The notes: a model not told the origin generated them from the sequence alone. A stretch of DNA of 64,000 nt from Raillietiella orientalis (GCA_036172245.1 JAYWIR010000040.1:682001-746000), one strand, 5' to 3'; shown: positions 1 through 64,000, counted from the first letter of the stretch. Program-made: numbers and translations.

Positions 1-301
1 TCTTTCTCTCTCCCAGGAAAATGGATGAGTCTTTCCTCATTGAGTGGAGCTCTTTCTTTCCAGCTTGAGATCAACGTTCGTAAGGATTATCCTGGCAACA
101 GGAAAGTCCTTTCGATATTCCAGGCAGTAAAAACTAAACACTGCCTAGCAGAAACTTCATTAGAAATTTTCATGCACCAACTCTCGTGGAGCGAAATTGC
201 GTCCAGTTGATGGCAGGAGAATGCCCGTGGCACAAATGGTCTCGGACAGGAGAGCAAAAAGAGGTATTCGTGTTCGTCGAAGTAAAGCACAAGCATTCAT
301 T

Positions 302-303
<2 letters not shown>

Positions 304-332
<29 letters not shown>
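304..332. repeat. poly(T) tract
   Basis: About 29 consecutive T. Confidence 0.95.
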
Positions 333-336
<4 letters not shown>

Positions 337-3300
337 TTTGAAAACATTGGTCAGGTCATTTGGCTGCATCCATCGATTCATCATCGTCATCATTATTATC
401 ATTACGCTTTCTTGCAGATTCCGCTGATGATGATTTTCCATCAGGTCTACCTCTCCAAGTAAGAACGCATTTGAAAAATGGTTCCTCCAGGACGGAAGGA
501 AAAGGAAATTTATGCACTTGCGGTAATGAAACGTCTCAAAGGTCTGAACCTCGATGTTTTCACAGGTGTGGATCCCCACTCCCTTCCTGATAAAATCATC
601 TTTTCTGAACCTGCCAGTTTGTCGCTCCCTGCTGCTCCTTCCTCTTCAGAGGGTTCTTGGAAAAGAAGGCCAACGCCGAAGGAAAAAAAACACACACACA
701 CACGCACACCCACTTGCAGCGTGTACGGAACACCCTTTCGAACCGAGAGCTCTCCATCTAAAAATATTTCATTGGTTCGACCTGCAGTTTATTTGATTTC
801 TGCAAGAGGATCCAAGAAACGGCATCCCTTACCGCCAGGCTGCACGTCACGCAATCTGCAGGCACGGATTCTCCCGGGAGGCAGGATTCTGGACCAGCTG
901 ATTTTTTTTTCGAGAAAAATCCAAGTCTTCCGAGCGTGAACCCCGAACAAGAGAAGCAAATAATAATCATAGCAAATAATGAGCCTCTGCTTCTCCAGGG
1001 CAACGAGTGTTTGTCCTGAGAAGCACTTGGCTTGATACTTGATCGCGTCAGAAGAAGCTACCGGAAACCATCTGTGATGCTGTAACCGGCTTGCACTGCA
1101 AATTCCTGCTCTCGCGGGCAGGGCAGATGGTGGCGCCTCTTCAGAAGCCTATCGGACAAGTTTCCAATTGGATCCTGGGGAATACATGGGAACTCGGGAG
1201 TTCGGTTCCCGGATCCATTCGCCAGGACGATTCGTGCAACTCCTGAAATCCGCGAGGCTGAGGGAGGAGGAGTGCACTTCGTGATGAACGACCAGGGAGC
1301 GGAGAGCTCGCGAGAAAGTCACGTGCTTGATTGGGTTTAGAGTTTCCGTCCGGAATGCAGGGAAACGCTGGTCCCATTCAGAATGGAGATCCCGGGCTTC
1401 AGAAGGAGCAGCGGAGGTAACCGAGTGCTTTCTTTGAGCAGATGAGCCACGCATCAGAGGAAATTTCCCTGTGGGGAAATTCAGCTCCCTCCAGGGTTTA
1501 GGCTCTCACTGGTTAAAGTCGGGTGAGGGAGCAAAGAATAAAAGATCGGCCTGTGACACAGAGAAAGTCCGAAGAATAGCTTCCAAAGAGAAGGATGATG
1601 GTCTCTGAGATCTGCCGAAGAAGAGGCAGACAGTAATTCCTAGGGATGAATTATTGGAGACGCACCTGGAGAAAACAAGCTTTCGAGCTTTTCCCCCTAG
1701 GTTGAAGAAGGAAGGTTGGGATGGACTATTCGACGCTAGGAGCCAGGGAATCCAAAAAAAAATCGGAATACGATTCCCAGGACCGAAAGTCCAGGAGCAG
1801 GGATCCGTCCACTAAACCTCGACACTTTTCGGTCTCCAAGGACGCGTTTCCCTGAGTTCAGAGAGAAGAGAAACATCGATTTCTCAAGAGGAGTCACGTT
1901 AAGTACCGGACGTGGATAGCCACTCAGCAAGGAAGACGAAAAAGTGTTTTCGAAAGTGTGCTGTTCAAACAGCCTGAATGCAGGAAACTGTTCTTAGTCG
2001 AAACGGGAGCGAATGCTGTGCAATGCAACGCGACTTTGTCCTCGGAACTTCCGGTTTTCAGAATTTCACCCGAAATTCAACAAGATCCCATCTGGTAACG
2101 TGTGGCGCTCTTTCTCAGAACATTTATTCAGTGCGTTTCTTCTAGGGGAAAATCCATTTTTTCCTTTTGCTTTTCCCCCACGCATTCACATCGACAGATT
2201 TTCACGTTGGTTCGATCCATGTGGTTTGAACATTGCAATACTTCTGCAGGAGAACATTTTCGGCCATTTTGAATTTTCGGCCATTTCGAAAGGATGGGAT
2301 AGGGATGTTCACACCTGAACCAAAGAAGAAGCCATTGGAAAAGCAGCACCTCGGCAGAAGAAGAAGCGTGCTGTCGGCTGTAATGGACGAAGTAGTTTGA
2401 TTTGCAGAATTTTCGAGTTTGGAAGCCCAAAACAAGGGTTATGGTCACTACTGCCTTCTGGTGAGGTTTTCTGTATAGCATGAAAATATGACTCACTGTG
2501 CTTTTCAGAGTTTTGTACACCCATTATCCCAAAGATCCGGATTTTCCATGTTTCCGTTTGGGAAGGAAAATTTCTTCCTAGCATGGTTCTCTTCTCAACG
2601 TCCTGGAAGCTTCCAGTCTCCAGAAATAATCAGAGGCGGAGGAAGGTTAGAGGAAATTACAAGCATCGCCTCTGGCACCATCAACTCCAACGGGAAGAAG
2701 GAAAGAGCATGTTATATAGGTGTGTGCCACCTATCCCGAGCGCTAGTTGGAGACTTTGGGCTCTGCAACTGAGTTTCAATGTCTTCTCGCTGTTACGAAA
2801 GCCTGCAACTTCCCGAAGACCAAACACAGCTCTGACAAAGTTTTGCAAGTACCAGGGATAATTCCCTGACCCACACGGCTGCCTGATCAGGAAAACAACC
2901 CCTTACTATGTAGCTCTTTACAGATAATTAGAGTTAGGGCTCACGATGGATACTTGTTGTCTGACAGAGTTCGGGGCAACTTCTTCGGATGCCAGCCGAT
3001 TTCACGTCCGAATATTCAGTGACGAATGAGAGACCAATGAAGCTGGGAAACTGAAGCACGAGGGTTTGTTCTGCCTGGGGGTTGTGTTGAGAGCTGCCTA
3101 CCTTGAGATTGCGTCTACTTGCTCTCAGCCGGTCCGGGTCAAACCCTAAAACTGGGACTTCTCCTGCTGGTGTGCCTGCCCTTCTGATATACTCCAAGGT
3201 CTCCTTCTGCAGTTTCGGAAAACGGAAGGGGATCGGCATGGAGGCAGTTGGGCGCGCGTATGTCTGTGAAGGTTCTTGAGGGAATTCACCTAGCTCCCGA

Positions 3301-5882
3301 AAAAGACCTCTTCCGAGGAAAGGGGTAATGAAAAAAACAGCTTTAGTTTCCTTCGGTTTCTTTTGCTTCAATCTTGGGGAAGACGGCAAATCGCACTTGT
3401 AAATCGCAATAATTTTTCCGATTTTCTGCTCCATGCTGAGACTTTTCCTTTGAAATTCGCAGCCGCTGTGACGTCAGCGTTGCGACCTTCCTCCCATTTC
3501 TAAAGAACAGCCCTCAGAGGGAGATAATGGCTCGCATCACCATATGAAAAAAACCTGTGCCAAAATGAACCGGCGAAAAAGGAAATTAAGGATAATGTTT
3601 CTTCTGCACTTTGTGTAAAAAAAAAATTCCCAAAGATGCCTTTGTTGTCGAATGAAATGAAAATCTGGTAAGCCTGGAGTACGATGAATAGATTGCTGCC
3701 TGTCATTCACCGTGTCATCACCGACGGCTGGTTTTGCACCTCAGCTGCCTCGCAGTTTAGCGTATAGTACAAGCTTTTCACCGATAATCGGAAATTTTTC
3801 CGCCAGACTGTGCGCGTTTTGCCCGACGCGGACCTGGGGCGCCCCGTCCTCGCCATGAATGATGGCCCCGGAGGTTTACCGCCGTTCCCGGGTCCTGAGG
3901 AAGCCACGGTACGTGCGACCACAGCGTCCGCTGTAGCGAGCACCCCATCATGGCACGGGATCTAGAACGCCTCGGAGCTTGGTTCTCAGCACGCGCTCCA
4001 GGCACGATCCTGTTAGGAATTCAGCAGAATTGAAACACTTCCAAGAAAACATGAGATCAAGTAGAAGCTTGGGAGGGAGGGAGGGAGGGAGAGAAAAAAG
4101 TGGAAACAAAAAGCGCAGAAGAGCGAGGGAGGAGCGAGGAAGGTGAGAATGAATGGATTACCTTTGTCTCTTGTGTAGTTTGACCTAATGCCAATCTCAC
4201 GAAGAGCACTGAAGCGATAACTGTCAACTTTTGCTGGTAGATTACGTAGGTACATCCTCGATTTTTTGGCACACTCTGGCAACCCTCGGATAATCCACAA
4301 TCCGAAGGTTCAGCAGCTTCCATTCAAAACATGGTTCGAAGAACCTCATCGCGATCCTGTTCCGCTCTCGGTTTCCACGGCGCCCCCCGCTCAGACACGC
4401 GTGCAGACGTGTTCCCATTTGGATAATCGTATCCTCGGACCAGGAATGCGCGCCTTTTCGCTTCCTTCCTTTTGCTTTTCTTTCGCGTTCCGTCGAGCCG
4501 CAAGAGATGAGTTGAGCACTGTTTTGCTGAGGGCTGCTGCCAGGAGAGGGATGTTTCACGGTTCGAGGTCGCCTTGAAAATATCTGCTGGTAAAGAGATC
4601 ACCCAAACCAGCTTGTAGAGAACACCCTCGCGTTAAGAAGCGTTCTTAGGAAGCTGGAAGACGATCTACCCAGTGTTTCAAGTTTCTTCATTGCTCGTCA
4701 GCTGGTTGGGCCTTTCTCTGTAGCCCAGCAGGTCCGAAGGTTTCCCGAGTCTTCTCATCAACGACACTGGCGTTTCCTTGTCACTTGGATCGTATGGATC
4801 TTTGCTTTGTGTCCACGAACCGCGTGTCCTTCGACACACAAGCGCAATGCGAAACAAGCTGCGAGGTCCATCTCGCCGAAGCTGAATAGGATCAAATGCT
4901 TTTCAAAAGAAGCCCACTCGAAGGAGTGCGGAGAATTCTGAACATTCATTCTGTGGTCCTGATTTTCGGGGGGATATTCAACTGGAGACGAAACGTATAT
5001 GGAACATTCTTCGTTATTTTCAGACGGGATACTGCGTCACGATTTGCTGCTGGCGCTTTTTTTATCTTCGTTTCGCGATGCCAAAGGAGCTGCGCACAGA
5101 TGCAGCTCCATCGGCAATGGTGCAACCAGTGGAAACCAATCGTTCCGATTGCAAAAGAAATCACTGCTGGGCATCCTCTGTCTTCAACTCAAGGACTTCT
5201 AGCGAACTGATGTCAACATCCTATCCGTCTGCTGATTCCCATTTCCCATTCTTGCGAAGTTGAGATTGAGATTGCATCTCGCCTCTATAGCCCTTCATGC
5301 CTTCCACTCAGGGACTCCTAACTGTGGAACTGGTCTCTTCCTGGTATGAAGTCACAGTAGGAGCTCTCGCATTCCCAGAAGGAATAGCTAGATTCCCTCC
5401 TTAATTTGCAAATTCGTGTTTTTAATCTTAGTCCACACTATCCACGTTTTGGGTGGGGGGGGGGGAAGGATGTCATCTTCGAGACCTAGGAGAATACCGT
5501 TGCCATGGTGCAGTTGTTGGAGATGGTGGCAGGCACTTTTGCAGTCCGAGCTGTTTATGTTTTGATTTTTCTTTGCTTGTGTTCTCCTCTAGGCATATAC
5601 TCTTTTAACCTCTGCGTTTAACTGCATACCACCAGGAGTTTCAAAAGACGGGCGGGTGAGAAAAAACGGAAGGAGACATGGTAAGGGCAAATGACAGAAG
5701 CAAATTTTTGCGACACTGCATCGGTACGACTCCGGTGACTATGTTGAAAATCCTGGATGGTGGCATGGAGATTATTTCTAGGTCACCTCTGTCAAATTCA
5801 CAGTCGGATGAAAGCAGAACAGGAAGAACAGAAACGAAGGAGTGGCCAAAGCGGAAAATGCAAGAAACAGGAAAGGAAAGCA

Positions 5883-5911
5883 ACACACACACACACACAC
5901 ACAAACACACA
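5883..5911. repeat. (CA)n microsatellite
   Basis: Direct reading. Confidence 0.95.
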
Positions 5912-8499
5912 GAAAAAAAAAAGAACTGCCAAAGAAGATCAAGCGAAAAACACAAACAGATGGGCAACACTGGAAATTCCGAGGCTAGATTGAAGAGGCA
6001 GCCAAGTGATCCGAACGTATCGATGCGGAACACAGAGCTCCATTTGCATTTCGGGATGCCTTGTTATGGAGAAATCGGGTGTACTCTGCACTCTGTAGCA
6101 AGGGATTCTCACGTACTCAACGATCCAGAGCAATCTTGGCAAAGCAGGGGCAGAAGAAAGACGTACGTTTTATTTGAGAGGGGCTCCTGAAATGAACCAG
6201 CAACCTGATTACATCGTGTGGTCCAGGGCATCCGATCTTTCAATTCGGTGCAACATTGATCATTGGAGAAAGGTTGCAAGGACGCAAGGAAGCATCAAGG
6301 GTGAGTCCGTCGAAAATTCCAGTCGAGAGCATGGCATCAGAGGACGAATACCGCAGAGATGAGAACCGAGGAGAAATAACAGAGAGATGTTTCGTGCGTT
6401 TAGGCGAAAGCACGGTGGGAGAAAAAGGCAGCAAATCTCGTCGAGAATAGGCAGGGTCTGCAAAAGGGGGAAATCCCCGGTCCCGAGTTTCCCTCGGAGA
6501 GCAGGGCAGGAAGAAAATTCCCCCAGGGAATTTTCAGCACACTGATTCTCCAGTGAGTTCAAGTTCTGATGCGTGCCAAAGACACACCTTCCCTCGCTCA
6601 CAGCAGCCGCTTCTACTCACAATTCGTGCAGACCAGGGAAGCCTAAGGTAGGGGCGTCCAGAACATGCATTTCAAACTGCCTAAAGGGATTTGTGAAATG
6701 GAAGTGATCTTAGAGCTGCGACCCGTGAACTGAGACGAACTTTCAATTTTTTTTTTTTTTCAAACTTCCACAATGAAGTCAAGAAAAAAGAACACACGTA
6801 CACACACATACACACACTGCTGCACTTTCCACGTTTCGATTATCCTATGCGTTCCCACTGCCATGTTTTTTGCTGCCAGGTTTCCAAGACATCATCAAGA
6901 GACAGACTTTTTTTTACTTCGTTCTTTGTAATGGACAAAGGAAAACTTTGAGAGCTTCCTGATTCCATTTTCATGACGTTGCCGAGACAAAAAGGACTAT
7001 CAAACAAGGACAGAAGGAAGACTAGGGCGGGAGAATTTGATTTGGCAGGCTCATTACGCACGGATCGCGTGGTGAAAAGCCTCCTTCCATCTCTAAATGA
7101 CCCGAGGACCGTTCCCAGGGCAGAACACTGAACACTGGAAACACGCAGCGGCAAAGGGGTGCCAGTAGTTTCCAACAAACTGCCCAATTTCCCATAGAGG
7201 TCGATGAATAGAACTCTGAGAGGGTACTCCACTAAGCGTTACGCCGTCTTCCTCCTGAAAGTTGACGCATTGCCGGAAGACGGCGGGAGGCGAGTCTGCT
7301 TTGGACAGATTCTCACGAAGAGAACGTGCGCTGCGTTGTCGCCTGCTTAGGACTGGAAGAGCCTTTCCAGAAATTCCTAGGGTCGCATTCCCGCAACAAA
7401 ATTGGGACTTTTAGTGCCCTCGCAAGTGCTTTTAGGACGACTTCCAGGCTGCTTCGAGGTTGCCACTGGATTCCTCCATAAGTAAAGGAAGAGTTTATTA
7501 GATTTGGATGCAGCTTTTCATTAATTCAGGGCACCAAGCTGTTTCTTTCGTGAACGTTGATTTTGTTTAAACTTTCCTTCGGAGCGCCGTATCCTATGGA
7601 GATGTGAAAAATGAGTTTCCTCGTTCCAAACTTCGAAATCCATGCTCCGGAAACTGGGTAATGAGCAGAGGCTGCAACGAGAATTGATTCCTGTTTTGCT
7701 GAGCTGGAATCAAGCAGTGACGCGAGTTCCTTCGCATCCACGATCCTTTTAGCGGCTATATTTTACTACGATCACTGGTTCCATTTCTCAAGATTCCTCC
7801 CTTCCGGAATCCCAAGGACAGACGTTAAGGGTTACTTTTCCGCCACCCCCCATCATTTTGAAGTCCTTGCGAGTGTAATGTCTGCACCTTTTTTTTTTTT
7901 TGTTTGATCCTGGACTCGAGTGCTGCTACCCCATCGCTTGCAAGTGTACAAGGGGCACTTGGGCATACATCTTTAAGGAGTAGCAGAAGCTCTTCAGTCA
8001 ATGCGTAGTTCTAAAAAGACCCGAGGACTCTTGTAATGTGCAGCGTTCCGTTCTTCCTGAAATGGGAATTCAGAAAGAAACAACAACAAAAAAACAAAAA
8101 CCTTAGGCTTAGTTGCTCTGGGTCGAGTGGGTTCGTCTGCATCCGAATCTGTACCTGCGAGACGCTCGAGGGATTTTTATTTAATCTCATAGAAGCGAAG
8201 GGATTTCTGCCGCAGCTTGCTCTCAGAGCAAAACTGGTACTTCATCAGCGGCGCCGGTGACAGGCAGACAAGAAGCATCGTTGGTGACGAGGAAACAAAG
8301 ACATCAACGACAGTAAGGAGGACATAGCTTCGACAACTTCAAAGAGCTAAAGCCCCGGATCCATTTCAAGAGCAGACATCAAGGAAATGCTTCGCAGACG
8401 GCCTGCCATGCACAAGGTAGCTGGGGCGGTTAATGGGGAGGGCAGCACATTACACAAGAAAGGAGCCATTCTCCTGTGCAGAAAAGGATGTTCCGTCTG

Positions 8500-9000
8500 A
8501 AGCGGTGAACTGAGGACCCTGAGACGATTTATCCTGATGTGCAAGGCCGTGTTGGAGCAGAAACCAAACCCGAGTAGCGTCTCCTCCCGCTGTCGATATC
8601 TGAGATTCCATCGACTCCCAGCGTGATGAGCCTTTGAGAAGCTTTCCGAAACGAGGAAGAGAGGGAAACGCTCCAGGAAAGCGACAGCTGAATTCGAATT
8701 TCCCAACGCTGCTGCTTTGCTTGAGATGACCTCACTGTAGATCCCTCCTCCTCTCTCCCTACTCACCCCGATTCGTCTGACCAGCCTCCAGAAGAGAAAA
8801 AAAAAAAAAAAAAGGGAAACTTCGCCGGGATCTGGGATCTCGCCCGTGTCGTCTGTTGGAAAGCACATCGTCCGGAAGACTTTTGAAAATGCCTCCGAGA
8901 AGAAGCGATCAATTGGTTTGGAAGAAACGGAACTGCGGCTTACTTGTTGCTAAGCAGGAGCTCATTCCCTTGTCTCAGCTTTACAGCCCGTCCGCTTGCT
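8500..9000 (-). mobile_element. Possible non-LTR RT fragment
   Basis: Degenerate PI-SLL..IFK, AVAFLE, RLITLGVDG in RT order. Confidence 0.3.
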
Positions 9001-11031
9001 CAAGAAGAGAAGGAATGCTCACATCCCTGTTTGCGGAAGTGCGCGCACACTGCCCGCTTAGGATTCCACCCTTCCGAGCAACGCAGGAGCTTTCTGTGAG
9101 CGTAAGAGGATTCGGAAAATCACAAGTGGGCTCATGAGACGCGCCGGTGCATGCGGTGATACCGATCTTTGTTCACGATTGGACGCGAGCTGGGTAAAGC
9201 ATCGCAAAAAGTGAGATTCCTTCCTGCCTGTAGGTGGTCCGTCGTCACTGGCTGCCGAGTTGTTTCAAGGCCGGGATACCGTGGCCGCCTTATAATTGCA
9301 GCCGATTGAGTTTCAAAGGTTCGATGGCGGAGCCAGAAACAGAAATCTGTCGAACCGTGACCGCTTTCGCTCCAACTGTTCCCATTCCTTATCTTCATCC
9401 TTCCATCCGCACCCGACGCCTAAAAAGCATACCCCTGAAGAGCAAACCCGCATTCAACTGGGGCGGCGGCCTAGCCCCCTCCGCGGATCACACTTCGCTC
9501 TCGTTTTGTTCAGCGTATTGACTGGCAAAAGAAAGGAAGAAAAATACTCGAGGTGGGAAAGGGGGGTTCGCGGGAAAATGAAATGGGGTACTGTGTTGAA
9601 GTAGAAGTTGCCCACGATGACTTGGTGGCTGGAAGCCGATACGGAGAGCTGAGCTCCTCTCCTAAAGGCTACAGTTTTGCAAGGTAAACAGAATTTGCCG
9701 TTCTCCGGGGAGGCATTGGGGACGTTGAGTCATGCCAATTACTTGGCAAAAATTGGGAACGTGTCCTGTGGAGAGGCACTGAGGAGGTACGCTGGAGATT
9801 TGGGATGAGAGACTTGGCTTCTCCTTGCACGAAGGTGGAAGTGCTTACACCTCTGGTCCTCTTGTTCCTCTGACCTGAGGATGGGCACAACTCCCATCTA
9901 GCAGTGTTGATCCATTCGTAGAAGAAAAGAGATATTCCGTAAGGGCAAAGAGTGGAGTCTCTGTCTTGGTTCCGAGCTTGCAGAGTGTTGTGGAGATCAC
10001 CTTCCTTCCCGCGAGCAGTCACGAAAAAATCACTCCCTACAGCGTTTTTGGCTTGCATTGAGCACCTCAAGGATAAATCTCAGCATCCACATTCAGAAGG
10101 TCCGCACCCCCCCCCCCCCCAGGTAATTTCGCTGCTAGTTAGAGAAAGACTTCTTCAGAGGAAGCATCACAAGGAAGGGCCTGGGTGGAACGTCGAATGT
10201 TATTTGCTGGCCTCTTGAAAGCAGCCGCAGGAGATGGGAGACTGAACGAAACTGGAGGGACTACAAAGCTGAACTTTCCCTCTCTGCAATCCCGGAAATC
10301 GTTCTCCAGTATTCCATAGTTTCAAAGAAATTTCCCTCGCTAAAACCCCTTGTTGGCGCTTGGTTCCCAGCACTCCCCCTGGGATCTAGTTCCCGCCGCC
10401 GTTCCCTGCTTTTTCGGTGGAAGAAGACGCTCTAACATGTAGCGGCGGACATATGGCTTCCTTGTCCTTTCTCGAGAGAGTACAGGGAAAGCAGGGAAGC
10501 GTTTCTCCTCTCCCGAGAACGAGCGAGAGAGAAAATTGAGGAAGTTGGCATCAAGAAGAACGCAGCGGAAATCTTCCAGAGCTCTCCAAGAACGCTCAAG
10601 CAGATCCGAGAAGCGCATCCTGGCGGGGCAAGCCTGCGCTTCCTGACAAGGGGGGACGGAGCTCACATCGGGCGGGGTGTGCCCTCCGACCTCCTGGAAG
10701 GGAAAGTGGCGGCTCCATTCGGCACCTCGAGGAGCTCCAAGTCCCTGCTTTGCCGGCATGCGGCGATGGTATATGGCCAGGTCTTGCTCTCTTGATCTCG
10801 CACGAAAGTGATGCCTTCTTCCATCCCCTCGCGCGGAGTGCTTGTTGCCGGCGGCAGGAGGACGCTTGCAGGACAGTCCAGGACGGCGAGAAACTCACAG
10901 AGAGAGGACAGTAAACGAGTGAAGATGCCGAAAAACAAGAGCGAAGAGAAGAGAGCTATCGATTTGCAGACGCCTCCTCCTTGCAGTGGATCGAGAGATT
11001 AAACTCTCGCAGCCTGCCTTGCATTTGAGCT

Positions 11032-11140
11032 TTTCTGGGATGGTCTCACAAGACACCCCCGCGATCCACTGGGAAGTCCCTCCTTTCAGTTCCTCGGGAA
11101 GGTGATTTTGATAGACAAAAGGCAGGAGGAGGAAGGGAAG
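11032..11140 (+). repeat. ~110 bp direct repeat, second copy at 13813-13921
   Basis: 33 bp identical core ATCCACTGGGAAGTCCCTCCTTTCAGTTCCTCG (11064-11096, 13845-13877). Confidence 0.9.
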
Positions 11141-11189
11141 AGGAAGAAGGGAGGAGGAGGAAAGGCAGACGAGCTTGAGAGGGACCACT

Positions 11190-11700
11190 TTTCCTCACCC
11201 CACAACATGAACGTGGGGAGATGAATGACCTCGTTTTCCCAGCTGGGGTCGGTCAGTCCCTTGGGGTGGAGAGGGGGGATCGCACCTTCCACCCTGGTTG
11301 TCTCCGAAGGGGAACCCAGAAGGGAATCTCCTTCCTCATTCTCTCCGGAGGGAGCACCCCGGAAGGGGGGTGGTCCTCTCCATTTCATCTTTTCCGGAGG
11401 GAACCTGCAAGGGAACAGCTCCCGTTCACTCCTCTGAAGAGAACTCCGAAGGGATGCTTCAGAAATTCAGAAGGGGCGCTGCAGCTTCCCTCAGGGGGAT
11501 TCCTTGCACTCTTCTGGAGTTCTGGCCTCCTTCATGGGCCTTCCGGCTTAAACCACCACCGGTGCTTCGCCCGAATGTCTCCGCCAACCAGTGCCATTGC
11601 AGGAGAAACTCGAAACCCAACGACGCAGTGGCATCAGTTTCTGCCAGAGTATTCGAACCCACGACGCATGGTGCCACGCGCGGAAGCCTTAGCCACAAAG
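11190..11700 (-). mobile_element. tRNA-headed repeat, diverged copy with empty target site
   Basis: Minus strand GTGGCTAAGG...CGTGGCACC...GTGGGTTCGAATAC; body includes the CTCCTCTGAAGAGAACTCCGAAGGGATGC block shared with other copies. Confidence 0.65.
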
Positions 11701-11784
11701 CCTCCGACGCGGACCGAAGTGATGGGTGATCGTGACGCCGAAGATGAAACAGCGCTGTCATGTCGGAGACGAGAAAAAAGGGGT

Positions 11785-12270
11785 TTCTGGGATCGGCTCC
11801 CTAAAAGGCAAGCTCTTTTGCGATAGGCTCCCCTCTCGATCCGTATCTCTTGCCGTTCGCGTGTCCGAAGCGAGGTGGGACTCCGTTGCCACGGAGAGGT
11901 GAGAGAACGGCACCGCCTCGTGTTGTAGGCTGAGGGCTAGGAGAGAGAATGTTAGGCACACGAGAGGGACTAGAACTGGATGATAGAAGGAGAGGATCCT
12001 TTCCGAGTTCCCTTTGGAGAAGAAATAAGGAGTGACCCCCTTAGGGAGGTTCCCTGGGAGACAACCAGGAAGAAGTTTCCCTTCCAAGAGTCAGAGAAGA
12101 ACGGAGTGCACTCGTGAGGCGGTCCTGCCGGAGTTTGCCCCGAGTTCCTCTAGCACGTGCTTCTGGCAGTCCCTGTATCGTGGGGGCATCGTCGAGGGCC
12201 TCCTCCAAGAGCCGGATGGTTCCTGAGACCTTAGCGAACCCGAAAAGGGAGGAATCAAGGAAGAAAAGGG
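11785..12270 (+). mobile_element. tRNA-headed repeat, 3' part without head
   Basis: TTCCCTGGGAGACAACCAGGAAGAAGTTTCC and tail CCTTAGCGAACCCGAAAAGGG match other copies. Confidence 0.55.
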
Positions 12271-14824
12271 AGAGAGTGGGACGGTCAAGGAGCGCGCACT
12301 GAGTCAAAAGTGATGGCGGCAGCTGTCCCTCCGTTTCCTTCGAGGCTGCGTGGGTGGATGGTAGCGCTCAGATGAGCCCTCCGAGAGGTCAAACGCGCGC
12401 TTACGATGAGTCGAGATGAACTCATTCGAGATCCGAGGGGACTTTTCTACCCTTCGGACAGCGTTCCTCGAAGGGGAGGCATGCAGCGGAGGAGTTGCTG
12501 CTTAACCCTTGCTTGCCTGCGGCGTCTGACCGTTGCCCGGGGCCGCGATTTGGGGAGTTGCATGTCACGAACACTACCCTACGGGTCCAAATTTCCCGCC
12601 CCTTCTTTTCCCCCCACTCTTGCCCTTCCTATCAGGCAAGGCACCGCCGCCTTCTTTTGCAGCGGACCAGAGCTGTTTCTCTCGCTCCCTCGAGAGAACT
12701 GTCCACTCCCCCTTCCCCCCTCTTTCCCCGTAGCAATATCTGCCCCATCTTCAAGCGCCGAGGAGGAGGAAGTTAGCGAAAGGAGAGGGAGAAATTAAAA
12801 CGGATCGCCGGAGACTGAATTTCCAGGGAGCGAGGCAGGTCGCGCGTGCGCGCGCCTGCCGTCCGGAGGAGCGATCGATCGATCCGCGTCGGAGCTGCGG
12901 CGCAGCGCAGCGCGATCCACGGGTTGCCCCTGCGCAGGGGGAGGAGGCCACTGTCGCCTTTGGGACGTTATAAAGGGGCCTCGCTGCGGAGCAGAAGGTG
13001 CCCTCTTATCGGAAGGACCAGTCGCTTTTGCTGCACTCAGAAACCTGCCGGAAGCTCCAACGGTCCCACCTCCTCAGCTGCCGCCTATCCCCTGGGCATG
13101 CCGGAAGGGAAAGAGGAAGAACGCACCAGCCTGTGAGAGTTGCTGGCTCTCCACGCATCCACTCGAGACCGCCGCTTCCATGTCTGGAGCGCGGGAGATG
13201 GAAGTCGAGGATGACCCCTGCCGACCCTCCAAAGAGAGCTGCTTTCGATGTACCTGTCCGACGGGTTGATGCCACGCCTGGATGCTGGATAAACGCGGAA
13301 AACGTTCATTGGGCAAAGTTGTTTGCACTGTACTTTCTCTTTCGCAGGAATGCCTCCGGCCAATCTTCCGGCGATATGAACTGCTGCGCTGATTAGCAAG
13401 GCGGCCAGGGAGGCAGCTGGCGGTTGCGGCACAGGGAGGAGACGGGAATGGGAAGAGGAGGGGGAGGATATTGCGCAACCCTTGCGCAGGAGAGGAACGA
13501 GGGAAAGCGGAGAGCGAACGAACCTGACGGCGAAACTCGAGCAGACGAGGATCTCCTCCTCCCGTCAAGGAAGAGGAAGGTAGCGCAAGCACCGGCCAAG
13601 GGACACGCGGAGTCCACCAGGGAGGAGGCGACCCATGACGAGCAACGGGAGGTGCACCGGAGAGGGCGCGCGTGTGTGAAGGGCAGATGAAGGTGCCCCT
13701 GGGTCCCGCCTACCTTGCTCTTCTCCGAGGGGCAGGGGAGGCGGAAGCGCTTCCCTTGGCCGTGGTGCGACCCACAGCGCAATCCCGAGCGGGTGACGAC
13801 TCGACGCGCGCGTTTCTGGGATAGTCTCAGAAGACTCCCCGGCCATCCACTGGGAAGTCCCTCCTTTCAGTTCCTCGAGAAGATGATTACGATAGACAAA
13901 ATCCAGGAGGCAGGGGAAGGGAAAAGGAGAAGGAGAGGAAGAGAAAGAAGGAATGAGGAAGAAGAGAGGAGGAAAACACGAGGGCAGGAAATGCATTCAA
14001 ATTTAAGGTTTCGTCCTTGGTAGGCGAAAGACGATCTCAGGTTTCGATCCGAGGCCTGAATTTCCATTCCTGGTGGGACAGGGGAAACCAAGACGGAAAT
14101 GACGAGGATGAAGCGACTGGAACGGCGAAGGCGCAGCCACTGTCAACGCGGCTGACCTCGTTTGCGCGAAGAGAGCAACGCGCGGAAGGAAAAGAGATAA
14201 CGATGAAAATGTCCGCCCGCGTCTCCTTCTCCCTCCTTCCCTCTCCGGACATTGTCCCCTAGTGAGCTGCTTCCTTTCCCGTTCCTCCTCTTCGTTTCGT
14301 GGACCCTCGAGAAGGGACGGTCGAACACCTTCGAACTCATTAGTCTTTCTTTCCCCCCTTCCCTTCCTTCCCTGGAGCTCTGGGCGGATGCCTTCTCCCT
14401 CCTCCCGGGGGCCAGCTGCGGAGCCACCTGGCTTGCGCGGCGCTCCCGAGGCACGCACCCAACCGTTCCGGCCCGCGGCACGGAGCGAGAGACGCAGAGC
14501 GCCTGCGGTCGATCCCTGCGGCGCTCGGAGAAGCTGCAGGGATCAACCTTGGAACTCATCGGAAAGGGAAGCGCAGGAGAGCGAGGCGGGAGAGGGGAGG
14601 GGGCTCGCGTCTCGGTCGGAGTGCCGACGGTCATGCGTGAGACGCAAATCAGCTCGCGCGTCGTCGCCCGACAAAGGCTCGGCGGCCGATCAGTGTTGCC
14701 AGAAGCAACGCAAGAACAGGATGGGGAGATCTACGGGGAGATCGAGAGCGGAAGAACGCACGCGCGCTCACAAAAGAAAGGACAAAAAACATGCCCTTCG
14801 TGCACGCGCGCGCGCACGAGCACA

Positions 14825-14849
14825 TGTGTGTGTGTGTGTGTGTGTGTGT
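14825..14849. repeat. (TG)n microsatellite
   Basis: Direct reading. Confidence 0.95.
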
Positions 14850-15559
14850 TTTTGGAATATCCTCCTTTATATGCGTCTATATATATTTGTTGGAGGCCGC
14901 GAAAGTCATTCGCGAGTGACGCGTTGCCTGCTGCGCTGGTCGCGATGGTTGAAACTGCGTGTGGAAGCATCCGATGAGCGGAAAGCTCGGCCTCCTCCCC
15001 CACTCGCGGTAGCTGTGAAAACAACGATGCGTCCAGTAAACGGGACGACACTCGTACGCGCGCGTCAGAGAGGATCAGCGAAAGGGACGGGAGAGGAAAA
15101 AGAATGAGGAAGAAGCGTCCGCTTCGAGGAGGAGAAGACTCGAGTGGGAACGGAAGCTTTCGAAATGGAAAGTAAATCACAGCCGTTGACAGTTTCTTGA
15201 CAACGGGCGTGCTCTCAAGAGCCGGATATTTTAAAATGGTCCTCGGCTTGGTTTTGTTTTCCGTCAAGCTTTCTTCGCAAGATCTTGCGACGGCGAGCGC
15301 CAGCATCATCGCAAGAGATTCCAGTGTCTTCCCACGGAGATGCTCTCGCGCTTCCCTAAAGGTCGCGTCAGCGATCGGAGGGATCTCCCGCAGCCCTACT
15401 CGGAGCGTGTTTGACGACACCTGCCACGGAGGCGGACGGACGGGAGAAGAAAGCGCAAGGGAGACGGAGACAAAAAGAGAGCGGAAGGGTGAGGGGAGGA
15501 GACACGGTAACTCCCTTGACGAACCCTTCGGGAACGGCTTCCGGAGCGCGGAATCCGTG

Positions 15560-17200
15560 GGCCTAACGGGTGGATCCCTGGTGGACAAAAGACTTCCCGA
15601 GCGCGAGGAGGTAGGAAAGACCCCCGATAGTCGCCAGCATTGAGGAAGCTTCCACGTCGAGATCAAAGCCGGCTTCACAGGGAGGTGCTGGACGACTCAC
15701 TGGGAGGTCAACAAAAGGACCTTGACCGCCGAAAATCGGCTTACCCTTATTCCACCCCTCCCCCACCGGCGCGTTTCGTTTCTCCCGCTGGAATGTGCTG
15801 AGCGCTTCGCACACTTAGAGGACCCCAGTTCGCAATGTGATGGCGCCGGTCATGTTTTCCAAGACAGTGCCAATTTCCCCAGTCTTGCGCCAAAGTCTGC
15901 ACAGGAGCTCGACCGATTCCCGGGGATGGTTTGCGAAATCATCCCAACGCATGTGACAGCATTAAGATTCCTATCTGACGTCGCATGACGTCGAAGATTG
16001 AGGGTCCCTTGGCCAACTTCGCAGCAGGAGGGGAAATGCGGCTCAACAGATTTCGCCCTACATTTTTTTTTTTCTTTCCAGGCAGAGGGCTCTTCATCAG
16101 GACCTCAAATCTGATGCAGCATTGGTCACAAGCTCGTGGCTTTTTATTTTTTCGCTCCGCAAGAGCACTCTTCCAAGAATACCCCACTTCTTCCTATTCT
16201 ATTATTCTACCCCGAAGGAGGGATGATTTGCGTTCCTCGCTCACCAAAGAGTGCTGAAGTCCGTTGGTATCCTTTGCTCCTGATGCTTAGGAACCTCATC
16301 GAGACCCCTGAAACCTCCTCAACGAGAGGCATTCCTGGTGAGATCAGACTGGATTCCGATGGAGGGAACTCGATCCCTGTTCTGCCACATGCAAGTCAAC
16401 TGCTAAGCAGCAGCGTGATTCATCTGGACCTAGCACTAGCTGCTTAGGAAGCAACTACAAACAGGCTTTGGCATGTCTTAGCCTTCTGAGCTATCGTGCT
16501 GGCACTTCTTTCACTAATTCTGGACCTGCGGCGATCGTTCCCTGGGAGCAACACCGCATCACCAGCACGCTGCATCCTCATCGAGTGTTGTTGCCAGCCT
16601 TGGTTAGGGGCCCCCTCTACGTTGCATCCTCTCTTCCTAACGATCTCAGGCGTTCCTCCTCCCAGCATCCAGCTGTGCTTCCAGCGGACTTCCGCCGTCC
16701 TCCTCCTCCGTTTCCTCCGCAGCCCCCTGGAGTCCGCGGTCGGCCCCGCGTTCGGGGCGCATCTCGCCATCAGGTCGCGCTTTAAGACGAAGCTGCCGCT
16801 CTCGTGACATCTGGGGGAACTTCCTGAAGCTGCGTCTCCGAAGGACGCAGCGTCCGGGGAGAACGCGCGCATCAAATTTCAGATGCCTTTGGTGCTGTCC
16901 AGGAAACAAAGCGCACGGAGCAGCACGGTCGAGTGATTCTCCTGGTGTGTTGCCCGGCGTGTCGCTCGTCGCCCGCATCGCGCTTTAGTAATTGCGGAGG
17001 CTATTTGTAGGGGAGGTGGGAGGACGAAGGGCATTTCATCCGGAAAAACAGGGAGGTTGCAGGCGGCAGAATAAGCGGCATTCCGTAGAGAGTCGCCATA
17101 ATCCGTGGCAAGAGAATGATGCCGTGGCAGTCCGACGGTCCACTCGAGAGACGCCTGCACTCGGGAAGAAGAAGAAACGAACTCGTTGGCAAATGGATGG
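15560..17200 (-). mobile_element. Highly degenerate L1/Tx1-like remnant
   Basis: GWNKGKP at about 15750 resembles LWNKGRP; IASAITK...TPG resembles the pre-RT AI..K.PG motif. Confidence 0.35.
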
Positions 17201-17773
17201 ACCGGGGAAGGCCGTGATCGAGTAGGATACGCAGGCTCCATCTTCTCACCAGGGAAGGTAGAAGAAAAGAGCGGTTGCGTCTGTGCAGAGAGGAAGCGGC
17301 GGCGGCGGTTTGTCCTCGCAGTTGGTTTCTGTGGGTTGGGTTATTATTCCAACGCGGCGAGTGGGAGGGGGGATGGCAGTCAGTCGAAGTAGCTCGTAGG
17401 GTATGGAGAGTGAAATTTTCCATTTCCGGGGAACGACGATGGGCTATTGAGTGGAATCCGACTGCCAGAACGACTTGGCCTCCAGTAGTTCCCGAGTTAT
17501 CCTCTCTAGGTCACTGAAGAGGCCTGAGAGCGGAAGGAAGGTGAGTCCTTTCGGGAGTCTGCCAGCATAACCTCTCAGGAGTTTTTTAGCGCAGAACTTC
17601 TCTTTTTCCAGCATGGCTCGAGAACCGTTTCGTGACTCGCGCGCACGAAACGTGCGGGATCCATTCCGAGAAGGCGACTGTGTGCAGTTATCTCGGAGCT
17701 TGTCTTTTGTCGAGACTGCCATCCCGTCCTATGAGAATGGGCGCAGTTTCCAATTCAGAACCTTCCTTTAGAT

Positions 17774-18135
17774 CAGTGCTTCCCAAAGTGGGCACCCCCC
17801 CCCCCGGACCCCCTGGTGGGCGCTGGAACGATTCAGGAGGGGCGACAGTAGCCTCGAGTGCGATTGGGGGGTGTTGGATGAAAACAGTAATTTTCCGTGC
17901 GTAATGCGAATGTTACTATGGTCGATTTCAAGAAATAATTCGAGCTTCAACATGTTTTATTTGCAACATCTTTTCTTACTATGTTGTAGGACGTAGATAG
18001 AAATACAGATACACAAAATAACGCAAATTTGTCACTCATCTTTCGGTTTGTTCATTTAAAAAGGTACATTTTCAGGCGCCGAGTAATTTTTGATCTGAAA
18101 AAGGGGCGGTAGTCCAAATAAGTTGAGAACCTACG
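17774..18135. mobile_element. hAT (Charlie/Buster-type) MITE, 362 bp
   Basis: Termini CAGTGCTTCCCAAAGT ... AAGTTGAGAACCTACG; 8 bp TSD CTTTAGAT / CCTTAGAT (7/8 match); AT-rich interior. Confidence 0.8.
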
Positions 18136-18449
18136 CCTTAGATGCATAAGGACTAGGCATAAGGACTGCATTAGGATGCACGCTGAGATTCTAGGGATCG
18201 TTGAAAAACCTCTGGACATCACCTATTATTCGTGTGCCATCAAAGAATAGGCGAACCTAGTCCTCAAGCAGAGTGTGGGCTTGGAGTGTCTGCTTTATGT
18301 AACCTGAATGTACCGTGCGTTGGTGTCACCCAAGGCTTGCTGTTTCCTGACGAGGGATGAAAAAGCCTCGTCTATTCTTTGTAAGGAGGCCCCATTTCGT
18401 GATGTTTGTGCGCTAGAAAAAACGAAAGACCCACGTATAAGGCGAGATA

Positions 18450-18515
18450 TACGGTTCCCCGTTATACGGGTCCGCTTTACAATAGCCCTGTGGGTTCGTA
18501 TAACGAGGACTACGG
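18450..18515. mobile_element. Tiny pogo/Tigger-like inverted-terminus element
   Basis: CCCCGTTATACG ... CGTATAACGAGG inverted pair; extra CGTATAA at 18434. Confidence 0.4.
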
Positions 18516-21500
18516 AAAATACTTCGCAAAGATATGATAAGTATCTTCAATGTTTGAGTACATGTTTAAGCAGTAGAATGTATATTAATACACTTGAAAC
18601 GAAAGTATGGAAGTTGAAGGTGTTTATTTATTATTTAACTTGGTTTGAATCCTACCGGTTCGTAAACCGGAAACCTCCTGTATCGTCACGCAGCAGTCAA
18701 TCCATGTCCTTCCAGGTCTGGACATTCCTCAACGAGCCACAGAACACCCGAAGAAAGGCAGCCTTAATGCCACGTCCGAAAGATCCGTTCTTTCATCCCG
18801 TGTTTTTCGATCTCGGAACGGCTGGAAGCATCTCCAGAGGGAAAGGACGGTATCTCCAGCAAGCTCATGCTGAGGACTGCTTTCTTCCGGGCAAAGGCTC
18901 TCCTCTTTTGCACTTTGGCGGCACTACATCGAGAAGGAATCCAAAGAGTGTGTGAGTAAAGACCTGGATGAAAGCAAAAGCTCTTGACCATGAATCATGC
19001 ATAGTCCAACATCAGAAGGCTGTTCTCTGGAGCCATATCTTTAATGCATCTCCTGCTCAATGCTTCACCTCTCTCTAGGAATCATCAAGAGATGCATCGA
19101 GGAGAAGAAGAGATGCGTCAAACGGTCAAGGGACCTCTGACATTTGGTCCGGGAAGAGCTCGAATCCTATCTAATTGTATATCAGCGAATCGATGATGTT
19201 CCATCTCCGTGGAGCTCCAAACATTCGCGCGTGCATTTTAACCCGCCTTTTTCCCCTTCGTATTCCATCAAACAAGAGCAGGAAAGATCTAATCCTGCCG
19301 GAGATCGTTTGAAACCCTAAGCTCTCGTAATTGTGAAAGTGGGAGCCGACGCGCCTTCGCCGTCTGCCTGTCTCTCGGGGGAAGAGTGTGACTCTCCGGG
19401 TCACGCATGCTTGGCTCAGAATAGGGAGCGCGCAAGTAGAAAGCAAAATCACTCTCTGGCAGTCTCCGTGATTCGACTCCTATCAGTCCTTTCGCATCGA
19501 GGATGCTGCTCTCCGTCGCATCTTTGAGTCACTGGGGGGTCCGTATCCATGACACGGAGTTGCGGATTCCCGTTTACCCCGTTTGCCAGTTTGATAGCGT
19601 ATCAAAGTCTTCCCTTACCCCTCCCTTCCCAGTGCACCAACCACTTTTTTCCCTCGTTGTCCTGTCTCATTTCCCTTCTGGTGACCGCCTTCTGCCCTGA
19701 AGCTTTCTGGTAGTTGGCGTAGCTACCGTGCGAAGTTACGGAGACGCACAAGAACTGCAACCGCTCGGGTCGAAGCTGTAGGGCGATTCGAAGAGCTGAA
19801 CTCGAGAGAAACGTTGGCGACTGTTCGTTGGTCCCCCACGGAGGATGCCGATTGTCCTCGAAACGATCGGCCGTGATGGACATCGGTCGTTACGTGGGCT
19901 TTGCCTTCCATCGCGCAAGCGGAGTTTGCGTCATATGGCGACCCGAGTTTTCCTGGGAGACACAGGTCACCACCACCAGTTTTCTCGTAGGACGCATTTG
20001 CTTCGTGAAACCGCAGGAGGGCTGGAAGGCGTGGTCATCAATCTCCGTGCCGAATCTTCCGTCCTGAAACGGAAGTGGGCAAGCGGCGGAAGTCACGAGA
20101 AAGCTTCTTCGCACGACGAGGATCCGGAGTGGAGAGCCCACCGTGGTAACCACGGTGAACGTTTCCGAAAGACAACCTGCGCTTGCTACAGAGTTCCGGC
20201 GCGAATAGCAACGCTGGAAGAACTGATGCCTGTTTAAAATCGTGGTTCGAGGTGTTTTTTCCTTTTCCTCTTCTTAAGGAAGGGATGTTAAGAAATTCCC
20301 ACAACGCAGCTTGGCTTTTCAAGAGAGATGCCCGGCATCTGCGATTCTGGATCATAGCTGCTAATTTATCCCTAGGCAGCATAGAGGGGGTAAAATATGG
20401 AAAGTTTACTCCCGTGTTTCGTCACCATCTGTGTGTTCATTTTTGTGACAAGAGCTCCTTCTCTTCCTCTCTTTTTTTTTTTTTTGTACACGATGCTTTT
20501 GTTCTTGGTGGTCCACGGCAGTCCCTCTTCATTCATGACGTTCATTGAAAGCGAATTTCAAACCAAGGGAGGGCTTTTTCCCAGAAAAGATTGGGTTTCG
20601 AATGAAAGCCGTGAGTTTGTTTAAGGGCCGCTTCTTGCTGTTTGCGACTTCCCCCCCCCCCCCTTCAGCACGAGTTGCCCGAAGACTTTTTGTTATCCAA
20701 GCAGAGCTGAGAGTCCTGAGATGGAGTCGATAATGAAGTTTGCTGGATGCCGCGATCACCAGCCCACTTGCGAAATTCCAGCATTGGCAAAGCGCGCGCG
20801 GTCCGCCGATCCATCTGTCCAAGGAGAAATTCCCTCTCACGAAGGGATGTTCTCTGATTTCCTGGAATGAGGTCCGTCGGCTCGAGACGTCTTCCCTGAT
20901 GGAAGAGCTCGCATCTGAAAACTCCATTCGGGAAGGAGGAATTTCCGCAGTCGAAAATTCCAGCCGATCACCGAGGTTCCAGGAGGGGGCACGGAAAGTC
21001 CTGTTCGATCTTTTCTTTGTCTGATGGAACTTCTCAGCATCCTCAAGTTCTCATCACGAGGTTTCTAAACGAAAAAAAAAAAAAAAAACACTAATTACAG
21101 AAATTTGCAGCTGCAGAATCCATTTCACAAGGAGTAGGGCATTTTGTGAACCAGGTCTCTCTCACTTACGAAGACCGAAAGACCTCTATGCAAGGAAACC
21201 TTCCCAGAGTGATGGAACTGTCGACGACGTGTTCGTTCCCTGGAATGACTGCCGTACCTTCTTGGCGCTGGCATCCGTCCCAGCGCCCTGCCTGTTTGTT
21301 CTGTGCGTTGCGCCATGAGCTCTTTCTGGCGCTGCTTGGTTGGCTACTTACGCTATTCCCACGGACTACTTTCAACATCGTCTTCGGATTGCAATGCTCC
21401 ACTCAACACTTTAGTTCGAAACCACACCCACTCAGCTCCCGCTGCTCTGCCAAGGGTTCCCTCCTACAAATTTGGGTGTGATGGTTCGGCAGCCACTACC

Positions 21501-22879
21501 GAGTCCCTTTCTTTTCTTTAAGCGCCTCTCAGCTGAGATCCAAATTCTCACGGGGCTGACTGAAATGCAGGTGAGATTCCAGTCTGAAAGAGAGCAGGCC
21601 AATGCTCGAGGACATGGTCACTGGATACACTCTCCTAGGAGTCTGCTTCCAACTGGGGATGCTCGTCCACAGGCACCGCCACGGCACCAACTTCTCTTGT
21701 TTTAATAATCAGGAATTTTCGTTTCCCGTTTTTGTGAAGGATATCAAGTTAGTAGCATTCGTCTGCTCTTAGACATGAAGAATGTTCAAGGTCACATTTC
21801 TTCCCGTCGCTGCACAGGAAAATGGACGTCATCTCTTATTTTGTTCACATCACGTCGCAGACTGCCGACTAGAGGAAAAGCACTCTAGCTCTCTAGAGGG
21901 AAAGGTTGATTTGACATATTCGGAACCAGAAACATGCTGGTTAAGAATTTTTCCGGTCATGTGCATAGGGGAAGAGACATGCGTTGTCAAGTGCCCCTAC
22001 GGACCAAAGCTCCTTTTCCAAATCAACTGTTTGCATAGCGTATCCAATTCTTGGAAAGAATTTCTCGGGAATTTTCATTGGCCGTCTGGAAAGAGCCACT
22101 CCGAAAGTCTGAATGTCAACTCATTTGCCTCGATGTATGAATATTGCATCCGGGAAAAAATGTGTGCCGACCTCTTCCTTGGTAACCCAGTAATTTTCTG
22201 CTTCGCTTGACCAAATACTGACCGTGCGATTAGCACAAGTCCCTCTCTGTGCACATCTGCCTTCCTCTTTTTTTTATTATGGGGCGCGGCTTAAGCTACT
22301 GTCTGTTAGAATAACGCTCTCCGCGGACGGTGCCCACCGCATATGCAGGAGGTGTATGATGTTCGAGCAGTCCGCACACCACACTCACAGTCACTCGAAC
22401 ATTATCACCCAGATGCATGATGAACTCGTAGCAAGGATCAGGAGGACTCTCTGGGAAAATCGGAAGCTGGTCGCCTCGAATCAAGAACTTCCGGGAACGG
22501 TTCCGAGCCCGAGACAGGAGGAGTCCAGGAAGACACAGAGAAGTGTTGTGCTGGACACAGCTCGCGCCCACGAATCATCAGTCTCGCCCCTTGAGCAAAG
22601 GGAATCAAGACAAGGCGAGGAGAGCAAGTACAGGAGATTGGCGCTTCGTCTCGCCGCTAGAGGGGGCTCCTGTATCTGTGCGCGCGATCGACGCAGGAAA
22701 CTTGGGTTCACAGGATGAGGCAGAAGACATCATGACGAGAGGTTCCAAGTTTCCTAGGGGAGAGGGCTGGATCCATACTAGGAGAAAGAGACCGTGTGCG
22801 CCTCGCTCATTCGACGCACTGGGAGGCAAAGGTGGACTACCCTACCCAATGAAGCCACGCCCTGGAGACAGAGCCTCGT

Positions 22880-24691
22880 CAGGAGATAGAAACGAAGAAT
22901 CCATATTAATTGCGGAGGAGGTTGAGAAGTCTCTCTTGACATTGGTAGCAGTCCCTGTTGGCGGCTGACTTTAAGAGTAGCAAATGTAAATCTTCCCTGC
23001 ACCAAAAATGATCGTGCGTCCGAGCCCCTCGTGCGCATGCTCAGCTGACCTGTCGCACGATGGCTCTCACTCATCCGCTTCGCCTCCGAGCTGGATGTTG
23101 CATTAACATCTCGCGCTGTTCGGGAAAATCGCACATCAAGTCGACCAGCCTCCATTAGAGCTAGGGCTCAACGCCTGTTGTGGAACGCCCTCTGGGGACC
23201 TGCGATCTCCAGAATTTGCTTGAAGGACTTGGCGGATTCGCTTCGGGATGCCGGCTTAAGCAACCTGACGCTGGATAAAATCGGACTGCAAGTGCAGGTC
23301 CGGATGCTGGCATCTGCGCCAAGCTGTGGGCTTCCCCGGCGCTGGCACGCATCATCCTGCTGTGATGCGCCGGCAGCGAAGGACTGCTTTCGTTGCTGCC
23401 GAGCACCTACTACAGGATCCGAAGATTCGGCTTCCCCCTGAGGCCACGCGCCTCTCTAGTGGAAGTCCAACCATGGATCTTCCGCCGCCCAACGAACTGC
23501 AATGCTTGTCGGCAAGAGGCTGTCGAGTTCTGAGCTGTGTTCCAGGGGATGCGCCCTCAAGATCTTCGCCCCGAGACATCTACCACGATCGCTGGAAGAG
23601 GTGGTGCAGTGTGCAGAGAAGTGATCGACTCTGGCCGCCACACCCCTCGCTGAAGCGCTGTCTGACCCAAGGGCAAGAGATGACAGCTGCCAACCGGCGA
23701 GATGGAAGTTTTTCCTGCACCATCCCAAGAGAAACGATACTCCTTGGCGGATGGAAGACGAGCGAGCTGGTGGATGCTGCCACTCTGCGTAGTATGGCGA
23801 CTGGGCTCCGTCGGTAGAGTCAACTTTCAAGTGTTCCTCCCGATAAATTTGTGGTCCCTCCCTAGTGCTGTAACACCTGCATGTTCCCTGTTACGTGGAA
23901 ACAGGTAGAGCTACTTCTCCTGCACTGGGGACTCTGGTGCAATCAGCGCTGGCACCCTCATTTTTGGAGAGGTTACACCCCCGAACTGTGCCAGCTGCAG
24001 GTTGGCGGAGTCAATCCCGCACCTGGTTTTGAACTGCGGCACCCACCGGAAACTGTTTCGGAGGCTTGCGTGAGCACCCCTGCACCAGGAGGACAGCGCC
24101 CGCAACCTGCCGCGGCGGTTCTTTGTGTCTGACGGACTTTCGACGGGCGTGGTGATCGCAACGATGGGTTGCGTCCGTGCAATCGTGCCGGGCCGCCATG
24201 TTCTCAAGACGACAATGCAGAGAAGAGAGGTCACTAATATGGCAGCCGCCTACATGATGGCGGCTGCAAGGTGGTCTCACCTGGAAGAAGAAGAGAAGGA
24301 GGAAATCTCCAGCATTCAGAGCCGACTAAGAAGTGAAGATACAGTACGACCCTTGTCGCCAGCTTCCCTTTATTTAGTTACTTGTTTTTTTTTTTTTTTG
24401 ACCACTCAAATTCTCTCCGCACCCATGCTAGTATTCTCTCCCCACCCATGTTTGTATATATACTCATCCCGGTATAGATGGAGCAACACCACAGATCCTT
24501 GCTCCATCTCTCCCGTACCTATTTTTTTGTCTGTTCCCCTTCCCTCCTTCCCGTTCCGGACTTTCGGATATTTCGATCTGCGTATCAGTGGACCCTTTTC
24601 CCGAACTTCCTTTGTCTTTTGCTGAGAACCACCGTGTTCCCGTCTGGTTTATTTTTATTAAATAAACGCCCAGTCGTGACCGGGCAAAAAA
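22880..24691 (+). mobile_element. Degenerate L1/Tx1-like LINE
   Basis: LWGPAISRICLKDLADSLRDAGLSNL matches the post-RT motif of the 35136 copy; same 3' end AATAAACGCCC...GTGACCGGG-A6 at 24661-24691. Confidence 0.65.
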
Positions 24692-25204
24692 CCTCCGCTA
24701 GAATCCCCTGCCGCTCCCTATCTGCTTTTATCTTGAGTGCCTGCTGCCCAAGCCAGAGCGCACAAAAACCCGGGAACTTTTGATGTCTTGTGGAAAACGC
24801 GATCTTCCCTGTTTTTCGAGCTTCCAAGTGCTCTTTTCCGGAGGGGTGCTTCGAGAGGAATGATCTCGTTTGGTTTCTGAACATCTCCCCGCGCCCCAAG
24901 CGCCCTTCTTCGGTTTCGGGGAAAGATGGTTCTAGAAACTTGCGAGGAATGCGATGTGGAGACAACTTATCCCTCTTCTCGCCCCCCCGAGATGGGCATA
25001 CGTCAACTGTCTCCTCATCCATCTTAGTGACGCCGCTGCCCCTGTTCGGCGGTCTTTCTTGTGCATCCGATTTCTGAAGGAATGTCCTCGCGACCACCCT
25101 GAGGCCTCAAGCTTTGCCGAGCCGCCCGCGAGCCTCTGCACGAATTCGGAATTCCTCAGGCGTCTCCCGGTGCTTTCTGAACTGAAGCAGGAGGAGGCCA
25201 CGCC

Positions 25205-25302
25205 TTCTTCGCATCGGATATCCACGGGACAGATTCGAAGCAGAGTGCGATCTGCTCCGCCAGATGAGTTGTTTCAGGTCCAGGAAGCAAGTTCTCCACA
25301 AA
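25205..25302 (+). repeat. ~100 bp direct repeat, second copy at 27119-27218
   Basis: CGGGACAGATTCGAAGCAGAGTG and TTCAGGTCCAGG blocks identical in both copies. Confidence 0.85.
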
Positions 25303-25499
25303 AGCTGGTGGTCTCCCGATCGTTGGCGAGAAAACCTGTGACCTTGACATGTCACCTTTTCCCTTCCTGCTAAGAAAGATATGGAGCTTCAGAAACAGAC
25401 GGTGAGGGCTCTGTTCTCGTTCCAGGAAGCTACGATCTGGTCCCGAATGGTGGACCCCGCAGCATTCCATTCGTACCTGGTGACGAATGCACTGTTTAT

Positions 25500-26200
25500 C
25501 GGAAAAGTTAGCCTGACCTTCACTCTCCACTTTCAGAAAGTCATCCACGCTTCGCGGAACAGCAACCAAACCCCGAAACAAACGTTCTCGAATCAGAAAA
25601 GAAAGGAAAAAGGAAGAAATATGGCGGTGGTGGTTCTTCTCTTGCATTTCCATCCTCACTTTTCCTTCTTTTATTTTCTGGAAAAGCGACATCCACTTGC
25701 CGGTTGCTCCGCGAACCTCAGAGGGAAGTTTTGCCGTTCTTGGTCTGATATTCAGGAACTTTTCCGCCCTCGCGGAGTGATAGATGTGTTGCGACCTCTC
25801 CTCTGGCCTTCGTGTCTTCGTCGGAGATCCCGCTCCCAGTGTTATGTCTGGTACCTCTAGCACTTTCCTGGATCGCCTCCGGAAGAGATCTGCTTCTCGA
25901 GTGTTTCTCCTACTCTAAAAATGGCTGCTGATTTGCTTCACCTCTTCTCCAAGAATGCTCCAGTGACAAGCAATACTTCTGACTTTGCATTCGGTAAAAA
26001 GAGGTATCAGTAAGACGAGGAGGATCACCCTAACAGCTTCCACTTCTTGATCGGGAAAACCGAGTTCCCCGGTCAGCCGCCGGCACCCCTGAGCATCGCT
26101 TGGCGCGGCGACCTTTCCCTCGTCTTGACCACGTCGTTTTGCAACTCGATCAAAGCAATACTTTGCTTGCCGCAGATTTCTGAACCTCATCCCATCTCGA
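25500..26200 (-). mobile_element. Ty3/gypsy-like gag remnant
   Basis: FDRVAK (about 26140) and IRERLFRGLVAVPRSVDDFLK (25594-25530) resemble arthropod gypsy gag motifs, as recalled. Confidence 0.4.
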
Positions 26201-27699
26201 CTCCCAGCTAGCCTCTCTCGCATCCTTGTCCCCTTCCCCCCCGCTCCCACCCGTAAATCGCTCGCCGCTATCGATGATGTATTCTTTGATGCGTGCCCCG
26301 CCATCAGGGGAGCAATCCAGTCTCCGAAACCTTCTCACTGTCGAGATGATGCACCGATGGCTACATGCACATTTCCCGCTGCAGCATTCTCACAACGGAT
26401 CATGGGTCATCCTTTGTTCCTTCTCTTACCCATCCCGAAATCCAGGGGACATAACGACGTCCAGAAACGCCTGCCGGAGATTTCTGGAGAATCAACTTCA
26501 AAATTCCCTCCTATGACTGGTTGTTTTGCTCTGTCGGCTTTTTTTCTTTTTCATCCATTGAAGGAGTAGAAACTATCAGTGGAAGCATCTCTGAGCACTG
26601 AGAATTCAGGGATTTTCATGAGGGCATTCAATTCTTTCTGGCGAACTGCACTCCTCCCGAGTGCTTCTAACCTTTGAGGACAGTTTGCTTTTTCAATGAT
26701 CAGTTCTTCGGTAGTTTTCGTTGTTATTGCTCGCCATTGCTGATAGAGGCGTAAGCTGCCGCTGCAGTCGCAAAATCTCCCAGCAGAGTAGACTTCATTG
26801 CCTTCCTTGAAAGACTCACTAGACGATGGCTAAACCAGAAAAAAAAATGTCGAATGGAGAAAGGTCTGAAGGACCTACAGAATGGCTGAAAAGAGATCTA
26901 GAAGGAAAGGAGGAGGATTCAGCAGACTGTTCTCCGGACAGCTGATTTTCCGGGAAGCGCTTCGTAAGCGGTGACACCGCTTCTCGATCTCAGAGCTCTG
27001 GAAGCTACAGTCAGGAAGAGAAGACCTGTTTCGACTGCTCGTGCCTTGGGCTTCTGGTCTCTCTAGGAGTGGGGCACGCAATGCACATCCATGTGTCCTG
27101 TTCAGGAAAAGAGGTGGACCTTCGCATCTGGTATGCGCGGGACAGATTCGAAGCAGAGTGTGTGATCCGCTCAGCCAGGTGAGTTGCTTCAGGTCCAGGG
27201 CGCAAGTTCCCCACAGAATCTTTGCCGAAATGATGGCAAATTTCTATGAAACTCGGTCCCAGAATGTGAGTGTTGCGTCTTCTCTTTTCCACTGCGCACT
27301 TTGTTTTGCATCGTTTTGCTCGGTACGAAATCCCTGGACCATCGAGTCCACCATTTCAGAAGATGCGCTAGGAGAAGGGGCACATCTGCCAAAGAGTCCG
27401 AGCCATCTGCTCAAAACAACAGCAGCTGAGGCCCTGGGAAGCAAGCATCCTACTCAAAAGGGCCTCCACCCTGGTCTCCCTAGTTACTGACCAGAGTAGG
27501 AGTTCCGAACGCTGCTGGGAGGCACATCCAACAATGAAGAAGGCTTCCGGTTTCCAGCATCTCCTCATCCGAAGCTTCGTGGCATCCTGTATTTGGTGGA
27601 GAGGAGGGCGACTCCGTCTGTGGCGAAGACGACATCTCTTCTTCTGGCAGGACAAGAGACCATTTGCAGCTTTCGTTCCCTCCGAAGCCCGCGTTGGTG

Positions 27700-29080
27700 G
27701 TCGTGTGGCTGCGGTCTCCCGCGCCACGTGGCACCAAAGCGTTGCGGGTTAGAATCCTCACGTTGAGGATCGACGCCGAGAAAGGGGCGGGTGAGTGGTG
27801 TGTTTGGTTCCCCCCCCTTGATTGACCTGTAGGCTTGGAGTGCGCGGCACTGGTTGACACCCGATCACTCCAGGGAGTTTATTTCTAAACCTACATATCT
27901 GTGGCAGGACGTTTGATTCTGCCACGTTACTTATGGATACAAAAGGAACCTGCCGTGAACAGACGCGCAGACCAGCAGGGTTCGCCTTGGCAGCACAGGG
28001 GAAGGGGAGACAAACAGAAAAAAATGAAAAATGCAGTCAAAAAATGGGGAAGAAAGGGGGTTTAGGAAGAGATCATTATGTGCTGGAGGGTGTCCTCTGC
28101 ATCCTTGCAAGGATGCCGTCAAGTTCCTGTTTTATGGTTCCCAGATGGGACCATCTTGACGCTGTCCTCATGAAAAGAACAGCAAAATAGATGGCATCCC
28201 TGTCATCCTGGCCTCCTTTGGCGTTGCTCCATGCAGCCACGATTCCGCGTAGGCAGCACAGTGCTGCTTGGGATGCGGCAGGCGTGAGGGAGTCGCACAG
28301 GAAGAGGTGCTTTACAACGTCTCTAGAGTTGAAGAGTCGCAGCAAAGCGTCCCCAAAGAGGCCTGAGGGTATCACAGTGCACTAGAAGGTGCGGGAAGGA
28401 TTCCCGCTCCCCGCACTTTGCATAGTTTGGGTTTATACCCCTCCCCTGTGTCCACAGGTACTGGCAGGCTTGCACGGGAGGCCCTAGTGCAGCAGCATCA
28501 ATGCCGACTCCTGACACTTTAAGGGGAGAGTGCGGCACTGGCCGGGATTGGAAGTCGACCTTCCGGAGCCCTACCAAAAAGCAAGTATCCCTTCGAGGTC
28601 CCCCCCGGTTGTGAAAATGGAGCCATCTGCCTCCTCTGGAGAGGAACTCTCCATCGTGTGCGATGAGCTGGTTGATACCCCCCCACCTTGGAGGGTCGCC
28701 TCTCCAGAATTCAAGAAGAAGAGCTGCTCCCTTCGGAGAGTGACCCTCATGGAAGATCGGAAGCGTCCCTTCTGGAGTCTTTCCAGAGGAGGAACAAGAA
28801 GAAATGAAGAGTGGTCTCCATTGGGAATTCCTCCTGAGAGAATAAGGAAGAAGTTCCCTTCAAAGACAACCAGCGCAAGGGTTCTCTTCGGGGTTTCCCA
28901 ACTTGAAGGAACGGACTCCTTCCTGCGAAGCCTTTCTAGATTCATGGGACGGCACCCTCCAACTCGAAGAGGAACGTGCACCTTCTGGTGGAGTGGACAG
29001 TATTAAAGAGCTTCATGGGTCCACAGGAGGACGGTCCTGAGTCCTTAGAGAATCAAAAAAGGGAAGGGAACCCGAAGCGC
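27700..29080 (+). mobile_element. tRNA-headed repeat interrupted by a LINE insertion
   Basis: Head GTGGCTGCGGTCTC...GCGGGTTAGAATCC (27747-27757). Body resumes at 28542 (GAGCTGGTTGATACCCC etc.); tail CCTTAGAGAATCAAAAAAG. Confidence 0.75.
27854..28531 (-). mobile_element. 5'-truncated L1/Tx1-like LINE (678 bp) with 10 bp TSD GCGGCACTGG
   Basis: Homologous to 33739-34440 (NPNYAKCGERESFPHLLVHC...ELDGILARMQ). AATAAA at 27883-27878; TSD at 27844-27853 and 28532-28541. Confidence 0.85.
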
Positions 29081-30699
29081 CGCACGAAGGCGTTCCAAGA
29101 CTTGTAGACAGGAATGGGGGCTGTTTGCTCTTGCGGAACCTACTGATAGGAGTGAATCCAGCGCCCCGTGTCACTAAAAGCAGGCAAGAACCTTGGTGAA
29201 GAATTCTTGAAGACCACAGCATCGCGCGAGCTGTTGCGGAAACTGGATGCTGTGCTTGCGAGCATCCGCAGTGTGTGTATATTGAGTTGCGCCCTGGATC
29301 AGTCGTGACGATCTGTGCGTGCAGAATAAGAGGCGCGTGTTATGTGAATGCCATGTGTTTCCGCGGTTCGTGTGAAAGTACTCATTTGCTGACGCCCCTC
29401 ACTCGCGGAACAAAGAATCATCGTGTGCACCATGGTCATGGGATGGATTCATCACGTGAGAAGATGGCGGATGCGGCACGCTATTTCTGTTTGTGGCGCA
29501 TCCGCTCGCCGATTCGGCTAACCAAGCAGAAGATCGGCAAAGAAAACACGCGTAGATCAGTAACCGCAGCTGTTCCTGATCAACTATGTGGATGTGTGGA
29601 GGAAGGAGCCAATCAGAGTGCTGACTTGAAAAGCCGAATGGCTGGCCGATCCTGGATATGAATGGAAGTTCTTTCACTCACGTTAGTCTCTACTGGCTGC
29701 AGCACTTTCCAGGACGGAAGTGTTGCAAACGACCTGAACTGCTGCGACAGCTTCACCTTTCGCCACTTGTTTCCAAGGGTTCCTGATGATGTTCGCTCAT
29801 TGCAGGTTTTCGAAGCCGGGACGTTTAGTTCATAAAAATAAACAAGCGATTCGGGAACGCAAATGTCCGGAAACCGGTCCCTACTGGTCCCTACGCTGGT
29901 CGCACCGAGAACATTAGCGCAGAAACAGCAATACATCCTGTTTTTACTTCAAGGGGATGCAGAAATGTTCGTGCACAAAGGAGGAGGAACAACGAGTTCT
30001 TCGGTGGGCGAACGCTCGACAGCTCTCTGCACCGAAGCAGTTCCTTCACCCGGGAACGAGGAGTGGCGACGTTCACCAACTCGCTCGCTTACCAGAAGTC
30101 CAGGAGTTTGGTCACTCCTGCAATTGTGCAGAAGAACTCCTACCTTGCCGATAGTCGCTGTTTGCCATTAGGACAGGCAACGCTGCGGCAAAGGGGTGTG
30201 TCGGCCTAGCGAGCAGACTTCCTCAAGTTCTGCAGAACGTCTCCCAATGGGAGGTTGCGACAAGGACGCAGGGAATAAAGTACTTCTGGTCCAGTTTTTA
30301 ATGTGGAAGCCCAAGACGCAGACGCCTTCTTTTTCCAGGCATTTACTGAGCGGCAGAAGAGCCAGCCAGCTGCCTCGGCGGGAAGACAAATCCCTGCATC
30401 CTGATCGGCAGCGCAGCAGAAACTTCAGTTGCCGTCGCAGAGCTGAACGATGAGGCGGAGAGGAACACATCACGCCGTGGTGCACACTATTTGGCACACA
30501 GTGCCAGCATTCGGAACTGCAGTCCGATCTTTTCCAGCGTCAGGACTCCCAAGCCTCCATCCTGAGGAGGTGCCACCAAGTCCTCCATGCGGATCCGGGA
30601 CCTTGCAGAACTCCACAGGGTTTTCTCAGGAGGCACCACGCCTGGATCTTTGGTCGGGCAGGGAACGGGAAAACAACAAAATAAGGCGCGCAGGTGGGA

Positions 30700-32300
30700 A
30701 GCAACAAAAAGTGTTTTAGATGATAGCCCGTTCCAGACGAAGTTGCCATAGAGGAATGGACCAAAGGCCATCTCAGCCTTCTAAAGGCAGCCCAATCACC
30801 ATTCTTCAGCGCGGAAGTCTCCCAACGAAACTTAAGGAAACTTAGAGTATTTGCCCCAGAGGATCCCCGGGCGGATCCAGCCGGACTGCTCCTTTCACGA
30901 CGCATCCATAGGGACCAACGTGCTCTGGGTCCTCTTTACGCGCAAGCCGATGGTCAGCTCGATGAAGTCCTCAAACTTAGCCTCCGAGGTGGACATGAGC
31001 AGCAGGAGGAGCAGGTCGTCCGCGTAGGCGGACACGGCCGTGTATTCGGGTCTAAGATTGCAGTTTCTCCCATCTTTTCCTCCTTAACCCATTTGCCCGC
31101 TTGCGAGTGACTCATCCGATGCTTCCAATTCGAATCCCAGAAGTATGCAATGCTCGATAGAGCCATTTCCTTTCTGATGTAACCCATCCGTTCCTTCGGA
31201 ATTCTTAATCCTTTAGCGCTGTTTGGATCCCAGGATCCCAGAGTTCCTACGCCCCCAGTAGGAACTCTGTAGGGTCAATCCTCCGTATTTCTGAGACTCT
31301 TCCAACATCATTGCTGAGTATTCAGAGGGGATAGAGATTCAGGCTTCAGTTCTACGTCATTCCCAGGAATAGGTCAGTTAAAGACCGCCTCTTCGCATTG
31401 TTTCCAGATAGCCTGCTTTGAACTGTGCTTCCTGCTGGTCGTGGTACTTCTGAACACGGTATGGCTGTTGAGGTATCGGTTGAGGATGAGACCCAGTCTT
31501 CCTCTCCATCTCCCGCACATCTTCTGCACCGTATCCGTTCCCGGAGGACGATGTTTGCACAGGCAGAACGCTGAGTCACGTCTCATGGACAGATGTGCTC
31601 CCTAAGAGCAAGTGTTCTTCCCTGAACACAAAATGAGCCCCTAGGCCCAATGCCGGTGGCGCGAGACCCGGTCCTGCTAGTGGAGCTGAGCGCTTTGCAA
31701 TGAGCGAGAGGTCCAAGCTGCCCTGGGCCGAGCCGTGCTCAAGGAGGAGGCTCAAGCTTCTTCCTTTTTGTGCACGTTAAAAGTGCAGCCACCAGATGGA
31801 ACTTTCTTTTCCGAACATCCGTTCTGCCTCAACTCGAACGGACGGCTGACCCCCCACGATCCAGATGCCTTTGGTTTCACCTCTGGATTCCGATCGTGGC
31901 GAGTCACGAAATATCCCGTGTCCCGAAATTTCCACCATTCAGTGGCTGACGACTCAACTGGCTGCTATCGTCCACAGTTGTGGAAATCATCCAACCAAAA
32001 CCTTCTTGCGTTGAATCCCGCGCACGCAAGAGGTGATCTTCCTCGAGTGCATGTCAAACCTGATCATCAGCTGCAATTTCTGGCTCTTCCCTTTCATGCA
32101 GTCTTGAAATTGTCGGAAGCTTGCCTCCCTATGATCCAGACGTCTTTGATGTTGCTGAAGATGCGACAGAGCAACGGTGACAGCTGCAAATGAGGACGAC
32201 GCCACTACTTGAAAAGGATGCAAGGGAAGAAGCTTGACCTCAAGAAAGATCTACTTCGGAGAGAGGTGCCGGAAGGCAACGTTCCACAACAGGTTGAAGG
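30700..32300 (-). mobile_element. Degenerate L1/Tx1-like ORF2 remnant with RT catalytic motif
   Basis: VSAYADDLLLLL (YADD at 31026-31015); upstream ATEWWKF linker-like motif near 31930; many stops and frameshifts. Confidence 0.6.
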
Positions 32301-33582
32301 TCCTTAAAATGATCTTATGAACCCTGAGCCGATGATTTTCACGTTGTCAGCAGCAGATGCTTTGATCTTGGTGTCGGCTCCTTTCATAGACGTGCACAAC
32401 AGAACTGAAAATATGCAACCAAAGATGCACAGGAAGATACGCGATCCCGAATTCTTCACTCCGGGCTACTTAAAGCTCCGTTAAAAGGGAAGAGGGAAGA
32501 TTCCATCGAATCACATTTGAAACGGGAAAGAACGGTTCTCCCAAGAGTGGAAGTGTGCATCTGAGAACGCTATTCTTTCATTGTCCACGCCTGATGTGTG
32601 CACTCTGTCAATAGCTGTCGTGATTGTTTTATGGCAGGAATTTGCCTAGTAAAAGTGCAGGGCGTTTCGTTCCCGCATCCCGTCCACGCGACCGTGTGAT
32701 CCTTCCGTGACGGACTTGCACTGCTGTTGGTCAAGAATTCATCAGGCAACGGCGCCTGATGAATCCTGAAAGTCCCTCTCTCCGATCACTTTCCTGAATT
32801 TGAGGCAAATGTTTGAGGTTTCTTTGGCTTTGGAGGAACACGAGGAAACTCCATCCAGGACGGGAGTATCTGGATGGTACCTGAGTGATAGCGTGAGCGC
32901 AAAAGTCTAGCAAGAAGAATTCGGTTAGCTTCCGAAATCTCCACCTCAAATGATTCTATTCATTCGTTACCTTAATTGTGCGTGCATTTAGACTTATCTG
33001 GTCTCCTAGAAGATGCTTTCATGATGGGATTCTTATGCTGCAGCCAGGAGCAAACAACTGTGCATGGATTTGGAAAGACCGCGGTGTTCGCTTCCTGGTG
33101 CCACTTTCACTCCGAAGAAGTGTGACAGCAACTACAGAAACCAGAATGCCTTCCTTGAGCAGGATGGAAGTCCAGGAAGTAGAGAAAAGCAAGTTGTCAG
33201 GGCTGTTAAAACCGTAGCAGATCCGGTGGGAAAGCTGCGAGCAGGGAGAACGGCTGATGGTGCTCTTCTGGGCAAAGATTTGCGGATCTGTGCAGGCGGC
33301 AGGTTGAGAGACTTTCTCTGTCTTCAGGAAAATGAGCGCTGTGTTCGTTCACCCTTCCACTTTTCGAACGGAGGGCTCGAACGTGTAGCATGCAGAAATC
33401 ATAGCTGGTCAACGCTGGCGCCACCCTGGCATTTTCAGGTACCCTCAATGATCGCAAAAGCGAGGCTCCAGTATAGTGGTGAAGGAGAACTCTGAGAAAC
33501 CTGGGCGATCAAAATGGTATGCTCCGCCCTCAGTGAACTTGCTACAAACATGGAAGATGCTCGATAGCATCTGCGATGGCAG

Positions 33583-35790
33583 CCACGTGGCTGCGGTCTC
33601 AGCGCGCGGCGACAAGCGTTGTAGGTTCGAATTCCCACGTCGAAGACCGACTCTGAGAACGGAGGATGCGTCGTGGATTTCGCGTCTCCCCCTCAGGATG
33701 ACGCTGACCGGCCTATAGACTTCGGATGCGGCACTGGTTGGCACCCGGTCACGCCGGTGGGGCGTTTATTTAAAAAAATAAACAAACATGTCTGTGGCAG
33801 GGCGTCTGATCCTGCCACGTTGCTTACAACTTCGAGAAGGAACCTGCTGGGGACTGATATGCAGGCCAGCAGGGTTCCCCTCAGCAGCACATGGGAAGAG
33901 GAGACAAACAAACAAAAATAAAAACAAAAACCATAAAGTCAAAAAAATGGGGAAGGAAGGGGAGTTTGGCGCGGGATCACTGTGTGCTGGAAAGTGTCTT
34001 CTGCATTCTTGTAAGGATGCCGGCAAGTTCGTGTTTTATGGTTCCCAGATTGGTCCATCTTGACGCTGTCCTCATGAGAAGGACAGAAAAGCAGATGGCG
34101 TCCCTGTCGTCCTGGCTTCCTCTAGCGTTGCTCCATGCAGCCAAAGTCCCGCCGCGTGGGCAGCAAAATGCTACTGGGGATGAGGCTGGAGTGAGGGCGT
34201 CTCTCAGTAAGAGGCGTTTTAAAACGTCTCTAGAGTTGAAGAGTCGCAACAAAGCGTACCCAAAGAGGCCGGAGGGTATCACAGTGCACTAGGAGGCGCG
34301 GGAAAGATTCCCGCTCCCCACACCTTGCACAGTTCGGATCCATTCATCCACCCACTCGTGTCCAATGATTCCGGCAGACGTTGCACTGGAGGTCAAAGTG
34401 CAGCAGCATTGACGCCGACTCCCACCACTTCAAGGGTAGAGTGCAGGTGTCCATGAGCACCGAGGACAACTGCAGGCCTTTCTCCGGAATACACAGTAGC
34501 ACGCCCCAGCGCAAAAGTCCAAGATGTCGAGCAATCGGGGTCTCAGAGTCGATGATCTGGTCCGTCGGCGACTCTCCCAGTCCTTTCCTTCTTCCGAAGA
34601 TTTCCGTAGTAGCCTCCCATCCGTCCATGTGTTTCCTAAGAGAAGGCAGTGCGGTGGCTTGGGAGGTTCTGTCTGCCCACGCAATCTTCGTGGGATCTTC
34701 CAGGATCTCCTGGAACGTGCAGTTGTTGTTGAGCGCGTACAGGAATCGTCGCACCTGTTCCGCGCTTAGCTCCTGGATCCTCTCCCACTTGCGAATGGTT
34801 CCCTGCAACCAGGCACTTCCATTCACGGAGTGATACAAGATCCATGCGTTCTTTTCCGGCCAGCATGACCCCCTGCCGCAGGTGCAGTCCACAGTGGATG
34901 AGACTGTATGGACTACGCTCAAGGAGGGACCGCGAGTCCCACGCTGCTGGCTTGCTGGACGAGAAGACGTGCAGGTTGGCACCAGGTTGTGCTCCATAAT
35001 TTTTTCCACGGGGTTATGTGTCCGAAACTGGAGGTGCAGCTCCATCTACTCCAGCATCAAAAGATCGAGGCCTCCTCTCAGTGCAGGGCACACAAGTCCT
35101 TGAGGCGGACTCGGGGCCTCCCTTTGTTCCAGAGGGTGCGGCACTGGTGGAAGCCAGAAACCCCTGGATGCTCCCGATGATTGGCCGAAATTGAGTTAAC
35201 TCTCCGGGGTCCGTACAGGAATCAAAGAGCTGGCTCTCTTCAGGATTCCCCTACGATTGTGAAAATGTAGCCATCTCCCCCTCCCTTGGAGGGACCCTCT
35301 ATCACGCACCATGGAGCTACTTCATGCTTTCTTTAGAGAGTTGTATCTCCAGGGTGTAAGAAGCGCTCTGCTCCATTCGAGGAGCGACCTTCAGCGAAAT
35401 TGGGATGTATCCCTTGGGAGTTCTCTTTAGAGGAGGAAACGAGAGGCAGACTCTTTCCGAGAATCCTCCGGAGAAGAAATTCAGGAGCAGATCCTTTCCG
35501 GATTCCTTTCGGAGAAAAATGGGGAAGGTCACCCACCAAGAGATCCCTTCGGAGAGAATAAGGGAGATAGAGTTCCCCACCAAGCTTAAGAGGAACGAAC
35601 TCCTTCCTCTGGAGTCTTCCTGTATTCCTAGGGTGGTTCCTCCGGGACTACGCTTCACTTGAAGAGTGACGAGCACCCTCTGGTGTCGTGGACAGTATTT
35701 AAAGGACTTTGGGATCTCCCCCTAAGGAGGCGAGCGGTTCTTCAGCACTCCTTAAGGATGATAAAAAAAGACTGGAACGAAAGCAATGAA
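33583..35790 (+). mobile_element. tRNA-headed repeat interrupted by a LINE insertion
   Basis: Head GTGGCTGCGGTCTC...GTAGGTTCGAATTCCCAC. Body resumes at 35149; tail CAGCACTCCTTAAGGATGATAAAAAAAG matches 44243 onward. Confidence 0.75.
33739..35136 (-). mobile_element. 5'-truncated L1/Tx1-like LINE (1398 bp) with 12 bp TSD TGCGGCACTGGT
   Basis: Degenerate ORF2 C-terminus: LWNKGRPRVRLKDL...GGLDL motif, zf-RVT-like DPNCARCGERESFPRLLVHC. 3'UTR with AATAAA (33770-33765). TSD at 33727-33738 and 35137-35148. Confidence 0.85.
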
Positions 35791-35799
35791 ACAGGGAAG

Positions 35800-36657
35800 A
35801 ACCCAAGACGATTCCGTCGCGGGTCGCTGTGACCCCGAGTGCTCCACCCCAAGGACTTCTACGCTGGAAACAGCTGCTCGACATCCCTCTGGAGGAGGTG
35901 AAGTGGTCACCAGCGTGCTGGAACAGAGGTTCCCTCTTGTCCCCTCAAGTGGCGGGAGTTGGCATTGCTGGTGGTGCATGGAGTAATCCCGTTAGAAGCG
36001 CATGTTCATCACTGGACATGGGGAGGGGGAGCGTGGACACTCAATGCGACGGGTGCAGGCAGATGGAGACCCTCCCGCACTTGCTGGTGGACTGTGTGCC
36101 ATCCGACCCCTTTGAAATCGTCTTGCGACGATCCTAGGAATCCCGATGGGCAGTCCCAGGGACATTTTCAAGCGCCTCTTCCTGCGTGGTGCTGCACTGC
36201 CGACAGCCGCGTCGCTCACAGCCCTCTGCCGTCTTCGAGGGATCGCGACGGCCTGGAACGCAGGAAGGATTGGCTGGGATGGAAGGGACGCCATCCACTG
36301 GATGAGGATCCTCATGGGGACCACCTCGAGATGGCCCCACCTGGACGAGACACGGACGGAACCCGCCAGCATCCTGGACAGGATGCAGGGGACGCCTGGC
36401 AACGCATTGTGATCTCTTCTTCGGTTCTCACTACCCTCTCCCCTCCTCTTTCGTCTCCTTGTGAAATTTTCCCTACCCTGGTTTGTGTGTTTATTTTTTG
36501 TGTTTTTTTCTCTTCCCCCACGCTGCCGAAGCGGACCTCGCCGGTCTGCGTGTCTCTCTTCGGCAGATTCGTTGCACGTGGTAGAACCAAGGGTTCGACC
36601 AGAAAATGTATTTTTACTATTTTATATAATAAATGCCCCGACATAACCGGGTGGTAA
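35800..36657 (+). mobile_element. L1/Tx1-like LINE 3' fragment
   Basis: zf-RVT-like DTQCDGCRQMETLPHLLVDC, then RDIFKRLFLRG...ASILDRMQG*. AATAAA at 36628 followed by the CCCCGAC..ACCGGGTG terminus. Confidence 0.8.
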
Positions 36658-37064
36658 TCATCGTGGGTCTAGAAAGAACAGAAAGGAGCTGAGGGCCCAA
36701 TGATGGAGAAGTCATTCAAGGCTGTGCCATTCGATTGAAAATGGGAGCAAAGAAGGCGTATTCAGATGCCCTCGTACGTATTCGTCCGACATGTGACGAA
36801 AAGTTTAGGACAAGATGTTGCTGCAACTGGTTGCTGAGGAGGATAACTGCTGTTCCTTATGAATAGGACAGCACTAAACGAAACTATTATCCGTTGGCTC
36901 ACATGCATGGATGCTATAAAGTTCATTGCAACCTAGCAGACCATGATGCAAGCCAACATCCTGTGAGTGTGGTTGCATATGAGGATGTATCTCGTTTTTC
37001 AAGTAAACTGGACTCTAAAAAAAAAAAAGAAATAGGCACCTCCTTCCGCCGAAGAATTTGCAGT

Positions 37065-37265
37065 TCCACTGCTTCCGGAAAGATCTCAGATGAAACGCCA
37101 CCGGTCCATCCACCGTGGCAGGCGTTCCTCGCGCGGACAGGTGCGCACGAAGTTTCTTCGCTCGAATTCTTTGCTTGAAAATTCAGGAAGGGACGTCCGT
37201 TCCTCCAGAGGAGATGCCCGGACTTGAAAAGAGGACCAATTAGCGGGAGCTGACTCCGCTCGGTG
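37065..37265 (-). repeat. Unclassified ~200 bp repeat, inverted relative to 38560-38760
   Basis: Shared TTTTCAAGTCCGGGCATC, CCGCGCGAGGAACGCCTG and CACGGTGGATGG blocks. Confidence 0.85.
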
Positions 37266-38559
37266 GGAGACGTGGACTCTTTTGAACGTCCAAAGGCGCA
37301 GCATGAGTGAACGGGAGGAAATTTGGTATCTCCTGCACACTCACAATGATCCAGCCAGGCATACAAGTGGCTGGAAAGCAGCCGTTCGCCTGTATCCACA
37401 AGCATCCCTGTAGCTCAAAGACAATGGACCGCACTTCTGCTTATCTTTTTCGCATTAGTTTTCGCTTCACTCATGGGAAAGGAGGTGTATGAGTCACGTT
37501 GGAGCTTCAAGGCATTCCAGCAAGAGGCCAGCAACATGTAGCTTCCCCCTCTATGACGCGCTAGCTGTCCCGCTTGAAGTCTTCGGGACCAAAATCCTGG
37601 TCACCCTCCAAGTTTCTCTAAAGAACTATTTTCCCTGCTTAGCTCCAGGCTCGTCCCTGTTCACCTCACTTCCTTCGGTCTAATCCCGTCTTTGGTGAAT
37701 TGAGGAGCGTTTTGGAACCTTCACTTCACTTGGTCCACCGCTGCCCTGCCTCCTGCTCTGCAGTCACAGTTGGCATCCTTCTTAGAGATCGAATATCGCT
37801 TCTGGGAAAGTGAGCCATCAGAATGTGAACAGCGATTAGGGTTGAGGTTTGTGGAACTCTCCACTCTTGAGCCTTGGGCTCCGGTTGCCATTAGATCGAG
37901 CCTTCCAAGGGAAAATGTCCCAAACTGAGATAATCCCAGTGATTTCTGGCACAAACGAGGGATATGCTCAGAAGGATGCAAATGAATTTGGTTCTCTCTA
38001 ACACCGATGAAGATTGTCTCTCTCTCTCTCTCTTTGATCTTGATAATCATTGTAATCATTGTGTGCCTCTCTCCGATGTGAGGGCGGGAAGAAAAGATCA
38101 AACCAGGGGCAAATGGGAAAGGCACGATCATGCGTCACTCGACTGATTCGTATGGGCAAAGCAGCCACCAGCTGAATCTCTTCGACTGCCACAGCTGATT
38201 CGCACGATGCGCTTCTCTTCGCTTCTGGACCTCCTGCTTACCTTTGCCGATTTCCGGAGAGACTGCTTGCTCGATGGACCCTTCCGCTTTGCTCCCGCAC
38301 GAAGCCGTGGCTGCTGTGCTCGTAAGCCGAGAGATCGCACGTTCCGTCGAGATGTTACGTCAGAGCTTCGCCTGCCGCAGCAGCTGACGTGGCAAGCTCT
38401 CCTGAAGTCTGCCGAGCTCCCTTCGGAAAAGGAACACCTCGAAACGGTCCACGCAGAGGGATGCAGCGCTGCCTCGATCCAGACGAAGCGACTCGATGGA
38501 GAAAGCATCCCCACAGGGCAAGTTTGGGCTCAAGGGATGTCCAGGGGAGTCCACTTCTT

Positions 38560-38760
38560 CCTCCGAGAGGGATCAGCTCCTAATTGGTGCGCTTTTCAAG
38601 TCCGGGCATCCCCTTTGGAGGAGCGGACGCCCCTTCCTGCATCTCCAAACAAAGGATTCGAGCGAGGAGACTTCGCGCGTGTCTACCCGCGCGAGGAACG
38701 CCTGACACGGTGGATGGGCCAGCGGCATCTCATCCGGGATTTTTTCGGAAGCAGCGAAAT
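38560..38760 (+). repeat. Unclassified ~200 bp repeat, partner of 37065-37265
   Basis: Reverse complement of the 37065-37265 copy. Confidence 0.85.
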
Positions 38761-40458
38761 GGCAAAGGCGGAAGCGGGAGAAGATGGGAGGGAGGAGGCA
38801 AGAGCGGTAGCGAAAGGATGGACTCGAGAAAGCGGATGAACTCGGGCAGACGTTCAATTCCCGTCGGCATTCCGAGCTGGGGAGCAAATCAGGTGACTAA
38901 AGAAGAAGAACGTTCTGAGGAGAGAACAAAAAACTCCTCCTGTTACCACCTAATTGGCTGCATCACGTGGCTGCGGATCCACGCGCGTTCCGCCCCGGAA
39001 GCTCGGACGAAGGAACACCTCCGCCGCCGGACTGCTTTCAGGAATCAGCTGGGCGGGAGGCCACTCTTCTTGCAGCTCTTAATTTGCGCGCTCGCAAGCG
39101 ATTAAAAGCCTCTGCGCGGCTCGGGTGCCGACCGCCAAGTCGCGCGAGGGCCGCTGGGCGCGCTGATGAGGCGGAACCGAGGGGAACGTCAAAATTCCCT
39201 CTGCTTGTTGATGGGGCGAAGTGTGGGGCACGCGAGCGCGAGCGCTGGGGACTTCCCGGCGTCCAGTCCGGCGCGCCGGCGGACGTCCGGAAAGGACCAC
39301 AAAGTGCGCGTGAGCCGTTTTGCGTATCAGCCGGCGACGAAGAAGGAGGGGGCGAAAGGAAAGCAAGACGGGGAAGGCCTGCGGAGTGAGAACGAGCGAG
39401 GGGTCCGGGGGTGCTACGCGAGGCGACTGATCTTCATGGGTCCAGACGACAACGGGAGTTTCGTGCGAAACGTCGCGTCCGGGGGGAGAGGGGGGATCAC
39501 GAACGCACGCGAAAGGACGGTGAAACTCCGTCATCGCGGAGAGCAGAGTGCTGCAGCCCCGTTAGGGAGGTGACGGACGAGATCGGCGTGGAGATCACAG
39601 AAGAGCACCGATAAAGGAGGAAAGGGAAGGGGAACACAAGTAGGAATCACTTCACATGATCTGAGGAACTGGATATCTCAAGCGGATGGCGCACTCTCTC
39701 GGGTCGAGATGGGAAAACGGATGTGCGAGACGATGAGCGCACGAAGGGGAGCGGCACGTCCCGACTGGAGAGCTCCAGGCCTTCGGAAAGTCGCTGACGA
39801 GAGAAAAAAAGAAGGAAAACAACCCCGTCATGCGGGCGCATGGGCGGCGTCCTCCAATTTGTCTCTTGGGGACGCGCGCGCTGCCTCAGGAGGAAGCCCA
39901 GCGCGCGCGTCATGCCGTGGAGGAAGGGGAGACTCTGCACCCTCCCTTCCTCCACCCAAGCAAACCGGAAAACCACTTTCCGTCTCAGAGATGAAAAGTC
40001 GCTCTCCCTAATGAGATTCCGGCTTTAGACGCTCTCTTTCCCCTGCCGGGTCCTCGCCTCCTGGAACAGCAAGAGAGAGGCTCTTCTGGAGAATTGTCTG
40101 CTGCCACGAACAGGTGGTTGAGCAGACTACTCGGCTCCAAACAGATCTCCCCCTCCCCCCGCCTTTCCAACTGACCTCAAGTGGTCGACCGGCATGCCAC
40201 TCGGTCCGCGGGATGGATGGCACTAGAAGTCATCACCTCGGAAGCGCAGGAACCTGGCATCACGTTTATTTGGAGATCACGCAGCAGACTGGTGCCAGGG
40301 AAACGCCGCATAGCCTGTCGGCCTCTTTCTGGAACTGCGCCGACGACGGCGGAAGTTCCGGAAATGATGGAGCGGCGGGCTGCCCTGTTCCAAATGATGC
40401 GGCGTGGCTGCGAGGCCGATGAACCGGAAGGCACCGTGTCTCGGAGACCCGGCAAGCG

Positions 40459-40692
40459 TCACAGCAGGACACACCGTTCCAGGTGGCTCTTCCTGTCAGC
40501 TTTCGGCATCCGACCCGCACCGTACCGTTCTACGGACTTGCTCTTCTGCTGCACCAAGCGCCTGCCCTTGTTGATCTTCCCGAACGAAGCGAGGACGGCG
40601 ATCTCGAATACCTCCCGGCACGACTTGGGCGAGACGCGCGCCGAGGTCTCGACGTAGGTGCAGGCGGAGATCTTGCGGCTCACTGCTACAGC
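40459..40692 (-). CDS. RND: Rnd-like GTPase last exon (G5, basic tail, CaaX)
   Basis: AAG acceptor after a 50 bp intron, AVAVSRKISACTYVETSARVSPKSCREVFEIAVLASFGK...SHLERCVLL then TGA. Confidence 0.93.
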   Translation of the reverse strand, partial: AVAVSRKISACTYVETSARVSPKSCREVFEIAVLASFGKINKGRRLVQQKSKSVERYGAGRMPKADRKSHLERCVLL

Positions 40693-40742
40693 CTTCGAGA
40701 GCCCATCTTTGAGAAGGGGGAAAGGAAAAGGCACCGGTTCAC

Positions 40743-40877
40743 CTGCTCAGGAGTCACGGGAGCCTTCTTGATCTTCGAGAGCCTGGATATCGTCTCCACG
40801 TCGTTCCTGCAGTCGCTCTGGCATCCGCAGAGCACGATGGGTGCGTTGCTGGAACACTCGCTGAGCTCCTGGTACCA
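40743..40877 (-). CDS. RND: Rnd-like GTPase exon 4 (G4, Rho insert), 135 bp
   Basis: TGCAG acceptor after a 52 bp intron, WYQELSECSSNAPIVLCGCQSDCRNDVETISRLSKIKKAPVTPEQ, GTGAA donor. Confidence 0.95.
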
Positions 40878-40929
40878 CTGCAATCAGCCGCTCAGTCGGG
40901 ACAGCAGTCCTCCCGGAGTCGCCTCTCAC

Positions 40930-41039
40930 CTTGTCGGTGACGCTGTCCATGGAGAGCGGATCGCCGATGGAGAAGCACAGGATGAACACCTTCGCGTCTT
41001 TGTACACCAACTGCCGCACCAGGTTCAGCCTGTTGGCTC
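40930..41039 (-). CDS. RND: Rnd-like GTPase exon 3, 110 bp
   Basis: AAG acceptor, (G)ANRLNLVRQLVYKDAKVFILCFSIGDPLSMDSVTDK, GTGAG donor. Phase matches exon 2 and it aligns without gaps to the Rho/Rnd switch II region. Confidence 0.93.
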
Positions 41040-41239
41040 CTTCCAAAGAAGGGAGAAAAAATGAGACGAGAGCGGGAACACGAGGTCGCGTAGTTGCTCG
41101 TGGATCCCGGGACCAGGGTTTTCTTGAGATACCGCGCTCTCTCGGGTAGAAACGGGAAAGCGGACGTGCGAGCCGGGGAGCGCTCGAAGGTGAGCAGCAT
41201 ATCCCGGCTGGAGAGCTCCAGGTCTTCATGAACGGCCCA

Positions 41240-41370
41240 GGGACCGCCCTATGAGTCCAGGAAGGGCTCCGGAGAAGGGAATCCGTTCCTCTCACGCCTA
41301 GGAGGGATCCTTGAAGGGAACCGCTCCTGTTTGCTCCTCCTCTGAAGAGAACCCCTAAGGGATGCCGATG
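41240..41370 (-). mobile_element. Internal fragment of the tRNA-headed repeat
   Basis: GGAATCCGTTCCTCTCACGCCT and CCTCTGAAG blocks match 47670-47880. Confidence 0.65.
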
Positions 41371-43520
41371 TCTTTTTCATCCGCGGCACCTTAGGGTGCT
41401 CAGCGAACATCCGGAAGTTCGAACTGGTGGAAGCGCGCGCGATCCCGTTCCTAGTCTGCGCTTTTCCTGTTCCCAAGGGGGAATCCGCAAGTCGTGATGG
41501 CGTTCCAGGATTTCCTCAAGATTTTCTTCGCTCCTTCCTTTTTGTTTATGCTTTTCGTGTGTGCCTCGCAGGATGCTCGAACGCCGGAGTTTTTCAAGAT
41601 GGAGTGCGCCGACAACAGTCGATTCGCGCGGCGGAACCGGAAAGAGAAACTTTGCGCGGTTGCGGCTGCACCAAAGGCGGCACAGTGGGCATCCAATCTC
41701 CCTTGACATCCACCACGATCCGTCGGCTACCCGGTTGTCACGTTAGCAGGACGACCAGACTTTGCACGAGGTTCCGATCGATCGAGGACTCGCTCTCAGA
41801 ACCGTCTCCGGGAATCTCCAAGGTAGCGGAGGTGCCCGCTGCCTCGAGGACTCTCACGAGCTCCGGCCCACGGGGAACGCCCTCTGCACTGCCATGCCTT
41901 GCAGTGTGCGGCGTGAGGCACACCTCCGCATCCTGCCCTGGGGACTGAACACGAGACTCTGGCGCGTTTCCGAAATCCCCAGGTCTCGAGGAAACGCGAA
42001 GTCACACCCGGGAACTACAGGCATGACGTAATCCTCTCCGAATGGCAACGCTGGAAAACGGGGAGATCCTGCTGGACGTGCGACTCCTGCCGGTTCTTTC
42101 TCTCTCCTTCTTCATTTTTCCTTCCGTCCGGCGTCCTTGCTCCTCCCGACCCCCCGGGACCCCCCTTTTCCTCCTCCGTTCTGCCCCAGATCACCACGTG
42201 AGCGTTCCTGCCGGCTTGCACGTATTCACTTGCCCCTCGTACCTGCCGAGAGTCGTTCAAACAGGGCGAGGTCCGCAGCGGATGAGGTGCGCGTCCGCCC
42301 TCGACTCCCTCGCGCGACGACGGAGCCTTCCCCGACTGCAAAGAGAACCCCCTTCGCGCTGTCGGGGACAGGTCGGGAGTTCCAAAGGAGGCAACCGATG
42401 CTTTCCTTATGGAGGAGGAGTTCTGGATCTATGCGTGCGCGCGCACGCGAAGGCGCCCAGCTCCGAAAGCGACGGCGAGACCGGGAGCGACGCGGAGGAT
42501 GACACATCCAGGCAGGTTTCTGGATGCGCTGGCGCTGGAGAGACAAGCGACTCCCCCCCCTTCCTTCCCAGGCGCAGAGAACGAAGAAGGCACGTCGGGA
42601 ACGCCTGGCATACCCGAAGGGCGACTCCGCAAGCATCATTCCCCCGTATCCCCGGGATGACAGGAAGTTGATTTCTCTTCCGGAGCTCTGTGGAGCGCCT
42701 GTGGCGTCGCCACAAGGCGCCTCTCCTCCGAGCTTGCGGAAGCGCGACCTCTCCGGCAGGGCCGGCTCGCTGGTGACCGCGGAAGCCGAGGGGCAAAAGC
42801 AAGAGTTGACCTTTCTCAGACATCCGAGGGAGCGAAGGAGGGAGGGATGAGGGAAAGCCCGAGAGAAATGAACTCCCCGAAGGAGCGTGAGTGTGCGAGC
42901 AATGAGCGGAACGGGATGGGGAAGGGAAGGAAGGAAAACAGGAGTTTCTAGAAAGCCAAGCTCTGCTCTGGGACCTCCGAGTGCGTAGGAGAATAGAGTA
43001 GTCATCCAAGGAACGGGCAGAGGAGGGGGTTTCCAAGCGTCCTTCTGGGATCTCTAGGGGAATTCTCGCTGTTGCATTTCCCCAGTCGCCCCTTTTATTC
43101 CCTATCCTCCCTGCCCACGCCCTGCTAGCACGGGGAAGGAAACGAAGATCGACTGCGCCAAACAGAGGACCTCGAGAAGTGATGATGCTGGAGCTTCTCT
43201 TTCCGCCAAGGGACGCCCTGATTGCCCTGCCGCCCTAGCATCCCGGCAAAAAGAGGCGAAGAAGGAGAATCTTTTTGGATCATTAAAGGGTCTGTTTCCT
43301 TCCGCGCGCCCTGCGGCGTCTGGCCGCTATCTTTAGGGGGCTTCCCGCGTCCCGCCAGCGTCCGCCCACAGGTTCTCGGCGTAGTCCGACGAGAGCTTCA
43401 TGATGTCAGCGCCCTTTGTCACAAGGGAGGAAGAGGGCGGGGAGAGGGAGTCGTCTTCTTCTTTCCGGCACCTCCTGTACCTTCCTCAGAAGAAGGCATT
43501 TAGCTTACAGCGTTTGCATC

Positions 43521-44290
43521 GCCCGCGTGGCCGCTCTCTCCGCAGGCGTGGCACCGAGTGGTTGCGGGTTCGAATCCCACCCGGGAAAGAATCGATGCCG
43601 AGAAACGAGGGTACGTCGTGGACTTCGATTCCCCCTCCCTCGCAGGATGGCGCTGATTGGCCCCAGTTGGCTTCGGGAGCGGCGCTGGAGGATAACCGGG
43701 TGCCCCCGTCGACTGGCCGGGATCGGAAGAGGACCCTACAGGATCCTTCCTAAAATCAAGGTCACCGTTCCCCTTCGGTTAGGAGAATGGAGCCACCTTC
43801 CATCGCGCACCATGGAGCTGGTTGACACCCCTTTCGGGTAGTCGCCCCTTCAGAGTGCAAAGAAGAGCACTGCTCCCTTGGGGGAGCGCCCTTCAGAGAT
43901 ATTGGGAAGCGTCGCTTCGGGATTTGCTTCAGAGGAGTTAACAAGGAACGGTACCCTCGCAGGTTCCGTCCGAGGAAGAAATGAGGAGGTCTCCGGAGAG
44001 AGTAGGGAAGTGGTTCGCTTCGAAATTCCCTCCGGAGACAACTGGAGCGAGAGTTTCCTTCGGGATTGCATACCAGGCGTGAGAGGAACGGATTCCTTCC
44101 CTCCGTGGGCTTCCTGGATGCATACAGGGTGGTTCTCTCCCGTGGTACCTCCAATAACTTGGAGAGTTGCGCGCATCCTCGGGTGGCGTCGACAGTGTCC
44201 TCAAGATCTTTGTGCGCTCCCTTAAGGAAGCGGGAGGTTCTTCAGCACTCCTTGAGAACCCGAAAAAGCAAACGAATAAACGAAGCGGAT
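43521..44290 (+). mobile_element. tRNA-headed SINE-like repeat (~770 bp), apparently full-length, empty LINE target site
   Basis: Head GCCCGCGTGGC...GCGGGTTCGAATCCCACCCGGGA (A-box-like, B-box 43567-43578). Body shared with 6 other loci; ends in CCTTGAGAACCCGAAAAAG plus A-rich tail. Confidence 0.8.
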
Positions 44291-47200
44291 TGGAAAGGAA
44301 GGATGCGCGCGAGAGAGATTCCTTTCGAGGGAGGAATCACTGCTAGCAGCATCCTTCCGCGCCCGAAGCGATTCGCTTGAATCGGGCTGTGAGTCACAGC
44401 GCAAATAAATCATCTGTGAGGATCCCCTTCGAAAGTGGGGAGCATCAATCGCGGATCCGCGCGTTCGGGGATCAAAGTGCACACCAGGTAGGCGGGAGCT
44501 CCCTTAGAACTTCGATTCCCGAGGGCGCAATGGCGGTCCACGAAACAGGTGCTAGTCGGAAAAGGGAAAAAGCGCTTCCTCGGTTGAGCCCATTCCTTCT
44601 CGGATGCTGTGAAGCTCAGGGCTAATGACGAATCCTACGCCGTGCTTTAATTTAGTTGACTTCTTCCTCTGCGCGGGGACAAAAGGGAATTTCGATCAAC
44701 GGCTCAGCTCCCCGCGTTTCTAAGGAAACCACCTCTCCCTTCCTCCCAGCTGTAATTCCCCCTTCTCAAAGGAGGAAAAAGGGAAGAGGGAGGGAGGGGG
44801 GGGGTGAACTCGGATGGTGTTTCACGACTTGCGCAGCTTCTTTTCCTCGCTTCGTACCACTCTTTCATGACGCGCCCGTCCACTCACGAAAGGCTGTCCC
44901 TCGTGGGGTCTTCGGCTGGAAAGGAATTCCGGCGCTCTTTGTGGCAGGACGGCGAAGAAGGCGCGTCATCTTAGAAGAATCCGATGACGCTGCGACAGCT
45001 GCGTTCCGCGATTGCGTCGGCAAGAAGCGTTCTCCCCGGTCTGAGGCGCGGAAACTGTTTGCAATGCCTCTCACGCTGGACGGAAGCAGACTCTCCTCGC
45101 AAAACTGAATTTCCATGGGAACCTCTCTCCGAAGATGTGGCATCGCGGCAAGCACTTTTTGCTCTTCTTCTTCTTGTTTTTTTTCTCTTTTTCAAGATTT
45201 GTGCATCCGCGATGCACGGTGAACGTCGTCGAAAAACGCGAATCCTCCGAACCAGCGCCTCCCGGGGCACAGACGGGCACTCACGATGATGCGGGCAAAA
45301 GAGACGTGTGCCTTCTCTCCCGAGTCTCATAATTTGTCTCTGATGCTGCGGATGGAATAATGGAACATCCGTGCTCCAACGAAACGGGAGGAGCCTCTCG
45401 AAAAAAAAAAAAATCCTTGCAGCTTTCTGGTCTTTGTCCCGATGGGACCGCGTGGAATGCGGAACGACTCTCTTGACGGTGGAGGATTCTCGCCGTTTCA
45501 AGCACTCTTGGAGAGAGCCATTCAGAACGGATGGCATGACCGTAAGTAGGGGTCCTGGATGCCTCAGGAAAACACACACACGTGTCAGTTGATTAAGTCG
45601 GACAGCTTGCAGTTCAGGCCCTTTGATGTTGGGGAGTCTTCAAAGATTCACCGATACGCCATCAGCCCCTTTCGTGCAGGTCACCGCTGCCGCAGCACAG
45701 TCGACGGAAATCGGAAGGCGCTCGCCGTCAACGGCGACTAGCCGGTGGACATGCAACGACATCGAGGAGAGGAAGGGGCCAAGCGGCGAGGAAGAGATTC
45801 GGCTCCCCGACATCCAGCAGCAATGAGGCGGACGGGAAACCTCCAGCCGCCATCCTCTCGGAGAGGAACCGTGGACCGTTCCGGAAGTTTCCGGAAGAGC
45901 CTGCCCACGTCGTCTCCGAGGTCGCGAATTGCGAATCAGCAGGAACCGTCCGTCCGACCCCGATCGCCGTAGCTGCAGGGCGAAGTGTCGCGGAAATCAA
46001 TCAGGGAAAGAACGAGGATCGCTGCTGCCTGGCAGAGACGCGCGCCGCCGCTGCCTGCATGCAAGAGCGCGCCAGGAGGCGCCCGCGCCGATTTCCCAGG
46101 GCCGCCGCGATCGCACGAAATCGGCTCCTCGGCGTACCCCGTCCCGTTCGCTCCTACCAAGTGGACATTTCCCGCTTTCCTGGGGCACTGTTGGGAAGTC
46201 GTATTTCCTCACTTCCGAGGGAGGATAAAGCGGTGCCAGTGGGTGCTCTCCGGAAGACCCACATCTGGGCGCTTCGGCGGTGGAAAGCTGGTCCCAGGAG
46301 GCAATCACAGGCGAGAGAGAACGGGAAGAATCTCTCGGGGAAGGAGGTGCGCGTCTGAAGGGGACGCCCGGCCTCTGAGGAAGCCACGGCCACTCCTGCT
46401 CCGAGTTCCTCCGCATGCCCTCGAGATCAACGCTTCTTCGCCTCCCCGACCTGTGCGTCCTGCGCGACCCCACAAGGTCCTCCTGCGGAGGGCTGCACAA
46501 AGGGATCTTGGGGAAGTGTCTCTGCGCCCGTGCCCAGGGTGTGCTCCGTGAAGCAAAAGGGAAGGGGAGCGCGCCTCGTGCGTGGAAGCACGTAAGCGAT
46601 GGCACACATCAGGCGACGGAAGCGAGAGCGCATGCGCGCCTAGAATCCTGTCCTTCACCTATCTCTCCCCCCCTTCCTCACGCACGGCATCGCCTCTGCA
46701 AGTGGCGACGGCGCATGCTCTGTGGGGGTCATCGCGACCGTTCTAGCAGCTGATGTGTGGGGAAGACAGAGCACCGCCGAGCATCAACGGTCTCTTCGGG
46801 TTTGCGAATAAGCAGCACGGACGGCCGCCTTTGCGAAGCGATAGGGTGTTCCGATCGATAGGGAGAAGCAGGGAGGGAAGGAACGGGCAGCGGTTCCTAA
46901 AAGCGTGGCTTTTCTTCCTTCCCGGGAGCTCTGGCTAAAAAAAAAAAATAAACGAATATTTCGGAAGGATAGTTGGGATTCCGCGGTGCCACGTCTGACC
47001 CTCCCGACTGTTGCCGCGTAGGAGACACTCAGCTCTGCCCAATACCCTCACCAGACGCTTTCTGCGGACGACTTTCGAACCCAGGTGGAAGAGTCGCCAA
47101 CTCTTCCCCGCCCCTTCCACTCTGGTGGCTTTTAACTGCAGCTGTTAAGCGCGCCGAAGAATGAGCGTCGCCGTCGATCCCGGGTCCACGGACACTCTCT

Positions 47201-47519
47201 CTTTCCCCGCTCCACTTCCTAACCTCAACGTATCGTCCGGGTTTTCCCCACAGCACGCGGGCCCCGGGGAATGAGGTAGAAGTGGGCATTAAGGAAAAAA
47301 AATGTCAGTAAAAAGGGCAAAAAAAAAATCCCGAGTGCTGACGGGAACAGACGTTGATAGGGAAAGCAGAAGACCAACAACCACAATCCCTGTTCCGTAG
47401 ACCGACTGAGGTTCCCAGGCAATCCGAGCGCTTCTCATGGATCAGCGGAGGAGGAAGGTGTGCGGTGTGTGTTTCAGAGAAAGACAAGAAGGAAAGAGAT
47501 GCCTTTTCCCCCCACTTTG

Positions 47520-48259
47520 CCTTCCGCTTTCTTTTTTGGGTTTCGCTAAGGACTCAAAGACAGCCTTGGAAGGGATGGCGGGGGAGGGGGGCACGAAACT
47601 TTTCCAACACTGTTGACGCCGTCCGAGGATGCGCGCGACTCTCCAAGTTATTGGAGGTACCACGGGAGAGAACCACCCTGTATGCATCCAGGAAGCCCAC
47701 GGAGGGAAGGAGTCCGTTCCTCTCACGCCTGGTATGCAATCCCGAAGGAAACTCTCGCTCCAGTTGTCTCCGAAGGGAGTTTCGAAGCGAACCACTTCCC
47801 TACTCTCTCCAGAGAGACCTCCTCATTTCTACCTCGGACGGAACCTGCGAGGGTACCGTTCCTTGTTAACTCCTCTGAAGCAAATCCCGAAGCGACGCTT
47901 CCCAATATCTCTGAAGGGCGCTCCCCCAAGGGAGCAGTGCTCTTCTTTGCACTCTGAAGGGGCGACTACCTGAAAGGGGTGTCAACCAGCTCCATGGTGC
48001 GCGATGGAAGGTGGCTCCATTCTCCTAACCGAAGGGGAACGGTGTCCTTGATTTTAGGAAGGATCCTGCAGGGTCCTCTTCCGATCCCGAACAGTCGACG
48101 GGGGCACCCGGTTATCCTCCAGCGCCGCTCCCGAAGCCAACTGGGGCCAATCAGCGCCATCCTGCGAGGGAGGGGGAATCGAAGTCCACGACGTACCCTC
48201 GTTTCTCGGCATCGATTCTTTCCCGGGTGGGATTCGAACCCGCAACCACTCGGTGCCAC
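47520..48259 (-). mobile_element. tRNA-headed repeat, inverted copy
   Basis: 47607-48259 is the near-exact reverse complement of 43548-44198; diverged homologous tail continues to about 47520. Confidence 0.85.
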
Positions 48260-49669
48260 AGGGCCGCCGTTTCTTCGTTTGTTGGGACACGGGGACTCCC
48301 CCTGACAACGTTGGACGGCCTGAAGTCTCCCGGAGAAAGCCGATGGAGGCGCATGTGCCAGAGCGTCACCGGCGTCGAGTGCCTGCCGTTTTTTTTTTCT
48401 CGGCAAAGCAAGGAGCTCGAAGCACATGCACCTGCTGCTAGTCCCGGTATGGGCGAACATCTTCCCAACGGCCACAGCTTGAGACAAGCAAACAGAATAG
48501 CAAACGTCTCCGCGAAAGCAATAAACGAAGAGGAAGCCGCTCCCAGGACGGGAGCACGGCGGAGTCGGCTGCGGATGGGCTGATGCAGCAGTCCCACGGC
48601 AGCTCGGAACGACCACCGTTTGGACCCATTTGTTCCACTGGAAACGTGGAAAACTGCTGTTTGCCTGAGAGGCCGCCCTTGCACGGGTGGGAACGACCAG
48701 AGGGGGATCCCTCTGGAGAGAGCAGCGTTTTCCCTTTCCAGAAAGGCGCCTCTGCTCCCACCGCAAAAAGAAAAAAAAGAACAGCTCTGCAGCCTCCTCG
48801 CGGCTGCAGCGGAGCCGTCTCCGTGAAGACGACGATCCCAATCAAGGTTTCCACAGAAACATCCCAGCAATTAATCACAAAGACACTTGACAAGTGTGTT
48901 TGTTTCCTGGAAACGGTTGTTGGCAGCTGGAGCATCGAAACGAGTATCCGAAGGGAAGTTTCATTTCTCTTCGACAATATTCTCGCCTCACGGGATGATT
49001 AATCTTTTGGAAACGGCTGCAGCATGAGGGCTGGCCGGCGCTTGGAAAAAATGAAAACAAAAAAAGCGTCCCTCGCGACTGGGATTTCCTCAAGCAACGC
49101 GCCTTTTTTGATTATCCTTTTCCTCTCCCGGCCCCCTCCTTTCCTGCTGCGGCGGCCTTCGTCTTCGCATGTATGCGATGCGGAACTTCCAGGAGCGACA
49201 TGGAGCTAAATGAACCCAAGCAGGGCTCGTTAGGCACCAGCGATCGGCAGAGAGCGGGAGATGCGGACAGCCGAGAGTCGGGATTCACGCGGTTGAATAT
49301 GCAGTGGTCGCAGCGTACCGCAGATCGTCAGCCTCTTAAACGGAGAACCGCTCCGTGGAAGGGAAGGCCTCGGTCTTCGCTACCGGCCGAAGGGAGCGTT
49401 CTCGCTTCCGGGAACGGCCAACGTTCGAAACGGAACGCGCGCAAAACCACACGAAGCCGAGCTCGGCCTCTGCGCCGCTCTCAGGAAACGCGCGAAGCTT
49501 GCGGACGTCCGCCCACTCCCGGCTTCGGATCCAGGGCTGGAAAATCTCCAGCTTTGTCTCAGCATCGTCGTCAAGGAAGACATCTCCCATACACACGCAC
49601 ACAACGACAAAGGAGGACACCACCCGCACATAGCAGGGAACGCTCCAGACCGTTGGTTGGCTCCCTTCC

Positions 49670-49950
49670 TCGTGTCCAGGGCAGTGAATTCAAAAGCGCC
49701 ATCGGCACAAGACACACATCCTCAGGAAAAGGCATCCCCACTTGTCTGCGAGGTCAATGAGAAGCCTTGGCAGCAGTTACTCATTGACCTTGGCTCCCGA
49801 CACGCTGAAAGAGGCGCTCCGACATTTAGACAGCTTCTTCAACGTTGCACAAGCGAGCATAGGTTATCTTGAAGGTTTCCTGGAGACCGCTCGTCACGTG
49901 GTTGTGGTTCAGCTGGTTGCACATGAACCAGCACGCTCGCTGTCTTCAGA
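49670..49950 (+). mobile_element. Non-LTR RT N-terminal fragment
   Basis: EFKSAI...LRHLDSFFNVAQASIGYLEGFLETARHVV resembles L..LFN....G..P..W..A.VV. Confidence 0.3.
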
Positions 49951-50329
49951 TACCATCGCGTCGCAAGGAATCGCAGGACCGACGACGACGGACCGGCCGC
50001 CGCCAAAGTCCCCTCCCGCATGCCTCGGAGGGGTTCCGTTCCCCGGCAACCTACTCCTCCTGAGCCGTGGCCGCCGCCGCCCTCCGAGCCGCGATCCCAC
50101 ACCGGCAGCCGGCCCGGGCGCGCCCGTGGCCGGGAGGGCGGAATAGCAAGAAGCGGCCGCGTCGCTTCCCGGGAAGCCAAGGAAGTAGACCGCCGGACGC
50201 GAAGCCGCGGGGCTAGCGGTCCCCATCAGGGGCGTGCCTCTGGCGCCCACCTCCAGCTTGGAGATGGCAACCGGTTGCGTCGGGGCGCCTCCCTTCAAAA
50301 TCACGCTGAGGAAGGGCTCCCGACCCCAC

Positions 50330-50620
50330 GACCGAACCAGGGACCCGCCGGCACGGAGTCCGGGAAGGGATCGCCGCTCCCGTTGCGGGGCGTCCTCTGC
50401 ATCCTTCCCAGGATGCCGGCGAGTGTTCCACCTCACGCCGCCCAGGCGGGGTCGCCCGGCCGCTGCCAGCGAATGGCGCGCCGGACGGCGGCCCCTCCGA
50501 ATCGACCTCTGTCGGCGCCGCTCCAGGCCCCTGGCATCCGCGGACAGGCAGCGTGCAGTCTCCGAGGAAGCGGTCACCCTACTTCGTGGGTCCGGTGGTG
50601 ATGCTGGCGGGCGCCTCGCG
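50330..50620 (-). mobile_element. L1/Tx1-like LINE 3' fragment
   Basis: GGCGTCCTCTGCATCCTTCCCAGGATGCCGGCGAG matches 28088 and 34000 onward. Confidence 0.6.
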
Positions 50621-50796
50621 GGAGACCCCAGCGCAGCAGCCGGAGCGCTGGCTGACACTTCAGAGAAAGGGCGGCGAGTCCGTCCGTCGTTATCGTGGGC
50701 AACACATCGAACCCCAGGCCGGATCTCCGGAAAGGGGAGCAGGTCGAGAGTCGTCGTGCCGGCCGCGCGCTCGGTCCGAAATACCCGGGAGGGGAC

Positions 50797-51188
50797 TCCG
50801 ACCTCCCGTCGATCCGAGCTGCTGGGCCCGTCCTTCCGGCGCGCGAGGACGCGCGACCTGCGGACTTCCCGAATTCGCCGCTTCGCAGTCGTCGTCGCCG
50901 CCCGTTGTGGGCCCCCGCGGACTTCCCCTCGGCAGACCTTCATGGAGCCGCGGCCGAAGCTGCTGCTCCTTCCGCCGCCCTCGAAAAGGCGCTGGCTGCA
51001 CAGGGTTCCCTGGAGAGCCCTTGCCCTTTCCCCGTCCAACTCGAAGGTGGAGGCAGAGCAGGAGGGAAAGATGGCGGTCCGGCCAGACTCTGCGCGGACG
51101 AACGCGATCTTCTCCTGTCAGGCTCCTTCGCCCATCTTTTTCCGGCCCGGCCAGAGGGTTCCGACCTCCCGTCGATCCGAGCTGCTGG
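50797..51188 (+). repeat. 29 bp exact direct repeat, 363 bp apart
   Basis: TCCGACCTCCCGTCGATCCGAGCTGCTGG at 50797-50825 and 51160-51188. Confidence 0.9.
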
Positions 51189-51553
51189 AGCCGACCTTGC
51201 GGCACCAGGCGAGCTCCCGAAATCGCCGAGAGGAAAAGGCAAAGAGAATCGACTCCACGCCCAAGTCGCGGTACGAATCCACCCAATTCCAGCCAGAGCT
51301 GTGCATCTCGCAGGAAGAAGCAGGCCTCTCAAGAAGTCGGTCGAGGTTCCGGCTGGACCGAAGAGAAAATCCAGCGCCTTCAGGGAGCGCAGTTTTCCCA
51401 GGCAACCGAGGATCCGCAAGTCGGGAGCGCGCGCTCAAGTGTTGATGATGGAGCCCGCGATGGTCTCATTTGGGTTGCTCTCCCTCTCTCTCCCTCAAGA
51501 GAGAGAGAGAGAAGGGGAGAATCTGCCGGGAGGAAGATGAGAGAAATGCTCAC

Positions 51554-51641
51554 CTGACGTGTCCCAGATGATGATCTTCACGCGCGAGCCCTGGAACTCC
51601 GTCGTCACCTCTTTTACGTCGAAGTTCGTGGGGACGTATTC
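51554..51641 (-). CDS. RND: Rnd-like GTPase exon 2 (switch I to G3), 88 bp
   Basis: TGCAG acceptor, EYVPTNFDVKEVTTEFQGSRVKIIIWDTS+G, GTGAG donor (phase 1). Confidence 0.95.
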
Positions 51642-53621
51642 CTGCAGCAGACACAGAGACGGCAGGTCAGTCCCGCGGGAAGGAAGAGACACGCTGGCTC
51701 CTTGGCCAATCCTTGGAATTCTCGCGACCTTTTCAAGCCTGCTGTTCCTCCTCCCCGTTCCTTCTCCCGTCCTATCCCTTTTCTTTCGCTCCCTCTTTTT
51801 TCATCTTTTTTTTTTTGTGCCTCTCTTTCAGACTTCGCTTTTGCACTTTCCGCGAGCGTCCACAGGAGCCCCTGAGGGGCGTTTGTCCCTTTCTCCCTCC
51901 TGCCTCTGATCCTAAGATTCGATTCCTTCCGTTCCCCACCGTTCCGTGTTCGTCTTCGCGCTCCCTTTTCTTTCCACCTCCTAGACCACAGCCGCCGGTC
52001 CACCCTCCACCTCTTTCAGCTCGCAAACGAGCACCATCGCTCTTTCTCAGCACGCTTTCAGGGTCCGCTTTCCTGGAGGCTCCAGATTCCCGCGATTTTC
52101 CAGACGAGACAAAAGGGGAAGAGCGGAAGGAAAGATGCACCTCCGCTCCAGCATTCCAGAGCGTGCGCTCGCATGCCGCAAATGCCTTCCGTCCCGCCTT
52201 GTCGTCCCCAGCCCCCATGAAAGTGGGACCTCGTGGGGGAACCGCGAGGTTCCACATTCCAGGGGAAGGAGGAACGGGGCAAGGGAACTCTCGACGATGG
52301 CGCACAGGAGCAGGCTGGAGCAGAGGTAGAAAGAGCACGCTGGCCGCCGCCGGCAGGCTCGCCCGTTGCTCCCTGCGGTTGGCCTTCCCCTTTCGGTGAG
52401 CTTCCTTCTTGGGCGCGTCTGCTCGGCAGGACGTTGCCCTCGATGAAGACGGCGCTCACAGGAAACTTCGGACTCCCCCAGGGGTCCAAAGGACTTGCTA
52501 GTCTGAGGAATGAAGGCCGCAGGAGGTGAAGAAGGAGGAGGATCATCATCCCCCTCCGATCCCGGGGACTGCCTCCGGCAATGACGTCACCAGGGAACTC
52601 CGCACCATCACGGAGACGAAGGGAATCCTTGGAGGATGGCCTCGGGGCCGAAGGGGAGCTACGGGGAAAGCGGTCTGGTAGGCGGTTCGGACGGGAAGCG
52701 AGGGGCATCGGCGAAGCGGGGAGCGCACGGCGGCGACGAGAGAGGCGTGGAGTCCGGGATGAAATTGGTCTGCAGCGGAACCATGGTGGCAAGGCTGCAA
52801 GGAAGGGAGCCAATCCGTTCGCACTCAATTCGCCCTGTTCCCTGAGGCTCTGCCCCTCCGAGGAGACCCGGGACGCTCTTCCCGAGAAGGCAAAAACGCG
52901 GAAAAACTGAGCAGAGGGAGCGTGGAGGGGGAGCATCCATGGAAGGGTAGCCTGGAAACCCCTGGCAAAGGGCGGAGTGAGGGCTCGCTTCTGCGATCCC
53001 GCAGGAGCTCCCATTCTCCCCTTTGAGGGAGGGGGCGACGCCTGCCGGGAACTGCCTCACTCGGGTTCGCTCCCACCCACACGGGTGGCGAGAGGAAAAG
53101 GGGACTTTGGCAGCACGAGCCCTCCCGCTGGAGAGTTCCTGGTGTGGGGACGCCCCGAGAGGGGAAGGAAGGCTCACAAACCCGTGAGTCTACTCGAGAA
53201 AAGACCCACGCACTTCCGGCGTTGCGCGACCTCAGGGAGTCCGGCCTGTGGCTCCTTCCTCTTGACCCCGAGCGCCCCTTCTCCCCTGCCAGTGGGGACG
53301 CTCGGTGCCCTCCCGAGGACTTGCCGGATTTGCGGGACGAGTTCCCGTCCCGTCCCTCGCTCCCGCCTACTGCCCCGGAGGCGCGCGCCCTCGTTCGTCA
53401 AAGCGATGGCGGAGGGGACTCCGGAGCGCGCCGTGAAGCGTCCCATCTCTCTCGTCCCCTTTCCACTCCTTCCTCTCTCCCGAACGCATCCATCCATTCA
53501 ATGCCTCCTCCTCCTCTCCGCTCCCTGGAATCAGGCTGGGGAGAAAGGGGGAAGGAGGGGAGATAAGGACTCCTCCACCGTCAGGCTGCGCGCATGAGAA
53601 GCCCCCTTCCCCCTTCCCTAC

Positions 53622-53777
53622 CTCTGCGAACTTGTCCTGGGTGAGCCTCGTGATGAGGCACGTCTTGCCGCACCGCTCGTCGCCCACCATGATGACCTTG
53701 CACTCTGCCGTCCCGGTCGCTCCCGGTCCTCCCGCGGGTCCTCGTTCCGGGAGGTACGCGGGGCACGCGGGGCGCTC
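53622..53777 (-). CDS. RND: Rnd/RhoE-like Rho GTPase, first recognisable coding exon (P-loop); 5' boundary uncertain
   Basis: Translates ...ECKVIMVGDERCGKTCLITRLTQDKFAE then GTAGGG donor at 53621. Candidate acceptor (pyrimidine tract + AAG) at 53779-53778; the only upstream in-frame ATG is at 54359. Confidence 0.88.
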
Positions 53778-54110
53778 CTTGCCGGCGATGGCGGAAAAGG
53801 GTGGGAGGGCGGGAGGGAAAGTCTGCCGCCGCGCAGTCACCCGCGAGCGACCAGGACGCCGCAGCGGTCGCGTGCCACAATCCGTCGAGGCAGGCAGGCC
53901 GGGAAGGAATGCGGGACGCGCGCGCGCGTACGCTTTCCGGGGGGATGCTCGAAGGATGCGCGGGAAGGATGCGCGGGGCCTGAGGCTTGAGCGGGACACG
54001 AGCCTGCTTTCCGATGAAACCCCGGCGCCGGGAAGGCGAGTCACGTGATCTCTTCCCGCCGCCGATGTCGCCGGCTGGTCGCGGAAGGGGATCGAAGCAA
54101 GGGGAACGAG
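53700..54110. promoter_or_regulatory. CpG/GC-rich island near the 5' end of the Rnd-like gene, with an E-box (TCACGTGA at about 54041-54048)
   Basis: Dense CG dinucleotides over and upstream of the first coding exon, plus a palindromic CACGTG. A promoter role is inference. Confidence 0.35.
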
Positions 54111-57100
54111 CGAGGAGAGAGGGCTGAGGATGACGACGGGAGAACGGAAGGGGAAGAGGAAGAAGAAAGCAAGAGGCAGGTGAGCAGCTAACAGGAGATG
54201 AGGAGGAGGAGAGAGTCGGAAGAGAGGATCAGGAGGAAGAGGAAGAAGAGGAATGTTCCCGAGTGATTTCCCCGCCGTGGGCTCCTCGGTGGAATGGGTG
54301 CAAGAAGCGTCTCTCGACGAGTTTTTCACCTTTCCTCTTCCTTTCTTTCCCCTCTTCATGCTCACAGCCCTTCCCAGACGTAAAAGAAGCCCTAGAGACC
54401 ACCTCACTCCTTCCTTTTTCCTCTCTCATCATCCACCCGATCTCCCTCATTCGTTCTCACGAAGAGAAAGTTGGGACCTTCGAAAAGGGACCATCAGTTC
54501 GCTTCTTCTCAGGAAGAAATGGAAGAGAGGGGGAGGAACGAATGCTAAGGATGCTCTTTCAAAAGAGCGAAACGCGATCCTGGTTCCACCCCGCGTTGAT
54601 TGTCCCTCCATCCTTCTCCGCGAGCAGCAAGGCGGAAGAGTCGAGTTCTCCCGTTGGGCTGGAAGGGGGAGCTTTGCTGCAAGGCGGGGATCGTTTGCCC
54701 TTGTCTACCCTTTGCCCCTACCCCCACGCGTAGGTGGCGGCCGCATCGGAAGGATAGGGCGCTCTCTCCGCATAGAGTGCGGGATGAGCGAGCCAGCGCT
54801 CTGGATGGGCAAGCTATCCCTGCTCTACCCCCAATGACGGGTGCGAGCGAGGAAGTAAACAGGTGGGAAGTGTGGTCTGGGGCTGTCCCCATCGGCTGAG
54901 ACGGGGTCCACAGTCAGCCTGCTGGCCGGACGCGATGCCTTGGAGACAAACTTTCCGGCGCCAGCGCGCTCAAAATGGCGCGGCCGGAAACCCTGGAGCT
55001 TCATACATTTCCATCCTACCACGCTCATGGAGCTCTCCCCTGAGGAGCCCAGCGGGCGCCTTTTTTCCGTTCCCCAAAGACATCTCCATTCTGGCAGGAG
55101 CTCTTTTAAAAATGACGATAGAGTCAACGAAGGCTGCGCGCAACAGGAAGCGCTGCGAACCCAACGGGTCGTGGCATCCCAGGAAGCAAGCGTTCCTTCG
55201 AGCAGCTCCCGAAGATGGCGACACGACCCATTCTCCTCAGAGAAAGACCCAGAGAGGGAGCCTGGCAGAGAAAGATAAAAGCCCGAGACCAGTCTGACCA
55301 CCACTTTCACCCCTCTTCCGAAAGAAAGTGGCAGGAGAAGAGCGCTAGGCGACCAGGAGAGCAGCTTTCCGGTGCGCGACCTCACCTCTCTTGCAGCCTC
55401 CATCCTGGCAACATTCCACTCCGAGCATGCCTTTTCCACTCGGTTCCCCTTTCCTCCTCTTCTTCTATAAGAGGAAGGAAACGGAAAGCAGCTGATCTTT
55501 CCTTTCATCTTCCTTCGGTCGCGGCTTCTTTCTTGCCGGAAGAATACTTTGGCCTTCGGGATTCTGCAAGCAAACTCGACCCTTCTCTGTCCTTTCCAAC
55601 CTCCTGACTGGTTTCCGAGGAAGCTCTAGAAGAGCCTAAGGATGCTCGTATTAGAATGGACCTGCCTGTCACAGAACAGAGATGCCCAAGGAAGGAAGAC
55701 CAGAACAAACCAACGGTGCCTCCTTCTTCATGACCCTTGAGGAGAAGAAACAATGCTAATCACCTGGGGACTTGTTTACAGAAGACTAACGCCATCGCAA
55801 GTCGCAGTTTCTTCCTCCGGAAGATGAACAGGCAAGGAAGGAAAAGTCACTCGGTTGGAGCGTGTAAGCCATCTTCAGGGATGGTCACCATTTCCCACCC
55901 TCACCCTTCCTGCCATGTACAGGTCCTCCTCCTTCTAACTTGGGAGGAGGCGGTGCAAGAATATCTGGGAAGAGGCCTGTTTTCTCCACGACGCACCCTC
56001 TCCCCCTACCGCAGCATCTGCCCAAGCAGCCAGAATCCAGAGTTTTCGAAAGAGATAGGCCACAAGGCGACAGGGCTCTTGTAGGAGGCGTTTCTTCGGC
56101 AAGAGGCGGTCAGAACAGCGAGAGATCACGCTCCAGGCAGCTTCCGCTGTAAAAGCCTTGTAGAGGAGGAAGTCTTACTCTTCCTGCTTCTCTTCTTTCC
56201 TCCTCCTCCATCTTCCCGCTGAATTTCTACTCCTGAAATGAAGCTCGGTATAAGTGATCATTCCCGAAGACTCCGCGCAACGATCGTGCCCCAAAGGACG
56301 GAAATTCCTGCGAATCATTTCGGGAGTTTGTGCGAACTTCCGGACGTCTTCTGGGAACGTAGAAACTTCTGGGAGAAACTTTCCCGGTCTTCTCGTAATC
56401 AGAGATTCGGCAGCTCCCTCTTCTCTTTCTTCCTCTTCTCTTTTCCTCCATCTTCTTTTTTTACAAAGAAGGGGGGGCGGGCGAGAAGCAGATGACAGCA
56501 GCTGCATCGGGACTCCAAGCCATTCGCGTTCGAGAGGGATCCGAAATGACTCCTGAGGCAAGGAGTCACTATTCCTTCGGGAAGGGAATCCGTCCAGCCG
56601 CCGCCACCAAGATGGGAGGTCCCCAGCAGCCGGAAGCAGGACGGAGCAGTGACAGGAGGAGTCTCTTGGGACGAGCTGAAGCCACCCGCGGACAGGCGAG
56701 AACGCCGCGCCGTGCTGGGGTGCCGCACCGTGCGCCAGGATACTTTGCCCATTGCGGCTGAGTCACCTTCACCGGAAGCACCGGCTGCAGATCGGATGAG
56801 AGGACCATGAGCCTTGCCTCCTCATAGGCAGATCGTCTCCGCTGGGGGAGGATGGAGTGGGTGGAGGGCGTTTCTTGAAGCTTCGGAATGGAAGAACCGC
56901 CGGTTGGCAGTGTTTGGAGATGCCTGCTCTTCCCAGAAGGAAAAACCTGGAAGTTCGGAACGGGATTTGTCCGATCGACGCTCGGGGAAGGGGAGGGAGA
57001 GAAGCGCGGGATTCTATCAGTCGGGAAGGAGGGAGAGGGAGGGAGGAAAAGAGCGGAAAAAAAAAATCCCTCTCGAACCCACGCAGAGGGCACGCAGAGG

Positions 57101-57679
57101 GTTCCAGCTCACCTGATTGGTGCGGTGCGTCTCGCCAGATGTGCCGGCAGCAAGCGGAGCCCCACGAGGGAGCGAACGCGCGGGTCAGGTCCGACGCCCC
57201 CGCCGCTGTTATCCGGCGAGATGAAAAGCCGAGCGGCGATGGAGTGCTCCGGAGCATTCCGAACGAGGGAAAGGCGCATCGGTAATTGAGAAAGTGTCAG
57301 GCGGGAGATGAATCCTCTCTCCGAGGTGGGCGGAAATGCCCCGCAACTGCTCTCTCTCGAGTCGCCAAGTGAGATGAAGCCGAAACGAGAGCAGCGAGCC
57401 AGGACGTTCCCTCGGAAGCTGGAGGCCGACCCGCCACGGAGGATGCGCGATCACTAGGGGTCTCCGCGTTGATCCGAGTCGCTTCCTCTTCCTGTTGGCA
57501 AGGACGCGGGCGTGCGAGGCCTGCGTGCTCATTCCAGGAAGGGTTGGGAATACACGTAAATGTACATTTCCATTTCTCCCAGAACCCCTCCCCACCCTTT
57601 CATTCCCCCCCCCCCTCCCCACGACGGCTTTGCAGCGCGACTTTTTCTCCCATCAACTCCCGGACGGCCGCTCTCCGCG

Positions 57680-58060
57680 GTGCCGCGACGATCGAAAGAC
57701 GCTGCCAAGTAGCGGCGAGCCATCCGGGATCGAGCGGGAGTCTTCGGCACGCGTGGGCAGGCGCACATCCTCCTCGGGAAGCCGGAAAAGAGCTGCGCTG
57801 AGATCGCCCGGCTGGGCACTAGGAGCAGAAGGAGGACGGTACAAAAATCCTCATGACCTTCTCTCCGACCACGCTCACACGACGCCTCTGGCAGAAGCTC
57901 ACGTGCCGCCCACAGCAATCGGGGCAAGTCGGCACACGAGCAGCATGCGCGAGCTTCCCCCCACCTTCTGGGCAAAGGGCAAGTGGGGACTGCGCTGGGC
58001 CCTGAGGGCTCGTGCCCTGGAGGACGGACGTGGACAGCGCTGAATAGGAAGGTCCACAAT
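57680..58060 (-). mobile_element. Non-LTR RT fragment
   Basis: QGTSPQGPAQSPL (GxPQG..SP) followed by RYLAASFDRR (KYLG..FD) in the expected order. Confidence 0.4.
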
Positions 58061-58599
58061 CGCGGCGCACTCGACCCCTGCGTCTCTAGGATGGAGTGGT
58101 GATGCTTTGACCGCAGGGCTCATGGCTAGAGGGCCAGCTCGAAAGAACTATCGCAACCCGCGAAAATGAAGGAAGGAGCAGGAAGAGCGAACGCGCGCCC
58201 CGGCAGCTGACGGGGCTTTCCGATCTTCCGTTCCGTGCCTGGTTCCGGGATGGCGGGCTCTCCCGCTTCCTCAAGGACGTTCCCTTCGTCTCGCCGTGTC
58301 TCTGCGAGCCGCCGTGGGGCCGACCACCTCTCACGACGCAAGCACGCCGCCCAACCTCCCGTCCTCGGATCACCGAATCACCTCCGTCTTCTCCTGGGAG
58401 AGTATCTTCCAGACGAGATCTTTGGGTTCACGGAACAGAGGCCTTCCTTCCGATGAGGAAGACCAGGCCGCCGCTTGGTGGTTCTGGAATACGACCTCTG
58501 ACGGAGACCCCGGAAACGCAGCCCCGAGGACTTCGCCGCTCGCTCGCGCTGGGGGCTGTTCACCGAGACCAACGGACACACGACAGGGAACGGTGGGGA

Positions 58600-59300
58600 C
58601 TCGCGGCTTGAAGGTGCTGCTGGGAACGAGCCGAGATGGCCGGCGCGCAGACTGAAGAACGGCTTCTTTCGGGCAGAGGGGGAAGGGGGGGACAAGGGAT
58701 GACTAGTTTGCAGGGAGCCTCCTGCATCCTCCGGAGGATGCCTTTCGCGCGTCCTCAGCAGCCGCCATTCCCCGCGTGCAGAAAGCGGATCTCCTTCTGC
58801 TCCTAGTGCCAGCAGTGCATCCCGCACGAAGAGGCGCCCGAACAGCGCCTCTGGAATTACCCCCGGAGGACGACTGAAAAGCGTTCCCACAGGGGCCAGA
58901 GGGCAACAGGGTCAAGTAACAAAATGGTCTGTTTATTTTTTCAAAAAACTAAAAATAAAATAAAGGTACCCCGACGCACCCGGGTGAGAGACCTCGGGCG
59001 ACGCACCGGGCCGCAGAGGGGCAAGTGGCGCTGCAGGCGGTAGTGTGCCTTGCACGAAAAGGAGCTTCAGAACGCCTCCGGGGCTGTCCCCGGACACCGC
59101 AAGGGCAGCGGAATCCATAGGAACCTGCGAGAGAGATCCTCCCTCTCCACTCCTGGCATAGTCCGGATCCGCGCCTCCCCAGCACTGGTGATTCCGAAAT
59201 GGGGAAAGGGGAGTCCAGGGAACTTCCCCCTGCTTTTCACGAATCCCCTAAGCAATCCACTGGAAACCGGGTTCCCAGGAATCACCTGCCACAGCCGCTG
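58600..59300 (-). mobile_element. Two tandem L1/Tx1-like 3' fragments separated by a plus-strand LINE terminus
   Basis: EALFGRLFVRDALL (about 58850) and GGADPDYARSGE...GGVLKLLFVQG (about 59050-59190) match the family; AATAAAG..CCCCGAC..CCGGGTG on the plus strand at about 58959-58986. Confidence 0.55.
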
Positions 59301-60599
59301 CTGTGATCACTGTCACATTAGAACCAATTTCCCGCAAAGCAGAGAAATCTTCAGCAGCTCCCCGTTTCGCCTTCCGATCGCAGCATCATCACTTCCTCTG
59401 TAGCTATCCTCGCATCCCGTAGCCAATGGGATGCGGATTTCCACTGCCAATGAAGGAAGGCCAAGAGGAAAAGGAAGGCGGAATCGTCTTGGGCACTTGG
59501 CTCCGGTGACCGTTACGGCTTCTCGTCCGAGGTCTCCCACCCCACTCTTACGTTTCGTGTTCTTCGGGAACGCCGTGTTTGGTGGTCCCGGGGTTTTGTT
59601 GGTGTCACGATAGGGAAACAGCGCTCCTTGCTTGGTTCCCGACCGATCCAGGTGCATTCCCAAGCCGTGGGCGCATCCCACCGCACGAGGCTTGCAGCTG
59701 CCCGTAGCCGCTGGAGAGCTCCACAAGGAAACCCTTCCTGAATTCATTCCCTAGGCGAGGGATCGCGGATGCTTCTGAGTTCGTCCTTCGCCTTCCCGTC
59801 ACGGGAGATAGAAATCCCGGATCCACTCTACGACGACGCCCACGTGGTTCCCAGATGCCTCCGGTCCTACTCGCGTGGTGGGCAGGCCTGCGTGGGCCTC
59901 TTCTTCCCTCGTTCCCGTTTCCATCGCTCCTCCCTTGCCCCACGACTGCCCGCATGCTGTCACCTCCAGTCCATATGACAGCGTCGTCCCCGGAAACAGA
60001 GAGGATGGGGGGGAGGGGGAGGGAGAGATGCACAGTGCAGGACAAGAGCGAAGGCAGAAGAAGATGCGTGTGAGAGAGGTATTAAAAACAGTGACGCAAC
60101 CGGTAATTCCTTTCGCACCTACAGAGGGCTCTCCGTTCGCCTCGAGTCCCGAAGATGGACCCTCCTTCCAGCCAGGAAGGTGAATCCAGCCTTTCTTTGT
60201 CACGCTGCGTCTGGAGCGATTCTCGACCTACCCTGCACCATCTTTTGGGCCTCGGTATCTCGAAAGACCCCCAACGGCGGCACCGTTGAACACGAAAGGG
60301 GCAGGGAAGCTTTCCCCGCTCCTCCTTGTTGCAGATCGCATGCTCCTGAGGGGAAGAGCGCATCTCCACGTGGAACGGGATCGCATGCTCCTTCCCTTCC
60401 TCCCCCCTCCTTCCTTCCCCTTCCCATGTGACCGGAGCGATGAGGCTGGGCCGTTAAAAAGGCGGGAGACCCGCAGAGACAGCCGGAGAGCGCCAGAGGG
60501 CAGGAAACTGTGAGTATAACTGCGCAAGTGCCGGGGCTCCCGCTATGCGCTGCCTGCCACTGCCGTGTCCGTCGCCTGCGCCCTCCTCCCCTCTTCTGC

Positions 60600-63200
60600 C
60601 GCCTCTTCCCGGCTCGCGGAGAAGCCTGCCGGACGGCGTGCCCGTCGGCAATCCCAGGGTGGACTCCAAGGAGGAACTGGTCGGAAGACCGCAAACTTCT
60701 GGAGCGCCACCTCGTCGCCAGCCGCCGCGGAGACCGCCTTCCGGCCTTCCTCCAGCAAGGACTCCTCTGCTCGTAAACCGACCGGGCGATCCAGGAGCCT
60801 GCCGAGTCGCTAGCGTTTTCTCCCGGATACGCCGTCTGAATGGGCAACTTCCGAAGGAACGCCTATAGCACGGGCCGGCCCGGGACCATCGCGACAGCCA
60901 CCAATGGGGAGAGGAGAAGTCACACTCCCCTAAAGAGTTACCCTTTGCGGGGGGGGGGGGGGAAGGGGAACAGAATGAACGAGACACGCCTGACCGTCGC
61001 GACTGCCTCGACCGCGATCTTCGAAGCTGGCCGCCGCTGGCGGGGCGGGGTCAGCTGTCAGCGGAGGCATGACTGAAGGCGAGCGACGCGATCCGGTGGT
61101 CCTCGCCCTCCCTTCCGTGGCCACCGTCGGCTCCAACACGCTGCCAGGACAAGTTCGGGAGAGAAACCCTTCCGCCAGCTTCCAGCATCCTCTACTGCAA
61201 GGAGGTCGCGGCGCTGCTGACAGCGCCCGGTACCGCTGAGCACGCACAGGGAGACTGCTGCTCAGTTGGTTGAGCCGGGAAGGACAGGATTCATTTCCGT
61301 CGGGGGAGCGCCAGAGAACCTGGAAGCGCTTGCCGCCCGTCCGCCGCAAGGATCTGCGGCGCTAGGGCGTCTCTGTCTGGGGTCAGGAGAGCCCCTGGCG
61401 CTCTCGGTCTGCAATGACGAAGACTGCAAGCAGGCGGGAAGCTCTGTCTTCGTTCTTCGTTCCCGAGACTTTCTGGTTGGAAGTTTCTTCCCTCAGCTCC
61501 AGTCCTTTCCAGGGTCCACTGCTGGTCTATGAAATACCTTCTTCACGAGAGCTGCATCGTCGCGGCTGCTGTTGCAGTTGTCGTCGTTTCCCAGTCTTCC
61601 CAAGGGCGTTCAGCCGCAGACTGCACGACCGTGCAGCAAAGAGCGGAGGCATCGAGCTGCACTCGGTTGCCATCGGAAGCGCGCCCATCCAAGGATCTGC
61701 CAGAAGATTCGGAAGTGGTCCGAGAAAGGAGGCACAACCGACGGGGCGGCCCTGCGCCTGAAGGAGACCCAGCCAACACCGCGAACGGCCTGGGGAGAAT
61801 CCCAAGGGAATCCCTCCCCTGGGATTGCGAATTGCGAGCGTCTCTCCAGAAGGGACGTCGCGCCCCTCCCCCCTGCTATGGAAGAGGGGAAGGACGTTCC
61901 AGGCTCTAAAAACCGAGGATGCTTCGGCACAAATTTCCAGATGAATGGGAACGTGGGCGATCCATCCCACGTAAAAGGGATGGCAGCCTAGCCGCAACCA
62001 CGAGCTGCATCCTCCGACACCTCTACAGGGAGGTGTCGCGCGCAGACGGGAAGGGCGAGTAAAAAATACGGGAGAGCTCGAAGTGGCTCCCGCGCCCAAT
62101 TCGCGTTTCCCTGCTGCTGCCGGCCGACTGGGTGGGTGGAGGCGGCTGCCGGCGGGAGGAAGTCGGCTCCATTCCCAGGGACAGCTGCTTTCCATCACTC
62201 GAGCCGCTGGAGCTGCTCAGAGGGGAACGATGTCTCCTTTCTTCTTTTCCCTTCTCTTTCGCTAAGATGCTGCGTCCTTGATGGAAAGAATGAAGCGGTG
62301 CGCGCTCAGCCTCGAGAGGATGCTGAAGATGGTTCTTCCACCCGAACGGATGGTTCCGAGATCCGAAGCGCACTTCTCTCGCTGCACGAAGAGCGTCCGC
62401 AAAGAGAGGAAGAGGGAGAGCTGAATGGCGTCCCTTTCAAAATCCGAGAATGGGTCTGGCGCGCTGCGGAGGGGACCCCTCTCGGAGCGCTGGATCGTAG
62501 ATGCTCCGGCGCAGGACCGAATCCGTGCTTTCCTCTGCTGATCAAAGAGATCCACAAGCTTTCCTTGACGTCTTGTCTTAAAGAGAGGCCTCTGTCCCAT
62601 TGAAGGAGGCTGCGGGAAAGGAGATCTCGCTTCCAGAGATTGCAGCTCTTGGTTATTTATTTACTTTGGAGCTTTCCCTTTTCCAGCAAGGAGCATTCCG
62701 TTTCGCGGTGGTTCGGGCCGCAGTTTTCGAAAGAGCGACCTTTCTTCTCGCAACATCCGTTACACAGCAGAAGTGATCGCATCGTGGTGCGCGATCTTCC
62801 GCGAAGGACGTGGCCTCAGAGTCGAGCGCAGCTCCGCCTGCCATGTCTGCGTGTTCCAGGCGGCAGACGAAACACGGAAGGAGAGCGGAGCAGCAAGGTG
62901 GCTCACGCGAGGACGTCGCCGTTGTCGCCATCTCGTCTGCAAGAAGCAGCCGGCTCTTATCCCGGCCCTCGGAGCGGGCGGCGACCACGCGTCCGGTGAG
63001 CTTGCCACGCTGGCCTCGAAGGCTTCCCGCGCTCCAAGCACGAGGACCGCTGCTGAAATCCGGACGCTGGATTCCAAGGGATACGTGAAGCGCCTCGAGG
63101 TGTGTTTGAACGATGGCGCTAACCAGGCGGCTCCACTCGAGGTCACCGAGACCTTTCTCGCGTTCCCTTTGAGGAAATGGCAGTGGCAACGAGACCGACG
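60600..63200 (-). mobile_element. Decayed non-LTR retrotransposon RT remnants (not Tx1-type)
   Basis: Colinear degenerate motifs: VRISAAVL..EAFE..AGIRAG (RPIS..K..E..Q.GFR), ALDSEATSF (LD..AFD), LRLG..VGWI, GIPLGFSP (GVPQG), LGLPTGTPSGRLLREPG. Confidence 0.5.
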
Positions 63201-63324
63201 CGACATTCCTTCTTGGACAAGCGGCATGCGAGAAATCGATGTGTTCGCGGATGTTTTCCGGTTTCTTCGCATCGCAGAGACCCTCCCGACTGTTTGTTTT
63301 CGCCGTCGAGGAGGCGGAGGTGCT

Positions 63325-63446
63325 GGAGAAAGAGGAAGGGGAGGAGGAAGGAAAAGGAGGAGGAAGAGGAACGAAAAAGAAAAAGAGGAGGAAAGGAGAA
63401 GAGGGGGAAAGGAAGAGGAAGAGGAAGAAAGGAAGAGTAGGAGAAA
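63325..63446. repeat. Polypurine (GA-rich) low-complexity tract
   Basis: About 120 bp almost entirely A/G. Confidence 0.9.
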
Positions 63447-64000
63447 GTCGCTTGTTCGAATCCGAAGATGAGCTTCACGATTTGGGTCCATCCGCGAGGC
63501 GAGCACTCATGCAAGGAGAAAGGCAGAAAGGCAGAAAGGGGAACGCGGTGAATGGACTAACTGCCTTCGACTCCTGGGCGGCAGCTATCGCATGCCCTGA
63601 GGGGGAGTCTCCCGTGAGGACCACTTTCTCCCTCAACATTCGCTCATTACTGTTAAAAGGTTGTCTCGGTACGGGATGATGACCCGATAAAAGCACGTGA
63701 TGAATAGCGGCGACGGCTCCGGGCGAGCGGGAGGAACGCGGCATGAGCCCGAGGGGGGAACGTCGAGCCTGTCAAGATGGATGAAGATCGCTCGTGGCGC
63801 TGACGAGGACCAATCGCTGGGAATCCGGAAGCCGCGGTGGAGTCAACTCTGGTGGGGTTTGCGCTACCCGGCGGTCGTCTCGGCAGCACTTCGCGCGCAC
63901 CGAGGAGAGCTCTCAAGGAAGCGCCGGGGAGGGGGAAACGAAACATTCCGACATCCTCCCCTCCCCCCCCCCTTCCCAACCTTCTCACCCCGGTGATTCT

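What the first reader, a model, noticed from the sequence alone, without database searches (positions are those of the whole stretch)
27700..35790. Candidate site-specific Tx1-like LINE inserting at one fixed site in a tRNA-headed repeat
Seen: two LINE copies (27854-28531, 678 bp; 33739-35136, 1398 bp) share a 3' end but have different 5' truncations. Each is antisense inside a copy of the same tRNA-headed repeat at the homologous position. Each is flanked by a duplication of the same target (GCGGCACTGG, 10 bp; TGCGGCACTGGT, 12 bp). Empty-site copies carry the motif once (43679-43688, its inverse near 48120, and 11556-11568), and host sequence after 35148 continues colinearly with 43689 onward. 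Known: Tx1-clade elements are often sequence-specific (Tx1L into Tx1D; Keno/U2, Mutsu/5S, Dewa/tRNA spacer), and Dictyostelium TRE3 inserts about 100 bp downstream of tRNA genes. Inference: two independent TPRT events by an element targeting this Pol III repeat, by sequence or by position (about 90 bp past the B-box). Other family copies here (24691, 36657) are not visibly at this target, so specificity may be partial.
Basis: partly seen in the sequence, partly recalled or inferred. Interest (0 to 1): 0.82.

Follow-up and report, generated by a model that had tools for sequence, protein, structure and literature searches.

The report
LINE hitting one site in a repeat
Two broken copies of the same jumping gene (a LINE) sit at exactly the same nucleotide of two separately inserted copies of a roughly 700-base repeat, which suggests a LINE that aims at a fixed target, a behaviour already known in other LINE groups.

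Summary
Two antisense, 5'-truncated fragments of one LINE subfamily (27854-28531 and 33739-35136) share a 3' end. Both lie at the same nucleotide of two copies of a ~700-bp repeat, each flanked by a duplication of GCGGCACTGG. Empty copies carry the site once.

The main rival, one ancestral composite later copied and deleted, is disfavoured:
- The host parts of the two composites are only 64% identical, against 81% for the LINE parts.
- Against an empty copy, the three host copies form a star with no A=B excess.
- Homology stops at the repeat's ends.

I conclude that two independent target-primed insertions at one site is the best reading (about 0.65). This implies target specificity of this subfamily.

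Limits:
- The count is two of two copies.
- Three more distant family copies in the window are not at this target.
- No genome, sequencing runs or related sequences could be obtained.
- "Tx1-like" could not be tested. No RT or endonuclease domain was found in the ORFs scanned, and the C-terminal protein pieces have no detectable relatives.
- "tRNA-headed" rests on a B-box-like motif only.

LINEs that target fixed sites in other transposons are already described, so this would be a new member of a known kind.

The parts
27688..27853 (+). Host repeat copy A, 5' part (head with B-box-like GGTTAGAATCC at 27747-27757), up to the insertion site
   Evidence: nhmmer host profile positions 1-171 at 27706-27871; alignments; B-box-like match. 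The start is approximate, because homology among copies begins about 20 bp before 27706.
27844..27853 (+). Left copy of target duplication A (GCGGCACTGG)
27854..28531 (-). LINE fragment A, 678 bp, 5'-truncated. Its 3' end (AATAAA ... GTGATCGGGTGTCAA) lies at the left. At the 5' junction, 6 bp (GAGTGC) are shared between the LINE and the host.
28532..28541 (+). Right copy of target duplication A (GCGGCACTGG)
28542..29060 (+). Host repeat copy A, 3' part with A-rich tail. It lacks about 35 bp next to the target that copies B, C and D have.
   Evidence: nhmmer 28537-29046; alignments; tail
33570..33738 (+). Host repeat copy B, 5' part (B-box-like GGTTCGAATTC at 33624-33634)
   Evidence: nhmmer 33588-33751
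33727..33738 (+). Left copy of target duplication B (TGCGGCACTGGT). The last T is ambiguous with the LINE's A tail.
33739..35136 (-). LINE fragment B, 1398 bp, 5'-truncated. It has the same 3' end as A. It carries a 233-aa ORF remnant (34347-35045), a CCHC motif, the ORF2 stop and a 3' region.
35137..35148 (+). Right copy of target duplication B (TGCGGCACTGGT)
35149..35780 (+). Host repeat copy B, 3' part with A-rich tail
   Evidence: nhmmer 35134-35761
43505..44262 (+). Host repeat copy C, empty site (GCGGCGCTGG once, at 43679-43688; perfect GGTTCGAATCC at 43567-43577)
47540..48260 (-). Host repeat copy D, empty site (48119-48128), head truncated. It is 97.5% identical to C over about 650 bp, but its tail differs.
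11290..11693 (-). Host repeat copy E, diverged. Its site homologue GAAGCACCGG has no insert.
23701..24691 (+). Distant LINE-family copy Q (3' end AATAAACGCCC..GTGACCGGGCAAAAAA), not at the target
35782..36657 (+). Distant LINE-family copy R (3' end ..ATAACCGGGTGGTAA), not at the target. It starts next to the tail of host copy B.
29815..30139 (-). LINE-family fragment F with an internal gap, not in a host repeat

Best explanation
A subfamily of a non-LTR retrotransposon (LINE) inserted twice, independently, by target-primed reverse transcription. Both insertions are at the same nucleotide and in the same (antisense) orientation, in two older and separately inserted copies of a ~700-bp dispersed repeat.

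The strand of the repeat that reads ...GCGGCACTGG was nicked right after CACTGG. Its 3'-OH primed copying of a LINE RNA that ends ...GTGAYCGGGTGYCAA, with a very short A tail. The other strand was cut 10-11 bp away, giving the GCGGCACTGG duplication. Reverse transcription or 5' joining stopped at different points, giving 678 and 1398 bp. In copy A the joining used 6 bp of microhomology.

Shown: the anatomy, the identical 3' junction, the duplications, and the younger age of the inserts relative to their hosts.

Inferred: that the repeated use of one site reflects target specificity of the element. The cause would most likely be a sequence-specific endonuclease, as in the Tx1 and R1 clades. Alternatively, read-through RNA from a resident copy could anneal to the same site in another repeat copy.
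For: 1. Anatomy and duplications.

2. Same junction in both: CACTGG|TTG(A/G)CACCCG.

3. The LINE parts of A and B are 80.9% identical (n=677). Their host parts are 63.9% identical (n=624). The bootstrap 95% interval of the difference is 0.12-0.22, and it holds without CpG sites (0.13-0.23). Transversions are 6.9% against 13.5%.

4. Host copies A, B and the empty copy C form a star. Pairwise identities are A-B 0.640, A-C 0.679 and B-C 0.666. Of 585 ungapped columns, A=B differs from C in 77, A=C from B in 97, and B=C from A in 81. A and B therefore share no exclusive ancestor.

5. A sensitive blastn finds no colinear homology in 2.5 kb on either side of the repeat. The same settings detect the 61%-identical host parts at E=3e-25.

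6. Each 5' truncation ends exactly at its own duplication. A's junction shares GAGTGC with A's own host variant, where B has GGATGC and C has GGGAGC.

7. The nick tracks the sequence, not the distance from the B-box-like motif (96 against 104 nt).

8. Chance is excluded. A second random insertion at the same base (within 1) and in the same orientation of one of about 4 copies in 64 kb has odds of about 1e-4 (my arithmetic).

9. Precedent: Tx1-clade LINEs that target fixed places in other transposons (PMC4494074, passages read).
Against: - Only two copies of the subfamily could be examined.
- 0 of 3 more distant family copies in the window (Q, R, F) lie at this target.
- A deletion between GAGTGC|A... 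and ...GGGTGC|GGCACTGG in a B-like composite (4 bp of microhomology, GTGC) would give exactly A's right junction.
- Differences between A and B are spread evenly over codon positions (13, 10, 16 of about 85 sites each). There is thus no sign that they come from separately evolving active masters.
- C and D suggest that gene conversion occurs between host copies.
- In the better-aligned left host part alone, the identity gap is modest: 72% (n=128) against 81%.
- No endonuclease or RT sequence is available, so the cause of specificity is pure inference.
Confidence: 0.65

Rival explanations
1. One ancestral insertion. A single LINE copy entered one host-repeat copy. The composite was then copied, as a unit or by duplication, and the short copy A arose from a B-like composite by a later internal deletion that ended at the duplication.
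For: The left host part and the LINE align as one block, 27705-28533 against 33587-34444, at 77%. GTGC microhomology could produce A's right junction. A-B differences look neutral. The two composites lie only 5.9 kb apart in the same orientation.
Against: - Host parts are 64% identical against 81% for the LINE parts, with and without CpG sites.
- A and B are not sister relative to the empty copy C.
- There is no flank homology beyond the repeat.
- The deletion would have to end within a base or two of the duplication.
- A also carries a separate ~35-bp gap just right of the retained duplication.
- The antisense insert contains a TTTT run (about 34033). That run would stop Pol III if the repeat is Pol III-transcribed. 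This last point is inference.
Confidence: 0.12
2. Spread by ectopic gene conversion. One insertion was copied into a second host-repeat copy by recombination that used the flanking repeat homology, and a deletion followed in A.
For: C and D are 97.5% identical over about 650 bp, yet their host-derived tails differ. Conversion between nearby host copies is therefore plausible.
Against: A conversion tract must include host flanks, but identity next to the insert is not raised. The last 25 bp on the left are about 68% identical, followed by an 11-bp indel. On the right there is a 35-bp gap and then about 55-60% identity. This rival still needs the precisely placed deletion.
Confidence: 0.08
3. 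Position-based targeting through the Pol III machinery on the repeat's B-box-like head, as in Dictyostelium TRE3, rather than recognition of the sequence.
For: The insertions lie about 100 nt past a B-box-like motif. TRE3 elements sit about 100 bp downstream of tRNA genes (PMC5006619, abstract and passages).
Against: The nick is at the same nucleotide in both copies, while the distance to the motif differs by 8 nt (96 against 104). TRE3 distances spread widely, for example 14-228 bp for Dd_TRE3-A (PMC5006619, table text). The head is not a detectable tRNA.
Confidence: 0.07

Closest known systems
Tx1-clade LINEs that target other transposons: Tx1L in Tx1D (Xenopus); crocodilian Tx1-Mar families in Mariner-N4_AMi; Tx1-9_AMi in Harbinger; Tx1-8_Crp and Tx1-4_AMi in LTR elements (PMC4494074, passages read)
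   Same: A LINE inserted at a preferred place inside a dispersed repeat, often in the opposite direction to the host element, with 5'-truncated copies and target duplications. That paper also uses truncated copies as evidence of independent insertion.
   Different: Here the target is a retroposon-like repeat with a B-box-like head, not a DNA transposon or an LTR element. The clade is unknown, because no APE or RT domain is available. Only two insertions were seen.
Other sequence-specific non-LTR retrotransposons: the R1 clade, and the early-branched RLE clades such as R2, NeSL and Utopia (PMC4640811, passages read)
   Same: A fixed nick site and a precise 3' junction. The targets are multicopy sequences. 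A CCHC motif lies after RT (that this motif occurs in these groups is recalled, not tested).
   Different: Their targets are mostly RNA genes, microsatellites or telomeres. No restriction-like endonuclease motif is seen in the 11-16 aa between the CCHC motif and the ORF2 stop. The 10-11 bp duplication does not identify a clade.
Dictyostelium TRE3 (PMC5006619, abstract and passages read)
   Same: Insertion about 100 bp downstream of a Pol III-type promoter element.
   Different: TRE3 uses a window of distances next to real tRNA genes. Here the insertion is at one exact nucleotide inside a repeat whose tRNA origin is not shown.

Membership tests
Non-LTR retrotransposon (LINE) | Copies share a 3' end and are variably 5'-truncated | tested here: met
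   A is 678 bp and B is 1398 bp, with a common 3' end. The 3' motif AATAAA..TRAYCGGG occurs 4 times against 0.03 expected.
Non-LTR retrotransposon (LINE) | Target-site duplications flank the insert | tested here: met
   10-bp and 11-12-bp duplications. Empty sites carry the motif once.
Non-LTR retrotransposon (LINE) | Reverse transcriptase domain | tested here: not met
   Pfam scans covered 15, 127 and 129 ORFs of the 292 ORFs of 100 aa or more. Together these scans covered nearly all of the 292; a few ORFs overlapping the host repeats were never scanned. There was no RT hit. The fragments are 5'-truncated downstream of where RT would lie, so its absence is expected and does not argue against a LINE.
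Non-LTR retrotransposon (LINE) | C-terminal CCHC motif in ORF2 | tested here: met
   CxxC-x7-H-x4-C is read in copies R and Q. In A the first Cys is lost, and in B the His is replaced by Arg. The motif was recognised by eye; Pfam gives no hit.
Tx1 clade | APE-type endonuclease and an RT that group with Tx1 in a phylogeny | not testable with these tools
   Neither domain was found in the window. The C-terminal pieces have no relatives in four searches: the search for homologous proteins, 1.84 billion representatives, and PDB sequences at E<=10. The models were too poor for fold search.
Tx1 clade / site-specific LINEs in general | Most copies lie at one target sequence | tested here: inconclusive
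   2 of 2 copies of the A/B subfamily are at the site. 0 of 3 distant family copies (Q, R, F) are there. No genome-wide data could be obtained.
tRNA-derived SINE (host repeat) | Head derived from a tRNA, with A and B boxes | tested here: inconclusive
   A B-box-like GGTTCGAATCC is present: perfect in C and D, with 1 mismatch in A, B and E. ARAGORN at default finds 0. Rfam finds no tRNA. Relaxed ARAGORN hits 3 of 4 heads, but also 58 places in the window.
tRNA-derived SINE (host repeat) | Dispersed copies with an A-rich tail and their own target duplications | tested here: inconclusive
   Five copies end in A/G-rich tails, and their flanks are unrelated. I did not find the host copies' own duplications. 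At about 700 bp the repeat is long for a SINE.
TRE3-like position-specific LINE | Insertion at a range of distances downstream of genuine tRNA genes, set by Pol III factors | tested here: not met
   The same nucleotide is used at 96 and 104 nt from the motif. No genuine tRNA gene is present.

The most novel reading that the evidence does not exclude
A LINE lineage with no detectable protein relatives in current collections homes to one 10-bp site (GCGGCACTGG^) inside a retroposon with a Pol III-type head. It also carries a conserved ~85-codon coding segment downstream of the ORF2 stop. Homing might work through read-through RNA from resident copies annealing to the same site in other repeat copies, rather than through endonuclease specificity alone.
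Probability: 0.15. Interest if true: 0.6.

Novelty: new member of a known kind. Interest (0 to 1): 0.45.

Why it matters
If genome-wide data confirm it, this would add a retroposon-type repeat with a B-box-like head to the list of targets of site-specific LINEs. It would also supply a defined 10-bp target and nick position for studying how a LINE endonuclease, or its RNA, finds a site. It would not change the picture, because LINEs that nest at fixed places in other mobile elements are already described.

The useful result here is methodological. Within a single window, independent insertion can be separated from inheritance of one composite. The test compares the divergence of insert and host, and asks whether the filled hosts are sister to each other.

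Tried and rejected
- Whole genome: none is held.
- Public sequencing runs: none was listed.
- Earlier notes of this scan: nothing by place, by sequence or by words.
- Protein Atlas with the 233-aa LINE ORF: no usable hit.
- The search for homologous proteins with longer targets: none for the 233-aa ORF and none for the 4-sequence C-terminal profile.
- HMMER against 1.84 billion representatives: 0 hits.
- PDB sequences at E<=10: 0 hits.
- Pfam at E<=5 on 6 LINE pieces: 0 hits.
- Metagenome contigs: 194 pattern matches for the protein profile, none of them a relative. 25 matches for the 3'-end DNA motif, none similar to the window by blastn, so they are chance matches.
- Genome contigs (prokaryotes), with a 21-mer shared by A and B: one chance match in a bacterial chromosome, not used.
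- Structure prediction of the 233-aa ORF (pLDDT 28.7) and of the C-terminal profile (pLDDT 48.9): too poor for fold searches, which I did not run.
- Six-frame read-through Pfam scan of 20-40 kb: the call failed on output size and I did not repeat it. RT remnants in ORFs shorter than 100 aa are therefore not excluded.
- A 3'-terminal hairpin of the LINE: only 6 predicted pairs and no compensatory change, so not supported.
- Rejected as chance: relaxed-threshold tRNA cloverleaves in the heads.
- Rejected: segmental duplication of the composites.
Full report
WHAT IS THERE

The window is eukaryote-like repeat-rich DNA (GC 48-65%). No whole genome is held for it.

- Fragment A (27854-28531) is flanked by GCGGCACTGG at 27844-27853 and 28532-28541.
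- Fragment B (33739-35136) is flanked by TGCGGCACTGGT at 33727-33738 and 35137-35148.
- A aligns with the left 706 bp of B (79.5% by blastn; 80.9% over 677 aligned bases). B runs about 690 bp further.
- The motif GCGGCRCTGG occurs 6 times in 64 kb against 0.35 expected. Four are these duplications. Two are single sites in uninterrupted copies of the same repeat, at 43679-43688 (+) and 48119-48128 (-).

THE INSERT IS A LINE-TYPE RETROTRANSPOSON, READ ON THE MINUS STRAND

- The shared end carries AATAAA followed 10-20 nt later by GTGAYCGGGTG and one to a few A. This 3' motif occurs 4 times (0.03 expected): in A, in B, and in two plus-strand copies ending at 24691 (Q) and 36657 (R).
- A DNA profile of the four finds a fifth, internally gapped fragment at 29815-30139 (F) and three weak pieces further right.
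- Translation shows a CxxC-x7-H-x4-C motif, followed 11-16 codons later by a stop, in all four copies.
- Q and R are distant from A and B: about 40-48% amino-acid identity in the tail, and not alignable by blastn.
- No RT or endonuclease domain was found in the 15, 127 and 129 ORFs scanned out of the 292 ORFs of 100 aa or more. A few ORFs overlapping the host repeats were never scanned.
- The C-terminal protein pieces have no detectable relatives.

The clade, and so the 'Tx1-like' label, could not be tested.

THE HOST IS A DISPERSED REPEAT OF ABOUT 700 BP

There are five copies:
- A and B, both filled.
- C (43505-44262), empty.
- D (48260-47540, minus strand), empty. It is 97.5% identical to C over about 650 bp, but its tail differs.
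- E (11693-11290, minus strand), diverged, with no insert at the homologous place.

Copies end in A/G-rich tails.

The head carries a B-box-like GGTTCGAATCC. It is perfect in C and D and has one mismatch in A, B and E. That 11-mer with up to 2 mismatches is not enriched in the window as a whole (25 matches against 26.5 expected). No tRNA is detected by ARAGORN at default or by Rfam. Relaxed ARAGORN hits are unspecific, with 58 in the window. 'tRNA-headed' is therefore plausible but not shown.

ONE EVENT OR TWO?

Five tests bear on it.

1. Divergence. If both composites descend from one insertion, insert and host have the same age.
   - The LINE parts are 80.9% identical (n=677). The host parts are 63.9% identical (n=624).
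   - The bootstrap 95% interval of the difference is 0.12-0.22. Without CpG sites it is 0.13-0.23.
   - Transversions are 6.9% against 13.5%. Gap columns are 38 of 715 against 150 of 774.
   - In the short left host part alone the gap is smaller: 72% (n=128) against 81%.

2. Relationship. With the empty copy C as third taxon, the host parts form a star.
   - Pairwise identities are A-B 0.640, A-C 0.679 and B-C 0.666.
   - Of 585 ungapped columns, 77 have A=B against C, 97 have A=C against B, and 81 have B=C against A.
   - A and B are not each other's closest relatives. This comparison uses the same region in all pairs, so regional rate differences cannot explain it.

3. Flanks. Blastn settings that detect the 61%-identical host parts (E=3e-25) find no colinear homology in the 2.5 kb either side. 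The composites are therefore not a segmental duplication.

4. Junctions. Each truncation ends exactly at its own duplication. A's 5' junction shares GAGTGC with A's own host variant. A also lacks about 35 bp of host just right of the retained duplication.

5. Chance. A random second hit at the same base and orientation has odds near 1e-4 (my arithmetic).

Against independence:
- A GTGC-mediated deletion in a B-like composite would give A's junction.
- A-B differences are evenly spread over codon positions (13, 10, 16).
- The C/D pair hints that gene conversion occurs among host copies. However, identity next to the inserts is not raised.

I put independent insertion with targeting at about 0.65. 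I put single origin plus deletion at about 0.12 and conversion at about 0.08.

HOW IT LIKELY WORKS

Both 3' junctions read CACTGG|TTG(A/G)CACCCG. The repeat's plus strand was therefore nicked after CACTGG in both events, and copying started at the very end of the LINE RNA, which has a 2-nt A tail. The second nick lies 10-11 bp away.

The distance from the B-box-like motif to the nick is 96 nt in A and 104 nt in B. The site follows the sequence rather than a fixed spacing. This speaks against a TRE3-like, Pol III-tethered mode. TRE3 distances spread from tens to hundreds of bp (PMC5006619, abstract and passages read).

The cause of specificity is inferred, not shown. It could be a sequence-specific endonuclease, or annealing of read-through RNA.

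COMPARISON WITH WHAT IS KNOWN

[quoted passage not shown] Tx1 of Xenopus inserts in the transposon Tx1D. Crocodilian Tx1-Mar families insert near position 240 (in the opposite direction) or position 830 of Mariner-N4_AMi. Other Tx1 families prefer LTR elements or a place about 300 bp into Harbinger elements. In that work, truncated copies were used to argue for independent insertion (PMC4494074, passages read).

The present case works like these. Membership in Tx1 is untested. I did not search for a report of a LINE that targets a SINE-like repeat, so I make no claim that none is in print.

VERDICT

The finding is a new member of a known kind, of moderate interest, and needs the genome to be settled.

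Noticed in passing
28079-28330 (-), 33980-34236 (-), 36158-36412 (+), 24095-24340 (+): In all four LINE-family copies ORF2 stops 11-16 codons after the CCHC motif. A further ~85-codon segment downstream is conserved at the protein level (A against R 47.6% over 84 aa by tblastn). It shows more third-position differences between subfamilies: 28, 26, 42 of 83 codons, and 32, 30, 45 of 84. Its frame relative to ORF2 differs among copies. It may be an extra coding segment or a recoded tail. It has no relatives and gave a poor model.
   Followed up: partly
43548-44198 (+) and 48259-47607 (-): Two inverted host-repeat copies are 97.5% identical over about 650 bp, but their host-derived 3' tails differ, and D's tail resembles copy A's. 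This suggests gene conversion between inverted copies, or an inverted duplication that started inside the repeat.
   Followed up: partly
35765-35800: The distant LINE copy R (35782-36657, +) begins directly at the A-rich tail of host copy B. I saw no target duplication for R.
   Followed up: partly
23700-36660: Five LINE-family fragments (Q, A, F, B, R) lie within 13 kb, so the region is a LINE-rich cluster.
   Followed up: no
about 53622-53699 (-): A 26-residue small-GTPase P-loop match (Ras/Roc, E about 1e-4, below or at the Pfam cut-offs) lies inside a 352-codon open frame in the GC-rich right half. It may be a first exon of a small GTPase gene.
   Followed up: no
28542-29046, 35149-35765, 43700-44262: The body of the host repeat looks built from degenerate short units with a recurring TCCCTTCGGAGA-like motif. 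This was seen by eye in the alignments only.
   Followed up: no
25207-25306 / 27120-27221; 37057-37279 / 38766-38547 (inverted); 11029-11162 / 13810-13946; 23188-23322 / 30620-30491 (inverted): Other short repeat pairs of 71-85% identity, unrelated to the finding.
   Followed up: no
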